A stretch of DNA of 64,000 nt from Candidatus Omnitrophota bacterium (GCA_041650935.1 JBAZKH010000001.1:9243-73242); one strand, 5' to 3'; shown: positions 1 to 64,000, counted from the stretch's first letter. The notes: generated from the letters alone by a model not told the origin. Made by a program: numbers and translations.

Positions 1-126
1 AGCGCGGGGGTCTCAACGTATCCCAGCGATTCAGAGGAGGCGGATAGTCTGATAGAGAAGGCCGACTCCGCGCTTTACGACGCGAAGAAAATGGGTAAAA
101 ATGTTGTATGTAGGTTTAAAGCATAG
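1..126 (+). CDS. 3' fragment of a GGDEF-domain (diguanylate cyclase-like) protein; 5' end outside window
   Basis: Frame-1 translation ...SDSEEADSLIEKADSALYDAKKMGKNVVCRFKA* ends at TAG 124-126. The AD.ALY.AK..G.N tail is typical of GGDEF C-termini. Confidence 0.4.
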   Translation, partial: SAGVSTYPSDSEEADSLIEKADSALYDAKKMGKNVVCRFKA

Positions 127-238
127 TATAATATGCGTTAAATTCGAATGTCGAAATTCTAAACAAAGATGAAATTCGAAATCGTGATTTGTTTCGCATT
201 TCGATATTAAGATTTCGTATTTAAAACAGGGGTTTAGG
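127..238. repeat. AT-rich leader upstream of tal with iterated (T)TTCG(A/C)A(A/T) motifs
   Basis: TTCGAAT 143-149, TCGAAAT 151-157, TTCGAAAT 175-182, TTTCGCA 192-198, TTTCGATA 199-206, TTTCGTAT 213-220. TATAAT at 127-132. Confidence 0.3.
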
Positions 239-886
239 GTGAAATTATTTATAGATACCGCTAATATAAACGAAATACGTGAAGCAAACGCTATAGGGAT
301 AATCGACGGTGTCACAACGAACCCTTCCCTCATTGCGAAAGAAGGCAGGGACTTCATATCGGTCGTAAAAGAGATCTGCTCCATAGTTGATGGTCCCGTC
401 AGCGCCGAAGTAATAAGCCTGAAATGCGACGAGATGGTCAGGGAAGCGGTACCTCTGGCAAAGGTACATAAGAATATAGTCATAAAGGTACCGCTTACGG
501 CGGAGGGGCTCAAGGCAGCAAAGATATTGTCCCGGGATGGGGTAAAGACGAACCTCACGTTATGTTTCTCGCCGACACAGGCTCTCCTGGCCGCAAAGGC
601 CGGCGCTACTTACGTCAGCCCTTTCATAGGAAGGCTCGATGACATAAGCCTTACGGGTATGGATCTCATAAGAGATATAAAGACGATATTCACCAACTAC
701 TCCTTTAAGACTCAGATCATTGTGGCGAGCGTGAGAAACCCGCTCCACGTATTGGACGCGGCCAGGATAGGTGCGGATATAGCTACGGTGCCGTATGGCA
801 CACTGATGGCGCTTATCAGGCATCCTCTCACGGATATAGGCATAGAGAGATTTTTAAAGGATTGGCAGAGTGCCCAGAAAAAATAA
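239..886 (+). CDS. tal: transaldolase (short ~215 aa Tal/FSA type)
   Basis: GTG start preceded by aacagggg. N-terminus [16 protein letters not shown]...GVTTNPSL and length 215 aa match the short transaldolase/fructose-6-phosphate aldolase family. Confidence 0.8.
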
Positions 887-3071
887 GATAGTTATTGGTT
901 GTCAGTTGTTAGTTGTTGGTATGACAGTACTATCCCTGTCTTTTACTCCAGCCGCTTTTGCTCTCACCTCACCGGAAGAAGTTACCCCGCAGGTGCCCAA
1001 AGAACCGATAATAGTCAACGGCGACAATGTCGAATATTTTCATGAAAAGAAGATGGTCATAGGCTCCGGAAACGTATCGATAAAGTATAAAGATATCGAT
1101 CTTACCTGCGATAAGATAACCGTATATCTGGATACGAGAGAAGCTATAGCCGAAGGTAACGTCCGCGTGACCCAGAAAGGGGCCTACTTTACCGGTGAGC
1201 GGATGAACTATAATTTCGACACGAAAAAAGGCTCGGTCCTCAAAGGTTACGTCAACGCAAAGCCGTTCTACGGGAAGGCCGAAGAAGTTAATAAGATAGA
1301 GCATAAGGACCAGTTCAAACTGCGCGAAGGATATGTTACCACATGCGACCTGGAAACGCCCCATTACCGGATACAGGCGAAACAGGTCATGGTCTACCTC
1401 GGCGACAAGGTGGTGGCGAAGCATATATTTATGTACATAAAGAATGTCCCGGTCCTCTATTTCCCGTATTACGTCCAGCCGCTCAAGGAACATAAGTCCC
1501 ATATTACTATTATCCCCGGCCAGAAAAAGGATTGGGGTTACTATGCCCTTACCTCATACCGCTACTATATAGACGACAAAAATAAGGGCGACATCCTTCT
1601 GGACTACAGGGCCAAGAAAGGTCTTGCGGCAGGTATTAATCATTATTACGAAACCAAGGATGTGGGTAAAGGCGCCATTAAATACTACTTTACCCGCGAA
1701 AACGAGTTTGTTTATGAGCGGAGCGGGGCGGTCAGGGATAGGTTTAGATGGCAGATAAGGCATGAGTGGGATCTGCCCGAGGAGACCGATACTAAAGCGC
1801 TCTTTGAATTCAATACGATGTCCGACAGGGATGTAATAAAAGATTACCTGTATAACGAATACGAGGAGCTGGGCGCTACGCCGGATAATTACTTAACGTT
1901 CATAACGCAAAAAGACAGTTTCTCGACGGAATTTTTAATGAGGAAACGCTTCGATAAATTCCTGACCGTAGTCGAGCGCCTGCCGGAATACAGCATAACC
2001 ATACCGGATAATAATATAATAAAGGAACTCCCCGTATATTACAGGATGAACGCCAGCGCCGCTTACCTGAACCACACGTTCGATAATTCCAATACGGCCA
2101 ACGGGCTGAAAGATTTCAATTCGGGCAGGATCGATTTCTACAACCGCCTCTCCTACGCGCTGAATTTTTTCCGGTCCCTTAATATTACTCCCTATGCCGG
2201 CATCGAAGATACGTACTATTCGAGGCTTGCCGGCGGCCGGACTAACCAGATAAGGAATATCTTCAGCGCCGGAGTTACGAATTCCATCAAGTTTTATAAG
2301 ATATATGAGGTTCAGACAAACGTCCTGGGGCTGGATATAAATAAACTGCGCCACATCATCACTCCCACGATCGATTACTACTATACCCACAAGCCTTCGA
2401 TCGCGGCAGACAAAATTCATCAGTTTGACAGTGTCGATGCGATCGATAAGGCAAACGGTTTCCTGTTTGGGCTTGAAAACAGGCTCCAGACCAAGCGCAT
2501 GGACGATGAGGGCAATATGAACTCGATCGACCTCGCGACATTAAGGGTCACCACCGACTATGCTTTTACATTGAAGAGGGGCGAGCTATTCGAATCTAAG
2601 TACGATAAATTCAAGAGCGTGGATTTCCTGCTGGAACTCATGCCGTACAACTGGGCCTACCTGCAGTCGACGATGTCGATAGATACAAAGCATTACTGGA
2701 TACAGAGCGAGAGCGTCGATTTGGTCGCAACCTGGAAGGATATATGGACCGCCGCCATAAGTAATAGATACGAATATACGACCAACGGCCAAAGCAGCCT
2801 CGTTACATTTGACGGCACATGGAAGATAAACGAAAAGTGGAAGATACGCGCTTACGAGCGATATAATACCTATAAGGCCATCCTTGAGGAGCACGAGTAT
2901 ACCCTTACAAGAGACCTGCACTGCTGGGTTGCCGAGCTTACGGCACGGTTCGACACTACCAGCACGGTGGGCCTATGGTTGGTATTCAGGCTAAAAGCAT
3001 TCCCTCAAACCCCTATTGGCCTCAAACAGACCTATTCGCGCCCGCGTTTTGGAGAAGCGGGTACGCATTAA
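870..3071 (+). CDS. lptD: LPS-assembly outer-membrane protein LptD (OstA family)
   Basis: 733 aa. N-terminal signal-like segment (..[22 protein letters not shown]). OstA-like N-domain (GDNVEY...[16 protein letters not shown]) followed by a long beta-barrel-like C-terminal region rich in Y/F/N/T. Start uncertain: GTG 870 overlaps the tal stop, alternative ATG at 921. Confidence 0.7.
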
Positions 3072-3103
3072 TATTTCAGGTTCACTCAGCATAAATTTTC
3101 CAC

Positions 3104-3133
3104 TTGCCTCATATTATAATATTATGCTATAAT
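3104..3133 (+). promoter_or_regulatory. sigma70-like promoter candidate for ugd (TTGCCT-N18-TATAAT)
   Basis: -35-like TTGCCT at 3104-3109 and consensus TATAAT at 3128-3133, about 26 nt upstream of ugd ATG, with aagggg RBS. Confidence 0.3.
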
Positions 3134-3159
3134 CCTAGCCTTATTTTAAGGGGTAGACC

Positions 3160-4455
3160 ATGAATATATGCTTTATAGGTGCAGGATACGTAGGTTTGGT
3201 AACCGGAACATGCTTTGCGGACCTCGGGAACACTGTTTTCTGTATAGATAATGACGAAAAGAAGGTCAAACAGTTAAAGGCCGGCGTAATTCCTATATAT
3301 GAGCCGGGTTTGGAGGAGTTGGTTAGGCATAATAGAAAGGAAGGTAGGCTATTCTTTAGCACTAACATCAAAGAAGGCGTAAAAAAGTGTGAAGTTATAT
3401 TTATTGCGGTTGGCACCCCTTCCAGGGATAACGGCGATGCCGACCTGACATTCGTAGAGAATGTTTGCCGGGAGATAGCCGCATCGATGCCGTCTTACCG
3501 CCTCATTATTGAAAAATCTACAGTTCCAGTAAATACCGGCGAATGGGTGGAACATACCATAAAAGTATTCAATAAGAGGAATATAAAGTTCGACGTCGCT
3601 TCCAACCCGGAATTTTTGAGGGAAGGCTCTGCTATCAAGGATTTTATGAATCCGGATAGGATCGTAATCGGCGTGAAGTCGCGGAAGGCTAAAGAGATTC
3701 TCGTGGAATTATATAAGCCGCTCAAGGCCCCCATAGTTGTGACCGATATTAAATCCGCAGAGATAATAAAACACGCCTCGAACTCGTTCCTGGCCACGAA
3801 GATATCTTTCATAAACGCGATATCGGATATATGCGATAAAGTCGGCGCGGATATAGTGGAGGTGGCAAAGGGCATAGGCCTTGACAGGAGGATTGGCAAG
3901 GATTTCCTGAATGCCGGTATAGGTTTCGGCGGATCGTGTTTCCCCAAGGACCTGTCGGCTTTTATACGCATTGCGGACAAGGTAGGGTACGATTTCGGCA
4001 TCTTGAAAGAGGTCCAGGCGGTGAACAGGTGCCAGAAGGCCCTCCTCATAAAGAAGATGGAGACACTGCTCTGGAACCTGCCGAAGAAGACCATAGGTAT
4101 CCTGGGGTTGTCCTTTAAACCGGATACCGACGATATCAGGGAGGCGCCGGCCCTTGAGATAATAGATATGCTGCATAAGGAGGGCGCCGCCGTAAAGGTC
4201 TACGATCCGCAGGCGATGGCAAGGTCGCGGCAGGTGCTGCCTAAAGAAGTGGTCTTTTGCAAGGACCCGTATGCCGTGGCAAAGAATAGCGACTGCCTCC
4301 TGCTCGCGACGGAATGGAACGAATTCAAGGAGCTTGACTTCAAAAAGATAAAGCGGCTCATGCGCCAGCCTATAATCGTCGACGGCAGGAATATTTACGA
4401 CCCGGCCGAAATGAAGAGGCTCGGGTTTAATTATGTAGGGATCGGGAGGAAGTGA
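3160..4455 (+). CDS. ugd: UDP-glucose 6-dehydrogenase (nucleotide-sugar dehydrogenase)
   Basis: MNICFIGAGYVGLVTGTCFADLGN Rossmann N-terminus, GFGGSCFPKD catalytic Cys motif, 431 aa. RBS aagggg sits 8 nt upstream. Confidence 0.8.
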   Translation: MNICFIGAGYVGLVTGTCFADLGNTVFCIDNDEKKVKQLKAGVIPIYEPGLEELVRHNRKEGRLFFSTNIKEGVKKCEVIFIAVGTPSRDNGDADLTFVENVCREIAASMPSYRLIIEKSTVPVNTGEWVEHTIKVFNKRNIKFDVASNPEFLREGSAIKDFMNPDRIVIGVKSRKAKEILVELYKPLKAPIVVTDIKSAEIIKHASNSFLATKISFINAISDICDKVGADIVEVAKGIGLDRRIGKDFLNAGIGFGGSCFPKDLSAFIRIADKVGYDFGILKEVQAVNRCQKALLIKKMETLLWNLPKKTIGILGLSFKPDTDDIREAPALEIIDMLHKEGAAVKVYDPQAMARSRQVLPKEVVFCKDPYAVAKNSDCLLLATEWNEFKELDFKKIKRLMRQPIIVDGRNIYDPAEMKRLGFNYVGIGRK

Positions 4456-4535
4456 TTTCGGTGTTTGTGGAAGGGCATCTCGTATTCCGGCACGACACGA
4501 AATACGAACGACGAATAATGTGGTTGGAGGATTAA

Positions 4536-4982
4536 ATGATAGATGGCGTTAAGGTCAAGAGACTGAAGATTATTCCCGATGAGCGCGGCAGGCTTATGGA
4601 GATACTCCGTAAAGATGACGATATTTTCGCGAAGTTCGGGCAGGTCTATATGACGACCGCCTATCCCGGTATAGTCAAGGCGTGGCATTATCACAAGAAG
4701 CAGGACGACAACTTTACCTGTATACATGGAAAGATGAGACTTGCCCTCTACGACGCGCGGCCCAGCTCCCCGACATATAAGGAAGTAAATGATTTCGAAA
4801 TAAGCCTCGAAAACCCGATGCTTGTCCATATACCTAAAAATGTTTACCATGGTTTCAAGTGCATCAGCGATACGGAAGCATTTGTCATAAATACGGTGAC
4901 ACGACCGTACGATTACAAGAATCCCGACGAATACAGGCTGGATGCTTACGAAAATGAGATACTTTACGACTGGAGGACCTAG
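4536..4982 (+). CDS. RmlC-like cupin (dTDP-4-dehydrorhamnose 3,5-epimerase family or related sugar ketoisomerase)
   Basis: 148 aa. PDERGRLMEI...AWHYHKKQDDNFTCIHGKMRLALYDAR resembles the RmlC RG.F.E / WH.H.Q / G.v.dV..DlR motifs. Strong ggagg RBS. Shorter than canonical RmlC. Confidence 0.5.
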   Translation: MIDGVKVKRLKIIPDERGRLMEILRKDDDIFAKFGQVYMTTAYPGIVKAWHYHKKQDDNFTCIHGKMRLALYDARPSSPTYKEVNDFEISLENPMLVHIPKNVYHGFKCISDTEAFVINTVTRPYDYKNPDEYRLDAYENEILYDWRT

Positions 4983-4985
4983 AAG

Positions 4986-5720
4986 ATGAAAGGCCTGAAG
5001 GGCGTTATATTGGCCGGCGGCCTGGGTAAACGTTTATATCCCTTGACCAAGGTAACGAATAAGCATCTGCTGCCCATCTTTTCCAAGCCGATGATATATT
5101 ATCCCATCCAGACGCTTGTCGACGCCGGCATTAAGGATATCCTTGTAGTTACCGGCGGTATGCATGCAGGCGAATTCTTAAGGCTTCTCGGCAACGGCAA
5201 GGAGTTCGGGCTCAAACACATAAACTATACTTATCAGGAAGGCGAGGGCGGCATAGCGGAGGCGCTGCGGCTTGCCGAGCACTTCGCGGACGAGAGCCGT
5301 ATAGTCGTTATTCTCGGTGATAATGTAATCGAGACGGACATAAGGGATTGCGTAAACGATTTTGTCAAACAGAAAAGCGGCGCCAAGATATTGCTGAAAG
5401 CGGTCGATGACCCGGAGAGGTTCGGCGTGCCGGAGCTCAAAGGAGATAAGATAGTGAGCATACAGGAAAAGCCTAAGAATCCAAAATCCAAATATGCCGT
5501 AACGGGGATATACATGTACGACGAGCAGGTATTCGATATTATCAAGACACTGAAGCCGTCCGGCAGGGGAGAGCTCGAGATAACGGATGTCAATAATGCC
5601 TATATAAAGAAGGGCGAGCTGACATACAGTATTCTCGACGGCTGGTGGACAGACGCGGGGACGTTCGAATCGCTTTTGAGGGCAAACAACCTGGTAGCGG
5701 AAAGGGAAGTGAGGGAATGA
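4986..5720 (+). CDS. sugar-1-phosphate nucleotidylyltransferase (RmlA/glucose-1-phosphate thymidylyltransferase-like, short form)
   Basis: GVILAGGLGKRLYPLT nucleotidyltransferase signature. 244 aa. Confidence 0.6.
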   Translation: MKGLKGVILAGGLGKRLYPLTKVTNKHLLPIFSKPMIYYPIQTLVDAGIKDILVVTGGMHAGEFLRLLGNGKEFGLKHINYTYQEGEGGIAEALRLAEHFADESRIVVILGDNVIETDIRDCVNDFVKQKSGAKILLKAVDDPERFGVPELKGDKIVSIQEKPKNPKSKYAVTGIYMYDEQVFDIIKTLKPSGRGELEITDVNNAYIKKGELTYSILDGWWTDAGTFESLLRANNLVAEREVRE

Positions 5721-5816
5721 CAAATTTCAAAATCCAAATCAATCATTTAAAACCAAATATTTTAATGTTGGTCATTTAAAGATTGATTTGTCATTTGGAT
5801 TTTGTCATTTGTCATT
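5716..5816. repeat. imperfect inverted repeat with 24 bp arms (22/24) and 53 bp AT-rich spacer spanning the rmlA-like/rmlB intergenic region
   Basis: Left arm AATGACAAATTTCAAAATCCAAAT (5716-5739) and right arm ATTTGGATTTTGTCATTTGTCATT (5793-5816). The right half also has four GTCATT iterations. Confidence 0.4.
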
Positions 5817-5821
5817 AATAT

Positions 5822-6844
5822 ATGGCTAAAAAAAGACTGCTAATCACCGGCGGGGCCGGGTTCATCGGCTCCAATTTCATCAGGCACCTGCTGACCAAAT
5901 ATGACGGCTGCCGTATTACCAACCTGGATAAACTGACTTACTGCGGCAATTTGGAGAACCTTAAGGATGCGGCGAAAAATAAACGCTACAAATTTGTGAA
6001 GGGCGATATTGCCGACGATAAATTGGTGAGGAGGCTCGTCAAGGGCTGCGATATAATAATAAATTTTGCCGCAGAGACGCATGTCGACAGGTCTATAACG
6101 GACCCTCACAGCTTTGTCCGTACGAATGTTTTTGGCACGCATACGCTTCTTGAGGCGGCCAGGGCAAGCGGCATCGAGCGTTTTATACAGATATCTACCG
6201 ACGAGGTTTACGGGAGTATAGAGCGGGGCTCTTTTAAAGAGACCGATCCGCTCCTTCCTAATAGCCCATATTCTGCGGCAAAAGCCGGGGGAGACCTTTT
6301 AGCCAGGTCCTATTTCATCACTTTTAAGCTCCCCGTCATCATAACGCGCAGTTCCAATAACTTCGGCCCGTACCAGTACCCGGAGAAAGTTATACCGCTC
6401 TTCATAACGAATGCGATTGAGAATAAGAGGCTGCCCCTATACGCCGACGGCATGAATGTGAGAGACTGGCTCTTTGTCCTCGACAATTGCGAGGCGATCG
6501 ACATGGTCCTGCATAAAGGGAGGCCCGGAGAGATATACAATATAGGCGGCGGCACCGAGATAACCAACCTGAGGCTGACTCACGCGATACTGGATATGCT
6601 CGGTAAGAGCCGCAGTCTCATAAAGTTTGTCAATGACAGGCCCGGCCACGATAAACGTTATTCGCTCGATATAGCCAAGATAAGCGCGCTGGGATGGCGG
6701 CCCGGCCGCGATTTCGAATCTAGCTTAAAAGCGACCGTCAACTGGTATATTGCGAATGAGCGGTGGTGGAGGCGGTTGGTCAAATGCGGGAAAAACGTTC
6801 CTGCCTGGAACGCCGCGCGCGGGGCGGGATCCCGCCAGAGATGA
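5822..6844 (+). CDS. rfbB: dTDP-glucose 4,6-dehydratase
   Basis: [28 protein letters not shown] (YxxxK) and 340 aa are typical of RmlB. Confidence 0.8.
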   Translation: MAKKRLLITGGAGFIGSNFIRHLLTKYDGCRITNLDKLTYCGNLENLKDAAKNKRYKFVKGDIADDKLVRRLVKGCDIIINFAAETHVDRSITDPHSFVRTNVFGTHTLLEAARASGIERFIQISTDEVYGSIERGSFKETDPLLPNSPYSAAKAGGDLLARSYFITFKLPVIITRSSNNFGPYQYPEKVIPLFITNAIENKRLPLYADGMNVRDWLFVLDNCEAIDMVLHKGRPGEIYNIGGGTEITNLRLTHAILDMLGKSRSLIKFVNDRPGHDKRYSLDIAKISALGWRPGRDFESSLKATVNWYIANERWWRRLVKCGKNVPAWNAARGAGSRQR

Positions 6845-7776
6845 AAGCGATGGCGGGGAAGGTACTGATAACCGGATCGAACGGGATGCTCGGGACGGAT
6901 TTGTGCAGTGAACTGAGCGCTGACTATGCGGTTTATGGAGCTGATTTAGCTGTTAACTGTCAGCTGCCGGTTGCCGGTAAAAAAATTATATGCGATATAA
7001 CCGACGGAGCGGACGTCGCGGACGCGTTCGGAAAATTAAGGCCGCGGTTTGTGATTCACACAGCGGCCTGGGCTGATGTCGACGGTTGCGAGCTTGATGG
7101 CGGGAAGGCATATGCCGTTAACTCCGCAGGGACGCAGAATGTAGCGCTTGCCTCAGAAGAGGCGGGAGCGACCCTTATATATATAAGCACGGATTTCGTA
7201 TTCGACGGCAGAAAGAAGAGCCCGTATATAGAAACGGATAAACCCGGTCCGCTTAATATTTACGCCAGGTCAAAGCTGTCAGGCGAAGAGTCGGTAAAGA
7301 AGATCATGACGAACTATTTTACTCTTCGGACGAGCTGGCTATATGGAAAGAACGGGAAAAATTTTGTAGATACGATCATTGATAAGGCTAAGGCGGCCAG
7401 AGAACTGAAGGTTGTCGATGACCAGGCCGGTTCACCGACTTATACGAAAGATTTCGCGAAAGCGATACATACGCTTCTGGATAAAATAACTATGGACCAT
7501 CAACCATCAACTATCAACTATGGACTATACCACGTCTCTAACTCCGGCGGCGTATCATGGTACGAATATGCGAAAGAGATCCTTAAGTTATCGGGTCTCG
7601 ATACCAAAATTTCGCCGATTTCATCGGAGGAGCTTGGCAGGCCGGCAAAACGTCCGGCTATGTCTGTCCTGGATAATTCAAAGTTTAATATCTTTACCGG
7701 ACATAAGATGCGTCCATGGAAGGACGCGTTGAAAGAATATCTAAAGGAAAGGCCTGCCGCGCTTATCAATAGCTAA
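6841..7776 (+). CDS. rfbD: dTDP-4-dehydrorhamnose reductase
   Basis: KVLITGSNGMLGTDL..., YARSKLSGE and ~310 aa from ATG 6841 (ATGA overlap with the rfbB stop). The track ORF begins at 6763, but that extension overlaps rfbB and looks non-coding. Confidence 0.7.
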   Translation: MKAMAGKVLITGSNGMLGTDLCSELSADYAVYGADLAVNCQLPVAGKKIICDITDGADVADAFGKLRPRFVIHTAAWADVDGCELDGGKAYAVNSAGTQNVALASEEAGATLIYISTDFVFDGRKKSPYIETDKPGPLNIYARSKLSGEESVKKIMTNYFTLRTSWLYGKNGKNFVDTIIDKAKAARELKVVDDQAGSPTYTKDFAKAIHTLLDKITMDHQPSTINYGLYHVSNSGGVSWYEYAKEILKLSGLDTKISPISSEELGRPAKRPAMSVLDNSKFNIFTGHKMRPWKDALKEYLKERPAALINS

Positions 7777-7827
7777 ATTATGGTTTGAGCGTCGGATGGC
7801 TAAGCAGAAAAAGGAAAGGGAAGGGTT

Positions 7828-9132
7828 ATGCTGAGTAAATTAAAAGAAAAGATTTTAAAACGGGAAGCTAAGGTAGGCATTATAGGATTGGGTTACGTGG
7901 GACTGCCGCTTGCGCTGACGTTTGCAAAGAACGGTTTCAGGGTCAAGGGCATAGATATCGATAAAGACAGGATAGCGCGGCTTAACAAAGCGCAGTCGTA
8001 TATCCTTGATGTTACATCGTCGGAGATAAGCTCGGCGATGAAGGGCGGAACCCTCAGCGTTACGACGGACTTCAGTTTCATAAAAGGGCTCGACGCGGTT
8101 ATCATATGCGTCCCGACGCCGCTGTATAAGACCAAAGAGCCCGACGTTTCGTATATTGTTGCAGCGGTCCAGAATATAAAGAAGTATATGAAACGAGGCC
8201 AGATAATAGTCCTGGAATCGACCACCTATCCCGGCACGACCGAGGAGGTCATGCTCCCGATACTGGAGTCGGAAGGCTTGAAAGAGGGGAAGGATTTTTA
8301 CCTGGCTTTCTCGCCTGAGAGGGTAGATCCGGGTAATATAAAGTATGATACGAAGAATACGCCCAAGATCATAGGCGGCATCTCCAAAAATTCTACGGAA
8401 TTAGCGCGGCTCCTGTATGAGCAGGCCATAGATACCGTCGTGCCCGTATCGTCGAGCAAAGTGGCAGAAATGGTAAAGCTCCTCGAAAATACCTTCAGGA
8501 TCGTAAATATAGGGCTCGTCAATGAGATAATGCTGATGAGCGACAAGCTCGGCATCAATGTCTGGGAGGTCATAGACGCAGCAAAGACAAAACCGTACGG
8601 CTTCATGCCGTTCTATCCCGGGCCCGGAGTAGGAGGGCATTGTATCCCCGTCGATCCCATCTATCTTTCGTGGAAGGCCAGGATGCACGGTTTCGAGGCC
8701 CGTTTCATCGATCTCGCTTCGCAGGTCAATTCGGAAATGCCCCACCATGTAGTTGCCAAGGCGGCGGAGGGACTTAACGACCGGTGTAAATCCTTAAAAT
8801 GCTCGACCGTCCTGGTGGCGGGAGTGGCTTATAAGAAGGACGTTAAGGACCTGCGTGAATCTCCGGCTCTCGAGATAATAGATCTGCTGATAAAGAAGGG
8901 GGCGCTCGTCTCTTATTACGATCCTTATCTGCCATACCTGAAGATCGGCGGCATAAACCTGAAGAGCGTCTCGTTCGATAAAAATTCGTTCAAGGATTCC
9001 GATTGCGTTATTATCGTGACGGACCACTCCAACGTCGATTATAAGTTCATCGCTGCGAACTCGAAACTGGTGGTAGACACGAGAAACGTCCTGAAGGGTA
9101 TAAAGAACAGGACAAACATAGTGAGGTTATAG
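7828..9132 (+). CDS. UDP-N-acetyl-D-glucosamine/mannosamine 6-dehydrogenase (WbpA/TviB/WecC family)
   Basis: KVGIIGLGYVGLPLALTFA, GPGVGGHCIPVDP catalytic Cys, 434 aa. Confidence 0.75.
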   Translation: MLSKLKEKILKREAKVGIIGLGYVGLPLALTFAKNGFRVKGIDIDKDRIARLNKAQSYILDVTSSEISSAMKGGTLSVTTDFSFIKGLDAVIICVPTPLYKTKEPDVSYIVAAVQNIKKYMKRGQIIVLESTTYPGTTEEVMLPILESEGLKEGKDFYLAFSPERVDPGNIKYDTKNTPKIIGGISKNSTELARLLYEQAIDTVVPVSSSKVAEMVKLLENTFRIVNIGLVNEIMLMSDKLGINVWEVIDAAKTKPYGFMPFYPGPGVGGHCIPVDPIYLSWKARMHGFEARFIDLASQVNSEMPHHVVAKAAEGLNDRCKSLKCSTVLVAGVAYKKDVKDLRESPALEIIDLLIKKGALVSYYDPYLPYLKIGGINLKSVSFDKNSFKDSDCVIIVTDHSNVDYKFIAANSKLVVDTRNVLKGIKNRTNIVRL

Positions 9133-10064
9133 TGGCTAATTATCTGGTTACAGGCGGTGCGGGTTTTATAGGTTCGAATATCGTCGAGGAGCTTGTCAGG
9201 CGGAAAGAGACGGTCCGCGTCCTCGACAGTTTCATAACCGGCAAAAAGGAGAATCTCGCGCCGTTTTCGGGCCGCGTTAAAGTTATCGAAGGCGACATCA
9301 GGGATAAAGCGGCGTTAAAGAGATCGATGGAGGGCATAGATTACGTCATACATCAGGCCGCCCTTCGTTCAGTGCCCAAGTCGGTCGACGATCCGTTTAC
9401 GACCAATGAGATAAACGTCTTCGGCACCCTCAATCTCCTGATGGAGGCGAAGAACGCGGGGGTCAAGAGAGTCGTCTATGCGTCGTCCAGTTCTGTTTAC
9501 GGGGACGCTAAACATTTTCCTCAAAGGGAGACGGACATGGTCTCTCCAATCTCGCCTTATGGCGTATCAAAACTTGCGGCGGAAAATTACTGCGTCACGT
9601 TCGCCAAGACTTTCGGATTGGAGACGGTATCTTTACGGTATTTCAATGTCTTTGGCCCCAGGCAAAATCCCGAGTCAAAATATTCTGCGGTAATCCCGGC
9701 CTTCTTATTTACTATGGCAAAAGGCGATTCCCCGATAGTGGATTGGGACGGCAGGCAGTCGCGTGACTTTACCTATGTGGCGAATGTGGTCGCGGCGAAT
9801 TTAAGGGCGTGTGTTGCCAAAAAGGTGTCCGGGGAGGTTTTTAATGTAGCGTGCGGTTCTACGGCATCTGTAAACGATATCGTAAGGATGCTCAATAAGA
9901 TATTAGGAACGGATATAAAGGCAAAGTATGCACCGAAAAGAAAAGGCGATATCCGGAAGACATCCGCGGACATAAAGAAGATGAAGACGCTTCTTGGGGT
10001 CCGGAAGATAATCGGTTTTGAGGAAGGCCTGAAGTTGACGGTAGAATGGTTTAAAAATAGATGA
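9132..10064 (+). CDS. NAD-dependent nucleotide-sugar epimerase (WbpP/TviC-like 4-epimerase family)
   Basis: GTG start. [18 protein letters not shown]..., YGVSKLAAE (YxxxK), 310 aa. Sits directly after the WbpA-like dehydrogenase. Confidence 0.6.
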
Positions 10065-11020
10065 ACCCCGCCCTTTCGAAGAAGACCATTCTCATTACGG
10101 GCGGGGCCGGATTTATCGGCTCACATCTTTGCGACCTCTTCATGTCGAAGGAGTATCGCGTTATCTGCATGGACAACCTCATCACCGGTAAGATCAAAAA
10201 TATAAAACATCTTCTTGGGAATAAAGATTTCAAATTTATCAGGCACAATGTTTCGGAATATATCGATCTTAAGGGACGGATCGACTATATTTTGCATTTT
10301 GCTTCGCCCGCCAGCCCGGTCGATTATCTAAAGCACCCTATACCGACATTGAAGGTCGGTTCTCTTGGGACGCATAACGTCCTCGGCCTTGCGAAAGCAA
10401 AGAAAGCGGTATTTCTTCTCGCGTCAACGAGCGAAGTTTACGGCGATCCCCTTATCAATCCCCAGACCGAAGACTATTGGGGCAATGTCAATCCCGTGGG
10501 CCCCCGAAGCGTATACGACGAGGCAAAACGTTTTTCCGAGGCGATTACGATGGCCTATCATCGCTTCCATAAACTCGATACCAGGATAGTCCGCATATTC
10601 AATACTTACGGCGAACGGATGCGGGAAAAGGACGGCCGGGCAATACCTAATTTCATAAGCCAGGCGCTTGCGAATAGACCGATAACGGTTTACGGGGACG
10701 GCTCCCAGACGAGAAGTTTCTGCTATGTCTCCGATCTGGCAGGCGGCATATATAAACTCTTGATGTCGCGTGAACATAATCCGGTCAATATAGGAAATCC
10801 GAACGAGATGACTCTTCTTAAGCTTGCCAGGACAATAATTAAACTTATGGGATCGAAGAGTAAAATTGTATACAAACCGCTGCCCGTCGATGATCCAAAG
10901 GTCAGGCGGCCGGACATAAAAAAGGCAAAAACGATCCTCCGATGGCATCCGGCCGTGAAACTCGAGGAAGGCCTGGCAAGGACCATAAGTTATTTCGAAT
11001 CCAGTAAGGAGAATGGATGA
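10061..11020 (+). CDS. UDP-glucuronate decarboxylase (UDP-xylose synthase)
   Basis: [36 protein letters not shown] and 319 aa match UXS. ATGA overlap with the upstream gene. Confidence 0.7.
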
Positions 11021-12120
11021 AAATACCGTTATTAGATTTGAAGGCCCAGTACCAATCGATAAGAAATGAGATAGAGGCTGCGGTCAAAAAGACGATAGAG
11101 GAGCAGGATTTCATACTGGGCGCGGATGTGAAGGGGCTCGAGAAGGAAGTTGCCTGTTATTGCGGCGCAAAATACGGCGTCGGGGTGGCGTCGGGCACCG
11201 ATGCGTTGATACTTGCCTTAAGGGCGTTGAACGTAGGCCCCGGCGATGAGGTCATAACCACACCGTTCACTTTTTTTGCCACAGCCGAATCCATCTCTAT
11301 AGTCGGGGCAAGGCCCGTATTTGTCGACATAGAACCAAAGACTTATAATATAGATCCCGCGCTTATCGAGAAGAAGATCACGAAACTTACCAAGGCTATC
11401 ATGCCCGTCCATCTATATGGCCAATGTGCCGATATGGATCCTATAATGGAAATTGCAGGGAAACGCGGCCTCAAAGTCATCGAAGACAATGCGCAGTCGA
11501 TAGGGGCCGCCTACAAAGGCAGGCGGTCGGGATCGATGGGCGATACCGGAGCCTTAAGCTTCTTCCCGAGTAAGAATCTGGGGGCGTTCGGCGACGCGGG
11601 GATGGTAGTGACTAACGATGAAAAACTGGCCGAGAGGGTTAAGGTTTTGCGTGTTCATGGTAGTTCTGCCAGATATATCCATTCCGAGATAGGCATGAAT
11701 TCACGCCTAGACAATCTCCAGGCCGCCGTGCTCAGGGTAAAGCTGAAACATCTCGATTCCTGGGCTAAGAAGAGGCAGGAGAATGCCGCGCGCTATAATG
11801 CCATTTTGAAAAGTACGCTCGCCGTAACGCCTTACGTGCCTTCTTACAATACACACGTATATCACCAGTACATGATAAGGGTCGATAAGTCAAAAAGGGA
11901 CGCCCTGGTCGGGCATCTGGTGAAGAGTGGAGTAGAAGCAAGAGTCTATTATCCCATACCGCTCCATCTCCAGGAGTGCTACAAGTTTTTAGGCTATAAG
12001 AAGGGCGACATGCCCAATTCCGAAATTGCCTCGGAATCCGTCCTGGCTTTACCGGTCTATCCGGAGCTTAAGACAGACGAGATCGCCCGCGTTGCAGAAC
12101 TTATAAAGAATTTTAAATAA
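11017..12120 (+). CDS. DegT/DnrJ/EryC1/StrS-family PLP-dependent sugar aminotransferase
   Basis: [10 protein letters not shown]..., the lysine-containing [17 protein letters not shown] motif, 367 aa. Confidence 0.8.
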
Positions 12121-12128
12121 TATCCGAC

Positions 12129-12893
12129 ATGCGGCTAAAGAAGAGACTGCTTCTATCCATTCCGGTCTGCCTGGCCATAGTCCTTGCGATAGGGCTGGTT
12201 ATGAATATGCAGGTCTCTATCCGCCAGGGCATAAATGGCCGTGTGCGCGAAATCAAAATGCCTCTCTATATCAAGGCGATGGAGTTCCTGGCGCGGGATT
12301 ACGAGTATCATAGAATAACACGGGAGATAATAAAGAGCTGTAATACCGACGAAGAGAAGGCCCTGGCCATATTCGACTGGACGCACGAGAATATAAAACC
12401 CACCCCGCCCGGCATGCCGATTGTCGACGATCATATCCTCAATATCATCATACGCGGATACGGAGCGGTAGACCAGTCCCAGGATGTATTTACCAACCTG
12501 TGCGCCTATGCGGGGCTGCCCGCTTTTTTTATGCGGGTCTATACGCCGGACAGGCGGGCCTACTACCCCCTTTCGTTCGTAAAGATAAAGGGGCGGTGGC
12601 GGGTATTCGATTCCTATAACAAAAAATATTTCAGGACAAATTCCGGCGAGATTGCCGGCGTCGAGGACCTGGCGTCGGATAGATCGATAATCGATAAGGA
12701 CGATATCGCAGGCCGTCTTTACGGCGGCGTCCCATATAAAGAATTTTACTATAACCTGAAACCGTGGGCGGATGAAGCCAAAACGATGAGGTCCGAGAAA
12801 CAGATGCCCCTGAAGCGTTTTATTTTCGAGATGAAGAAATCGTTCGGCATAGAAAAGGAAGAGATCGTTACCGATGAGTCCGGACAATCTTAA
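12129..12893 (+). CDS. membrane-anchored transglutaminase-like domain protein, apparently catalytically degenerate (Cys replaced by Val)
   Basis: N-terminal TM (LLLSIPVCLAIVLAIGLV). Core GAVDQSQDVFTNLCAYAGLPAFF aligns with the transglutaminase-like G.C....lF..l.R..GIPAR block, but with V at the Cys position and no downstream His. Confidence 0.35.
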   Translation: MRLKKRLLLSIPVCLAIVLAIGLVMNMQVSIRQGINGRVREIKMPLYIKAMEFLARDYEYHRITREIIKSCNTDEEKALAIFDWTHENIKPTPPGMPIVDDHILNIIIRGYGAVDQSQDVFTNLCAYAGLPAFFMRVYTPDRRAYYPLSFVKIKGRWRVFDSYNKKYFRTNSGEIAGVEDLASDRSIIDKDDIAGRLYGGVPYKEFYYNLKPWADEAKTMRSEKQMPLKRFIFEMKKSFGIEKEEIVTDESGQS

Positions 12894-13620
12894 GGCAAAG
12901 CAGACGTTCTCCGTCATAATACCCGTATATAACGAGGAGCGGATTCTTAAAGGCTCGGTCGAGTCGCTCGTCCGCGACATAGGCAGGATCACGGATTTCG
13001 ATTCCGACTATGAGATAATACTTTGCGAGAACGGGAGCAGCGACGGCACCTGCCGGATAGCGCAGGCGCTGGTCGAAGAGTTTCCCGTCGTCCGCGTCGA
13101 GCGATTGCGGGATCCCAGCTACGGCCGGGCGCTCAAGGCGGGGATAAACACTGCCCGGCACGAAAAGGTTATCATCTTCAATATCGATTTCTGGGACATA
13201 GATTTCCTTAAGAAGACATTAACGCTTCTGGATAAGTATGATTGTATCGTTGGTTCCAAAGTGATAGCGGGCGCGGTGGACAAGAGAAAACTCGTGCGCA
13301 GGCTTATTACAAGATGGTTCAACCTGCTGTTGAGGTTATTGTACGGCTTCAAGGGTACGGATACTCACGGCATAAAAGGTTTCAGGAAGTCGGCGGTATA
13401 TCCGGTTGCGGCGGAATGTCTCACCGACCGCGAGATATTCGATACGGAACTCCTGCTTCGCGCCGACAGGGCCGGCGTCTCTATCTTTGAGCTGCCCGTC
13501 AAGATCGAAGAAGTGCGCCTGACAAGGCTGAACTTACTTAAAAGGATACCTTCGACGGCAAGCGACCTGGTAAGGCTGTTCGTCGCGCTTCGTCTCAAGC
13601 CTATAATAAAGAGAGGATGA
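12874..13620 (+). CDS. family-2 glycosyltransferase (DPM1/dolichyl-phosphate hexosyltransferase-like)
   Basis: FSVIIPVYNEE...CENGSSDGT... GT2 fold. 248 aa. Confidence 0.7.
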   Translation: MSPDNLKAKQTFSVIIPVYNEERILKGSVESLVRDIGRITDFDSDYEIILCENGSSDGTCRIAQALVEEFPVVRVERLRDPSYGRALKAGINTARHEKVIIFNIDFWDIDFLKKTLTLLDKYDCIVGSKVIAGAVDKRKLVRRLITRWFNLLLRLLYGFKGTDTHGIKGFRKSAVYPVAAECLTDREIFDTELLLRADRAGVSIFELPVKIEEVRLTRLNLLKRIPSTASDLVRLFVALRLKPIIKRG

Positions 13621-14306
13621 TAAAGACGGATAAAAAAAGATATTTTTACGATACCTTTGCCGGGGATTTCGACGGCTATATGAACCGGTATGACCTTAAT
13701 AAGAGATTATCGATAGTCTTCGGGATTCTCTCCGGCGGCGGTGAGCTTAAAGGTAAGAGATTGCTCGACCTGGGATGCGGTACCGGCCACTTTTCGAAAT
13801 GTGCGGTTGACGCCGGCGCGGACGTTTACTCTCTCGATATCGGTTTTAACCTCCTCAAAAAGGCCGCGGAAAAATGCGACACAAAACGGATAGTTTCCGA
13901 TGGCGCTTTCATAGGCATAAAGAACGCAACTTTTGACTATGTCATAGCCACCGAAGTCATAGAACATGCCCCCGATCCTAAAGCGGTCCTCGGTGAAGCG
14001 CGCAGGGTGCTTAAGCCTGGCGGGATACTTATATTGACAGTGCCGAACAGGTTCTGGCATTTTACAGTATCCGTTGCCAGGATATTGAGAATAAGAAAAT
14101 ATGACGGGTACGAGAATTGGGTGGGCTATTACGAGCTCCAGCGGTGGCTTCAAGAACTCGGGTTTTCGGTGGAGCGGATATTCGGCTTCCACCTCTTTCC
14201 TTTTGTCGTGCCTTTCCTGAACCCTATACTGAACATACTTGATTCGGGCTCACGTTTCTATTCCCCGGTAATGGTGAATATAGCCGCCAGGTGCAAAAAA
14301 ATATGA
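13617..14306 (+). CDS. class I SAM-dependent methyltransferase
   Basis: LLDLGCGTGHFS motif I, VLKPGGILIL. ATGA overlap upstream. Confidence 0.65.
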   Translation: MIKTDKKRYFYDTFAGDFDGYMNRYDLNKRLSIVFGILSGGGELKGKRLLDLGCGTGHFSKCAVDAGADVYSLDIGFNLLKKAAEKCDTKRIVSDGAFIGIKNATFDYVIATEVIEHAPDPKAVLGEARRVLKPGGILILTVPNRFWHFTVSVARILRIRKYDGYENWVGYYELQRWLQELGFSVERIFGFHLFPFVVPFLNPILNILDSGSRFYSPVMVNIAARCKKI

Positions 14307-15736
14307 AGGTGCTATTTATAAACCCCAGCTGCTCCCTCGAAGAACTTTACGGTGACCTTGCCGGGGGCGGTAATGAATTGCCGCCTCAGACATTGGCCGC
14401 GCTCGCGGCCGTTACCCGCCGCGGCGGATACGATACGGCGATACTCGATTGCCCGGTGCTTAAGATGGATATGGCGGCGATATTAAAGAAGGTCGCCGAT
14501 TTTTCACCTGACTATGTCGGGATCACCGCCACCACGATAACTATGGAGAATGCGGGGCGTATAGCCGCCGGGATAAAAGCCAATACTCCTTCGGCGAAGA
14601 TAATAGCCGGAGGCCCGCACGTTACGGCGCTTGTCGAAGATACTCTTGAGCGATTCCCCGAGATCGACATAGGGGTCGTGGGCGAAGGGGAGGAGACGCT
14701 CATCGAAGTATTGCGCTCTCTAGATAGGAAAGAGCCCTTGGATCAGGTCCGGGGCATTGCCTTTCGCGGGCCGGATAAGCGGATTACCGTTACCGGGAAA
14801 AGAGACCTGATCAGAGATATCGATACCCTGCCGCTCCCGGCATGGGAACTATTGCCGCCCCTCGGTAAGTTTTACAACCCGCCGGGAGATTCGATCAACA
14901 GGATGCCGGCCGTCGGCCTTGTCACTTCGCGCGGCTGTCCCGGAAAGTGCATATTCTGCGACAATCGCACATTCGGCCGCGTCTTCCGCGCGCACAGCCC
15001 TGCCCATGTCCTTAAAATGATAAGGGTCCTCGTCGAGGATCATGGCGTAAAAGAGATATATTTCGAGGACGACTATTTTATGGCCTCACGCAAAAGGTTG
15101 GTCGAGATCTGCAACGGGCTCATCACAGCAAAGTTCGATCTTACGTGGACCTGTACGGGCAGGATATCCAAGTCTATCGATAACGAGCTGCTCAAACTGA
15201 TGAAGAGGGCCGGGTGCTGGCAGATCTGCTACGGCATAGAGAGCGGCTCGCAGGAGATACTGGATATTATAGAGAAGGGTATAAAGCTTGCGGATGTTAA
15301 AGAGTGCGTTGCCAGGACCAGGCGCGCCGGGCTCTCGGTGAAAGGATTTTTCATGCTCGGCAACTTCCTGGAGACGGAAGAGACGATCAGGAAGACGATG
15401 GGGCTGATCCGCGAACTGCCGCTTACAGATTTCCACATGTGCTACTTTGTGCCGTTCCCGGGCTCGGCGGCATATGCGGCCGCGGATAGATACGGCAAGT
15501 TCAATAAAGAGTGGCGGAACATGAACCTGTATGAGCCCAGGGCTTTTGTGCCGGGCGCTCTCACCGAAGACCGGATGAAAGAGAGCTTCAAAAAATGTTA
15601 TGCCGCGCACTATTTTAAACCGTCGGTAATCCTGCACTATGCGCGGAAGATAAAGAATCTCGGCGCGTTGAAAAAACTTATCGTCTCGTTCATTGCTTTT
15701 TTACGGTTTTCTTTTTTCACCGGAAGGGAGGCTTAA
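14303..15736 (+). CDS. cobalamin-binding (class B) radical SAM enzyme #1
   Basis: N-terminal B12-binding Rossmann-like domain (MKVLFINP...IAGGPHVT), SRGCPGKCIFCDN CxxxCxxC cluster. ~477 aa. Confidence 0.75.
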   Translation: MKVLFINPSCSLEELYGDLAGGGNELPPQTLAALAAVTRRGGYDTAILDCPVLKMDMAAILKKVADFSPDYVGITATTITMENAGRIAAGIKANTPSAKIIAGGPHVTALVEDTLERFPEIDIGVVGEGEETLIEVLRSLDRKEPLDQVRGIAFRGPDKRITVTGKRDLIRDIDTLPLPAWELLPPLGKFYNPPGDSINRMPAVGLVTSRGCPGKCIFCDNRTFGRVFRAHSPAHVLKMIRVLVEDHGVKEIYFEDDYFMASRKRLVEICNGLITAKFDLTWTCTGRISKSIDNELLKLMKRAGCWQICYGIESGSQEILDIIEKGIKLADVKECVARTRRAGLSVKGFFMLGNFLETEETIRKTMGLIRELPLTDFHMCYFVPFPGSAAYAAADRYGKFNKEWRNMNLYEPRAFVPGALTEDRMKESFKKCYAAHYFKPSVILHYARKIKNLGALKKLIVSFIAFLRFSFFTGREA

Positions 15737-15743
15737 AGTCCCT

Positions 15744-17090
15744 ATGAATCTCGTGAAGACGGCAATCTTCCTGATACTCGCTTCCGTGACGGTTATGTTT
15801 ACTAACGGGCTCTTTACGCATAAGGTTCAGATCGCCGATCTCATCTTCCTGGCCGTCTTTGTACCGGTGGCAATAAAGTTCATATCGGCCGGAAAAGAGA
15901 TATATCTTTCGCCTTTCATAAAACCTATTAGCGTATATTTACTGGCGGCAGGCTTGAGCATATTCGTTTCGGTGAGCGCTAGGACCACAGCGCTCGAGTT
16001 CGCGGGTACCTTCTATCTCGTCCTACTCTTTCTTTTATGGATAAATATCGTAGATACAAAAAAAATGCTTTATTATGCGGTCTGGTGCTGGGTAGCGATC
16101 AGCGTTGCGGTCGGTCTTGTAGGGCTTTACGGTATCATCCTTGCGTACGGTTTTAATATAAATAATCCATTCGTGACGTTATTTGCCAAGCATCCTTATA
16201 TAAATAACCTCTACAGGGTCCATTCCACTTTCTTCCAGAACGAAAAGTTCTTCTCCAGCTACCTGCTTATCTCGATCCCATTTACGCTGGGCCTGGCATT
16301 CTCCGAAAAGAAGAAGGGAATAAAAGTCTTCCTTTATGCCGCGCTCGCGCTATTCCTTATAAACGTATTCTTCACATATTCCAGGAGCCTTGTGGGCATA
16401 TTGTGCGCGGTCTATATTGTGATATGCAGATCTTCCGGGTATTTTGCGTCGGGGAAGGGTCCTCTGGTGAAGGCGCTTAAAGCAGGAGGGGCCGTCTTGA
16501 TCCTGGCAGTGTGGATAGTGATGACGATATTCTCCTATATACAGTTTATCGATATATCGGCCAGGACCACAAAGCTGTTCGAATTGCCGGAGGAGATGGA
16601 GGAGCCGTTCTATTACAGGAACGATATCGGGATAGAGCGTGCGGATATAACGGTCTATTATAATTATACCTATTATTTCCTACTGAAGAAGTATGCGTTA
16701 AAGATCTTTGCCGAACGTCCTCTTTTTGGCGTCGGCGGCGGCGCTTTCATCGATAAGATGAAGATTTACGAAGATGAAGGACGGGCGCCTAAGGGCTATT
16801 TCCTCTACGATCCGCATTCGACATTCTTCGGGAGCCTTGCGGAGGGCGGCATGATCGGCTTCGGAGTTCTCCTCTTTCTGTGGGGATCGATAATCTTTTC
16901 CATAAAGGACCGGATCAGGGATCGCAAGGATGACTTTATCTTTTATACGCTGGTTGCCGGCTATGCGGCAATCATAGGTTATTTTGTCCAGGCTATCGAT
17001 ATGGATATCATGAATTTCCGCTTCCTGTGGCTCTTGTTCGGGTTTGCCGCGGCGGCTTTGAGGCTGTGCAGGCCGCAGGGCGTCAAATGA
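15744..17090 (+). CDS. polytopic membrane protein, O-antigen ligase/polymerase (Wzy/WaaL-like) family
   Basis: About 10-12 hydrophobic helices with a large loop near the C-terminus. ggaagggagg RBS 13 nt upstream of ATG 15744. Confidence 0.45.
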   Translation: MNLVKTAIFLILASVTVMFTNGLFTHKVQIADLIFLAVFVPVAIKFISAGKEIYLSPFIKPISVYLLAAGLSIFVSVSARTTALEFAGTFYLVLLFLLWINIVDTKKMLYYAVWCWVAISVAVGLVGLYGIILAYGFNINNPFVTLFAKHPYINNLYRVHSTFFQNEKFFSSYLLISIPFTLGLAFSEKKKGIKVFLYAALALFLINVFFTYSRSLVGILCAVYIVICRSSGYFASGKGPLVKALKAGGAVLILAVWIVMTIFSYIQFIDISARTTKLFELPEEMEEPFYYRNDIGIERADITVYYNYTYYFLLKKYALKIFAERPLFGVGGGAFIDKMKIYEDEGRAPKGYFLYDPHSTFFGSLAEGGMIGFGVLLFLWGSIIFSIKDRIRDRKDDFIFYTLVAGYAAIIGYFVQAIDMDIMNFRFLWLLFGFAAAALRLCRPQGVK

Positions 17091-18154
17091 GCCATAATCC
17101 GATAAAAAAAACCCGCGGCTTTACCGATAAGATAATCTCGAAGTGTTTTGTGCCGAAATATATCATACTTTTCTTCGCCGTAGTTTTTATAGGCGCGGCC
17201 TGCTATATCTACAACAGTTTTTTCTTCGCCAACCTTTTATACCAGCACTATCCCGGCGTCTCATACTACTATATAGCGAAGAAGGTGACTAAGGGTGAGC
17301 CGGATATAATCAAGAAGTCGCAGATGCTCGTCGATTATATAAATCAGAACGTCTTTACCGGTCCATTCCCCGTTAAGGATCTGCCGCCTATAAGTAATCT
17401 GATAAGAGGCGTCGGCTGGTGCGACCAGGTCTCGCATCTGTTTTTGAGGCTTATCGGGCCCCTGGACGTGCGGGGATATCTTGTCTTCCTGAATAGGTCC
17501 AGGGACGGCACAGGAGCGTCCCCTCATTCCATAGCCGTTATTACTCCCAACACGAAAGAAGCGCTGGGATACGACGATATGATTAAGCAGGGTGTAATCG
17601 TAGATGTTATGCAGGGCGTCATATTCAAAAACGAAAACGGCGGGGATGCGACATTCGGAGATGTATGTGCCAGAAATATCCTCGAATCACAGCGTAAGTA
17701 CTTTACAGGAAATCCCGGTATTCGCTATGATATATATTGTAATAAGGCGGGCATATTCCTGTATAATACGCCGATTTCCATGGCTAGCCAAAAACGGCAA
17801 TTATTTTATAAATATTTCTACTCGCGCCTGCCGGAATGGGCCATACGTCTATACCAGGATATGACGCTCGACAGGTGGTATAGGAGACGGTACCCCAAAG
17901 AGCTCGGTTTTCTCTATTACAAGGCGCGGAATTACCATATTTATGAAAGGTTTGGCGAGGCTATAAAACTTTATGATATAGTTATAGAAAAGACTGCCGA
18001 AAAAGAAGTCGCGGCCAAATGCCTTTTCTTTAAAGGAATGGCCCTTTATAGGATGGGACGAATCGACGCCGCCAGGAAAGAATTCGAAAAGGCCATTAAG
18101 GACTATCCGGATTCGCCATGGTCCAGCCCGGCGGGTGAGTGGCTGCGCAAGTAA
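17087..18154 (+). CDS. membrane-anchored transglutaminase-like cysteine-protease-fold protein with C-terminal TPR repeats
   Basis: TM (YIILFFAVVFIGAACYIY). GVGWCDQVSHLFLRLIGP...RGYLV...HSIAVI matches the transglutaminase-like Cys/His core. C-terminal TPR-like YYKARNY...AIKDYPDS. Confidence 0.4.
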   Translation: MSHNPIKKTRGFTDKIISKCFVPKYIILFFAVVFIGAACYIYNSFFFANLLYQHYPGVSYYYIAKKVTKGEPDIIKKSQMLVDYINQNVFTGPFPVKDLPPISNLIRGVGWCDQVSHLFLRLIGPLDVRGYLVFLNRSRDGTGASPHSIAVITPNTKEALGYDDMIKQGVIVDVMQGVIFKNENGGDATFGDVCARNILESQRKYFTGNPGIRYDIYCNKAGIFLYNTPISMASQKRQLFYKYFYSRLPEWAIRLYQDMTLDRWYRRRYPKELGFLYYKARNYHIYERFGEAIKLYDIVIEKTAEKEVAAKCLFFKGMALYRMGRIDAARKEFEKAIKDYPDSPWSSPAGEWLRK

Positions 18155-18159
18155 TTTTC

Positions 18160-18188
18160 TTGACAATAGGTTAATACGATAGTATCAT
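18160..18188 (+). promoter_or_regulatory. sigma70-like promoter candidate (TTGACA-N17-TATCAT) upstream of the FAD oxidoreductase gene
   Basis: Consensus -35 TTGACA at 18160-18165, 17 bp spacer, TATCAT at 18183-18188, in the 118 bp intergenic gap. Confidence 0.4.
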
Positions 18189-18213
18189 CGTTTAAAACGT
18201 TTTAAACGATGAT
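18184..18213. promoter_or_regulatory. perfect 30 bp palindrome ATCATCGTTTAAAACGTTTTAAACGATGAT (candidate operator)
   Basis: Exact reverse-complement symmetry verified base by base; extendable to 32 bp (18183-18214). Overlaps the putative -10 and the expected transcription start. Confidence 0.55.
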
Positions 18214-18272
18214 AAAATATGTCAAAATCATATCAAACCAGCCTCAATTGCTAAAAAAAGTGCCAGTCTATT

Positions 18273-19406
18273 GTGTATAAAGCCGATGTTTTAATTATAG
18301 GAGCCGGTGTTGTAGGATTGGCCGTTGCCGAAGAGCTTAGCAAATCTTCGAAGAATGTAGTAGTTGTAGAGAGGAACAAGGGGTTTGGACGGGAGACGAG
18401 TTCGCGTAATAGTGAGGTAATACACGGCGGTATATACTATCCTCCCGGCAGTCTCAAGGCGAGGATGTGTGTCCGGGGCAGGGAGCTCTTATATAAGTTT
18501 TGCATAGAGAATAAGATACCGCATAAGAAGACCGGCAAACTCGTAGTTGCCACAGACAAAGAAGATGTTGCGGCCCTGGAAGAGCTCTTCTCGAATGCTG
18601 TTAAGAATGGAGTGCCGGGATTACGGATTCTCGACGGGAAAGAAGCCGGGAAGATGGAGCCGGAGATCTCCGGGACAGCGGCTCTCTATTCTCCGGAGAC
18701 CGGGATAGTCGATTCGCATGCCCTTATGCAGAGGTTAAACGACAGGGCAAAAGATAACGGCGCCATGATAGCGCTCGATTCCGAGGTCATAGCTATCGAT
18801 GGCCGCGGCTATGATGTAACCGTAGAAGACGCGGATGGAACCGGTAAAATCTCCGCCGGACTTGTGATAAACTGCGCCGGCCTGGATTCGGATACCGTGG
18901 CCGCAATGGCAGGGATAGATATAAAGGAGCGTGGATATGAGCTTCATTATTGCAAGGGGCAGTATTTCCGTGTTAATCAAAAGAAGGCCGCGCGCATAAA
19001 GAGGCTGGTATATCCGGTTCCCGAGCCTAAAGCTGTCGGCCTGGGAATACATGCAACGCCGGATCTCGGGGGAGGGCTTCGCTTGGGGCCCGATCATGAA
19101 TATCTGAAGATCCGCGAAAAGGATTATTCGGTAGACGAGTCGCGGCGCGGAGATTTTTTCGAATCCGCCGTAAGATATATGCCTTTTCTCGAAGAGGAAG
19201 ATATCTATCCTGATACCGCCGGGATAAGGCCCAAACTGCAGGCCCGCGGCGGAGATTTTCGTGATTTTGTGATCGAAGAAGGATCTAAACTGGGATTACC
19301 GGGGTTCATCAATTTAATAGGCATAGAATCGCCCGGACTGACCGCCTCTCTTGCGATAGCTGAATACGTAAGCGGTCTTATCGGGCGCTCACAATCCAAT
19401 GGCTAA
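18273..19406 (+). CDS. FAD-dependent oxidoreductase (L-2-hydroxyglutarate oxidase/glycerol-3-phosphate dehydrogenase-like DAO family)
   Basis: GTG start. DVLIIGAGVVGLAVAEEL dinucleotide-binding motif, 377 aa. Confidence 0.65.
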   Translation: MYKADVLIIGAGVVGLAVAEELSKSSKNVVVVERNKGFGRETSSRNSEVIHGGIYYPPGSLKARMCVRGRELLYKFCIENKIPHKKTGKLVVATDKEDVAALEELFSNAVKNGVPGLRILDGKEAGKMEPEISGTAALYSPETGIVDSHALMQRLNDRAKDNGAMIALDSEVIAIDGRGYDVTVEDADGTGKISAGLVINCAGLDSDTVAAMAGIDIKERGYELHYCKGQYFRVNQKKAARIKRLVYPVPEPKAVGLGIHATPDLGGGLRLGPDHEYLKIREKDYSVDESRRGDFFESAVRYMPFLEEEDIYPDTAGIRPKLQARGGDFRDFVIEEGSKLGLPGFINLIGIESPGLTASLAIAEYVSGLIGRSQSNG

Positions 19407-20934
19407 AGAGAAAAATATAATCCTGATCTATCCCAAGACGGGCATGGACTTCGGCTCGACGGTAGCGCCGCCGCATGCGCTTCTTACGATAGCCGCGCCT
19501 CTACACAGGCAGGGGTACAGGATAGAGATTATCGACCAGAGGGTCGATAAGAATTGGCAGGAGAGGATAACATCGGCTCTCGGGCCGGAGACTATCTGCG
19601 TGGGTATTTCGTGCATGACCGGTACGCAGATATATTTTGCGGTAGAGATCGCAAAGGCCGTAAGAAGGTCCGGTTACGGAAAGGTGCCGATCGTGTGGGG
19701 CGGGCCGCATCCGTCGATATTGCCGGCCCAGACGCTTGCAAAAGAGTATGTGGATATAGTGTGCGTCGGCGAAGGGGACGTTACTTTCCCCGGCCTCGTA
19801 AAGGCGCTGGAGACCGGCTCGCCATTAAGCGGAATAAACGGCATAGCATTTAAAGACGGAGGCAAGGTTATCGTCAATTCCCCGGCGCCATTACTCGATA
19901 TGGAAGATCTGCTGCCTGTGCCGTGGGAACTTATAGACGTGGAAAGATATATTCACCCCGACATGTATCTCAAGAGATCGCGGGTCCTCGACATCGGCCA
20001 GACGAGCAGGGGCTGTCCTTTTAACTGCGGTTTCTGCTGCAGCGCCAGCCTGCGCATGCGGAAGTGGCGCGCCATGTCCGTCGCAAAGAGCCTGGAGAGG
20101 ATCATAGGGCCGGTCAGGAAATTCAACCTGGACGGGGTCTGGATCAGGGATGACGAATTTTATATAGATAGGGATAGAGCGAACAAGATCTGCGCGGAGA
20201 TAGTAAGGGAGGATCTGAATATCCGGTGGTACACTTCGGGGACGAGGGTCGATGTATTCAACAAAGCGTCGGGCGAGCAGACCGCCCTATTAAAGAAGAG
20301 CGGCGCGTATGTATTGAAGTTCGGCGCGGAATCGGGGAATAACAGGATATTGAAACTGGTTAATAAGGGGATAACGGTCGAAGAGACGATCCGCACGAAC
20401 CTCAAAGCCAGGACGCATGATATCATCCCTGCTTTTGCCCTTATGATAGGTTTCCCGACGGAGACATTCGACGAGGTAAACAATACTATCGACCTCATCT
20501 TCCGCCTGAAGAAAGATAATCCAAAAGCGCAGTTCGAAACAATGGCCATATATACGGCGCTGCCCGGTACTCCCATGTACGAGCTGGCGCTCGGCCACGG
20601 CCTTAAGCCGCCGCAGGACCTGGAGGAATGGAGCGACTGGAATTTCGATGAATACGATTTCCCCGGTAAGAGGATACCGTGGTTTAACGCAAGGGAGCGG
20701 GAGCGCCTGGGAAACATCTCATATATGAGCGTCCTTGCCAACGCCCTGCCGAACGCGATAGACAGCATAGAAAATTTATTCCTGAGAAGTTTATTGAAGA
20801 TACTCTACAGGCCCGTGAGCGCCTATTACAGGTTCAGGTTGAGACACAAGATGTACAGTTTTTCCCTGGACCTTGCGGCCGTGAGATACTTAAGAAAGAA
20901 GATATTTTACAGGAGCCATATCGTAGTAAAGTGA
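19399..20934 (+). CDS. cobalamin-binding (class B) radical SAM enzyme #2
   Basis: B12-binding N-domain, SRGCPFNCGFCCS. 511 aa. Confidence 0.75.
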   Translation: MAKEKNIILIYPKTGMDFGSTVAPPHALLTIAAPLHRQGYRIEIIDQRVDKNWQERITSALGPETICVGISCMTGTQIYFAVEIAKAVRRSGYGKVPIVWGGPHPSILPAQTLAKEYVDIVCVGEGDVTFPGLVKALETGSPLSGINGIAFKDGGKVIVNSPAPLLDMEDLLPVPWELIDVERYIHPDMYLKRSRVLDIGQTSRGCPFNCGFCCSASLRMRKWRAMSVAKSLERIIGPVRKFNLDGVWIRDDEFYIDRDRANKICAEIVREDLNIRWYTSGTRVDVFNKASGEQTALLKKSGAYVLKFGAESGNNRILKLVNKGITVEETIRTNLKARTHDIIPAFALMIGFPTETFDEVNNTIDLIFRLKKDNPKAQFETMAIYTALPGTPMYELALGHGLKPPQDLEEWSDWNFDEYDFPGKRIPWFNARERERLGNISYMSVLANALPNAIDSIENLFLRSLLKILYRPVSAYYRFRLRHKMYSFSLDLAAVRYLRKKIFYRSHIVVK

Positions 20935-20950
20935 AAGGGTTTTTAGCTTT

Positions 20951-21907
20951 ATGGATAAGATGCCGCTTGTCTCCGTTATAACGCCCTTCTATAACGACAT
21001 AAAGTATTTTCCGGAGACTCTCAGTTCCTATTTTGCGCAAAGTTATCCGAATATCGAGATGATAGTCGTAGACGATAATTCCGACCTGCGTCCCGACCCT
21101 ATCGTTCCCGCCCAAATGAAACATCCGGTCAGGATAATCCGTTCGCAGCGGAAACTGGGCCCCGGCGGCGCGCGCAACCTTGGTATCCGGCAGGCGCTGG
21201 GAGAGTTTATCGCTTTTCTGGATTCGGACGATATCTGGAAACCGGATTTTGTCCGGAAATGCGTCGATGTTTTTTTGAAGCACGACGCCGCCGAATGGGT
21301 CTACACGGACGGGTATTATATAATAGACGGCAAGCCCGTTACGAAGCCCAACTCCGCCTACTTTGGATTTAAGAACGGTCTGCCGAAGGGGTTCGAGCCG
21401 AACGAATATCACCTGAAGGGCTATGCCTTCGAGCTGATGTCGGCCAACGTGGTACGGCGCTCCGCCGTCGAACGGGCGGGGTTTTTCACCGAGGGTCTGG
21501 CCATATCCGAGGACTGGGATTTCTTCTGCCGGGTAGGAGCCGGAGGCAACGTTTATGCCGTCGATGAGCCGCTCATCTATTACCGTAAAAGATCGGATGG
21601 GTTCCATTATACGAGGCTCGAAAATTACGCCGCGGTCCATTCCGCTATACTGAAGAAGGTATATGAAAGCCAGGGCCTGCTTCCCGGGAGGCAGGAGGAT
21701 CTCGGCCGGGCCATAGCATTAAGTTACGAACGCGTCGGGATCCAATATCTGAATAAGGGTCTCCCCGCGCAGGCGCGTTACTATCTGACGCATGAAGCCG
21801 CGCGCCCGATAAGTTCGAGTTTCAGGATGACGGTGCTTAAGTGCCTGAGCTTTATGCCGCCCGTTTTCTATAAGGCCGCGATTAAGTTGTACGAATTGAT
21901 CATCTAA
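20951..21907 (+). CDS. family-2 glycosyltransferase
   Basis: VSVITPFYND...VVDDNSD...FLDSDD GT2 motifs. 318 aa. Confidence 0.75.
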   Translation: MDKMPLVSVITPFYNDIKYFPETLSSYFAQSYPNIEMIVVDDNSDLRPDPIVPAQMKHPVRIIRSQRKLGPGGARNLGIRQALGEFIAFLDSDDIWKPDFVRKCVDVFLKHDAAEWVYTDGYYIIDGKPVTKPNSAYFGFKNGLPKGFEPNEYHLKGYAFELMSANVVRRSAVERAGFFTEGLAISEDWDFFCRVGAGGNVYAVDEPLIYYRKRSDGFHYTRLENYAAVHSAILKKVYESQGLLPGRQEDLGRAIALSYERVGIQYLNKGLPAQARYYLTHEAARPISSSFRMTVLKCLSFMPPVFYKAAIKLYELII

Positions 21908-21919
21908 GAAGAGGAAGAG

Positions 21920-23020
21920 ATGCAGGAAGCCAAGTTTGCCTGTGGTGAGATAGCGAAATATTTTAAGCCGGCGGGTCTGGACAGCCTGGTCCATTTCGTG
22001 ACCTATAAGTGTAATGCCAGATGCGCGCACTGTTTCTTCTCGAAGCAGCTCAACAAAGAAGGCGAGCTCTCCAGGGACGAAATTTTCCGCATGATCGGGA
22101 AACTCGGGAAACTGAAAGGGCTCCTCATCTCCGGCGGAGAGCCGTTTTTGCGGGACGACCTTGCCGGGATCGTGGCCGAATATGCGCTCAGGTGCGGCGT
22201 TGCCGTAGCATCGATTCCCACAAACGGATTTAATACGGACCGGATTATCGGCGCCTGTGAAACCATCTTAGGAAAGTGTAAGAACCTGAACCTGACCGTG
22301 GCTGTCTCCATCGACGCTCTCCACGATGATCATGACAGGCGGCGCGGTTTCCCGGGCGGGTTTGCCAGGGCCGCAGAGACCGCCCGGACTCTTGTCGAGT
22401 TGAAAAAGGCTTATCCGCGTTTGCGCGTGCATATCGTTACGGTTATAATGCCCGACAATGCAAAGACCGTCAGGGCCGTCTCCGGGTTTGTCCGGGACCG
22501 GATCGACCCCGATTATCACTGGTTTGAGCCTATGCGCCGGTTGTCCGGGAAGAGTCTTCCCCTGGAAGGTATCGCGCCGGATGAGTTGAGGAGATTTTTA
22601 AACGAGAATATCATATACTATTTTAAGAAGATCAAAGGCAGTTCGCAGAATATATATTCGAGCCGCAGGCTGAATAACGCCATAATAAATTTTGCGCTCA
22701 ACAACCTTAATATTGCGCTCGACAATTTCTTAGACGGCAAGAGATGGCCGGTCAAATGTGTCGCTGGCAGGAGGATAGCGGTCCTTTACCCGGACGGCGC
22801 CGTCTCGGCCTGCGAACTGCGTGAGCCGGTAGCGACGGTGCGCGATTTCGGTTATGATCTGCGGAGGTTGTTAAAGGACTATAAGTTTAAGGATGAAGTC
22901 AGGGATATATCGAAGGGGAACTGCAGCTGCTTCCACGGCTGTTTCATACCTCCTTCCGTCAGGTTCGATCCGCTCCAGATGGGCCGGCTGGCGTTTAAGA
23001 CGCTTTTCACCAAATACTAA
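21920..23020 (+). CDS. radical SAM enzyme with C-terminal SPASM/twitch-like Cys-rich domain
   Basis: FVTYKCNARCAHCF CxxxCxxC, GGEP motif, C-terminal ..GNCSCFHGCF Cys cluster. 366 aa. Confidence 0.6.
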   Translation: MQEAKFACGEIAKYFKPAGLDSLVHFVTYKCNARCAHCFFSKQLNKEGELSRDEIFRMIGKLGKLKGLLISGGEPFLRDDLAGIVAEYALRCGVAVASIPTNGFNTDRIIGACETILGKCKNLNLTVAVSIDALHDDHDRRRGFPGGFARAAETARTLVELKKAYPRLRVHIVTVIMPDNAKTVRAVSGFVRDRIDPDYHWFEPMRRLSGKSLPLEGIAPDELRRFLNENIIYYFKKIKGSSQNIYSSRRLNNAIINFALNNLNIALDNFLDGKRWPVKCVAGRRIAVLYPDGAVSACELREPVATVRDFGYDLRRLLKDYKFKDEVRDISKGNCSCFHGCFIPPSVRFDPLQMGRLAFKTLFTKY

Positions 23021-23042
23021 AAAGGAGCCAGGAGACGCCAAG

Positions 23043-23747
23043 ATGAAGACGACCTTAATATTACCTACTTTGAATGAATTGGGCGGCATGAAAGAGATCA
23101 TGCCCAAGATAAAGAAGGAATGGTTCGACCAGATAATAGTGGTAGACGGCGGGTCGACGGACGGAACGATAGAATATGCCAGAGATAACGGCTACTCCAT
23201 CTACATCCAGAAAGGGAAGGGTTTAAGGCAGGGTCTGCGGGAGATGTGGGGAATGGTCGAAGGGGATATCGTGGTCACTTTCTCTCCCGACGGCAATTCG
23301 ATCCCGGAACTCATCCCGCCGCTTATAGAGAAGATGAAAGGCGGATACGACATGGTGATCGTCTCGCGGTATGCCAAGGGCGCGAGAAGTTACGACGACG
23401 ATTGGCTGACCCGTTTCGGCAACTGGATGTTTACGACGATGATAAACGTCCTTTTCAGGGCGCGTTACGACGACGCCCTTGTAATCTTCCGCGCATATAA
23501 GACAGATCTCATAGACAGGCTGGATATAAATAATGAGGCAAAGTTCCTGACGGCCGCCGAAAGGGCGGGGATACTCATAGGATGGGAACCCCAGCTCTCT
23601 ATCCGCTGTGCCAAGCGGAAACTTAAAGTGGCCGAGATACCGGGCGACGAACCGGCAAGGATATACGGCAAGAGGAAGATGAGACCGTTCCAGTCGGGAT
23701 CGGTCATGCTTGCGCAGATACTTTATGAGATTTTCGTCTGGCGTTAA
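23043..23747 (+). CDS. family-2 glycosyltransferase (DPM1-like)
   Basis: TLILPTLNE...VVDGGSTDGT... from ATG 23043. The track ORF starts at 22893, but its first 50 aa overlap the radical SAM gene and look non-coding. Confidence 0.7.
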   Translation: MKTTLILPTLNELGGMKEIMPKIKKEWFDQIIVVDGGSTDGTIEYARDNGYSIYIQKGKGLRQGLREMWGMVEGDIVVTFSPDGNSIPELIPPLIEKMKGGYDMVIVSRYAKGARSYDDDWLTRFGNWMFTTMINVLFRARYDDALVIFRAYKTDLIDRLDINNEAKFLTAAERAGILIGWEPQLSIRCAKRKLKVAEIPGDEPARIYGKRKMRPFQSGSVMLAQILYEIFVWR

Positions 23748-23761
23748 ATTTTAACGAAAAT

Positions 23762-24733
23762 ATGAAGATGAATAAAGCACAACTTACGGCGCTTTATGAG
23801 ACGATGCTTAAGATCAGGCTCGTCGAGCTGAAGATAGAAGAGCTCTATCCTCAGGACGAGATGCGGACACCCGTCCATCTCTGCATAGGCCAGGAGGCGG
23901 CGCCGGCCGGAGTTTGCGCGAATCTGGAAAAGGACGATTACGTCTTCAGCAACCATCGCGGGCACGGACACTATATCGCCATGGGCGGCGATCTGAGGTC
24001 CATGATCGCCGAATTATACTGCAAAGAGACCGGCTGTTCCAAAGGCCGGGGCGGCTCGATGCATCTTATAGATACCGCCGCCGGGTTCATCGGCAGTTCT
24101 TCGATCGTGGCCGGCAGTATACCTATTGCGACGGGCGCGGCTCTCGCTTCGGTATTACGCAATAGGCGCGGAAGAGTATCCGTAGTCTTCTTCGGCGATG
24201 CGGCCTCCGAGGAGGGCGTCCTCTTCGAGAGCATGAACTTTGCCGCGCTGAAGCGCCTGCCCGTCGTCTATGTGTGCGAGAATAATTTCTATTCGGTCTT
24301 TTCTCATCAAAGCGCAAGGCAGGCCAACTGCGACATCTTCAAAAGGCCGAGAGCGTTCGACATACCTTCATATCTCGCAGACGGGACCGACGCGGCCGAT
24401 GTCTACCTGAAATCACGGAAGGCCGTTTGCGATGCCCGTTCAGGCAGGGGCCCGTCGTTTCTGGAGTGCAGGGCATACCGCTGGAGGGGCCATGCCGGCC
24501 CCGGCGATCCCCTCAAAGACTCTTACAGAAAACCGGGCGAATGGGATGAATGGATCGTGAAGGACCCGGTTAAAAAATTTGAAGGCGTTCTTAAAAAGAA
24601 GAAGGTTATTACGGGTAAAAGTATAGAAAAGCTTCGGGCAAAGATCGAGAGGGAGATCATGGAGGCATTCGAATTTGCCATACGGTCTCCTCTGCCTGCG
24701 CGGAGCGCAGTTGCGGAATATCTGGTGGGTTAG
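23762..24733 (+). CDS. thiamine-diphosphate-dependent dehydrogenase E1 component, alpha subunit (PdhA/AcoA-like)
   Basis: HLCIGQEA...NHRGHGH..GGDL...GGSMH...GIPIATGAA...VVFFGDAASEEG...YVCENN motifs. 323 aa. Confidence 0.75.
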   Translation: MKMNKAQLTALYETMLKIRLVELKIEELYPQDEMRTPVHLCIGQEAAPAGVCANLEKDDYVFSNHRGHGHYIAMGGDLRSMIAELYCKETGCSKGRGGSMHLIDTAAGFIGSSSIVAGSIPIATGAALASVLRNRRGRVSVVFFGDAASEEGVLFESMNFAALKRLPVVYVCENNFYSVFSHQSARQANCDIFKRPRAFDIPSYLADGTDAADVYLKSRKAVCDARSGRGPSFLECRAYRWRGHAGPGDPLKDSYRKPGEWDEWIVKDPVKKFEGVLKKKKVITGKSIEKLRAKIEREIMEAFEFAIRSPLPARSAVAEYLVG

Positions 24734-24737
24734 ATAT

Positions 24738-25781
24738 ATGCCCTGGACAAAAATTTTAATAGAGAAAAAAGCGCCGGACTTCGATGAAGATGCGGGTAAG
24801 GATTTAAGGAAACTTACCGTACCTGAAGCGATACAGGAGACGCTTTCCCAGGCGCTTGCCGTAGATAAGCGGGTCTTTGTGATGGGTCAGGGCGTTGACG
24901 ATCCCTCAGGGATGTTCGGCATGACGCTTGGCCTCCAGGAGAGATACGGCAGACAGAGGGTTTTTGACACGCCTCTATCCGAAAATGCCCTTACCGGCGT
25001 AGCGATAGGCGCGGCGCTTACGGGCATGAGGCCCGTGTACTTTCATAACAGGCCCGACTTTCTTTTACTGGCAATGGACCAGATCGTGAACCACGCCGCG
25101 AAGTATAGTTATATGTTCGGGGGCAAAGTGCGGATCCCGATGGTAATTGCCGCCGTGATAGGCAGGGGATGGGGCTCCGCCGCCCAGCATTCCCAGTCCC
25201 TGCACGGGCTCTTTATGCACGTCCCGGGACTGCGCCTTGTCATGCCGAGCACCGCATACGACGCAAAGGGGCTGTTGGCTGCCGCGATTGCCGACGGTAA
25301 TCCCGTCATATTCATAGAACATCGCTGGCTCTTTAAGCACAAAAGCCATGTCCCGAAAGAGCTATATACTATCCCGTTCGGCAAAGGGCTGGTGCGGCGT
25401 CAGGGCAGGGATGTGACGATCGTGGGAATTTCCTGTATGGTTATAGAGGCCCTGCGCGCGGCGGAGGAACTGGCGCGCGCAGGCTGCAGCGCCGAGGTGA
25501 TCGATCCCAGGACATTGAGGCCGCTCGATGAAGAGGTCATCCTGAAGTCCGTCAGAAAGACAGGGCGTTTATTGATTGCCGATACCGACTGGCGGACTTG
25601 CGGCGCAGCCTCCGAGATCGCTTCGATAGCGGCGCAAAAAGGATTGAAATACCTTAAAGCGCCTGTGAAGATAGTTGCCTGGCCGGACCTGCCGGTCCCG
25701 GCCAGTTATGTCCTAGAGGAGGCTTTTTATCCGGGTAAGGACGATATCGTAAAAACGGTGAAGGAGTTATTGAAAAGATGA
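24738..25781 (+). CDS. thiamine-diphosphate-dependent dehydrogenase E1 component, beta subunit (transketolase-like)
   Basis: KLTVPEAIQETL...VFVMGQGV...FDTPLSENALTGVAIGAAL. ATG 24738, 4 nt after the alpha stop. Confidence 0.75.
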   Translation: MPWTKILIEKKAPDFDEDAGKDLRKLTVPEAIQETLSQALAVDKRVFVMGQGVDDPSGMFGMTLGLQERYGRQRVFDTPLSENALTGVAIGAALTGMRPVYFHNRPDFLLLAMDQIVNHAAKYSYMFGGKVRIPMVIAAVIGRGWGSAAQHSQSLHGLFMHVPGLRLVMPSTAYDAKGLLAAAIADGNPVIFIEHRWLFKHKSHVPKELYTIPFGKGLVRRQGRDVTIVGISCMVIEALRAAEELARAGCSAEVIDPRTLRPLDEEVILKSVRKTGRLLIADTDWRTCGAASEIASIAAQKGLKYLKAPVKIVAWPDLPVPASYVLEEAFYPGKDDIVKTVKELLKR

Positions 25782-26731
25782 AGAAGACGATTAAACGGAT
25801 GAAGATACTGGTTACCGGAGGAGCGGGCTATATAGGATCTGTGCTGGTGCCCGCGCTATTGAAAGAAGGATTTGAGGTTACCGTGATCGATAACTTCATA
25901 TATAATCAGGCCCCGCTGCTGGACTGTTGTCATGACGACAAGCTGACCATAGTCCGCGCGGACGCCAGGGATAAGAGTATAGTTTCCAGATACCTGAAAG
26001 GGGCCGATGCGATATTCCCGCTGGCCTGTCTTACAGGCGCGCCTCTTTGCCAGCAGAATCCTCTCGAGGCCAGGAGCGTAATCGTAGATGCTTTAAAGAT
26101 GATACTGAGCCTGCGCAGCAAAAAGCAGGCCATCATCTATCCGACTACCAACAGCGGCTATGGAATAGGCCAGAAAGGGATCTTCTGCACAGAGCGGACG
26201 CCGTTACGGCCGGTCTCTCTCTACGGAAGACTAAAAGTTGAGGCGGAGAAGGCACTGCTCGACTCAGGTGATTGTATCACATTGAGGCTCGCCACGGCCT
26301 TCGGTATAAGCCCTCGGATGAGGCTCGATCTCCTGGTCAACGATTTCACCTACCGCGCCGTAAACGACCGGTTCATCGTCCTGTTTGAGGCGCACGCGAA
26401 GAGAAATTATATACACGTCCGGGATGTGGCGAAGGCGTTTATACATTGTCTGAATAATTTTCCGTTCCTTAAGGGCGAGCCGTATAACGTAGGCCTTAGT
26501 GACGCCAATTTGAGCAAGCGGGAACTGTGCGCGGAAATAAAAAAACAGGTGCCGGACTTCTATTTTACCGAGGCGCGGATCGGTCATGATCCGGACAAGA
26601 GGGATTATATCGTCAGTAACGAAAAGATAGAACGGACCGGGTACAGACCCGACTATTCCATCCGGAAGGGTATATCGGAATTGATAAAGGGTTACCAGGT
26701 CGTCAGAAGAAACCAGTTCTCAAACGTATGA
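25778..26731 (+). CDS. NAD-dependent epimerase/dehydratase (SDR) acting on a nucleotide sugar
   Basis: ILVTGGAGYIGSVL, YGRLKVEAE (YxxxK). 317 aa. ATGA overlap upstream. Confidence 0.7.
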   Translation: MKKTIKRMKILVTGGAGYIGSVLVPALLKEGFEVTVIDNFIYNQAPLLDCCHDDKLTIVRADARDKSIVSRYLKGADAIFPLACLTGAPLCQQNPLEARSVIVDALKMILSLRSKKQAIIYPTTNSGYGIGQKGIFCTERTPLRPVSLYGRLKVEAEKALLDSGDCITLRLATAFGISPRMRLDLLVNDFTYRAVNDRFIVLFEAHAKRNYIHVRDVAKAFIHCLNNFPFLKGEPYNVGLSDANLSKRELCAEIKKQVPDFYFTEARIGHDPDKRDYIVSNEKIERTGYRPDYSIRKGISELIKGYQVVRRNQFSNV

Positions 26732-26740
26732 GGTGAAAAG

Positions 26741-27748
26741 ATGATAATATCGAGGACGCCTTTCCGCATCTCTTTTTTCGGCGGAGGGACCGATTATCCT
26801 GCGTGGTACAGGGAGAAGAACGGCGCTGTGCTGGCCACCACCATAAATAAGTACTGCTATATCTCCTGCCGTTATCTTCCTCCTTTCTTTGCCCATAAAT
26901 CGCGGATCATCTACTCGAAGATGGAACAGGTCAGGCGGGTATCCGAGATACAGCATCCTTCCGTCCGGGCCTGTCTTACCCTGATGAGGATAAGGGACGG
27001 CGTGGAGATACACCACGACGGAGATTTGCCTGCAAGGACGGGACTCGGGTCGAGTTCTACGTTCACCGTAGGACTGCTTAACTCCCTGGCCGGGCTGAAG
27101 GGCAACATAATATCGAAGATGGATCTGGCCAAGAAAGCTATCCACGTAGAGCAGGATATGCTGAAGGAGAACGTAGGGTCGCAGGACCAGATATCCGCCG
27201 CTTACGGCGGTTTTAACCTGATAGAATTCAGCGGCGACCACAAATTCAAGATACACCCGGTGACTATCAACCATAAAAGGCTCAACCTATTGCAGGACCA
27301 TCTTCTTCTCTTCTTTACGGGGATTTCCCGCTATGCCTCGGAGATAGCCAGGGAGCAGATAAAGAGGATACCGGACAATAAGAGCGAGCTGGGCGAGATC
27401 TTCGACATGGTCCATGAAGCGGTCGACATAGTCAAAGGCAATGCCGGGTTGTCGCGGTTCGGGAGGCTCTTGAACGAGAGCTGGCAGATCAAGAAGAGGT
27501 TATCGAAACTCATAACGACGCCGGAGATAGACGATATATATTACTCTGCCATAAAAGCCGGGGCGATAGGCGGCAAACTCCTCGGAGCCGGAGGGGGAGG
27601 GTTCATTCTCTTCTTTGCCGAACCCGGAGCGCATCCGCGGATCAGGGAGCGGTTAAAGCATCTTCTTAATGTCCCGTTCAAATTCGAAAATTTCGGCAGC
27701 CAGATAATATTCTACGATCCTACCGGTTCGCTCGAGAGGGGCAAATGA
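26741..27748 (+). CDS. hddA: GHMP kinase, D-glycero-alpha-D-manno-heptose 7-phosphate kinase (HddA-like)
   Basis: MIISRTPFRISFFGGGTD, GLGSSSTF (GHMP motif), GAGGGGF. 335 aa. Confidence 0.7.
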   Translation: MIISRTPFRISFFGGGTDYPAWYREKNGAVLATTINKYCYISCRYLPPFFAHKSRIIYSKMEQVRRVSEIQHPSVRACLTLMRIRDGVEIHHDGDLPARTGLGSSSTFTVGLLNSLAGLKGNIISKMDLAKKAIHVEQDMLKENVGSQDQISAAYGGFNLIEFSGDHKFKIHPVTINHKRLNLLQDHLLLFFTGISRYASEIAREQIKRIPDNKSELGEIFDMVHEAVDIVKGNAGLSRFGRLLNESWQIKKRLSKLITTPEIDDIYYSAIKAGAIGGKLLGAGGGGFILFFAEPGAHPRIRERLKHLLNVPFKFENFGSQIIFYDPTGSLERGK

Positions 27749-28467
27749 ACGGATTCAGCCTATCGAAGATAGACGTCCTTATTTTATGCGGCGGTAAAGG
27801 GGAGCGGCTCAAGGGCCTTGCCGGCGAAAAACCCAAGCCGATGGCCGATATCAGCGGCAGGCCGTTCCTCGATATTCTGATAACACACCTGGCGGGTTTC
27901 GGGTTTCGCAGGTTTATCTTATGCGCCGGTTATAAAGGCGAGGTTATCAGGGATTATTATTCGCAAAAACCGCAGGGCAATTCCGAAATTTTAACGATAA
28001 TAGAGAAGCCGCCGCTAGGGACCGCCGGTGCGATAAAGAACGCGGAGCCGGTTATCGGGACCAACCCTTTCCTGGTTTCGAACGGAGACTCGTTCTGCAA
28101 GCTCGATTACTTTGAATTTGTTAAAGACCATTTCGCAAGAGGCTCTTCATATTCTATGGTCGTAGCCAAGTCGTCGGGTAACCGGGACTGCGGCCTGGTT
28201 AAGCTGAACGATGCCGGCAGGATAACGGGATTTAGCGAGAAAAAGGAGAGCGCGGGCGACGGGTATGTGAATGCCGGCATCTATCTGCTGGATAAGAAGA
28301 TATTTGCCCTTATAAAACGCGGCAAGAAGACGTCGCTGGAACACGACATCTTTCCTGGATTAGCCGGTAAGGATTTTTACGGTTACCCGGTAAATAACGT
28401 TCTTACGGATATAGGGACGCCCGAAAGATATTTGCGGGCCCGGAAACTTTTTGACGATGCAGGCTAA
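27745..28467 (+). CDS. hddC: D-glycero-alpha-D-manno-heptose 1-phosphate guanylyltransferase-like nucleotidyltransferase (HddC-like)
   Basis: VLILCGGKGERLKGL nucleotidyltransferase motif, 240 aa, directly downstream of hddA-like. Confidence 0.6.
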   Translation: MNGFSLSKIDVLILCGGKGERLKGLAGEKPKPMADISGRPFLDILITHLAGFGFRRFILCAGYKGEVIRDYYSQKPQGNSEILTIIEKPPLGTAGAIKNAEPVIGTNPFLVSNGDSFCKLDYFEFVKDHFARGSSYSMVVAKSSGNRDCGLVKLNDAGRITGFSEKKESAGDGYVNAGIYLLDKKIFALIKRGKKTSLEHDIFPGLAGKDFYGYPVNNVLTDIGTPERYLRARKLFDDAG

Positions 28468-29902
28468 ACCGCTAGACCTTCTTATAATAAAACCCGGAAG
28501 CCAGAAGATACTATACGGCGACCTGAGCAGGACTTTATCCGCCCTCGAGCCGCCGCTCTGGGCGGCGCTCCTTGCGGCATTCGTAAGAGACGCAGGTTTT
28601 AGCGTAAAGATTATCGATATGGAGATAGGGCCGGATAGTCTTTTGCCTATCCTGCGGGAAGAGAGTCCGCGTCTTGCGGCTATTGCGGTCTCCGGCACAA
28701 ATCCTTCCGCTTCTACAATGAACATGATAGGAGCCCGGGCGGTCCTGGGAAGTATCAGGCGGTCGAATGCGTCTATCGCGACTATCCTGATGGGTCTGCA
28801 CCCATCCGCTCTGCCGGAGAGGACTCTTAAAGAAGAGCCTGTGGATATGGTCTGCCAGGGCGAAGGTTTTCATACGCTTACGGATATTTTAAGCGGCCGG
28901 GCGAATAAAGGAATAAAAGGGTTGTGGTATAGGGACGGTGACCGTATAAAAAGTAGTCCTATGGCAGAGCTGGCCGACCCGGACAAACTTCCGTCTCCGG
29001 CCTTCGATCTTCTGCCCATGCCAAGCTACAGGGCGCATAATTGGCACAGCTGGACCAATAAGTCGGAGCGTCAGCCGTATGGAGTTATCTATACGAGCCT
29101 GGGATGCCCGTATAACTGCTCTTTCTGCTGTATCAATGCTCTATTCGGCGTCCATAAGATACGGCAGAGGTCTCCGGACCTGGTCATAGAGGATATCGCC
29201 TGCCTCGTCGATAATTACGGGGTCAAAAATATAAAGATAATAGACGAGATGTTCGCTTTCAAGGAAGCGCATGTCGATAAATTGTGCGATCTGATCGTCG
29301 AGCGCGGGTATGACCTGAACATATGGGCCTATGCGAGGGTCGATACGCTTACCAAAGGCATGGTCGGTAAGATGAAGAGCTCCGGCATAAACTGGCTCGC
29401 CCTGGGCTTCGAATCGGGGAGCAAAAAGGTAAGGGACGGTGTTACAAAGGGCAGGTTCGGAAATAAAGAGGTACTCGCCTCCGTCAGGATGATACGGGAT
29501 GCCGGCATCGGTATAATCGGCAACTTCATCTTCGGCCTGCCTAACGACGATATAGATACGATGAACGAGACGCTCGAGATGGCAAAAGAGCTTAATTGCG
29601 AGTATACGAATTTCTACGTCTGTATGGCCTATCCCGGCTCGCGGCTTTACGGCGAGACCGACCCGGCATATCTGCCGGAGTCATGGGAAGGTTATTCGCA
29701 GTTCGGTTACGAGACAAAACCTCTCCCGACGAAATGCCTGCGCCCTGAAGAGGTGCTGGCTTTCAGGGACCGGGCTTTCATAGATTTTTATGGCAGCCGG
29801 CGGTATCAGGATATGATGGCCGCGCGGTTCGGGACGAAGGTGCAGGGCGAGATAAAAAACATGCTTGAATATAAACTGGCCAGGAGACTATTAAGTGTCT
29901 AA
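28457..29902 (+). CDS. cobalamin-binding (class B) radical SAM enzyme #3
   Basis: B12-binding N-domain, SLGCPYNCSFCCI. ATG 28457, with an in-frame TTG at 28451. Confidence 0.75.
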   Translation: MQAKPLDLLIIKPGSQKILYGDLSRTLSALEPPLWAALLAAFVRDAGFSVKIIDMEIGPDSLLPILREESPRLAAIAVSGTNPSASTMNMIGARAVLGSIRRSNASIATILMGLHPSALPERTLKEEPVDMVCQGEGFHTLTDILSGRANKGIKGLWYRDGDRIKSSPMAELADPDKLPSPAFDLLPMPSYRAHNWHSWTNKSERQPYGVIYTSLGCPYNCSFCCINALFGVHKIRQRSPDLVIEDIACLVDNYGVKNIKIIDEMFAFKEAHVDKLCDLIVERGYDLNIWAYARVDTLTKGMVGKMKSSGINWLALGFESGSKKVRDGVTKGRFGNKEVLASVRMIRDAGIGIIGNFIFGLPNDDIDTMNETLEMAKELNCEYTNFYVCMAYPGSRLYGETDPAYLPESWEGYSQFGYETKPLPTKCLRPEEVLAFRDRAFIDFYGSRRYQDMMAARFGTKVQGEIKNMLEYKLARRLLSV

Positions 29903-31130
29903 AAAAAAGCGGAAAGATAATGCGGTGCAGGTTACGTTCGGAACGGTATCTATAGACAATAGATCCAAGCGGCTCGTAAGGGATATACTCGATTCTAACC
30001 GGGTTTCGAGCGGCAGCCATGTCCGCGAGTTCGAAAGAAGGTTCGCCGCGCTTATCGGCGCCAGAGCGGCTGTAGCGCTTAGTTCCGGGACGGATGCCGA
30101 TGCGCTCGCGTTGGCGGTATTGTACGATTTCGGCGCGCGCCGCGGCGACGATATCATAGTCCCGGCGCTATCTTTTGTCGCGACGGGAAATGCCGTCCTG
30201 CAGGCAGGTTTCAACCCCGTCTTCGTCGACGTGGACAGGGGAACGCTCAATATCGACCCCTTGAAGATAGAGTCTGCCATAACGCGGAAGACTAGAGCGA
30301 TAATGCCTGTCCATCTCATGGGCAAGCCGGCGCCGATGGATGAGATAAAAAGGATCGCGCGGCGGCATAAGCTATTCGTCATAGAAGATGCCGCCGAGGC
30401 GCATGGCGCTAAATATAAAGGAAAGAATATCGGTACGCTGGGCGACATGGGGGCATTCAGCCTTTACGTGGCCCACATAATAACGACGATAGAGGGCGGT
30501 GTGGTGGTTACGGACAGGCCTGAGTTTGCGGAGATACTGAGGTCGCTCAGGTCGCACGGCAGGGCCTGTAAGTGCGAAAGGTGCGTCCTGAATATCTCTT
30601 CCGGGTATTGCCCGAAGAGATTCAGCGGAGAGAATAAGGACGACATAAGGTTCGTCTTCGAGAGGATAGGATTTTCGTGCAAGATGAACGAACTGGAGGC
30701 GGCTGTAGGGCTCGGCAATATAGGCAAATACGCAAAGATAGTCGAGGCAAGGAGGCGGAACCTTAAATATCTGATGAAAAAGTTCCGCCGGTTCAGCCCT
30801 TATCTTGCGACGATCAGCGAGGAGCGTTACGAGCGTATCGGCCCTCACGCCTTTCCCGTAATAATACAGGCGGCGGCCGGATTTACAAGGAACGAGATAG
30901 TCGATTACCTCGAAAAAAACGGCGTCGAAACCCGCACGCTATTTTCATCGATGCCGACACAGTGTGCCGGTTTCAAGTACCTGGGATACAAAGAAGGCGA
31001 TTTCCCGAATGCCGAATATATCGGCAATAACGGTTTTCACATTGGTGTGCACCAGGGCCTGAAGCGCTGTCACCTGGATCATTTCCTCGGGCTCGTCGCT
31101 GAATTTTTGGATAGATGCGATAGACGGTAA
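29895..31130 (+). CDS. DegT-fold PLP/PMP-dependent sugar 3-dehydratase-like enzyme (ColD/E1 RfbH-like; His replaces the Schiff-base Lys)
   Basis: GTG start. FSLYVAHIITTIEGG aligns with the aminotransferase FS..aiK.ittgEGG block with H in place of K, as in ColD and CDP-6-deoxy-L-threo-D-glycero-4-hexulose 3-dehydrase. Extra CKCERC...C cysteine cluster. Confidence 0.55.
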   Translation: MSKKKRKDNAVQVTFGTVSIDNRSKRLVRDILDSNRVSSGSHVREFERRFAALIGARAAVALSSGTDADALALAVLYDFGARRGDDIIVPALSFVATGNAVLQAGFNPVFVDVDRGTLNIDPLKIESAITRKTRAIMPVHLMGKPAPMDEIKRIARRHKLFVIEDAAEAHGAKYKGKNIGTLGDMGAFSLYVAHIITTIEGGVVVTDRPEFAEILRSLRSHGRACKCERCVLNISSGYCPKRFSGENKDDIRFVFERIGFSCKMNELEAAVGLGNIGKYAKIVEARRRNLKYLMKKFRRFSPYLATISEERYERIGPHAFPVIIQAAAGFTRNEIVDYLEKNGVETRTLFSSMPTQCAGFKYLGYKEGDFPNAEYIGNNGFHIGVHQGLKRCHLDHFLGLVAEFLDRCDRR

Positions 31131-31134
31131 AATT

Positions 31135-32058
31135 ATGAAAAGAGACTCGAAGATATTGATAATCGGCTGGAAGAGTCCGGTGGGGCAAAGACTCGCGGAA
31201 CGCCTTAAGGCCGATGATTTTAAGCGGATAATTACTATGCCGGAGGGAGGCTTGTCAAGACAGTCTGCCGTCGAGAGATTCTTTAAGAGTAAGAGGCCTC
31301 GCTACGTCTTCTTCATGGATGTCAGGTCGGGAGGGATCGCCGCCAATTCGGCTTATCCGGCGGAATTTATCTATGATAATCTTAGCGCGGAATTGAATGT
31401 GATCCACGCCTCATATAAAACGGGGGTAAAGAGGCTGCTCTTTATGGCCAGCTCCTGCTCATATCCGAAAGCCTGTCTTCAGCCGATGAGAGAAGAGTAT
31501 ATTTTGAGCGGGCCGCTTGAACCTACGAGCGCGGCCTTCGCTATAGCGAAGATAGCGGGGATGAAGATGTGCCAGTATTACAACCGCCAATATGGCACTA
31601 GTTTTGTATGCGTGATCCCGGCTACAGCGTACGGTCCGGGCGATGATTTCGACATCGGAACCTCTCATGTGATCCCGGCGCTTATCCATAAGATACATAG
31701 CGCTAAGACGGGCGGCCGGAGCAGTGTTACCATATGGGGTACGGGATCTCCGCGGCGTGAATTTATCCATGCCGATGACCTGGCTGACGCCGCCATAAAG
31801 ATAATGCTGGATAAGAAAGCCCCGCCGGTTATAAATATAGGTACGGGTCACGACGTTTCTATAAAAGAACTGGCGCTGCTCCTTAAAGATATAACAGGAT
31901 TCAGGGGCAAGCTTAAATTCGACCGCGCAAAACCCGACGGTGCTTACCGTAAACTGCTCGATATATCCAAATTGAAATCTACAGGCTGGATGCCTAGAGT
32001 AGACCTTAGGACAGGCCTTGAAGATCTCTATAAGTGGTACCTGAAGCATGCGGCATAA
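31135..32058 (+). CDS. GDP-L-fucose synthase-like 3,5-epimerase/4-reductase (Fcl/ColC family)
   Basis: About 307 aa SDR with the Fcl-like order (KILIIG..., YAIAKIAG YxxxK, WGTGSPRREF). Confidence 0.6.
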   Translation: MKRDSKILIIGWKSPVGQRLAERLKADDFKRIITMPEGGLSRQSAVERFFKSKRPRYVFFMDVRSGGIAANSAYPAEFIYDNLSAELNVIHASYKTGVKRLLFMASSCSYPKACLQPMREEYILSGPLEPTSAAFAIAKIAGMKMCQYYNRQYGTSFVCVIPATAYGPGDDFDIGTSHVIPALIHKIHSAKTGGRSSVTIWGTGSPRREFIHADDLADAAIKIMLDKKAPPVINIGTGHDVSIKELALLLKDITGFRGKLKFDRAKPDGAYRKLLDISKLKSTGWMPRVDLRTGLEDLYKWYLKHAA

Positions 32059-34207
32059 ATATAAAAGAATCCTCTATATTTGCGCCGCCCTTCTTGTGGC
32101 GGGCATCTTTTTAGCGCTCCTTTACCAACCCATACAGGCTTCTTTCCACGAGCAGGATCTCTGGTGGATGGTCCCCGCGATATCGTCGCTTACGGAGGGC
32201 CGCTCTATCCTGGAAAACCTGAAACTCTTCCTCTTCAATCCATATCCCACGCATCAGGGGGACCCGGGGATGAACATTTATTTAGCGCTGGTGCTCTCGA
32301 CATTCGGTTTCGAGACGAAATATTTTCTTTTTATATTAGTCGCGCTCCATCTCCTCTCGGCGTTTCTCTTCTATACTCTCCTGCGGAGAATGGGACTGGA
32401 ATTCCGGATCGCCTTCTTTTCAGCCATTGTATATCTGGCGACTTTCATCCATTTCAGTTACTATACATGGCCCATGTCGGCCCACCATCTTTTTGTGCTC
32501 TTCCTGAGCCTTGTCATCCTGAACCTGTACTTCGAGACTACCGCAAGGTTCGACGCTAAAGGTAACTGGAAGCCGGTCTACTGGCTTACCATAGGCGTTA
32601 ACTTCCTGGCGCCGTTCTGCCAGATAACGATCCTTCTATTGCCGGCCGCTATCCTCGCCCATATACTCATATCGGCCAAAGACGGCGGGGAGAGGCTCAA
32701 AAAATACGACTTATGGCTGCCGCTGTTCATAACCTATCTGGGTTACCCGGTGATGCGGTTTCTCTGTGTCGGCTATATCCATCTCGAGCGGTTCCTCCAT
32801 TTTGCCAATAATGCGTCGAGAAATATGGCGCTATTCCCGGCGGTCTTTGCGGCAGGGGTCGGCGCGTTATTTATCTTCAGGGGTTTCATAAAATACTCGT
32901 CCAGGTATAAACTGGGCAGGATATTCAAGATCCTGTGCATAGCCGCGGTGGTCCTGTATCTAGCCGTCTTCATTGCGGTCTCCGGCAGAAGCGATCTCAC
33001 CTCGCCCAGCAAGGTCAAACTGCATGACTTCTTGTCGCCATACAATTTTCTCAGACCCTTCGGCATAATGTTCATGAATTTCATATCGCCTATCAGGTCG
33101 GCATTATCCATCGACTCGACGATGACCTACCATATAATACCTCCGCGCGATACCCTCGCCGGTAATTTAATATGCCTCCTGCTTATAGGCATCTTCGTAA
33201 GCAAGTATCTTTTTAAGCATAGAGGGCTCATCGTCTTCCTGCTATTCTATGCCGTTGCCTTGCGCTATATGCGCATATTGACGACCATGCTATATTCCCG
33301 CCACTTCCTTTATGTCACGCCATTATTCGCCGTGGTCTTTTCCGGGTCTTTCGTATATATCTACGACTGGATCATCTCCCGTATCAAGTTGAAGAAGGTA
33401 ATACAGGAGATCGTCCTGGTCATTATCTTCGTCGGGCTTTGCGTTCCGAATATATTTGCGATAAAGACTGCTTTGGCGCGGGGCAGGCTGGTGAATACCT
33501 TTTTGATATACGATTATATCAGGGCGGCCAATATAATTAAGAATGATACCGTTTCCACGCCCGGCCGTATTAACGCGAACGATATATCTATCAAGGGTGT
33601 GGTGCCGATGCCTTTCAATGTCGATGAATACTGGAGCCCCGGGCCCGGCGATCCGTTGAGATTTGCCCCGTTCCGGTATGCCTTCGGGCAGGTCTTTAAC
33701 GACAGGTCTATGGCCGGTATCAATATAAATCGTCCCGCGGCGGCGGGTAGGCCGGCCTATGAGATAAGGGATTTCAGGGTATATGATTCGCATGGCCGGA
33801 ACGTAGACAGGTTTAGTTCTTGCGTCGACGAGGGACTGCAAGAGCTGAGGATGGGAAATGATAAGAAGGCCTTGTCGGCATTTAATGAAGCTATAAAAGT
33901 GCGGCCGTTCCTATTTAAATTTATTCTCCCCGGAGATAAGTTAAGCGATATCGGGTGGATTACAAACGGCACCGATCTTAAGACCTGGATAAAGGATATT
34001 TATAATTATAATAATAATTGTGACGAAGAGTTTTATGTTGCGAAAATTAAATATGTCCAGGCTACGATTACAAGCGAGATAGCCGATTACCTTAAGGCCC
34101 TTTCTTGTGCCGCGTCCCTGGATGAGAAGCTTGGAAGGGCGGCGGAGTCTAAGGAGCTCCTGTCGTATATACGCTATATCGATAGTAATTATTCTATTGA
34201 CAAGTGA
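32048..34207 (+). CDS. polytopic membrane protein with GT-C-like (ArnT/PMT-type) N-terminal domain and C-terminal TPR-like region
   Basis: About 12 TM helices over the first ~470 aa, an early loop with an HEQD acidic motif, and a soluble C-terminus with TPR-like repeats (FNEAIKVRP...). 719 aa. Confidence 0.4.
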   Translation: MRHKYKRILYICAALLVAGIFLALLYQPIQASFHEQDLWWMVPAISSLTEGRSILENLKLFLFNPYPTHQGDPGMNIYLALVLSTFGFETKYFLFILVALHLLSAFLFYTLLRRMGLEFRIAFFSAIVYLATFIHFSYYTWPMSAHHLFVLFLSLVILNLYFETTARFDAKGNWKPVYWLTIGVNFLAPFCQITILLLPAAILAHILISAKDGGERLKKYDLWLPLFITYLGYPVMRFLCVGYIHLERFLHFANNASRNMALFPAVFAAGVGALFIFRGFIKYSSRYKLGRIFKILCIAAVVLYLAVFIAVSGRSDLTSPSKVKLHDFLSPYNFLRPFGIMFMNFISPIRSALSIDSTMTYHIIPPRDTLAGNLICLLLIGIFVSKYLFKHRGLIVFLLFYAVALRYMRILTTMLYSRHFLYVTPLFAVVFSGSFVYIYDWIISRIKLKKVIQEIVLVIIFVGLCVPNIFAIKTALARGRLVNTFLIYDYIRAANIIKNDTVSTPGRINANDISIKGVVPMPFNVDEYWSPGPGDPLRFAPFRYAFGQVFNDRSMAGININRPAAAGRPAYEIRDFRVYDSHGRNVDRFSSCVDEGLQELRMGNDKKALSAFNEAIKVRPFLFKFILPGDKLSDIGWITNGTDLKTWIKDIYNYNNNCDEEFYVAKIKYVQATITSEIADYLKALSCAASLDEKLGRAAESKELLSYIRYIDSNYSIDK

Positions 34208-34223
34208 TGGGCTGGAGTGTAAA

Positions 34224-34247
34224 ATCGTTTAAAACGTTTTAAACAAT
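34224..34247. promoter_or_regulatory. second copy (23/24) of the operator core ATCGTTTAAAACGTTTTAAAC(A/G)AT upstream of the MarR/GbsR-like regulator
   Basis: ATCGTTTAAAACGTTTTAAACAAT matches 18187-18210 except one base. Lies 16 nt upstream of the regulator's start codon. Confidence 0.45.
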
Positions 34248-34263
34248 ACTAAAGCGAGGTAAT

Positions 34264-34758
34264 ATGCATACTAAACTGGAGATGGCTCAGGATAAGTTCA
34301 TAGAGAGTATAGGTGAGCTGGCTGGAAGCATCGGCATCAATAACTTCATCGCACAGCTATATGCGGTGCTCTATCTCAGCGATAAGCCCCTTTCGCTCGA
34401 TGAGATAGTCGAACGCCTTAAGGCAAGTAAGGGGAATATAAGCTTGAATATAAGGGAATTGGAGAAATGGGGCGCGGTAAAGAAAGTGTGGGTTAAGGGC
34501 TCCCGCAAGGATTATTACGAGGCTGAACCGGACGTCAAAAAGGTGGCTGTGAATAAGCTGAAGAACGGTGTCGAGAAGAGGATGGCCCAGGTATCTAATA
34601 TGATAGAAGAGTTTAAGGGGCTTGTCCACTCGGCCGAAAACGATATGACCGAAGAAGATAAGAAGATAGTGAAGGCATACGACCAGAAACTTAAGAAGAT
34701 AGAAGAGATGAAGTCGCTCGTGTCCAAGGCGCTCGGCATTGCCGAGAAATTCTTTTAA
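34264..34758 (+). CDS. winged-helix transcriptional regulator (MarR/GbsR-like)
   Basis: 164 aa. LSLDEIVERLKASKGNISLNIRELEKWG HTH-like segment. gaggt RBS. Preceded by the palindromic motif shared with 18184-18213. Confidence 0.5.
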   Translation: MHTKLEMAQDKFIESIGELAGSIGINNFIAQLYAVLYLSDKPLSLDEIVERLKASKGNISLNIRELEKWGAVKKVWVKGSRKDYYEAEPDVKKVAVNKLKNGVEKRMAQVSNMIEEFKGLVHSAENDMTEEDKKIVKAYDQKLKKIEEMKSLVSKALGIAEKFF

Positions 34759-34769
34759 CGAAAGGCGCG

Positions 34770-35465
34770 ATGAAGAGTTTAGATAAGTGCGGCATAATAA
34801 TCCAGGCGCGCATGTCGTCAAAAAGGTTCTCCGGGAAGATGATGGCCAGGTTATCCGCGGACCCGCTGGTAAAATATGTATACGCCCGGTGCAGGAGATC
34901 CGGGGCCGGCAAGGTCCTGGTGGCTACATCCACGGAGGGTTCCGACGACGTTCTGTATAACTATTGCAAAGCGGAGCGGATACCGGCGATGCGGGGGGAT
35001 ATCGACAACGTCGTAAAAAGATATGCCGACGCCGCCCGCGCGGCAGGCATCGAATATATCTGCAGGGTATGCGGAGATACGCCGTTCGTCGATACGGCGC
35101 TCATAGACGCTCTATTCGATACGCTTATTTCCGGAAAACTCGATTACGCCGCGCCCGACAGGCAGACATGCGCCCCGGGATTCTATTGCGAGACATTTAC
35201 ACTTAAAGCGCTAACGAAGGTTCTCGAGTCGGCTAAATCACCGGATGACCTGGAGCATGTTACGAAGTATATCCTGGATAACAGGGATAAATTTGCGGTG
35301 AAACTTGTGGACGCGGGCCTGAACCCGGACTTCGCAAGGAAGACGAGATTCACGATAGACTACCCGGAAGATATCGAGACCGGAAGAAAGATAGCGGCGA
35401 GGCTTTCGGCCGATTATTCCTTTACTTCACGCGATGTCCTCGAAGCGGTCCGGGAGATCGGGTAA
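34770..35465 (+). CDS. cytidylyltransferase (acylneuraminate/NeuA-PseF-SpsF family)
   Basis: GIIIQARMSSKRFSGK N-terminal CTP-transferase motif. 231 aa. Confidence 0.6.
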   Translation: MKSLDKCGIIIQARMSSKRFSGKMMARLSADPLVKYVYARCRRSGAGKVLVATSTEGSDDVLYNYCKAERIPAMRGDIDNVVKRYADAARAAGIEYICRVCGDTPFVDTALIDALFDTLISGKLDYAAPDRQTCAPGFYCETFTLKALTKVLESAKSPDDLEHVTKYILDNRDKFAVKLVDAGLNPDFARKTRFTIDYPEDIETGRKIAARLSADYSFTSRDVLEAVREIG

Positions 35466-35472
35466 ATTTTAG

Positions 35473-37326
35473 ATGTGCGGGATAGCGGGCTATAAAACAG
35501 GAAGGCGGATAGACGCATCTGCGATAAAGCGTATGGTGAGCGCATTATACCATCGCGGGCCGGATGCCGACGGTTACTATTCGTCCGGCGATTACTGCGC
35601 CGGCATGAGGCGGCTTATGATAAACGACCTTAAGACGGGCAATCAGCCGCTCTTTAACAGGGATAATACTATCGTTCTTTTCTATAACGGGGAGATATAT
35701 AACTCTCCGGAATTGCGCAACGCCCTGGAAACTAAGGGTTACGTCTTCAGGACGCATTCGGACGGCGAGGTCATATGCCACATGTATGAAGAGTACGGCG
35801 AGGGCCTCTTCGAGCGGCTTGACGGTATGTTTGCCGTTGCGCTGTGGCTGGAGAAGGAAAAGCGCCTGATACTGGCAAGGGATATACCCGGCGAGAAGCC
35901 GTTATATTATGCCGCGCTCTCAGCCACCGATATTGTTTTCAGCTCGGAGATAAAGAGTATCAAGCTATTCCCCGCGCTCGACCTGGAGCTTGACCGCCAG
36001 GCGATATGGGACTTCCCGACGTTTCTATGGATACCGGAACCGCAGACTATATACAGGTCGGTCCGCGCGCTCATGCCCGGGCATATACTCATCGCCGACA
36101 GCGCCGGCATAAAGATAAGACCTTACGCCAACATTTTTAACAGGCGCCGCGCAAAGACAGATGCCGCGTCCCTTGTTGATGAGACGAGGGTAGTGGTCGA
36201 AAATGCCGTAAAGAGCCGGCTCTTATCCGATGTACCCGTCGGATCTTTTTTAAGCAGCGGGCTCGACAGTTCCATAGTGACGACGCTGGCCGCCCGCAAC
36301 GTAGGCGAGCTGGCGACTTTTACCATAGGGTTCGAGGATGTGGCAGACCCGTACCACGGACATGCCGATGAGTCCGCTCATGCCGAGGCCTACGCGCGTA
36401 AGTTAGGCACAAAACACACTACGATAAGAGTAAAAGCCGGCGACTTCCTCGAATCTCTCGACACCTTTTGCAAATACGGGGACCAGCCGTTTGCCGTCTC
36501 TTCGGGGCTGGGACTGCTTGCCGTGGCAAAGTCGGCCAGGGCGGCCGGCGTGAAGGTCCTCCTTTCCGGCGACGGCGCCGACGAGATCTTCGGAGGGTAC
36601 TCCTGGTACAGCTGTTTAAGCGCTTCGCGGGAAGGGGAAGCTTATCCAGACGATTCCGGCGCAGATGTATCTTTTCAGAATTTCGGGACGGATATAAAAA
36701 CCCGTCTGGATATCATAAATAATTACCCGCCGCAGTTAAAGGCGTGGGCGTGGCACTATTACGCTTCGGAAAACGAAAAGAAGCGGCTATTTTCCCGGGA
36801 GATATCCGGCGCGGTCGATTCGTCCCTGCGTTTCTTCCGGCAGTTTAAGCCGCAGGGCGGCTGGACGAGGGAAGATTACATAAAGCAGGACAGGTTGTTC
36901 TATCTTCCGAACGAGATGCTGAAGAAAGTCGACAGGATGACCATGGCATACTCTATCGAGGGCCGGGCGCCGTTTGTGGCGCCGGAAGTTCTTTCGCACG
37001 CGGATAAGCTTAAATATGAGCACCTGATAAGAGGGGATGAATTGAAGTGGGTCCTGCGCCGGGCATTCGCGGACATACTGCCGCAGGATATCATTGCGCG
37101 GCCCAAGCACGGTTTCAACGTTCCGATAGATCACTGGTTGAAGAACGATTGGTCCGTCCTGATGGAGGAAGCCTTCTCCGGGACTTCCGCGCTTTCCAGG
37201 GCCGGTATAATAAGCGGCAAGTCCCTGGATGTGGCGAGGAATATGGTAAACGATAAGGTGAGGTTGAGCGGCCACACGATATTTACGTATATTATGTTAA
37301 ATTGGTGGCTCGAAAGGTATAACTGA
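35473..37326 (+). CDS. asparagine synthase (glutamine-hydrolysing) family amidotransferase (AsnB/WbpS-like)
   Basis: MCGIAGY N-terminal nucleophile Cys2, SGGLDSS PP-loop. 617 aa. Confidence 0.8.
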   Translation: MCGIAGYKTGRRIDASAIKRMVSALYHRGPDADGYYSSGDYCAGMRRLMINDLKTGNQPLFNRDNTIVLFYNGEIYNSPELRNALETKGYVFRTHSDGEVICHMYEEYGEGLFERLDGMFAVALWLEKEKRLILARDIPGEKPLYYAALSATDIVFSSEIKSIKLFPALDLELDRQAIWDFPTFLWIPEPQTIYRSVRALMPGHILIADSAGIKIRPYANIFNRRRAKTDAASLVDETRVVVENAVKSRLLSDVPVGSFLSSGLDSSIVTTLAARNVGELATFTIGFEDVADPYHGHADESAHAEAYARKLGTKHTTIRVKAGDFLESLDTFCKYGDQPFAVSSGLGLLAVAKSARAAGVKVLLSGDGADEIFGGYSWYSCLSASREGEAYPDDSGADVSFQNFGTDIKTRLDIINNYPPQLKAWAWHYYASENEKKRLFSREISGAVDSSLRFFRQFKPQGGWTREDYIKQDRLFYLPNEMLKKVDRMTMAYSIEGRAPFVAPEVLSHADKLKYEHLIRGDELKWVLRRAFADILPQDIIARPKHGFNVPIDHWLKNDWSVLMEEAFSGTSALSRAGIISGKSLDVARNMVNDKVRLSGHTIFTYIMLNWWLERYN

Positions 37327-37328
37327 TA

Positions 37329-38027
37329 ATGGAAATAATCGCAGAGATAGGGCAGAATCATAATGGCGAGATGGATCTGGCTATGATGATGATCCACAGC
37401 GCGAAAGCCGCCGGGGCAGATGCGGTAAAATTTCAGCTTTATGAGGCCAGGAAATTATTCCCCAGGGCCAATAATCCGTGGTTTAAATATAATTGCAAGA
37501 CGGAACTCTCGCGCGACCAGGTCCGCCGCCTTGCCCGGACCTGCAAGTCTGTCGGGATAGAATTTCTTGCCTCGGTCTTCGATACGGAACGCGTCAAATG
37601 GCTCGAAGATGTAGGGGTGAAGCGCCACAAAGTAGCGTCGAGGTCCATCCGCGATAAGAAACTGATTGCCGCGCTCTGCCGCACGAAAAAACCATTGCTT
37701 GTGTCGCTGGGGATGTGGAGCGGGAAGGGATTCCCCGAGATACCCGCAAAAAGCGGCCTCCAATTCCTATACTGCGTCTCAAAATATCCGGCAAAGCTTT
37801 CCGATCTCAACCTTACGAAAGTCGATTTTAACAAATATGCCGGGTTCAGCGACCATACCGTCGGGATATCCGCGGCAATGGCGGCGCTCGCGCGCGGCGC
37901 CGGGATAATAGAGAAACATTTTACACTCGATAAGAATCTTTACGGGCCCGACCACGGATGCAGTATGACGCCGGACGAGCTCAAAGCGCTTAACCGTTTT
38001 CGTAAGGACCTCGGGAGGCTCTTGTAA
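37329..38027 (+). CDS. NeuB-family (sialic-acid-synthase-like) TIM-barrel protein lacking the C-terminal SAF domain
   Basis: IIAEIGQNHNG...AVKFQ...IEKHFTLDK...GPDH match the NeuB/PseI catalytic barrel. Ends at 232 aa, whereas canonical NeuB is ~340 aa with a SAF domain. Confidence 0.55.
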   Translation: MEIIAEIGQNHNGEMDLAMMMIHSAKAAGADAVKFQLYEARKLFPRANNPWFKYNCKTELSRDQVRRLARTCKSVGIEFLASVFDTERVKWLEDVGVKRHKVASRSIRDKKLIAALCRTKKPLLVSLGMWSGKGFPEIPAKSGLQFLYCVSKYPAKLSDLNLTKVDFNKYAGFSDHTVGISAAMAALARGAGIIEKHFTLDKNLYGPDHGCSMTPDELKALNRFRKDLGRLL

Positions 38028-38029
38028 CC

Positions 38030-39403
38030 ATGGGCGGAAAAAGGATAACGGTATATATAGTTTCGCATAATTACGGCAAATACCTGCAGGAGGCTGTTGA
38101 GAGCGTTCTCCGTCAGACCGTAGACAGCTGGGAACTTTTGCTCTTCGATAACGGCTCGACCGACAATACCTCAGAGGTGATGGCGCTTTACAGGGGCGAT
38201 CCGCGGGTGAAGATATTCAGGACGCGGAAGGTCAGCCTGCCCAGGGCAGCAAATATGGCGCTTAAGAAAGCAAAGGGCAGCTATATAGTCCGCCTCGACG
38301 CCGATGACGTGATGGACGAGAACATGCTTCTTGTATTGAGTAACTATCTCGACCGGCACCAGGATATCGCCCTTGTCTTCCCGGACTATTTCCTGATGAA
38401 TGAATACGGCGAAATCATAAGCCATGAGCGGCGCAAACAGATATACCATTCAAACCACCTGTTAGATGCGCCCGCTAACGGGGCCTGCACCATGATACGC
38501 GTCGGCGCACTGAAGAAATTAGGCGGTTATCGCGAGGATCTCGGCGCACAGGACGGCTTCGACGTCTGGTCGAGGATCATCCGCGCGTATAAGTGCAACA
38601 ACATAAATCTCCCGCTCTTCTACTATCGCCGCCACGGCAAAAATCTCACCGACAACCAGCTGATGATCCTGAGCGCCCGCCGCACCATAAAGAAGGACGC
38701 GAGCGCTTCTTTGCTGAAGAAGTGCAGACCCATCGTAGTGACTATCCCGTGCAGGCGGAATTACGACATCTTTCCGGATCTCTGGAGCCAGAAGATAGGA
38801 AACGAGACGTTACTCGATAGGGCGATAAAGACGACAATAGCCTCCGGTATACCGGATAAGATAGTCGTCACCTCCGACAGCCCGGCGGTCCGGGACGTAA
38901 TGGCAAAATACCGCGATAAACGGCTCGTATATGTCGAGAGGAGCGCAAAGAGCACTATAATTTCCGCGTCGATCGTCTTTACCCTGGAGCATATAACGCG
39001 GAAACTTAAATTGCGCCCGTCCGGTATTACCGCGGTTCTATATACCCAGGCGCCGTTCACGCCCACGGCTACTCTGGAGGAAGCGATATATACGCTTGTG
39101 ATGAATGAGGCCGATTCCGCGATAGCCGTCGAAGAGGTGCCTACCCAGCTGTATAAGAGGACGCCTCACGGCCTTACGTGCATCAATTCGGTGGGGAATA
39201 TGCGGTCGGACTTCGATACCGTCTATAACCAGGTCCGATCGTCGATGGCGGCCAGGAACGGTAATTTCAGGACGGGGAGTCTAATAGGATCGAAGGTTGC
39301 TTATTTTGTGGTCCCGCGGGAAGAAGTATTTTTCATAGAGACCAAGAGAGATTTAAGCGTCGCGAGAGCGCTTGCAAGAGAAGAGAAGAGGGAAAATGGA
39401 TAA
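38030..39403 (+). CDS. bifunctional-looking fusion: N-terminal GT2 glycosyltransferase + C-terminal cytidylyltransferase-like domain
   Basis: N-terminus ITVYIVSHNYGKYL...LFDNGSTDNT...RLDADD (GT2). C-terminal half IVVTIPCRRNYD...LLDRAI... resembles CMP-sugar synthetase (NeuA/KdsB) folds. 457 aa. Confidence 0.55.
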   Translation: MGGKRITVYIVSHNYGKYLQEAVESVLRQTVDSWELLLFDNGSTDNTSEVMALYRGDPRVKIFRTRKVSLPRAANMALKKAKGSYIVRLDADDVMDENMLLVLSNYLDRHQDIALVFPDYFLMNEYGEIISHERRKQIYHSNHLLDAPANGACTMIRVGALKKLGGYREDLGAQDGFDVWSRIIRAYKCNNINLPLFYYRRHGKNLTDNQLMILSARRTIKKDASASLLKKCRPIVVTIPCRRNYDIFPDLWSQKIGNETLLDRAIKTTIASGIPDKIVVTSDSPAVRDVMAKYRDKRLVYVERSAKSTIISASIVFTLEHITRKLKLRPSGITAVLYTQAPFTPTATLEEAIYTLVMNEADSAIAVEEVPTQLYKRTPHGLTCINSVGNMRSDFDTVYNQVRSSMAARNGNFRTGSLIGSKVAYFVVPREEVFFIETKRDLSVARALAREEKRENG

Positions 39404-39707
39404 GAAAAAACTTAAAGTTAAGGATTATTATAATCAGGAGGCTCGGGGCTACATAATGCAGTATAAGGAAGGTTATGAAAAGTATCCGGCCAATGCTATA
39501 AGGATCGATATGGTCATCGATCGGCTGAAGAAAAATAATGTAAAGACTATCCTCGACTCCGGCTGTGGTACGTGCGGGCCGATGATAAGGCTTCTAAAAG
39601 AAGGCTTTGATGTGAAGGGTTTCGTGGAAAAACTTAAGGCGGCCGGTCTTTTTGCGAAGAACACGCGGGCAGGCGCGGATGAGGAAAAAATATCGAAAGG
39701 AGTTTAA
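39396..39707 (+). CDS. short ORF resembling the N-terminal ~100 aa of a class I SAM methyltransferase (possible gene remnant/pseudogene)
   Basis: ..VKTILDSGCGTCGPMIRLLKEGFDV motif I, then a stop after ~104-111 aa. The next gene starts immediately at 39708 (TAAATG). Confidence 0.3.
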   Translation: MDKKKLKVKDYYNQEARGYIMQYKEGYEKYPANAIRIDMVIDRLKKNNVKTILDSGCGTCGPMIRLLKEGFDVKGFVEKLKAAGLFAKNTRAGADEEKISKGV

Positions 39708-41510
39708 ATGTACATTTTAGGGATTCATGACGGCCATGACGCATCCGCGGCCCTGATGAAAGACGGGCGGATAATCGCGGCGGCCCAGGAGGAGAGGTTC
39801 AGCGGCCTGAAAGGGGATTATGGGTATCCCAGGCTCAGCATAGACTACTGCCTTGATTTTGCCGGGATCGGCGGCGCCGATATAGATCATATTACGCTGT
39901 CGGCTAAACATCTAAATCCCGCTATATCATATATAAAAAGGAACGCCAATTTTTCCGTCTCTCATTGGGTGAAGGAGCAGGAGCTTTTTTGGAAACCGCT
40001 AAAATTCAATAACAAAAAAGTGAGCCACTATAAGATATTCAAAGACGAGGGTTTTACAACGGACGAGTATTATGATTATCGCGGCATACTGTCGGGATAC
40101 ATGACCGAGCGGGAGATGAAGATCTTCCTGAAGAGGCGCGTCTCTTATATAGCAAAAAGCCTTGGCGTAAGCGCGGATAAGATAACGGTGACAAAGCATG
40201 AGACGAACCATAAATCGTATGCGTTATTCGGATCCAGGTTCAGGAATGAGCCGGTCATTATCATCACGGCCGAAGGTATCGGCGAAGCGTATAACGGGAC
40301 AGTCTCCTTATATAAAGACGGCAGGATAGAGACCCTTTCCGAGATGCGCGAAAACCACCTGGCCCACATATACCAGTACGTTACGCTGATGCTGGGCATG
40401 AAGCCGAACCAGCACGAATATAAGGTCATGGGGCTGGCGCCTTATGCGAATAAATACGAGACAGAAAAGGCGTACAGGGTATTCAAAAAGATACTTAAAG
40501 TCGAAGGCATGGAAGTGAAATTCGATGTCAAGCCGAAAGACCTGTACTATTCGATCAGGGAAGCGCTTAAGGATTGCCGTTTCGACGGCATAGCCGCAGG
40601 AGCGCAGCTCCTGCTGGAGAATATATTATGCGAATTAGCGCGTAATTGCGTAGCCGCGACCGGTGTGCGCAAGGTCGTTATGGCGGGCGGCGTGGCCCAG
40701 AACATAAAAGCCATCAAGGCCGTCAGCGAGCTTGATTGTATCGACGACATCTTCGTTCCGCCTGCCGCCGGAGACACCTCGAATTCCGTGGGCACCTGCT
40801 ACCAGATGGCTTACGAACTTGCCCCAAAGACATATGACGCGCATAATGCGATCGCGCCGCTCTCTACAGCGTATCTGGGTCCGAAATTCAGCGCCGGCGA
40901 GATCGAGGCAGCGATAAAACAGGATATTTCAGGTAAGGATTTTGACGTCAGGAAGAAAGCCGATAACAGGATGATAGCGTCGCTCCTGGCGGACGGCAAG
41001 ATACTTGGCATAATGAGGGGCAGGATGGAATTCGGGTTAAGGGCCCTCGGCAACAGGAGTATCATTGCCGATCCATCGAACCCCATGACAGTCGACAAGA
41101 TCAACCAGAAGATAAAATTCCGGGATTTTTGGATGCCGTTCACTCCCTCGATACTTGATTACAGGGCGAAGGATTATATAAAAAATCCGAAGAATCTGTA
41201 CAGCCCGTACATGACCATGGCGTTTAACTCTACGGAAGGGTCGAAGAATAGAGGCGAATTGGCTGCTGCTGTCCATCCGGCGGATAAGACTGTCCGGCCG
41301 CAGATATTGGAAAAAGCCGGTAATCCGAAATACTATGACCTTATACAGGAATTTGAGAAGATTACCAAGGTAGGGGCCTTGCTCAATACGTCATTCAATC
41401 TGCACGGCAAACCCGTCGCTCTTGGTCCGAAAGAATCGATAAATATACTTCTGAACTCCGGCCTGGACGGCCTGGTCCTGGAAGACCGTATTATCCTAAG
41501 GAGAGCATGA
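39708..41510 (+). CDS. carbamoyltransferase (NodU/CmcH family)
   Basis: MYILGIHDGHDASAAL...AAQEERFSGLKGDYGYP N-terminal Kae1/YgjD-like domain. 600 aa, as in NodU/NovN/TobZ. Confidence 0.7.
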   Translation: MYILGIHDGHDASAALMKDGRIIAAAQEERFSGLKGDYGYPRLSIDYCLDFAGIGGADIDHITLSAKHLNPAISYIKRNANFSVSHWVKEQELFWKPLKFNNKKVSHYKIFKDEGFTTDEYYDYRGILSGYMTEREMKIFLKRRVSYIAKSLGVSADKITVTKHETNHKSYALFGSRFRNEPVIIITAEGIGEAYNGTVSLYKDGRIETLSEMRENHLAHIYQYVTLMLGMKPNQHEYKVMGLAPYANKYETEKAYRVFKKILKVEGMEVKFDVKPKDLYYSIREALKDCRFDGIAAGAQLLLENILCELARNCVAATGVRKVVMAGGVAQNIKAIKAVSELDCIDDIFVPPAAGDTSNSVGTCYQMAYELAPKTYDAHNAIAPLSTAYLGPKFSAGEIEAAIKQDISGKDFDVRKKADNRMIASLLADGKILGIMRGRMEFGLRALGNRSIIADPSNPMTVDKINQKIKFRDFWMPFTPSILDYRAKDYIKNPKNLYSPYMTMAFNSTEGSKNRGELAAAVHPADKTVRPQILEKAGNPKYYDLIQEFEKITKVGALLNTSFNLHGKPVALGPKESINILLNSGLDGLVLEDRIILRRA

Positions 41511-41514
41511 AAAT

Positions 41515-42897
41515 ATGAAGATAGCGTTCATTAATATTTCTTTGCGCCCTGATTCAAAAAGAAGGCAGCTGCCGGTCGGGCTCGCATACGTTATGACCGC
41601 CGCGGGTAAGGCCGGTTTCGGATTCGATCTCATCGATATGGATATAAACAACCTGGGCATGCAGGATCTGGAGCGGATCGCTTCCGGCGGGAAATATGAC
41701 GTATATGCCATGGGATGTATCGTGACCGGTTTCAGGCTGGTAAGACAAATTTCCGAGGTAATCAAAAAAAATAGTCCCGCGGCCGTGATCATCGCGGGCA
41801 ATTCCGTCGCCACTTCCATCCCGGAGCTGCTGCTTGAACATACAAAAGTAGATATCGCGGTCATAGGGGAAGCGGATATCACTATCGTAGAGCTCCTGAA
41901 AGCCCTGGATTCAAAGAAACCCATGTCAGGCGTAAAAGGCATAGCCTTTAAGGAAAACGGCAGGGTAGTTTGCACTCAAAAACAGCCGATCATACCCGAC
42001 CTGGACACCGTTGGTTTTCCCGACTGGGATATCTTCGAATTGGATAAGTATGAGAAATACGCCTCTATAAATGTTAATAATTTTTCCGGGGACGAGATAT
42101 TGTCCTACCCGCTCAATTTTGCGAGAGGGTGCCCGTTCAGCTGTACTTTTTGTTATCATGTATTCAAGGGCGAAAAGTACAGGAGGTATTCCGAAGACGC
42201 CTGCATCGAAGAGATGAAGAGGCTGCATAGCAAATACAGCTGCGATTTTATCTCTTTTTGGGATGAGCTTACCTTCCCCAGCCTGAAGAGTGTGGAAGAT
42301 ATGGTAAGGAAAATAAAAAAACTGGATTTTAAAATAACGTGGCAGGCCACGGTCAGGGGAGACCTGTTCAAGACCAAAGACCTCGATCTCGTAAAGGCCA
42401 TGAAAGAATCCGGATGCGACAACGTTGGTTTTTCGCTGGAAAACGCCGATCCCGATATCTTAAAGGCGATAAATAAGAAGATATCCGTTTCCAACGTTAT
42501 AGAGCAGGCAAAAGTCCTGTGGCAGGGCGGGGTCGTGCCTATAACAAGCGTCATCTTCGGATATCCCCAGGAGACGCCCGCGAGCATACGGCGTACCGTC
42601 GAAGTTTGTGAAGAATGCCGCATGTACCCAAGCTCCGGGTTCTTGCTTCCGCTGCCGGGCACGCAAGTGTATGAATGGGCGAAAGCGAACGGGCATATCA
42701 CGAACGATGTAGAGTATCTGGAAAGGATCGGGGACAGGCAGGATTTTCATATCAACCTTACCGGGATGCCCGACGATGAATTTGTATCGTTGGTTGAAAA
42801 TGAGCTGAGGGCGCTGTCGGTGCGCTTAGGTTTAAAACTGGATTCCGTCTTCAAGACGGTGACGTATCAAAAGCCAAAGGATAGTTTAACGAAATGA
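41515..42897 (+). CDS. cobalamin-binding (class B) radical SAM enzyme #4
   Basis: B12-binding N-domain, ARGCPFSCTFCYH. 460 aa. Confidence 0.75.
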   Translation: MKIAFINISLRPDSKRRQLPVGLAYVMTAAGKAGFGFDLIDMDINNLGMQDLERIASGGKYDVYAMGCIVTGFRLVRQISEVIKKNSPAAVIIAGNSVATSIPELLLEHTKVDIAVIGEADITIVELLKALDSKKPMSGVKGIAFKENGRVVCTQKQPIIPDLDTVGFPDWDIFELDKYEKYASINVNNFSGDEILSYPLNFARGCPFSCTFCYHVFKGEKYRRYSEDACIEEMKRLHSKYSCDFISFWDELTFPSLKSVEDMVRKIKKLDFKITWQATVRGDLFKTKDLDLVKAMKESGCDNVGFSLENADPDILKAINKKISVSNVIEQAKVLWQGGVVPITSVIFGYPQETPASIRRTVEVCEECRMYPSSGFLLPLPGTQVYEWAKANGHITNDVEYLERIGDRQDFHINLTGMPDDEFVSLVENELRALSVRLGLKLDSVFKTVTYQKPKDSLTK

Positions 42898-44651
42898 GAG
42901 CGGCCGTGGTGTTGCATAGCATAAAGGACGCGGAAGACTGCGTCCGCAATAAGCTTTATGAAGGCCGAATCCTTCTCTCGACTCATCCAAGCGTTGACGT
43001 TTACCTTAAGGAAGAACATAACCTGGACTGCAGGTGCTTGAGCAGGTTTACTTCGGTGGGGGCGGTCATCGATCAAAAGAAGGCATGCTCAGATATGGTA
43101 GACGATTTACTGATAAGACTGGACCGCGACCTGTCGCCGGTACTAGGCGAAAGGTTTGGCCTTAAATTGGATTATTTTGTTTCGCTCTATTCATATCTGG
43201 GTAAATATCATCTGCTGCCGTACCTATGTTTTACGGACTGCGTGAAGAAAGCCGTCGAATCATTAAAACCCGATAAGATCTATTTTTATGATTTTAAATT
43301 CGACTCTTTCCTGAAAACCAGCACGGGTATGAGCGATATCGCGGAACGTTTTTTCGCCGGTATGGCGATAGAAATTATAACGGTTTCACAATCCGGAGGA
43401 CGTTTAAGGAAAATTTTTGTAAAAACCTCCGGGTGGGTCAAAAAAATATTTTCCCGCGGGCCAAAAGGCATATGGGCCGGAATAAAATTAAGGCTGGGAA
43501 TGAAGGACTTCGGGAACGGCCGTTTTCGGCCAGGCAGGAAGTCGATAGTAGTAAATAACCCGCTCTTTGAGCTCGATTTCTTAAAAGAGGAGATGAAAAA
43601 ATACAATATCTTTGATCCCACGGCCGATAACGGTAACGCCGGCCCGATCCCGCGGTCCGACCTGGATATCGCCGGGCTCGCGAAAGATACGGACGACCCA
43701 TTCATAAAATTATTGCTTAAAGATATCGACGAAGACTTCCGTTCCGGCATAAAAGGTTACATGGAGACCGTCAATGCGGCCAGGGCGGTGAAGGAAAGCC
43801 ATGGTATAGATCTGGGTGTGTGGGGGATACCGCCCTGTTGGAAGGGCCAGGCCCTAGTATATGAGTACCTTAGGACTGAAGCCATAAAGGTGGTCGGCGC
43901 CCAGCACGGCTGTTTGTACGGCGACTCTTTCCAGCCGTGGCATTTCGATTCCGACTTTAAAAGATGCGATTATTATTTAAGCTATGGGTTTACGGCAGAT
44001 GACTTAAAGAGGTTATACCCGGATAAGAAGATGGGCTGCGAGATACTGCCTTTCGGAAAAGTGAAATCCGTGAAACCAGGAAAAACGGCCAAAAAGTTAG
44101 ACATACTTTTCCCGATAACAAACAGCATCTCGATGCTCCGGGAAGAGATGGAAGTGGCTATGCCTCATGAGTTGACGGACGCTCAGATAGCGATCCTGGA
44201 ATATTTGAATGCCATAGACGGGGCCGATGTCTACGTCAAGCCATTTGCTTATTCCGACAGGGAGAATTGCGCGGCGATCTCTTTATTCAAGCGGTTGAAG
44301 AATCTTAATGTGGTGAATAATATGACCCTCATGGAATTTCTTGCCGGACATGCCCCCAGGGCTGTGGTCATGGAGCTTCCGTCACAGCCTTTATTCGAGG
44401 TGATGCACCTTGATACCGAAATATTTTTGATGGGCACCCGGGTTATGCCTTATGAAGGAAATGCGCTCAAAGAGCTTACCAGGCGTGTTCATTATTCCGA
44501 GGATGCCAGCGGGATTATACAAAAGCTCGAACTCTTTTTAAAAGGCAGGCTGGAGAAGAAGAGAGATAATACTTTTTATGACCACTATATCCATAAGGAG
44601 AATACAGAAAAAAATATATCCGGATTGATAAGCACAATGATGTGCCGATAA
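42894..44651 (+). CDS. hypothetical protein (585 aa, no recognisable motif)
   Basis: Long uninterrupted ORF with ATGA coupling to the upstream radical SAM gene. Composition consistent with coding. I cannot assign a family. Confidence 0.45.
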   Translation: MRAAVVLHSIKDAEDCVRNKLYEGRILLSTHPSVDVYLKEEHNLDCRCLSRFTSVGAVIDQKKACSDMVDDLLIRLDRDLSPVLGERFGLKLDYFVSLYSYLGKYHLLPYLCFTDCVKKAVESLKPDKIYFYDFKFDSFLKTSTGMSDIAERFFAGMAIEIITVSQSGGRLRKIFVKTSGWVKKIFSRGPKGIWAGIKLRLGMKDFGNGRFRPGRKSIVVNNPLFELDFLKEEMKKYNIFDPTADNGNAGPIPRSDLDIAGLAKDTDDPFIKLLLKDIDEDFRSGIKGYMETVNAARAVKESHGIDLGVWGIPPCWKGQALVYEYLRTEAIKVVGAQHGCLYGDSFQPWHFDSDFKRCDYYLSYGFTADDLKRLYPDKKMGCEILPFGKVKSVKPGKTAKKLDILFPITNSISMLREEMEVAMPHELTDAQIAILEYLNAIDGADVYVKPFAYSDRENCAAISLFKRLKNLNVVNNMTLMEFLAGHAPRAVVMELPSQPLFEVMHLDTEIFLMGTRVMPYEGNALKELTRRVHYSEDASGIIQKLELFLKGRLEKKRDNTFYDHYIHKENTEKNISGLISTMMCR

Positions 44652-44756
44652 TACCCGGGACGCGGATAGGTTCCCCTGATACTATGGACAAAGAAGTCCA
44701 TCTGGGAAGAAAATGTGGATTGTCTTAACGCATAGTATAAAAAGGAGATAGCAAAG

Positions 44757-46508
44757 ATGCAGGCGATATATATATCGAACACAAAGAAAGACGGAAAGTT
44801 ATTTGCGGAAGTTAAAAAACTGCTTCAGGAAAAGGAGGCGGTGCCGGAGCCGCAGGGTATTCATGTAAACATCTTCTACAATAACCACCACTTGTCGTAT
44901 TATCAGAGCGGGAACGACTTTGTAGCTAATAACGGCACCTTCGTATATAAGGATCTTTTCAATAAGAGAGCGCTTGAAGTATTTTATGCGGATCTTATGA
45001 AAGGCCAAAAGCTCTCCGAGTTGCTATCGAAAGCGCACGGGCAGTTTTTCCTGGTTGCGCACCTGGCCGGAAAACTGTATGTAGCTACCGATAAGTTGAG
45101 GACGATCCCGATCTTTATACTCAGGGCAAACGGCGCTATCGAGATATCGAACCTCTACCATCCGCTGTCGCGAAATCCATCGGTGAAATATACGGTAAGT
45201 TTCGACCACCTGGCGCAGCAGTTGTCGTTCAACGGCTCCGGCACGCACCTATTTACCGGGGAGACGCTCTATAACGAGATCGCGTATCTTGACGCGGGGA
45301 CGATCTTTACGGTGGAAAAAGATAATGTCGGCAAAGAACTCTATTACAATATTAAGAAGGACATAGAGTTCGGAAAATATAAGAGCCTCCCGGATGTAAT
45401 AGACGCCGTGGCCGCCGAACTTGAGAAAAATTATAAGTTCCTTGACAGCGTGGACAGGGTATTTTGCGGTGTCACAGGCGGATACGACACAAGGTTTAAC
45501 CTCGATACAGTCCTTAAAAAGAAGAAGAATTTTGCCTGCGGCAACATGATATTGGAGAGAGAGTGGGGTTTACGGCAGGGAAAGTTCAGTGATTTCAATA
45601 TAACAAAGAAGATAGCCAGGGTGATGGGGCTGGAGTATAAAAATTTCGGTGTTCTGCAGGAAGATATCGATAATTGGGTCGACCAAAACCGGGTATTTAT
45701 CGAATCCCATAAGGATACGGCGGGAAGCTCCCACCGTTACTATTATTATAATTCTGTCTCCAAAGAGTTCGATATAGAACTGACCGGCATGGGCGGGACG
45801 GAGCTTTTGAATAAATTCTCCAATGAGTATTACAGGAAAGGAGGGCGGTTCGACATAGACGAATTCCTGGCTCCGCAGAAGTATAACGACATATTGCAGG
45901 ACCGGTATTACGACGGCCGTAAATATAAAGCGAGGCTGCGGGAATACGTATCGGACCTGCTCGACGGCATAACCTACTCCTCGAGAGGCGACCTGTTTAC
46001 TTATATAATCTATGAGGGCACTTACAGGAGCTTCCAGGATGAGTATGTGGGAGCGATAAATATGTTCTGCACGGCTTACTCTCCGTATCTTGAGCCGGGT
46101 TTTGTCAAGATCATGCTGGAGACGCCTTACCGCCTGAAGGGGTTTCACATGATACAGCGCCATATCTATGCCAGGATAATGGATAAGCGGCTTGCTAATA
46201 TAGATACGACGCACGGTTATCCTCCGACCACTATAGGATTTAAGAACTTTTACAGGTTCTTGCGGTTGTTGAATCCTATCGAGCCGAGCCTTCAGTATTA
46301 CGGCCTGCTTAACAGGCTAAGGATAATTTATGGCAAGTATCTATACAACATGAACAGGCCGGAGCTCTATGATTTCGGGTCCGATAACCCCGTCTATAAA
46401 TATATAGACAGGGATAAGCTGAATAAGCGCAGGCTTTTTACAACGACCAATTCGTTGACAAACTGGGTATCGCGGTATGCCAAAAAATTACCGCATTATG
46501 ACATTTGA
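44757..46508 (+). CDS. hypothetical protein with possible PP-loop-like (adenine-nucleotide alpha-hydrolase) segment
   Basis: 583 aa. RBS aaaaggag. ..VFCGVTGGYDTRF.. weakly resembles the SGGxDS PP-loop of AsnB-C/N-acetyl-sugar amidotransferases. Confidence 0.45.
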   Translation: MQAIYISNTKKDGKLFAEVKKLLQEKEAVPEPQGIHVNIFYNNHHLSYYQSGNDFVANNGTFVYKDLFNKRALEVFYADLMKGQKLSELLSKAHGQFFLVAHLAGKLYVATDKLRTIPIFILRANGAIEISNLYHPLSRNPSVKYTVSFDHLAQQLSFNGSGTHLFTGETLYNEIAYLDAGTIFTVEKDNVGKELYYNIKKDIEFGKYKSLPDVIDAVAAELEKNYKFLDSVDRVFCGVTGGYDTRFNLDTVLKKKKNFACGNMILEREWGLRQGKFSDFNITKKIARVMGLEYKNFGVLQEDIDNWVDQNRVFIESHKDTAGSSHRYYYYNSVSKEFDIELTGMGGTELLNKFSNEYYRKGGRFDIDEFLAPQKYNDILQDRYYDGRKYKARLREYVSDLLDGITYSSRGDLFTYIIYEGTYRSFQDEYVGAINMFCTAYSPYLEPGFVKIMLETPYRLKGFHMIQRHIYARIMDKRLANIDTTHGYPPTTIGFKNFYRFLRLLNPIEPSLQYYGLLNRLRIIYGKYLYNMNRPELYDFGSDNPVYKYIDRDKLNKRRLFTTTNSLTNWVSRYAKKLPHYDI

Positions 46509-48045
46509 TGACATGCACGATTCTTTAAAAAAAAGGTACTTCTATAAGCTTTCGACCAACGCCCTCGGTCTTATCCTGGGTTTTTTTAACCAGGCAATAA
46601 TACCGAGGGGTCTTGGTCCGAAGGCTTACGGGGACTTCAATTTCTTAAATAGTTTTTTTACTTTTCTCGTGGCTTTTTTCGATACCGGCACATCGACATG
46701 TTTTTATATCAAGCTTTCGCAAAGGCAAAGAGAGCCGAAGATAGTCCTGTTCTACGTCTATTTCATAGGGGCGGTACTGCTCTTTATGACGGTATTTATG
46801 ACCGTTGCGAACCTGGCGGGAGCGCGTGATAAACTCTGGCCGGGGCAGTTGACCGGATATATCTACCTGGCGGCCTTCCTGGCGATTTTGGTATGGGCGA
46901 CCACTCTGGCGATCCAGATGGCCGATGCCTACGGCCTTACGGTTTCGGTAGAGATAAAAAGGATGTTCCTGAAGATTTTTTCGCTTGCTTTGATCGCGCT
47001 GCTATTTGTGAACAATAAGCTGAACCTGCTCAATTTTTTTATATACAACTATGTCGTCTCTATCGCTTTGATAGCCCTGGTATTGGGGATAATTATAAAG
47101 CGAGGGTATCTTTTATTGGAGAGCTGGAAGCTGAAATGGGCGGAGGTCAAAAGCTATGCTTTGGAATTTTACAATTATTCTCATCCGCTTTTTGTAAGTT
47201 CGTCGGTCGGTGTCGTGATCAGCATGCTTGATATATGGCTTTTGCAGGTATGGGGCGGAAGCGTTCAGCAGGGTTTCTTCGGTCTTTCGAACCAGATAAG
47301 CAATATATGTTTCTTTTTTACGGGCGCGATGACGCCGCTTATGATGCGGGAGTTTTCGGTTGCGCATGGCGATAATGATATCAAGCGGATGGCGACGCTT
47401 TTTCGCAGGAATATACCGTTATTATTTTCGGTTACCGCCTTCATTTCGTGTTTTGCGGTCGTCAATGCCGACAAACTGACTATCATATTGGGCGGAGGTA
47501 AATTCAGGGAAGCCTATATGGCCGTTGCGATAATGTCGATCTACCCGATCCATAGGGTATATGGACAGATGACCGGATCTTTATTCTATGCTACCGGGCA
47601 GACGAAGCTTTTCAGGAACATTAGCTTATTTTTTGCCGTGATAGGCCTGCCTTTTACATACATTTTACTCGCGCCCGCGCGATTTTTTGGACTGAATATG
47701 GGCGCAGGGGGATTGGCGATAAAGACCGTCCTAATATGTATCATTGCTGTTAATGTACAGCTCTATTTCAACTCGCGATTTCTAGGTCTTTCTTTCTGGA
47801 AATACATTGCGCATCAGGCGGCAAGCGTGGGATCTTTTTTGTTTATAGCGGTGCTTATTTCATTCGGTTTAAGGTATGCAATGGGTAAAGACGTTAATAT
47901 TATTCTGGGCCTTCTGGCTTCGGGAACGGCTTATACGATAGTTGTCGGCCTCTTCGTATACTTTTATCCCAGGATCTTTGGGCTGGTAAAGACCGATATC
48001 GATAGACTTAAAGGTTTATTGCTGAGGTCGCCTGTAATAGGATAG
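46498..48045 (+). CDS. polytopic membrane protein, Wzx-like oligosaccharide flippase (MOP/polysaccharide biosynthesis family)
   Basis: About 12-14 TM helices, ~515 aa, no soluble domain, typical Wzx size. Confidence 0.55.
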   Translation: MTFDDMHDSLKKRYFYKLSTNALGLILGFFNQAIIPRGLGPKAYGDFNFLNSFFTFLVAFFDTGTSTCFYIKLSQRQREPKIVLFYVYFIGAVLLFMTVFMTVANLAGARDKLWPGQLTGYIYLAAFLAILVWATTLAIQMADAYGLTVSVEIKRMFLKIFSLALIALLFVNNKLNLLNFFIYNYVVSIALIALVLGIIIKRGYLLLESWKLKWAEVKSYALEFYNYSHPLFVSSSVGVVISMLDIWLLQVWGGSVQQGFFGLSNQISNICFFFTGAMTPLMMREFSVAHGDNDIKRMATLFRRNIPLLFSVTAFISCFAVVNADKLTIILGGGKFREAYMAVAIMSIYPIHRVYGQMTGSLFYATGQTKLFRNISLFFAVIGLPFTYILLAPARFFGLNMGAGGLAIKTVLICIIAVNVQLYFNSRFLGLSFWKYIAHQAASVGSFLFIAVLISFGLRYAMGKDVNIILGLLASGTAYTIVVGLFVYFYPRIFGLVKTDIDRLKGLLLRSPVIG

Positions 48046-48054
48046 GACTTTATC

Positions 48055-49731
48055 GTGAAAAGACCTTTAAAGAACTTGCTTGTCTCCATAGGTGCCGGTT
48101 ATCATCCTGCGGTCAGGAGCCTTCATGGCATGGTTAGAGAGATGAGTGACAGCCGGATACTTATCTTCCAGCTGGAAAAAACATCCGCTATTGGCGAGGA
48201 TCTGAGAGTAGATTGTTCAGTATCGTATAAGGATTTCCCCGGGGCATTCAAACTTTTTGAAGAATGGATTCTCAAGAACCGGTTCGAGCTTATAGGGATA
48301 AGCTTTATGTCTCATCACCGGGATATCTTTGTCGAGATGACGAGAATTATAAGGAAAGCGCTCCCCGGGTGTAAGATCATAGCCGGTGGCGTGCACGCAT
48401 GGTTGATAGATCCCGACAGGACTATCGAACATTGCGATTACGTCTGCGCGGGAGAGGGGGAGGAACTTTATAAAAATTTGCTGGAATCTCTTTCCGGCCC
48501 GGAAACCGGGCGCCCGCTGAGGCTGCCGGGATTGATGGAAAAATATGACGGGAATGTTATCCGTACACCTGTGAAAGAATATATGCCGATCGACGATCTC
48601 CCGGTTCCGACGATGGGCTCGGAGTATATCCATTACCTGTATTCAAAGGGCGATATTATTACTTTTAAGCAAGAGGATCCGCAGTTGAGCAATACATTCA
48701 GCTGCGTCCATATCGGCAGAGGGTGCCCGTTTAAGTGCACGTATTGCATAAACAGTCTCTTCCCCGAAAGGCGAAAAGTGCGCGTGAGGTCTGTTAATAA
48801 GGTCATAAGCGAGATAAAGAGGCTCCTGGGATTCAGGAAATTTGAGGCGTTTATATTTATGGATGAAATTTTTCCGTTGCAAGCGAGCTGGCTGGAAGAA
48901 TTCGCCGCGGCATACAAAAAAGAAGTGGGCGTTCCATTTGTCATTACGCTGTATCCCGGCATGTTGACCTATGAAAAAACAAAGCTCCTTAAAGAAGCGG
49001 GACTTAAAGAGGTTTCTATCGGTATCCAGAGCGGTTCGGAAAATATAAGGAAGAATGTTTACGAAAGGAGCGGTACTAATTCCAGGATACTCGAAGAAAA
49101 CGAGATGCTTTCAAAACTAGGGATAATGACATATTATGATTTTATAATTAAAAACCCATTTGAAAAAGAGGCCGACTACCGGGATAGTCTTGAGCTGGTA
49201 AGCAGCCTGAAGAGGCCGTTCTATCTGAAGTTTCATACGCTTGCTTATTATCCTAGGCATCCGATAACGGATATGGCTTTGGGCCATAAACTTATCGATG
49301 AGGGAGATATCAGCGCTACCATAGGGTATCTCGATGTCAATACACCTCATAAAGTAGCGATAGTGGATCATTACCCAGTGGAAAGAAATCTTCTCTTCTG
49401 GAATGCCAAGCTTAGGAAAGAGATGAGTTGCGGGCACACGGACTCTTCCTACTGGTTATTGGCATCTTATTATGGGTATTGGTATATGCCGAAATTTATT
49501 CTGGAAGCTGTCAAGAGGCAGTATTTAAAGGGCGGTAGGCGGGCCTTGAACATACTTTCCTCGATAGTCCAGTTTACGCTTGTAATCCGCAATAATATAT
49601 TTAGCAAGAAAGTCAATATTGCAGTTTGCATGTATAAGCAAAGAGGCCCGGTATTCGTGATGGACGAGATAAGGATGAAGATATTGCGGAGCATAAAACA
49701 GGGGCGTTATGGCAAAAAAACAAATTGTTAA
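48055..49731 (+). CDS. cobalamin-binding (class B) radical SAM enzyme #5
   Basis: GTG start. B12-binding N-domain (..IIAGGVHAW..), GRGCPFKCTYCIN. 558 aa. Confidence 0.7.
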   Translation: MKRPLKNLLVSIGAGYHPAVRSLHGMVREMSDSRILIFQLEKTSAIGEDLRVDCSVSYKDFPGAFKLFEEWILKNRFELIGISFMSHHRDIFVEMTRIIRKALPGCKIIAGGVHAWLIDPDRTIEHCDYVCAGEGEELYKNLLESLSGPETGRPLRLPGLMEKYDGNVIRTPVKEYMPIDDLPVPTMGSEYIHYLYSKGDIITFKQEDPQLSNTFSCVHIGRGCPFKCTYCINSLFPERRKVRVRSVNKVISEIKRLLGFRKFEAFIFMDEIFPLQASWLEEFAAAYKKEVGVPFVITLYPGMLTYEKTKLLKEAGLKEVSIGIQSGSENIRKNVYERSGTNSRILEENEMLSKLGIMTYYDFIIKNPFEKEADYRDSLELVSSLKRPFYLKFHTLAYYPRHPITDMALGHKLIDEGDISATIGYLDVNTPHKVAIVDHYPVERNLLFWNAKLRKEMSCGHTDSSYWLLASYYGYWYMPKFILEAVKRQYLKGGRRALNILSSIVQFTLVIRNNIFSKKVNIAVCMYKQRGPVFVMDEIRMKILRSIKQGRYGKKTNC

Positions 49732-50836
49732 ATTCGCGATAATAGGCTGCGGCAGGATTTCGTACCGGCATATCGAGGCCATAAAGGCGAACGCCGGCGC
49801 CGAATTGATAGCGTTGTGTGACCTTAACGTGGATAAGGCTATCGAGAGGAATGCGGCGGCCGGGGTAAAGGTCTACCGGGATTATAACGAGATGCTTCAG
49901 AAAGAGGCGATAGATGTCGTCTGTATTATGACACCCAGCGGGATGCATGCCGAACACGCCATCGATATAATAAAAAAATACAAAAAACACATTGTGGTGG
50001 AAAAGCCGATGTCTTTAACGGTTGCAGGCGGCGTGAAACTTATAAAAACAGCCAAAGCCGGCGGTGTTAAATTATTTGTAGTCCATCAGAACCGTTTTAA
50101 CAGGGCCGTGCAGAAGGTAAAGACGGCTATAGATGATAACGCTTTCGGCAAAATAACTCTAGGCACGGTCAGGATCCGCTGGTCGCGGGGCCAGAAATAT
50201 TACGACCGTGATCCGTGGCGCGGCACATGGGCGCTCGATGGAGGCGTCCTTACGAACCAGGCAATTCACCATATCGATCTTTTGCAGTGGCTTGCCGGCG
50301 GGATCGACAGCGTCTCTGCCATAGGCGCTACTCAGCTCGTCGATGTCGAGGTGGAAGATACGGCATGCGCGTGGCTTAAATTCAAAAATGGCGCGTTGGG
50401 TATTATCGAAGCGACTACAACAGCAAGGCCCATAGACAAAGATCTGGAGGCATCTATATCGATCCTGGGAGCCAAAGGCGCGGTGATCGTCGAAGGCGCT
50501 TCCGTAAACCGCCTGACTACGTGGACCTTTGGCGATATAGACCTGAAAGAGTATTCCGAAAACCCGCCGAACGTCTATGGCTACGGGCATAATAACATAA
50601 TCGATAATGTCGTGGAGGTATTGACGAAAGGCGGTGAGCCGCTGGTAAGAGGAGAAGCAGCCCTCGATTCGATAAAGTTGCTGCATGCGCTATACAGGTC
50701 TATGGAACTGGGCGGCAAAGAGGTCAATCTGAGCGATAACCCCGTTTCGGCGAAGCTCGGTCTTTTCGATAAGACCAGCGAGCCCATAGTGAATCTGTAT
50801 AGGACGGATATGGTCCTCGAGGTAAAGAGAGCATGA
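49709..50836 (+). CDS. Gfo/Idh/MocA-family NAD(P)-dependent oxidoreductase (WbpB/WlbA-like sugar 3-dehydrogenase family)
   Basis: KFAIIGCGRISYRHIEA... N-terminal Rossmann plus the MocA C-domain. 375 aa. Confidence 0.7.
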   Translation: MAKKQIVKFAIIGCGRISYRHIEAIKANAGAELIALCDLNVDKAIERNAAAGVKVYRDYNEMLQKEAIDVVCIMTPSGMHAEHAIDIIKKYKKHIVVEKPMSLTVAGGVKLIKTAKAGGVKLFVVHQNRFNRAVQKVKTAIDDNAFGKITLGTVRIRWSRGQKYYDRDPWRGTWALDGGVLTNQAIHHIDLLQWLAGGIDSVSAIGATQLVDVEVEDTACAWLKFKNGALGIIEATTTARPIDKDLEASISILGAKGAVIVEGASVNRLTTWTFGDIDLKEYSENPPNVYGYGHNNIIDNVVEVLTKGGEPLVRGEAALDSIKLLHALYRSMELGGKEVNLSDNPVSAKLGLFDKTSEPIVNLYRTDMVLEVKRA

Positions 50837-51795
50837 AAAAATACATCGTAACGGGCGGAGCGGGATTCATAGGTTCGAACCTTACCGCGAGGCTTTTAAA
50901 AGACGGCGCAAAAGTCTATGTTATAGACGATCTGTCGACAGGTTTTAAAAGGAATGTGCCTAGGGGCGCCGAATTTTTTAAAGCGGACATAAGTAATTTT
51001 CGCGAACTGAAGGATCTTGATATCCCTGGAAACATAGATGCGGTCTTTCATCTTGCGGCCCAGACATCCGGCGAGGCCTCTTTTGACGACCCTGCAAGGG
51101 ATGTGGAGGTAAACCATAAAGGCACTTACAATGTATTGAAACTTGCGCAGGCCAAAGGATGCGGGAAATTCATATATACAAGCTCTATGAGCGTCTATGG
51201 CGAAGTAAAAAAGACCTCCGGCAAGGTTAGCGAGGGCGACGAATGCCGTCCGGTATCTTATTACGGATGTAATAAGCTTGCGTCCGAAAAACTGATAGAA
51301 GTATTTGCGAAAAATACGGGAATGAAAACGGTTGTGTTAAGGCTCTTTAACGTATATGGTCCCGGGCAGAATATGCTGAATATGAAGCAGGGTATGGTGA
51401 GCATATATATGTCCTATCTCCTTAATAGCAGGCCGGTGCACGTGAAGGGCGGCCTGGACAGGTTCAGGGATATCGTCTATATAGACGATGTAATCGATGC
51501 CCTTATGCTATGTGAAAGTAACCGTAAACTTTGCGGGGAAATTCTTAATATCGGGACCGGCAGGCGGACGACTGTCCGCCGGTTGCTCGAAGTCATGCTG
51601 AAAGCCTATGGGCGAAAGGATTTTCCCGCTTGGGTACGCTGCAGCGGCAATACGCCCGGAGATGTAAAAGGATGTTTTGCGGACACAAAAAAGACGGTCA
51701 GGCTTCTTGGGTGGGAGCCAAAATACGATCTAAAAGAAGGTGTATGCCGTATGAAGACATGGGCCGAGGGGACGATAAGATGGTGGCAAAGATAA
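50833..51795 (+). CDS. NAD-dependent epimerase/dehydratase (SDR)
   Basis: [23 protein letters not shown]. 320 aa. Confidence 0.75.
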   Translation: MKKYIVTGGAGFIGSNLTARLLKDGAKVYVIDDLSTGFKRNVPRGAEFFKADISNFRELKDLDIPGNIDAVFHLAAQTSGEASFDDPARDVEVNHKGTYNVLKLAQAKGCGKFIYTSSMSVYGEVKKTSGKVSEGDECRPVSYYGCNKLASEKLIEVFAKNTGMKTVVLRLFNVYGPGQNMLNMKQGMVSIYMSYLLNSRPVHVKGGLDRFRDIVYIDDVIDALMLCESNRKLCGEILNIGTGRRTTVRRLLEVMLKAYGRKDFPAWVRCSGNTPGDVKGCFADTKKTVRLLGWEPKYDLKEGVCRMKTWAEGTIRWWQR

Positions 51796-52691
51796 TGAAC
51801 GTTTGTAATGTTGTATGTAATCTATGCGGCTCCAGGAATTACGGTGAGATCAAAAAGGGCGTATACGGCAACGCCGCGCAGAATATCTACAAATGCGGCG
51901 CCTGCGGCCATTTCTTCCTCGGGCCGCTTCTGGACGATGCCGAAGAGGAGAGGTTTTACATAGAAGACTATCCGGCGTTCCTTCTGAAGAGGGGTGATTT
52001 TAAAAATACTACGCCGGAGGACCATTTCATCAAGAATGAAAAAGAAGCCCGGCGCAGATTCGGGCTGATCAAGTACCTGCTGGCGAAAGGGCAGAGCGTC
52101 CTCGAAATAGGTTCGGCAAGCGGTTTTTTCTTAAGCAAGATAAAACCCCGCGTGGAAGAAGTCTTCGGGATCGAACCCAATACGGCTTACAGGGAGTATG
52201 CCAATAAAAAAGGTATACCGACCTGCCCGGATATAAAAGAATTGGGTCATAGGAAGTTCGATATTATATTTCTGTATTATGTGCTTGAACATATAAAGGA
52301 CCCGAACGGGTTTTTAAAGCACGTTAAGCATTTTTTAAAGAGTTCAAAGTCCAGGATCGTTATAGAGGTGCCGAATGTCGACGAAGCGCTTGTGTCGTTA
52401 TACCATTCTCCGGCATATAACGAATTTGTCTGGCAGAGGGCCCACTGCAGTTATTTTTCTGCGCTCACCATGGAAAAGTTATTTAAAAGGTCCGGGCTAA
52501 AGGCTAAGTTTATACCCGAGCAGAGATATGATATTTCGAACCACATATATTGGCTCGCAGAGTGCAAACCGGGCGGCGCCGGCAAGTATGCGCATATATT
52601 TTCCGGGGCCCTGAATAGAAAATATGCCGATGATTTGAAGGACAAATGGCTATGCGATACTATTTTGGCCGTCGCGCAGCCTACACGATAA
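51795..52691 (+). CDS. zinc-ribbon-containing class I SAM-dependent methyltransferase (resembles NDP-sugar C-/O-methyltransferases)
   Basis: CNLCGS...CGACGH N-terminal CxxC pairs, then VLEIGSASGFF motif I. Start chosen at ATG 51795 (TAATG overlap). The longer track ORF from 51630 overlaps the upstream SDR. Confidence 0.5.
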   Translation: MNVCNVVCNLCGSRNYGEIKKGVYGNAAQNIYKCGACGHFFLGPLLDDAEEERFYIEDYPAFLLKRGDFKNTTPEDHFIKNEKEARRRFGLIKYLLAKGQSVLEIGSASGFFLSKIKPRVEEVFGIEPNTAYREYANKKGIPTCPDIKELGHRKFDIIFLYYVLEHIKDPNGFLKHVKHFLKSSKSRIVIEVPNVDEALVSLYHSPAYNEFVWQRAHCSYFSALTMEKLFKRSGLKAKFIPEQRYDISNHIYWLAECKPGGAGKYAHIFSGALNRKYADDLKDKWLCDTILAVAQPTR

Positions 52692-52704
52692 AGGAGGTTT
52701 TTAG

Positions 52705-54207
52705 ATGAAAGTATTACTGGTATATCCCAATATGCATGGCATGAATATGCTGCCGTCGGCTATCGCGCTCTTTAGCAGCATACTGAAAGCGCAAGGCCAT
52801 AAAATCGATCTCTTCGATTCCACCAACTGGATGATCCCCGGAGAAGAAGATTTCGACAGCGATAAGGTCAAAGAGCGAAATCTCAACGTCAGGCCTTTCG
52901 ACGATTCGAAACTAAGATCGGAGATGAGACAGACGAACCTCTTCGACGATTTTAAGAAAAAAGTTGCCGGCTTCAATCCCGACCTTATGGCCGTTTCGGT
53001 GAGCGAGGACATATTTCCTATAGGCATCAGATTGCTCGAAACGGTCCGCAGTTTGAATATCCCCACGATCATGGGCGGCGTCTTCCCGACATTTGCGCCT
53101 GAACTTTGTCTTTCGTATGAAGATGTGGACATGGTATGCGTCGGGGAAGGCGAGAGGGCTATCGTGGAACTTTGCGCTAAGATGGAACGGGGAGAACCGT
53201 TCGATAACATAAATAATATATGGGTGAAATCGAACGGCTCGATAAAGAAGAATCCGATGGGCCCGTTAAATAATATGGATGAGAATCCACAGCTCGACCT
53301 GAGCCTCTTCGACAGCTCCCGCCTCTACAGGCCCATGCAGGGAAAAGTCTGGAAAATGGTGCCCGTCGAAACGCACAGGGGCTGTCCTTACCAATGCGCG
53401 TATTGCAACTCTCCGGCGCAGGCCGAACTTTACAGGCGCGAGACCGGCGGTAAGTATTTCAGGAAGAAATCCTTTGCCGCGGTCAGAAAGGATCTGCTCT
53501 ATTTCAGGGACGTTATCAAGGCCGAAGCGTTCTACTTCTGGGCCGATACGTTCATGACCTACAATGATTCCGAGTTTGAGGAGTTTATCGAACTCTATTC
53601 CGATATTAAACTGCCGTTCTGGTGCCAGGCGTTCCCGGAGACCATCAAAGAGGAGAGGATACGGCGGCTCATGAGTGTCGGCCTCTTCAGGCTCAGCAGC
53701 GGCGTCGAACATGGAAACGCGGATTTCAGGGTCAGGGTGCTAAGGCGCCGCGTAAAAAACGATGTAATGATAGAGCATTTTAAAATCCTTAATAAGTGCG
53801 GCCTCCCCTTCAGCGTCAATAACATCATGGGATTCCCGACGGAAACGCGAAAACTTGCGATGGAGACAGTGGAGGTCAACCGTTCCATAGATTCCGACGG
53901 CACGAATGCCTATACCTTTAGCCCGTTTCACGGCACACCGCTGCGGGCAATGTCCGAAAAGCTGGGATATATCGATTCCAAAACGATCGCCAGGTCCGCG
54001 ACCAAACAGAGCCTCTTGCGCATGCCGCAATTTACTCCCGCGGCTATCGAGGGCGTTAGAAGATGCTTTGTGCTTTACGTGAGGATGCCCAAAGATAAAT
54101 GGCCGGATATTGAGCGCGCGGAGAAACTGACGCCGGAGGGCGATAAGATATGGGCGGAGTTAAGGGACGAATGCGCGGAAAAGTATATGAGTTTCTCGGC
54201 CGGATAG
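52705..54207 (+). CDS. cobalamin-binding (class B) radical SAM enzyme #6
   Basis: MKVLLVYPNM..., HRGCPYQCAYCNS. 500 aa. Confidence 0.75.
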   Translation: MKVLLVYPNMHGMNMLPSAIALFSSILKAQGHKIDLFDSTNWMIPGEEDFDSDKVKERNLNVRPFDDSKLRSEMRQTNLFDDFKKKVAGFNPDLMAVSVSEDIFPIGIRLLETVRSLNIPTIMGGVFPTFAPELCLSYEDVDMVCVGEGERAIVELCAKMERGEPFDNINNIWVKSNGSIKKNPMGPLNNMDENPQLDLSLFDSSRLYRPMQGKVWKMVPVETHRGCPYQCAYCNSPAQAELYRRETGGKYFRKKSFAAVRKDLLYFRDVIKAEAFYFWADTFMTYNDSEFEEFIELYSDIKLPFWCQAFPETIKEERIRRLMSVGLFRLSSGVEHGNADFRVRVLRRRVKNDVMIEHFKILNKCGLPFSVNNIMGFPTETRKLAMETVEVNRSIDSDGTNAYTFSPFHGTPLRAMSEKLGYIDSKTIARSATKQSLLRMPQFTPAAIEGVRRCFVLYVRMPKDKWPDIERAEKLTPEGDKIWAELRDECAEKYMSFSAG

Positions 54208-54233
54208 AGCTCGTTCAAATGCAGGAGGAATAG

Positions 54234-55721
54234 ATGAAGGTTTTATTGGTTTACTGCAATACTATGCTGGAAAATGCGATACCCATTTCGGTTTCGCAGT
54301 TATCCGCGTGTTTAAAAAAAGCCGGCATAGACGTCGAACTGTTCGACACCACATTCTACCGCCATGGCGGGAAGAGCGCCATGGAAACACGTATATATGC
54401 CCTGCAGATAGCGCCATGTCCGCTTAACTTTACAGAGGGGGATATGGAGGCCGATTTTGTAAAGCGGATAAATGAGTATCAACCCGACCTGATAGGGCTT
54501 TCGGTGGTTGAACCGACATTCAACCTGGCCGGCAGGCTTTTAAAATGCGCAAAAGAGGTGATAGGGCGGGAAAAGATAAAGGTGGCGGTGGGAGGGGTCC
54601 ACACCATACTTGCTCCCCAGACCATGTTGAAGGCGGAGCCCGTAGATTATATCTCGATCAGCGAAGGCGAGATCGCTTTCGTAGAACTCTGCCGCAGGAT
54701 AAAGAAGGGTCAGGAGACTAAAGATACGCCGGGTTTCTGGGTAAAAGACGGCGATCGATGGATAAAAAATCCGCCGGCTCCGCTTGTCGATATAAATGCC
54801 CTGCCGGGCCTCGACCTGTCTATATTCTCGGAATCATACCTTAATAAGCCTATTATGGGCAGGCTCTACAGGACGATCTCGATAGAGACTACGAGGGGAT
54901 GTCCTTACCATTGCTCGTATTGCGCCGACCAGTCGCTTACCGAACTCTTCAGGTCTTCCGGCAGATGGTACCGCCAGAAGACGATGGAGCGCGTAGAGGC
55001 CGAGCTTAAAGAATCCGTTGCGGCTTACAACCCGGAATTCCTGTATATAATGTCGGAATCGTTCCTTTCCGGGAGCGTGGAGCGCGTAAAAGCCTTTGCC
55101 GATAGCTACCGCGCTTTTTCCACGCCGTTCTGGTTCAATACCAGGCCGGAGGACATTACGAGCGAAAAGGTGAAGATCATCAAGGATATCGGCTGTAAAA
55201 GGATAAGCATAGGCCTGGAGCACGGCAACGAAGAGTACAGAAAAAAATATTTCTATCGCAACTATTCCAACGAGACATTTAAAAAGGCGTGCCGGGTGTT
55301 GAGAGAATACGAGATACCGTTCTCCGTCAATGTTATCCTGGGCGCGCCTTATGACACAAGGCCAATGGTCTTTGAGGCCATCGACCTCTTGCGCGAAACA
55401 AAACCGGACGGCGTAAGCACGTGCATCTTCAACCCTTATTACGGGTCGCACTTAAGAAAAGTATGCCTGCAGGAGAATATGATCGCGCCGGACCTTATAG
55501 CCGCCGATGTCTTCCAGTTCGAATATTGCCTTACAAACAACACTATTTCGAAAGATGCGGTCTTCGGGCTCTTCAGAACTATACCGCTTTATATGGAAAT
55601 GGGCCGGGGTGAAGAATCACGCATAGCGGCGGCGGAGAAACTTGACGACCATGGCAACAAAGTCTTCGAGGAGCTGAGAAAAGAATTTTATAAGATCAAA
55701 GGATGGCAGGATAACGGATAA
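54234..55721 (+). CDS. cobalamin-binding (class B) radical SAM enzyme #7 (cassette A)
   Basis: MKVLLVYCNTMLENAIPISVSQLSACLKKAG..., TRGCPYHCSYCAD. 495 aa. Close paralogue of 57734-59227. Confidence 0.75.
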   Translation: MKVLLVYCNTMLENAIPISVSQLSACLKKAGIDVELFDTTFYRHGGKSAMETRIYALQIAPCPLNFTEGDMEADFVKRINEYQPDLIGLSVVEPTFNLAGRLLKCAKEVIGREKIKVAVGGVHTILAPQTMLKAEPVDYISISEGEIAFVELCRRIKKGQETKDTPGFWVKDGDRWIKNPPAPLVDINALPGLDLSIFSESYLNKPIMGRLYRTISIETTRGCPYHCSYCADQSLTELFRSSGRWYRQKTMERVEAELKESVAAYNPEFLYIMSESFLSGSVERVKAFADSYRAFSTPFWFNTRPEDITSEKVKIIKDIGCKRISIGLEHGNEEYRKKYFYRNYSNETFKKACRVLREYEIPFSVNVILGAPYDTRPMVFEAIDLLRETKPDGVSTCIFNPYYGSHLRKVCLQENMIAPDLIAADVFQFEYCLTNNTISKDAVFGLFRTIPLYMEMGRGEESRIAAAEKLDDHGNKVFEELRKEFYKIKGWQDNG

Positions 55722-55724
55722 AAA

Positions 55725-57725
55725 ATGGCGACTCTGATAATATTCGACTCATCGGTATGCGGAAAAGAGGCTTCTGCGGTAAAATTGCCGGGAAAGACGG
55801 ACGAGGCAGTCCTCTTTCCGCTTACATCCGACAGCGGGATAACGTCGGAATTCTTCAATATGGTTACAGCGGCAGGTTTTAAAGCCCGCTTATTGGACAC
55901 AGCAGGCCTGATAAACTCGGCGGCAGAAGAGCTGAGGGGCAGGTATTTGAAATTCATAGCCGACATGCCGGATAATGTCATTGCGGGCAATAAGAATATA
56001 AAAGAGATGTTCGCCTTGGACGGCGACACATCGTTATGGTGGCTTAGCCTTGTTGCCGGCAAAAGCAATTTTAAATCTATCGCGTTTAACAGTATTGCCC
56101 AGCTGGACGCGATGATAAAAGCGATAGGTGATAACGGTATAGATAATGCAGTATACGCCGGCCGTGACCATACGCTGAGGAAATCTTTCTTAGAATATTG
56201 CAGAGAGAAGCGAATATTGGTTAAGTGTCTGCCCGGCGCCGGATTTAAGGATATCCTCGACGGGGCGCTTCAATGGAAGCCGGTTGTATACCTCGGGCAT
56301 ATCTATTTTCTATTCAGGGCCGCGGCGGGATTTTTGGTCAGGATGTCAAGAGCGCGGAATATGGCGTCGAGGGCAGGCGGACCCGGCAGGGTAAAGCCGG
56401 GCTTTGAACATCCGATGCTCATAACCTATTATCCTGTAATAGACACAGCGCTTGCCGGGCAGGGCATATTCAAAAATATCCATTATGACTACATCCAGGA
56501 GGCGCTGGAATCTAAAGGCCAAAAACCGGTTTGGGTCGCCCTGTATCTTAAAAATCCGGCGGTCTCGCACGCCGAAGCCGTTAAATATGCCGAAAAATTT
56601 ATCAAGAACGGATATTCTATCTACATGCTTGACGAATTCGGATCCGTTCGAAGCCATCTGGCGGCTTTCCTGCGGATAATATCATTCGGGATGAAATTTT
56701 TGTTTTACGAAAGGTCCATAGCAAAGCTGCATGATCTCGGTGGTTACAATGTGTATGATTTTTTGAAAAATGACTGGTATTCATCTTTCTGCGGGTCGGC
56801 GGGTTATAGCGCCATCCTATATTACGAGATGTTTAAATCGATGTTTGCGGCCTCGCAGTACAAAAAATGTTTCTTCCAATGCGAGATGCAGCCGTGGGAG
56901 AAGGCGCTCATAAGCGCCAGGAATTTCCTGGGAAGTTCCTCCTGCCTGGTTGGGTATCAGGCCGGGGTTCCGGCAAGAATGCTTTTAGGATGTTTCAACC
57001 ATCCTGCGGAATTCAGGCGGGATTGCCGGTATCCGATGCCCGTCCCGGACAAATATGTATGTAACGGCAATGTCACATTTAACAACCTGAAGGAGTGCGG
57101 TTGGCCGGAAGATACATTAGGTATAGTCGAGGCGGTCCGCTATAACTATCTAAAGAGATATTTGGAATCGAGATGGGATAAGAAAAGAAAAGTCGTCCTG
57201 CTCCTTTTTTCGATAAGCGTGCACGAATCGAGCGCCATATTAAATACGGCTTACCATGCTTTAAAAGGGCTTGACGGCGTGGAGGTATGGATGCGTCCGC
57301 ACCCGTTTATAAGTATCGAGAGCGTGCTGAAACAGTCCGGCCGCGGCATAAACGATATACCGTTTGTGATCAAAGACGGGCCGCTCGCTGACTCTCTCCG
57401 TGAGGCGAGGATAGTAATAGGGGGCGAATCCGGCACGTGTGTAGAAGCCCTGGCCTTCGGCTGTAATGTCGTTCTGGTCAATAACCCGGAATGGATCAAT
57501 ATGTCGTCTTTGAAGCACGAAAAATCCGGCAATATTAAAACGGCCGGCTCGGCGGAAGAGCTTAAGAGTATCGTTACCGGGATACTGGCGCAAGCGTATG
57601 ACCCCGGAGTATTGAAAAAAGAGTCGGCCAGGATAATAGGGAATTATTATTATCTCGATCCCGCTTCGGATACGCCTTCAAGGATACTGGAGCTCTTGAC
57701 GCCGTTTGAGGCTAAGAAAGGATAG
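55725..57725 (+). CDS. large hypothetical protein (666 aa) with GT-B-like C-terminal segment (cassette A)
   Basis: C-terminal ...ARIVIGGESGTCVEALAFGCNVVLVN resembles the E..G helix of GT-B glycosyltransferases/2-epimerases. Paralogue of 59228-61213. Confidence 0.45.
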   Translation: MATLIIFDSSVCGKEASAVKLPGKTDEAVLFPLTSDSGITSEFFNMVTAAGFKARLLDTAGLINSAAEELRGRYLKFIADMPDNVIAGNKNIKEMFALDGDTSLWWLSLVAGKSNFKSIAFNSIAQLDAMIKAIGDNGIDNAVYAGRDHTLRKSFLEYCREKRILVKCLPGAGFKDILDGALQWKPVVYLGHIYFLFRAAAGFLVRMSRARNMASRAGGPGRVKPGFEHPMLITYYPVIDTALAGQGIFKNIHYDYIQEALESKGQKPVWVALYLKNPAVSHAEAVKYAEKFIKNGYSIYMLDEFGSVRSHLAAFLRIISFGMKFLFYERSIAKLHDLGGYNVYDFLKNDWYSSFCGSAGYSAILYYEMFKSMFAASQYKKCFFQCEMQPWEKALISARNFLGSSSCLVGYQAGVPARMLLGCFNHPAEFRRDCRYPMPVPDKYVCNGNVTFNNLKECGWPEDTLGIVEAVRYNYLKRYLESRWDKKRKVVLLLFSISVHESSAILNTAYHALKGLDGVEVWMRPHPFISIESVLKQSGRGINDIPFVIKDGPLADSLREARIVIGGESGTCVEALAFGCNVVLVNNPEWINMSSLKHEKSGNIKTAGSAEELKSIVTGILAQAYDPGVLKKESARIIGNYYYLDPASDTPSRILELLTPFEAKKG

Positions 57726-57733
57726 GCGAAAAG

Positions 57734-59227
57734 ATGAAGATACTGCTTGTATATTGTAACGCCATGCTGGAGAATGCGACGCCGATGTCGATTTCGCAGT
57801 TATCCGCGTGCCTGAAACAGGCGGGTATGACGGTGGAACTATTCGATACGACATTTTACCGCTATGGCGGCAAGAGCGCCATGGAGAACCGGATCGAGGC
57901 GCTGCAGATAGCGCCGTGTCCGCTGAATTTTATCGAGGGCGATATAGAAGAGGAATTCGTAAAGAAGATAACCCGGTTCCAGCCCGACGTGATCGGGTTT
58001 TCGGTAGTAGAGCCGATGTTTGGCCTTATGACGAGGCTTATGAAGTGCGCGCAAGAGGTGATAAAGAAGAATAATATAAAAGTAGCGGTGGGGGGCGTCC
58101 ACGCCATACTTGCCGCGGAAACTTTCCTGGGCGAAGAGATGATAGATTATATTTCGATCAGCGAAGGCGAAACGGCTTTTGTGGAACTGTGCCGCAGGAT
58201 AGAAAAAAAGATGAGAACCGACGATGTGGCCGGATTCTGGGTAAAACAGGACGGACTCTGGATAAAGAACGGGAAAGCGCCGATCGTCGATATAAATAAC
58301 CTGCCGAGCCTCGACCTGTCCATATTCTCGGAGTCGTATCTGAACAAGCCTATGATGGGGAGATGCTACCGGACGATCTCGGTCGAGATAACGCGGGGAT
58401 GCCCTTACAACTGTTCATACTGTGCCGACAGGACGCTGACGGAGTTATTCAAGGCCTCGGGCAGATGGTACAGGCAAAAGACTATGCAGAGGATAGAGGC
58501 CGAGTTTAAGGAATTGATAGCGTTATATAACCCGGAGTTCGTATATATCATGTCCGAGTCGTTCCTCTCCGGCAGTATAAAACGGATCGCCGAATTTGCC
58601 GACATGTACCGCAAGTTTTCCATACCGTTCTGGTTCAATACGAGGCCTGAAGATATAACCGAGGAGAAGGCGCGGCTTATAAAAGAGATCGGATGTAAAA
58701 GGATAAGCATAGGCCTGGAGCACGGCAACGAGGCGTATAGGAAAAAATTTATGTATCGCAACTATTCGAACGAAACTTTTAAACGGGCATGTGGGATACT
58801 GACGGATTGCGGCATATCGTTCTCGGTCAATCTTATCATAGGCGTTCCTTTCGATACGCGGGAGATGATATTTGAAGCTATCGATCTATTGCGCGAGGCC
58901 GGGCCGCAGGGAGTAAGCACTTTTATTTTCAGCCCGTATCATGGGTCGGACTTAAGGGGAGTGGCCGCGAGAGAGCGGATGATAAAACCGGACCTTATAG
59001 CGGGAGATTATTTCCAGCTCGATTATCAACTGACCAATAATACTATCTCGGAGGAGGAGGTCTTCGGCATGTTCAGGACGATACCTCTCTATATCGAATT
59101 GGATAAAAAAGAGTTTCCGCGCATCAAAAAGGCGGAAAAGTTCGACCGGGCGGGTGATGAGGCTTTCGCGGAGCTTAGGGGAGAGTTCTATAAAATGAAA
59201 GGCTGGCAGCTGCCTCAAAAGGTATAA
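57734..59227 (+). CDS. cobalamin-binding (class B) radical SAM enzyme #8 (cassette B)
   Basis: MKILLVYCNAMLENATPMSISQLSACLKQAG..., TRGCPYNCSYCAD. 497 aa. Confidence 0.75.
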   Translation: MKILLVYCNAMLENATPMSISQLSACLKQAGMTVELFDTTFYRYGGKSAMENRIEALQIAPCPLNFIEGDIEEEFVKKITRFQPDVIGFSVVEPMFGLMTRLMKCAQEVIKKNNIKVAVGGVHAILAAETFLGEEMIDYISISEGETAFVELCRRIEKKMRTDDVAGFWVKQDGLWIKNGKAPIVDINNLPSLDLSIFSESYLNKPMMGRCYRTISVEITRGCPYNCSYCADRTLTELFKASGRWYRQKTMQRIEAEFKELIALYNPEFVYIMSESFLSGSIKRIAEFADMYRKFSIPFWFNTRPEDITEEKARLIKEIGCKRISIGLEHGNEAYRKKFMYRNYSNETFKRACGILTDCGISFSVNLIIGVPFDTREMIFEAIDLLREAGPQGVSTFIFSPYHGSDLRGVAARERMIKPDLIAGDYFQLDYQLTNNTISEEEVFGMFRTIPLYIELDKKEFPRIKKAEKFDRAGDEAFAELRGEFYKMKGWQLPQKV

Positions 59228-61213
59228 ATGAGAACCCTTGTGATTTTCGACTCTTCAAAAACTATCCTGGCGCGTCGCTCGCGCGCGTTTTCCGCCGGCG
59301 ATACGGCATACCTATTCCCGATGAACGTGGACAAACGCTCGCTGGAGGGAACAGCCGGGGTATTAAAAAGCGCCGGCTCAAAAGTCGAAGTTATAGATAC
59401 CGGCAGGTTGATAAACGATACGGCGGAGGACTTGAGGCTGAAATATGTCAAATTTATCGCAGAGCTTCCCGGGAGGGTCTCTTACCGGGGGAAAAATCTA
59501 AAGGAGCTCTTTGCCGTAGACGATACCGCGTCGCTATGGTGGTACAGCCTGGTTGCCGAAAAATGTACTTTCAAATCCGACGCGTTTAACAGTATCGTCC
59601 AGTTCAATTCTATAATCAAAATAATAGAGGAAAAGCAGATAGAAAGGATATTGTACGGTTGCGATGATTATATCCTTGGAAAAGAGCTTCTTCGATATTC
59701 AAAAGAGCATTCGATAGCGGCGGAAACGATAGCGGTCAGGACCTTAAAAGAGACCGCGCGCAATGTTTTTAAGTCCGGCATATTCGTTTATCTCAAACAT
59801 ACGGCATTGCTTTTTATCGGCAGCCGGAAGACCTTTTTGGACATGTACAGGATCAAACGGGCCTACGGCAAGGTGCAAGCGCCGGTTCCCGCGGCCGGAA
59901 AATCGATTTTTGTAACTTATTATCCGGCCTTCGATATCCGGCAGGCCGATAAAGGCATATACGTAAACAGCAATTATCCGTATTTGCAGGAAGCTCTGAA
60001 ATTACGCCGCGCGGAGATTACGTGGGTGGCGCTTTATGTCCAGCATGCAACAATACCTTTTGCGGACGCCCTGGGATATTGGAAAAGATTCGCCGGCAAC
60101 GGTTACAACATAGTCTTCGTGGACAATTTCTTTTCCGCGCGGATGCATATCAATACATTGTTCCCGGTCCTCGTCAACGGCTTTAAGCTATTATATTACA
60201 GAAAACGGATCAAAGGGGCCCATGAGTTCGAGGGCCATAATGTCTATGGCTTTTTGAAGAACGACTGGTATGCGTCTTTTGCCGGGTTTACCGGGTATAC
60301 AGGTTTGCTATATTACCGCCTTTTCAGGAGCATCCTGGGAAAAGTAAAAGGGCAGGTGTGCGTATATCCATTCGAGATGCACTATTGGGAGAAGGCTATC
60401 GTAGATGCAAGAAATTCCATCAAATCGCAAACAGCCCTTTTTGCATATCAACCGGCCGGCATATCGCGGATGTCGTTGAATTATTTCAATCATCCGCTTG
60501 AAATAAACGCGAACGGGCCGTATCCAATCCCGGTGTCGGATAAGCTCTTATGCGACGGGCCTATAACCAGCGGTTATCTTAAAACGTCCGGCCGGGATGC
60601 CGGCAGCCTGGAGATCGTCGAAGCGATAAACTACTACCATCTTCGAAGATATTTTTCCGATAATGTAAAAGAGAAAAAGGATGAGGTGCTGATACTATTA
60701 TCCATCCATCCGAAGGAGAGCCGTTCACTGCTCATGGCAGCTTATGAAGCATTTAAAGATTCCGGGGATGTCCGTGTCCTGGTCAAGCTCCACCCGTATT
60801 TAAATTTAAACGAAACCCGTAAACTGCTGAAAAAGGCGGTCAATGGTATACCTTTTCCGGTCAAGGCGGGGCCTATCGACAAGTGTTTGTCGGAGGCGAG
60901 GATAGTAATAGCCGGAGAAACGACCGCCTCAATCGAGGCTTTGGCGTATGGATGCGAAGTAATAAATGTCGATTCGCCCGATTGGATCAATATGTCTCCC
61001 TTAAAGACCATGGCATGTCCGGTTGTCAGGACTGTCAGGTCTCCCATTGAACTGCGGCAGGCGGTCTTAAGCATATTCAGCAGAAGATACGACCCGGCAG
61101 CCAATTTTTCCGAGGCGCGGAAGATAATAGAAGGTTTTTTCTACCTGGGCGACAAGATAAACGTACCAGAAAGATTTGTGAACTTGATCTATTCGGAGAG
61201 CATGCGCGGATGA
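59228..61213 (+). CDS. large hypothetical protein (661 aa) with GT-B-like C-terminal segment (cassette B)
   Basis: Shares N-terminus (M.TL.IFDSS), LWW.SLVA.K..FKS.AFNSI.Q, GYN.VDFLKNDWY.SF.G and C-terminal ARIVIAGETTASIEALAYGCEVINV blocks with 55725-57725. Confidence 0.45.
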   Translation: MRTLVIFDSSKTILARRSRAFSAGDTAYLFPMNVDKRSLEGTAGVLKSAGSKVEVIDTGRLINDTAEDLRLKYVKFIAELPGRVSYRGKNLKELFAVDDTASLWWYSLVAEKCTFKSDAFNSIVQFNSIIKIIEEKQIERILYGCDDYILGKELLRYSKEHSIAAETIAVRTLKETARNVFKSGIFVYLKHTALLFIGSRKTFLDMYRIKRAYGKVQAPVPAAGKSIFVTYYPAFDIRQADKGIYVNSNYPYLQEALKLRRAEITWVALYVQHATIPFADALGYWKRFAGNGYNIVFVDNFFSARMHINTLFPVLVNGFKLLYYRKRIKGAHEFEGHNVYGFLKNDWYASFAGFTGYTGLLYYRLFRSILGKVKGQVCVYPFEMHYWEKAIVDARNSIKSQTALFAYQPAGISRMSLNYFNHPLEINANGPYPIPVSDKLLCDGPITSGYLKTSGRDAGSLEIVEAINYYHLRRYFSDNVKEKKDEVLILLSIHPKESRSLLMAAYEAFKDSGDVRVLVKLHPYLNLNETRKLLKKAVNGIPFPVKAGPIDKCLSEARIVIAGETTASIEALAYGCEVINVDSPDWINMSPLKTMACPVVRTVRSPIELRQAVLSIFSRRYDPAANFSEARKIIEGFFYLGDKINVPERFVNLIYSESMRG

Positions 61214-62055
61214 GGAGCTGGTATAAATATTTCATAAACTATAATACCGAAGAGAAGATTGTTGCGAAGGACGCAAGCTTTGCAGACCATAAAAAATCTA
61301 TGGAAGGATATAGTTCTGCCAAAGGCTATGGTTCGAAAGAGGATTTTTTCCGGACGCATTTTTTAAACGCCCACCCTAGGCATAGGTATTACCATGATTA
61401 CCTGCGCACGCATCTCAATAAGGCGGACAATATACTTTCTATCGGTAGCGGCCGGTGTGTTAACGAATTACTGCTAGCGGAGGAAGGTTTCAGTATAACG
61501 TGTTCTGACCTTGAACAGCCGTGCATGGGCGAGACAGCGCGGCTTTTCCCCGGGATGCGTTTTATGAAATACGACGTAACGAAAGGGCCGGTGGAAGACA
61601 AATTCGATTCAATAATCTGTTTAAGCATATTCTATCTTTTTGACAAAACCATGCTCGCGGAGGTCTTCAGGAACGTGTCCGACAGCCTGAAGCCGGGGGG
61701 CAGTTTTATCGTAGACCCGTGTGGCGCCGAAAACAACGTCTGGACACGCATCATCGACGATATCATATGCCCGTTGGAAATGGTGCTGATAATGTTTTTG
61801 AAGCGTTTGACGGGAAAACGGCGTTGTATCGTTACCAAAAAGCACCAGGGCTACAGGACTACCAATGCCGAATTGACGGCGATAGCCGGAAAAGCGGGCT
61901 TTCGCCTGCGCAGTATCGAGAAATATGACCATTTTACGGAATTCGGCATGAGGAGCAACTTTTTTAGCAGGTTGCCGAAAGGCATTGTAAGGCTTTTTGG
62001 TAGAGGAGCTCCTTATGTGCGCATGATTAGCTTCGAAAAAAACTTAACGGAGTAA
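61210..62055 (+). CDS. class I SAM-dependent methyltransferase
   Basis: ILSIGSGRCVNE motif I-like, LKPGGSFIV. 281 aa. ATGA overlap upstream. Confidence 0.55.
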   Translation: MRSWYKYFINYNTEEKIVAKDASFADHKKSMEGYSSAKGYGSKEDFFRTHFLNAHPRHRYYHDYLRTHLNKADNILSIGSGRCVNELLLAEEGFSITCSDLEQPCMGETARLFPGMRFMKYDVTKGPVEDKFDSIICLSIFYLFDKTMLAEVFRNVSDSLKPGGSFIVDPCGAENNVWTRIIDDIICPLEMVLIMFLKRLTGKRRCIVTKKHQGYRTTNAELTAIAGKAGFRLRSIEKYDHFTEFGMRSNFFSRLPKGIVRLFGRGAPYVRMISFEKNLTE

Positions 62056-62059
62056 AAAT

Positions 62060-63127
62060 ATGCCAGAAATAAAAAAATACTTAAAGGATCTTCATCGTAC
62101 CAATCCGGCCGAAGCGCTACGGAAGGGCCGGATGCGGCTCGATATGAACGAAGGTGTCCACGGCCTTCCCGATGGATTCGTGCGGTCCGTAGCGGGTAAG
62201 ATCGACAATAAGCTTATGTTGACATATCCCGCATGCGCCGGACTATTGAAGAAGATCGCCCGGCATAACGGGATCAGGCCGGAGAATATATGCCTGGGCA
62301 ACGGCTCGGATGGCGTCATAAAGTATATATTCGATGCGTACATTTCCCCTAACGATAAAGTATTGCTGACTAACCCGACTTTTGCCATGTATCCGATATA
62401 TTGCAGGATCTCCGACGCAAAGCCGGTAGTAATCGATTATAAACCCGACCTGACATTCCCTTTCGAGGAATTCATCGGCAAGCTTAAGCGGGGTGTTAAG
62501 ATGGCGGTAGTCGTAAACCCTAACAACCCTACGGGTGATGTGATCGACCCGGACAGGATGGTTTATATGATCAGGCACGCCGCGCAGAATGATATTCTGA
62601 TGGTTGTCGACGAGGCGTATTTCTACTATTATCCGGAAACGGTGATAAAACTTGTCGCTAAATATGACAATCTGATAATCCTCAGGACTTTTTCCAAGCT
62701 GTGCGCCATGGCTAATGTGAGGATAGGTTATGCCGCCGCGGCGCCTTCCGTGATCCGAAATATAAAAAAAGTGAAGCCTTCGTTCGATGTTAACGGCCTA
62801 GCGGTGTTATTTACATCCGAACTTCTCGACAGGCCCGCAATAATATCGGCTATGACGAAAAAAGCCAGGGCGGGCGGTGATTATCTTTGCAGAATGCTTA
62901 AAAGGGCCGGCATAGAGCACAGGGGAGGCAATACTAACTTCATCCTGATAAAGTGCGGCAGCCGCGCGGGCGAGATAGTGAAGAAACTTAAATCCCGCGG
63001 GATCTTGGTCAGTGGTAATTTCAGCCAACCGTTCCTGAAGGATTATTTACGCGTTACCATCGGAGATAAGTCCCAAATGGCGCATTTCTGGAAAACTTTT
63101 GTTTCTATCTGGAGGCGTACGAAGTAG
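62060..63127 (+). CDS. class I/II PLP-dependent aminotransferase (histidinol-phosphate aminotransferase/HisC-like family)
   Basis: NPNNPTGDVI, TFSKLCAMANVRIGY (PLP-Lys motif). 355 aa. Confidence 0.65.
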   Translation: MPEIKKYLKDLHRTNPAEALRKGRMRLDMNEGVHGLPDGFVRSVAGKIDNKLMLTYPACAGLLKKIARHNGIRPENICLGNGSDGVIKYIFDAYISPNDKVLLTNPTFAMYPIYCRISDAKPVVIDYKPDLTFPFEEFIGKLKRGVKMAVVVNPNNPTGDVIDPDRMVYMIRHAAQNDILMVVDEAYFYYYPETVIKLVAKYDNLIILRTFSKLCAMANVRIGYAAAAPSVIRNIKKVKPSFDVNGLAVLFTSELLDRPAIISAMTKKARAGGDYLCRMLKRAGIEHRGGNTNFILIKCGSRAGEIVKKLKSRGILVSGNFSQPFLKDYLRVTIGDKSQMAHFWKTFVSIWRRTK

Positions 63128-63142
63128 GCGGGGTGTGCAACT

Positions 63143-63874
63143 ATGCGCAAGGCAGTCTTTCTCGATTTTGACGGTGTATTGTTCGATACGGTAAAAGAGG
63201 CTTACTATATCGCTATGCTCGCTTCAGGCAAAGCCGAGTCCGCGGACGATATCGATTTCAATTCGGAGCATTATGCGAAGTTTAGAAAATACAGGTTTTT
63301 GATAACGAAAGCCCCGGATTATTATTATCTGCTCAAAGCTATAGATAAAAGAAACGGGATGCCCGGCATATACAGCGCGCTTCTTGGGACCGATAAAGCG
63401 GGCGAGGAGAAGTTTAAAAGGAAGTATTTTGCACGGCGCAAGTCATTTAAAACCAAGAACCGCGATTTCTGGCTTTCATTGAATACGCCGTATGTTTTTT
63501 TTCACCGTATCAGGTATATAGTCGGGCGAAAGCCGGAAGTGTTTTTCATAATAACGACGAAGGACAAGGATACGGTGATCGACCTGCTAAAGATCCAGGG
63601 GATCAGGTTTTTTAAAAGAAACATCTTTGACTTGAGCGCCGGAGACGTTTTTAGATCAAAAAGAGAGGCCATACTATTTGTGTGCGGGAAATATAGGGTG
63701 AAGAGGAGCTTGTATATAGATGATTCTGCGTACCACCTTGCGCAGGCATCGGGAATACCGGGTATGGATATATTGCAGGCCGGATGGGGATACGCGGGCG
63801 GATCAAAAAATACCGCCGGCGAATCGGAGGCCCTGGCTAGGATAGAAAAATTTTTCGGAGGTAAAAATGTATAA
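63143..63874 (+). CDS. HAD-superfamily hydrolase/phosphatase
   Basis: VFLDFDGVLFDT DxDG motif I. 243 aa. Confidence 0.55.
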   Translation: MRKAVFLDFDGVLFDTVKEAYYIAMLASGKAESADDIDFNSEHYAKFRKYRFLITKAPDYYYLLKAIDKRNGMPGIYSALLGTDKAGEEKFKRKYFARRKSFKTKNRDFWLSLNTPYVFFHRIRYIVGRKPEVFFIITTKDKDTVIDLLKIQGIRFFKRNIFDLSAGDVFRSKREAILFVCGKYRVKRSLYIDDSAYHLAQASGIPGMDILQAGWGYAGGSKNTAGESEALARIEKFFGGKNV

Positions 63875-64000
63875 ATCGGAAAAAGCGCTATTCGCGCAGT
63901 TGTTGAATCTTAAAAAGAATTATGGTCTCAAGGGCATAAAAGCTGAATTCGAGGCGGAGGGATCCTCCTTCAGGGATATCGTGCGGCTCCGGAGGATGAC
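63867..64000 (+). CDS. 5' fragment of an unidentified gene (continues beyond window)
   Basis: ATG 63867 overlaps the HAD stop. Open to the window end (MYKSEKALFAQLLNLKKNYGLKGIKAEFEAEGSS...). No family assignable. Confidence 0.3.
   Translation, partial: MYKSEKALFAQLLNLKKNYGLKGIKAEFEAEGSSFRDIVRLRRM

Follow-up and report, generated by a model that had tools for sequence, protein, structure and literature searches.

Tandem repetition of a gene pair encoding a radical SAM protein and a large sugar-transferase-like protein in Candidatus Omnitrophota

TIGR04326 (O_ant_LIC13510) is a catalogued family of "surface carbohydrate biosynthesis protein" to which no activity is assigned, and the literature searched contained no mention of TIGR04326 or LIC13510. 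KpsC has two tandem transferase modules of different linkage specificity. Among class-B (B12-binding) radical SAM proteins (rSAMs), methyltransferases make up the majority of those characterized, the sugar-acting GenK and GenD1 of gentamicin C-methylation among them. AprD4, which acts in apramycin deoxygenation, is a diol dehydratase that has a B12-binding domain, yet it is not cobalamin-dependent. In Tannerella, Tanf_01245, a member of the BFO_1060 family with a TagB/GT-B domain and an HP motif, is a genetically proven pseudaminic/legionaminic-acid transferase, and CMP-Pse5Am7Gra is fully modified prior to transfer (PMC5420450).

We analyzed a stretch of 64,000 nucleotides from Candidatus Omnitrophota, hereafter the window, in which a two-gene cassette occurs in tandem. 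Each cassette encodes a B12-type rSAM and a large sugar-transferase-like protein, referred to as Big. Cassette A (54234–57725) consists of rSAM-A (54234–55721; 495 aa), the upstream copy of the duplicated class-B rSAM pair, and Big-A (55725–57725; 666 aa), the divergent copy of the putative glycosyltransferase. Cassette B (57734–61213) consists of the downstream rSAM copy, rSAM-B (57734–59227; 497 aa), and the conserved copy of the putative transferase, Big-B (59228–61213; 661 aa). Upstream lies rSAM0 (52705–54207; 500 aa), a class-B rSAM of a distinct subfamily. A preliminary description had claimed tandem cassettes of the same organization, and all five open reading frames were indeed found at these coordinates on the plus strand, where the other genes described below also lie. 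The intergenic gaps at the cassettes are 0–8 nt. An AGGAGG Shine-Dalgarno sequence is located upstream of rSAM-A, the rSAM-A stop is separated from the Big-A start by 3 nt, the rSAM-B stop stands directly against the Big-B start (TAAATG), and the stop of Big-B overlaps with the start of the gene that follows.

That next gene, MT61 (61210–62055), encodes a class-I SAM methyltransferase (Pfam Methyltransf_25/11) and is a conserved downstream neighbor of Big. It is followed by two recurrent members of the module, a HisC-like class I/II aminotransferase (62060–63127; Pfam Aminotran_1_2; 243 bits against the hisC model, whose cutoff is 277) and a HAD-like hydrolase (63143–63874; weak HAD match). 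Upstream, sugar tailoring in the module is represented by a Gfo/Idh/MocA oxidoreductase (49709–50836) and an NAD-dependent epimerase/dehydratase (50833–51795), both recognized by Pfam. Directly 5′ of rSAM0 is a further module member, MT51 (51780–52691), a SAM methyltransferase with weak methyltransferase matches in NCBIfam, the start codon of which is ambiguous (ATG at 51759 or 51780). The region is best explained as part of a very large surface-glycan (O-antigen/capsule type) biosynthesis operon.

Cassettes A and B are collinear with a DNA period of exactly 3,500 nt, a repeat far beyond chance. The rSAM genes are ~75% identical at the DNA level, and the Big genes have a single common 47-nt patch. 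At the protein level, rSAM-A and rSAM-B showed 71% identity over 492 aa without gaps (E = 0), in agreement with the earlier claim of homology over their whole length, and Big-A and Big-B showed 38% identity over 660 aa (E = 1e-159), being related but more diverged, as had been described. The gene at 52705, rSAM0, was 31% identical to rSAM-A over the full length (E = 3e-89). The three rSAMs named earlier are therefore homologous, but class-B rSAM genes in the window number eight rather than three.

The duplication is ancient, because synonymous sites between the cassette copies are near saturation and copy B is closer to orthologues in single-cassette organisms. The rSAM pair showed a dN of 0.21 with a dN/dS of about 0.13, and the dN of the Big pair was 0.62; any diversification of the reaction or the substrate, as proposed earlier, would therefore lie in transferase specificity, not in radical chemistry. 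Both copies look functional, because the dN/dS of the rSAMs is low and Big-A and Big-B retain 53 and 50, respectively, of the 58 columns conserved at no less than 90% across the family.

The rSAM tree placed rSAM-A, rSAM-B, and four homologues (P0065–P0068; 74–76% identity to rSAM-B) in one clade with 100% bootstrap support, within which rSAM-A was basal. Similarly, Big-B formed a clade with 100% support with P0031 and the protein of locus L065, to both of which it is 60% identical. Orthologues of rSAM-B and Big-B occur in single-cassette loci (L064 and L065), where the gene order is that of the window minus cassette A; in L065, the rSAM-B orthologue is flanked by an rSAM0-like and a Big-B-like gene. 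Copy A had no orthologue among the sequences retrieved, and the best match of Big-A outside its own genome was 45% identical. The homology, age, and order of the copies are established on these grounds.

The history of the duplication is nevertheless not simple. Big-A and Big-B are ~40% identical in every domain, the same level as either shows to an average or random family member, so co-duplication of the Big genes is only moderately supported. Cassette A could instead be a mosaic in which the rSAM alone was duplicated and Big-A was acquired from another family lineage, for instance of the rSAM0–Big–MT61 type, through recombination of hypervariable glycan loci. Such an origin would fit the highly modular gene order around Big and the unequal divergence of the two genes: between copies A and B, the rSAM divergence (29%) resembles that between rSAM-B and its orthologues (24%), whereas the Big divergence (62%) far exceeds that between Big-B and its orthologue (40%). 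Moreover, the neighbor-joining neighbor of Big-A, P0018 (paired in 39% of bootstraps), is encoded directly 3′ of an rSAM0 orthologue that is 79–80% identical to that of the window, with no A/B-type rSAM. However, the exact 3,500-nt register and the identical gene order fit the duplication of a unit. In the tree of 78 tips, 71 of 100 bootstraps joined Big-A and the Big-B clade in a group of no more than 7 tips, and with sparser sampling Big-A was sister to the Big-B clade at 74%. The two Big lineages evolve at a somewhat higher rate than typical members, a possible reason why the signal has eroded. We consider the mosaic origin rather unlikely and prefer tandem duplication of the whole rSAM–Big unit.

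The Big proteins had been described as unknown, but both matched TIGR04326 (Big-A, 198.7 bits, E 1e-58 to 1.5e-58; Big-B, 175.2 bits, E 2e-52 to 1.8e-51). The match is collinear and full-length, with residues 62–615 corresponding to positions 19–572 of the 602-position model, and the surface-glycan setting of the locus is likewise in keeping with that family, whose name Big homologues carry at JGI and NCBI. Because the match is significant over the full length but both scores fall short of the curated 250-bit cutoff, we regard Big-A and Big-B as divergent superfamily relatives of TIGR04326 and not as formal members. An AlphaFold2 model of Big-A (pLDDT 91.6, pTM 0.92) showed the two-Rossmann GT-B architecture, to which an N-terminal α/β domain and one long helix are added. 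A Foldseek search of the PDB with this model gave 217 matches at E ≤ 0.001, the top 50 of which were all GT-B-fold enzymes, although a profile search of PDB chains gave no significant sequence match. The earlier guess of a GT-B/TagF-like fold was thus borne out, and a GT-B glycosyltransferase fold can be assigned confidently from the model.

The fold is compatible with more than one activity. The top structural match was 8qoy, a TagF-like capsule polymerase multienzyme of the Cps3D type (E = 2e-9, 476 aligned columns), and catalytic His residues within a GT-B-like fold are a feature of the TagF family as well. Big could accordingly be a TagF-like polymerase or phosphotransferase making a phosphodiester-linked (teichoic-acid/group-2-capsule-like) polymer from CDP-polyol or sugar phosphates, with the rSAMs modifying the polymer or its precursor; both kinds of protein belong to surface polymer assembly, and the rSAMs score moderately (71–85 bits) against PhpK-type P-methyltransferase models. 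However, 8qoy is only 10% identical to Big, with TM-scores of 0.31 (query-normalized) and 0.22 (target-normalized), and the TagF family model Glyphos_transf (PF04464) matched none of 59 Big family members even at E = 1. The neighboring cytidylyltransferases are CTP_transf_3 enzymes (KdsB-/PseF-like) of the CMP-sugar type, not of the TagD/IspD type that supplies CDP-glycerol or CDP-ribitol, and the PhpK models did not outscore BchE or HpnJ, all being far under their cutoffs. This assignment is therefore improbable.

Most of the top 50 Foldseek matches were UDP-GlcNAc 2-epimerases, including NeuC, with target-normalized TM-scores of 0.55–0.60; Foldseek TM-scores were moderate overall (0.5–0.6, target-normalized), and these epimerases scored about equal to true transferases. 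Since the module is set among sugar-nucleotide tailoring genes and one Big family member weakly matches Epimerase_2, Big might be a nucleotide-sugar 2-epimerase or hydrolase (NeuC/WecB-like) that supplies a hexosamine precursor of an ulosonic pathway, the product of which the rSAM would modify. We consider this very improbable: the Epimerase_2 match was confined to 1 of 59 members, Big has 660 aa with an N-terminal domain and long helix that are absent from the 370-aa epimerases, and several features of the family point to transfer. One of the homologues, P0372, is a natural fusion of Big to a GT2 glycosyltransferase, and in locus L069 a GT2 gene follows Big. In the alignment of 59 Big sequences, P527 is present in 100% and H526 in no fewer than 90%, the two forming an HP motif (consensus "evW.kpHPfl") after the strand at 520–524. 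Big-A retains both residues.

The same His-Pro after the C-terminal Rossmann β-strand, along with the GT-B fold, is common to Tanf_01245/BFO_1060 and KpsC/KpsS, which also show weak HMM similarity to the C-terminal domain of Big, and Big loci contain CMP-ulosonate cytidylyltransferases. Family members weakly matched Capsule_synth (KpsC/KpsS; 8 of 59 members, best E = 0.007), DUF6716 ("putative glycosyltransferase"), and Glycos_transf_1, and Big-B weakly matched TIGR04396 and the BFO_1060 glycosyltransferase family at its C-terminus. This similarity is marginal, the NF046086 profile scoring 17 bits against a cutoff of 200, and Big is ~200 aa longer and has an extra N-terminal domain. No D/E-D/E-G motif was recognized in the family alignment; E387 and E392, invariant in "cEM.aWEKAL", are candidate catalytic residues. 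The GT2 fusion, the locus context, and the weak glycosyltransferase-family matches, together with the GT-B model and the HP motif, lead us to infer that Big-A and Big-B are glycosyltransferases.

Next, we compared ~145 related Big loci in two independent collections. An rSAM of the rSAM0/A/B family was present within 8–9 kb of Big in 23 of 31 close-clade loci in each collection and within 300 bp in 14 of 31 and 17 of 31; where 1.6 kb or more of upstream sequence was available, the latter held in 14 of 21 loci. In roughly two-thirds of close relatives, such an rSAM abuts Big. The conserved pairing proposed earlier is thus real, but it is neither obligate nor specific to the A/B type. In many loci (L001, L007, L019, L026, L066, and L068), an rSAM0-type gene stands directly beside Big instead, and in L062, rSAM0 and a B-type rSAM occur but no close Big adjoins them. 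Orthologues of rSAM0 with 59–80% identity lie beside or near Big in L005–L009, L014, L019, L062, L065, and L066, and of the rSAM types paired with Big, rSAM0 is conserved more widely.

The most constant neighbor of Big is not the rSAM but a CTP_transf_3 cytidylyltransferase, which was within 8–9 kb in 26 of 29 and 15 of 25 loci flanked by 5 kb or more on each side. In well-flanked loci, a cytidylyltransferase of the CMP-sugar type was near Big in 41 of 54, compared with 23 of 54 for the rSAM. It is immediately upstream of Big in L018, L029, L032, L046, and L052, and those of L029 and L046 exceed the curated KdsB subfamily cutoffs. The PseF-like cytidylyltransferase subfamily that is usual near Big is absent from the window, where the sole clear CTP_transf_3 gene (34770–35465; Pfam CTP_transf_3, 84 bits) is of another subfamily and weakly KdsB-like; it is a candidate activator of the donor sugar. 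A NeuB-like gene is also present in the window, although genes for NeuB homologues are seldom encountered near Big (3 of the first 69 loci). We propose a CMP-type donor because of the cytidylyltransferases near Big, the KdsB cutoffs passed in two loci, and the cytidylyltransferase and NeuB-like genes of the window.

Other parts of the module recur as well. MT61 homologues (53–65% identity) are immediately 3′ of Big in L019, L064–L068, and L090, MT51 homologues are directly 5′ of rSAM0-type genes in L008, L009, L014, L019, L062, L066, and L068, and a homologue of the aminotransferase is encoded in 26 of the first 69 loci. The order oxidoreductase, epimerase, MT51, rSAM0, rSAM of the window is repeated in L062 at 57–76% identity. 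The rSAM–Big pair belongs to a widespread module, which is biochemically uncharacterized.

All three rSAMs passed the Pfam gathering scores for the B12-binding domain (PF02310; 41.9, 52.3, and 51.5 bits for rSAM0, rSAM-A, and rSAM-B, threshold 32.1) and for Radical_SAM (PF04055; 57.9–84.3 bits, rSAM0 being at 57.9, threshold 29.5). The CxxxCxxC [4Fe-4S] motif is located at residues 223–227, as CPYQCAYC at residue 227 in rSAM0 and as CPYHCSYC and CPYNCSYC in the other two. These domains, the CxxxCxxC core, and the carbohydrate-pathway context are common to GenK, GenD1, and AprD4, which in contrast tailor secondary-metabolite aminoglycosides, whereas the rSAMs of the window are placed with cell-surface glycan genes and belong to a large family of their own (1,145 of the scored candidate proteins at E ≤ 1e-30). 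None of them reached a curated NCBIfam equivalog (BchE, HpnJ, HpnR, PhpK, AprD4, TIGR04013, and others), the best scores being 84–97 bits against cutoffs of 251–650; therefore, the JGI name "anaerobic Mg-protoporphyrin IX monomethyl ester cyclase" for their homologues is taken to be over-annotation.

The best PDB sequence match of rSAM-A was AprD4 (6fd2, E = 2.6e-11), an enzyme acting on an aminoglycoside sugar, so, with no equivalog reached, methylation is only the commonest precedent. The rSAMs may instead catalyze 1,2-diol dehydration or deoxygenation (AprD4-like), epimerization, or C–C rearrangement (HpnJ-/BchE-like), which would leave the model for Big unchanged. The NCBIfam matches to HpnJ, BchE, and AprD4 are comparable to those of methyltransferases, and the module already has three ordinary SAM methyltransferases. 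Nevertheless, the predominance of methyltransferases among characterized class-B rSAMs and the B12-binding domain in all copies argue for methylation, and we consider such other chemistry somewhat unlikely. None of the sequence features examined separates the possible chemistries.

We propose, with a probability of roughly 45%, that Big-A and Big-B are paralogous GT-B glycosyltransferases of the TIGR04326 (LIC13510-like) superfamily that use donors of the CMP-ulosonic-acid type, each translationally coupled to a B12-rSAM C-methyltransferase, and that they arose by ancient tandem duplication. Big would most likely move a CMP-activated, heavily tailored ulosonic-acid-type sugar (Kdo/nonulosonic-acid class) onto a growing glycan. 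rSAM0, rSAM-A, and rSAM-B would be tailoring enzymes of its pathway. Most likely, they would use cobalamin to methylate unactivated carbons of the sugar or its side chain, and they would be translationally coupled to the transferase that handles their product. Tailoring may precede or follow transfer, and the Tannerella donor provides a precedent for the former. An ancestral rSAM0–rSAM–Big–methyltransferase unit would have gained a second rSAM–Big unit. Purifying selection on the rSAM copies suggests the same chemistry, and the divergence of the Big copies to the family background points to a change of acceptor, linkage, or donor variant, so that the locus would add two of these residues rather than one, or would make two linkages; the double module of KpsC is a possible parallel. 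Overall, the observations of the preliminary description were confirmed, and its interpretation was partly supported.

More tentatively, and with a probability we regard as low, the rSAM0, rSAM-A/B, Big, and methyltransferase unit could represent a new, widespread pathway, in which cobalamin-radical alkylation of CMP-ulosonic-acid sugars at unactivated carbons would be followed by TIGR04326-like transfer to surface glycans. If so, it would define a class of cell-surface sugar and a glycosyltransferase family that still lack a biochemical description, and multiplication of the cassette would be one route to surface variation in such organisms. Such a pathway would belong to anaerobic, mostly uncultured phyla, namely Omnitrophota, Nitrospirota (including the magnetotactic Magnetominusculus), Planctomycetota, Desulfobacterota, and Chloroflexota.

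The five open reading frames (ORFs) named in the preliminary description were all found on the + strand. These were the class-B (B12-binding) radical SAM protein rSAM0 (52705-54207, 500 aa); cassette A, made up of rSAM-A (54234-55721, 495 aa) and its large partner Big-A (55725-57725, 666 aa); and cassette B, made up of rSAM-B (57734-59227, 497 aa) and Big-B (59228-61213, 661 aa). The two cassettes had been described as having the same organization, and their DNA was indeed in exact register at an offset of 3,500 nt. As had also been proposed, rSAM-A and rSAM-B were homologous over their whole length (71% identity, zero gaps), and Big-A and Big-B were homologous yet more diverged, aligning end to end at 38% identity (E = 1e-159). 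rSAM0 was 31% identical to rSAM-A, in keeping with its description as a third related radical SAM. At the DNA level, the cassettes showed ~75% identity along the radical SAM genes, and the Big genes had a single common 47-nt patch. Genes of the cassette region were tightly packed, either overlapping or separated by 0-8 nt, and promoter-like and terminator-like sites occurred at the frequency of shuffled sequence; the packing and the site counts fit what would be one long operon with translational coupling. An Rfam scan gave zero matches, and hence no cobalamin riboswitch.

Pfam returned zero domains on Big-A or Big-B. Both proteins matched NCBIfam TIGR04326 ("surface carbohydrate biosynthesis protein", LIC13510 family) end to end, though under its cutoff (199 and 175 bits, respectively; cutoff 250), so that the earlier view of the large protein as wholly unknown does not hold. 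The family comprised 1,786 representative clusters at E <= 1e-30, ranging over Omnitrophota, Nitrospirota (including Magnetominusculus), Planctomycetota, Desulfobacterota, Chloroflexota, and Clostridia. The AlphaFold2 model of Big, computed with 59 sequences, was confident (pLDDT 91.6, pTM 0.92), and Foldseek against the PDB returned GT-B-fold enzymes only, with the TagF-like capsule polymerase 8qoy at the top and glycogen synthase, UDP-GlcNAc 2-epimerases, and GT4 enzymes ranking below it. The model and its matches thus agreed with the GT-B/TagF-like fold that had been guessed; as the TM-scores were moderate, the prediction is secure at the level of the fold class but not at that of the subfamily. 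When PDB sequences were searched with the Big family profile, nothing meaningful came up. In the family alignment, a His-Pro pair was conserved behind one of the strands of the C-terminal Rossmann domain (H526 nearly invariant, P527 invariant), and E387 and E392 were invariant within the motif "cEM.aWEKAL". Individual members weakly matched Capsule_synth (KpsC/KpsS), DUF6716 ("putative glycosyltransferase"), and Glycos_transf_1, and Big-B weakly matched the BFO_1060 family, which includes a genetically verified Tannerella pseudaminic/legionaminic-acid transferase with a TagB/GT-B domain and an HP motif (PMC5420450). Furthermore, P0372, a homolog of 969 aa in the representative library, is a natural fusion of a full-length Big domain (1-651) with a C-terminal GT2 domain (PF00535, 105 bits), and the related locus L069 carries a separate GT2 gene downstream of Big. 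Taken together, the fold, the motifs, the weak family matches, the P0372 fusion, and the L069 GT2 gene make it likely that Big is a glycosyltransferase. Big-GT2 was the sole fusion type among the matches listed (63 Big proteins, the best 120 radical SAM proteins, and the best 150 family representatives), and none of these was a radical SAM-Big fusion, which would be a sign of a physical complex.

The surroundings of Big were compared in loci of three origins: 61 came from species-representative genomes, 8 were centered on specific proteins, and 80 were metagenomic. These loci were mapped with the proteins of the window and an HMM for the cytidylyltransferase. In the close clade, where Big shares 33% identity or more with that of the window, a radical SAM gene of the rSAM0/A/B family was present within 8-9 kb of Big in 23 of 31 loci in each of two collections, and no more than 300 bp away in 14/31 and 17/31. 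Of the 21 close-clade loci with 1.6 kb or more of upstream sequence, 14 had a radical SAM gene abutting Big. The abutting gene was of the A/B type in L004, L010, L017, L024, L065, L069, and L079 and of the rSAM0 type in L001, L007, L019, L026, L066, and L068, and the triple of rSAM0-type, A/B-type, and Big genes was found in L004, L010, L017, L024, and L065. In L069, the two radical SAM genes were split by a methyltransferase gene; L062 had rSAM0 (76%) and B-type (74%) genes with no adjacent close Big, only a relative at 25% identity that was 5 kb downstream. A Gfo/Idh/MocA oxidoreductase, an epimerase, a methyltransferase, a HisC-like aminotransferase, a 2-hydroxyacid dehydrogenase, and a HAD hydrolase recurred around Big, and the methyltransferase directly 3′ of Big (61210-62055 in the window) is part of this recurrent module.

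The most constant neighbor of Big was a CTP_transf_3 cytidylyltransferase, which, among loci flanked on each side by 5 kb or more, occurred in 26/29 genomic and 15/25 metagenomic cases, compared with 13/29 and 10/25 for the radical SAM. The proposed co-localization of radical SAM and Big elsewhere is upheld, but the pairing is looser than had been supposed; the cytidylyltransferase is more constant, and the radical SAM type varies. A typical genome has only a few CTP_transf_3-type cytidylyltransferase genes, and the association with Big is thus strong; it points to a CMP-activated donor. The cytidylyltransferase gene was immediately upstream of Big in several distant loci, those of L029 and L046 cleared curated CMP-Kdo synthetase subfamily cutoffs, and those of the close clade were divergent and PseF-like. 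An association with NeuB was unsupported, its homologs being near Big in 3 of the 69 first loci. The PseF-like subfamily, which is the usual companion of Big in most related loci, was absent from the window, where the cytidylyltransferase is more KdsB-like and located 21 kb upstream of Big-A; a PseF-like gene may be present past the window end or may be replaced by the gene at 34770. The PseF-like cytidylyltransferase adjoins a small radical SAM gene in L062 (2027-2773) and L069 (1-705), with a SPASM domain recorded in L069.

The age of the duplication was examined from substitutions and trees. Synonymous sites were near saturation (pS = 0.67 for the radical SAM pair and 0.76 for the Big pair), no exact DNA match between the cassettes exceeded 38 nt, and divergence was even along the genes without tracts of elevated identity, so that a recent duplication or gene conversion is out. 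At nonsynonymous sites, dN was 0.21 for the radical SAM pair (dN/dS ~0.13) versus 0.62 for the Big pair. In sparsely sampled trees, A and B were sisters for both proteins, with bootstrap values of 100% (radical SAM) and 74% (Big). Big-B had two orthologs, P0031 and the L065 protein (60% identity; clade support 100%), and the proteins P0065-68 were relatives of rSAM-B (74-76% identity), to which group rSAM-A was basal (69%) in a clade supported at 100% as a whole. The order in L065 and L064 was rSAM0-like, rSAM-B-like, Big-B-like, and methyltransferase-like, which is that of the window minus cassette A, and no ortholog of cassette A was found among the proteins retrieved. Identity of Big-A to Big-B was ~0.4 in every domain, no higher than to the average family member, and Big-A joined the Big-B clade in 31% of bootstraps under a sister criterion that was too strict, given that P0018 pairs with Big-A. 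The neighbor-joining neighbor pairing with Big-A was P0018, which adjoins an rSAM0 ortholog (79-80% identical) and no A/B-type radical SAM. A mosaic origin of cassette A is a live rival here. Nevertheless, in 71/100 bootstraps Big-A shared with the Big-B clade a small group, no larger than 7 of the 78 tips. The favored reading is an ancient duplication of the unit, probably followed by strong divergence of the transferase. The tandem arrangement that had been described is confirmed and its interpretation upheld in part; the duplication is old and has a more complex history than supposed. Big-A and Big-B retained 53/58 and 50/58 family-conserved residues, respectively, and because nearly all were retained, both copies look functional. 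None of about 145 loci had two Big genes, indicating that multiplication of the cassette is not general, and several had extra radical SAM genes (e.g., L092). In the metagenomic loci L092 (about 2373-14000) and L093, a single Big gene was found amid four or five radical SAM genes of the rSAM0/A/B family; the commoner variation seems to be multiplication of the radical SAM rather than of Big.

The radical SAM family contained more than 1,100 proteins at E <= 1e-30. Close homologs (P0065, P0068, P0084, P0094, and others) are labeled by JGI as [quoted passage not shown] (BchE) or "YgiQ". Since the window proteins scored 84-97 bits against the BchE model (cutoff 481), these names look like over-annotations.

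All functions of Big and the radical SAM proteins are what we infer from these comparisons. Big-A and Big-B would be paralogous GT-B transferases, probably with a CMP-activated ulosonic-acid-type donor, and the adjacent class-B radical SAM enzymes would tailor the donor sugar or its side chain. Tailoring ahead of transfer has a precedent in Tannerella (PMC5420450). C-methylation by the radical SAM enzymes would follow the commonest precedent of the enzyme class, with GenK and GenD1 as sugar-acting examples, yet AprD4, their closest PDB sequence match, is itself non-methylating. After duplication, the radical enzyme would have been conserved while the transferase diverged, which fits two transfers differing in acceptor, linkage, or donor variant. 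Radical SAM sugar tailoring is familiar from antibiotic pathways; the literature searched contained no described radical SAM tailoring of bacterial cell-surface glycans, no link of radical SAM to nonulosonic-acid or O-antigen tailoring, and nothing relevant on TIGR04326 or LIC13510. The pieces are of known kinds, namely the GT-B transferase superfamily and class-B radical SAM enzymes, but that they are combined repeatedly in the surface-glycan loci of uncultured anaerobes appears undescribed; for glycan biosynthesis, the combination is new and the kind of system is not. Two families without assigned function, repeatedly found together in several phyla of uncultured anaerobes, would thereby receive a testable assignment, as a GT-B transferase for a CMP-activated sugar and a B12-dependent tailoring enzyme, and the TIGR04326 family could gain its first functional annotation. 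The assignment would point to unusual C-alkylated acidic sugars on the surfaces of Omnitrophota, which are believed to be bacteria that attach to host cells. The duplicated cassette would be a natural experiment in which transferase specificity diverges with the tailoring enzyme held constant.

The annotated genes of the window were on the + strand throughout, and by gene content the 64 kb reads as a single putative surface-glycan locus. It contained an LptC-related protein, UDP-sugar dehydrogenases, RmlA/B/D-like enzymes, two DegT aminotransferases, five genes with GT2 domains, Wzy-like and Wzx-like proteins, a TPP-dependent E1 alpha/beta pair, a GHMP kinase, nucleotidyltransferases, a CTP_transf_3 cytidylyltransferase, a short NeuB-like synthase, AsnB, and a carbamoyltransferase. 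Besides rSAM0, rSAM-A, and rSAM-B, class-B radical SAM genes were present at 14291-15736, 19399-20934, 28451-29902, 41515-42897, and 48055-49731, and a non-B12 radical SAM gene with best matches to SPASM-type families was at 21920-23020. The eight class-B enzymes were just 22-32% identical pairwise, the A/B pair excepted, and none attained a curated NCBIfam equivalog. Eight class-B and one non-B12 radical SAM genes in a 64-kb glycan operon may be an unusually high density. The block at 23762-29902 combines the E1 dehydrogenase alpha/beta pair, an epimerase, the GHMP kinase, a sugar-phosphate nucleotidyltransferase, and a B12-dependent radical SAM, and resembles antibiotic-pathway modules that build two-carbon-branched sugars. 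The NeuB-like ORF (37329-38027) was only 232 aa long, scored 200 bits against the NeuB_NnaB cutoff of 400, and aligned to positions ~3-249 of the 329-position model with the C-terminal part absent; it may be a truncated or divergent short form. The 719-aa ORF at 32048-34207 matched nothing in Pfam or NCBIfam and was unrelated to Big; it is in the sole stretch of the window where GC skew is negative and AT skew is strongly so, and is followed by a 563-nt gap (34208-34769), the largest between ORFs of at least 180 aa.

A second type of pair was formed by the B12-dependent radical SAM gene at 41515-42897, directly upstream of an orphan 585-aa protein (42894-44651) whose AlphaFold2 model was confident (pLDDT 88.6) and had a GT-B fold. 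Considered as a third copy of Big, it gave hhalign probabilities of 0.4% (single-sequence) and 1% (profile-profile), so that homology was undetectable. Its homologs carry the precomputed Pfam domain PF27859, which our Pfam scan did not report. The trio of this radical SAM, the 585-aa protein, and a Wzx-like flippase was kept in Candidatus Magnetominusculus (L006, 773-5500) at 61/41/45% identity.
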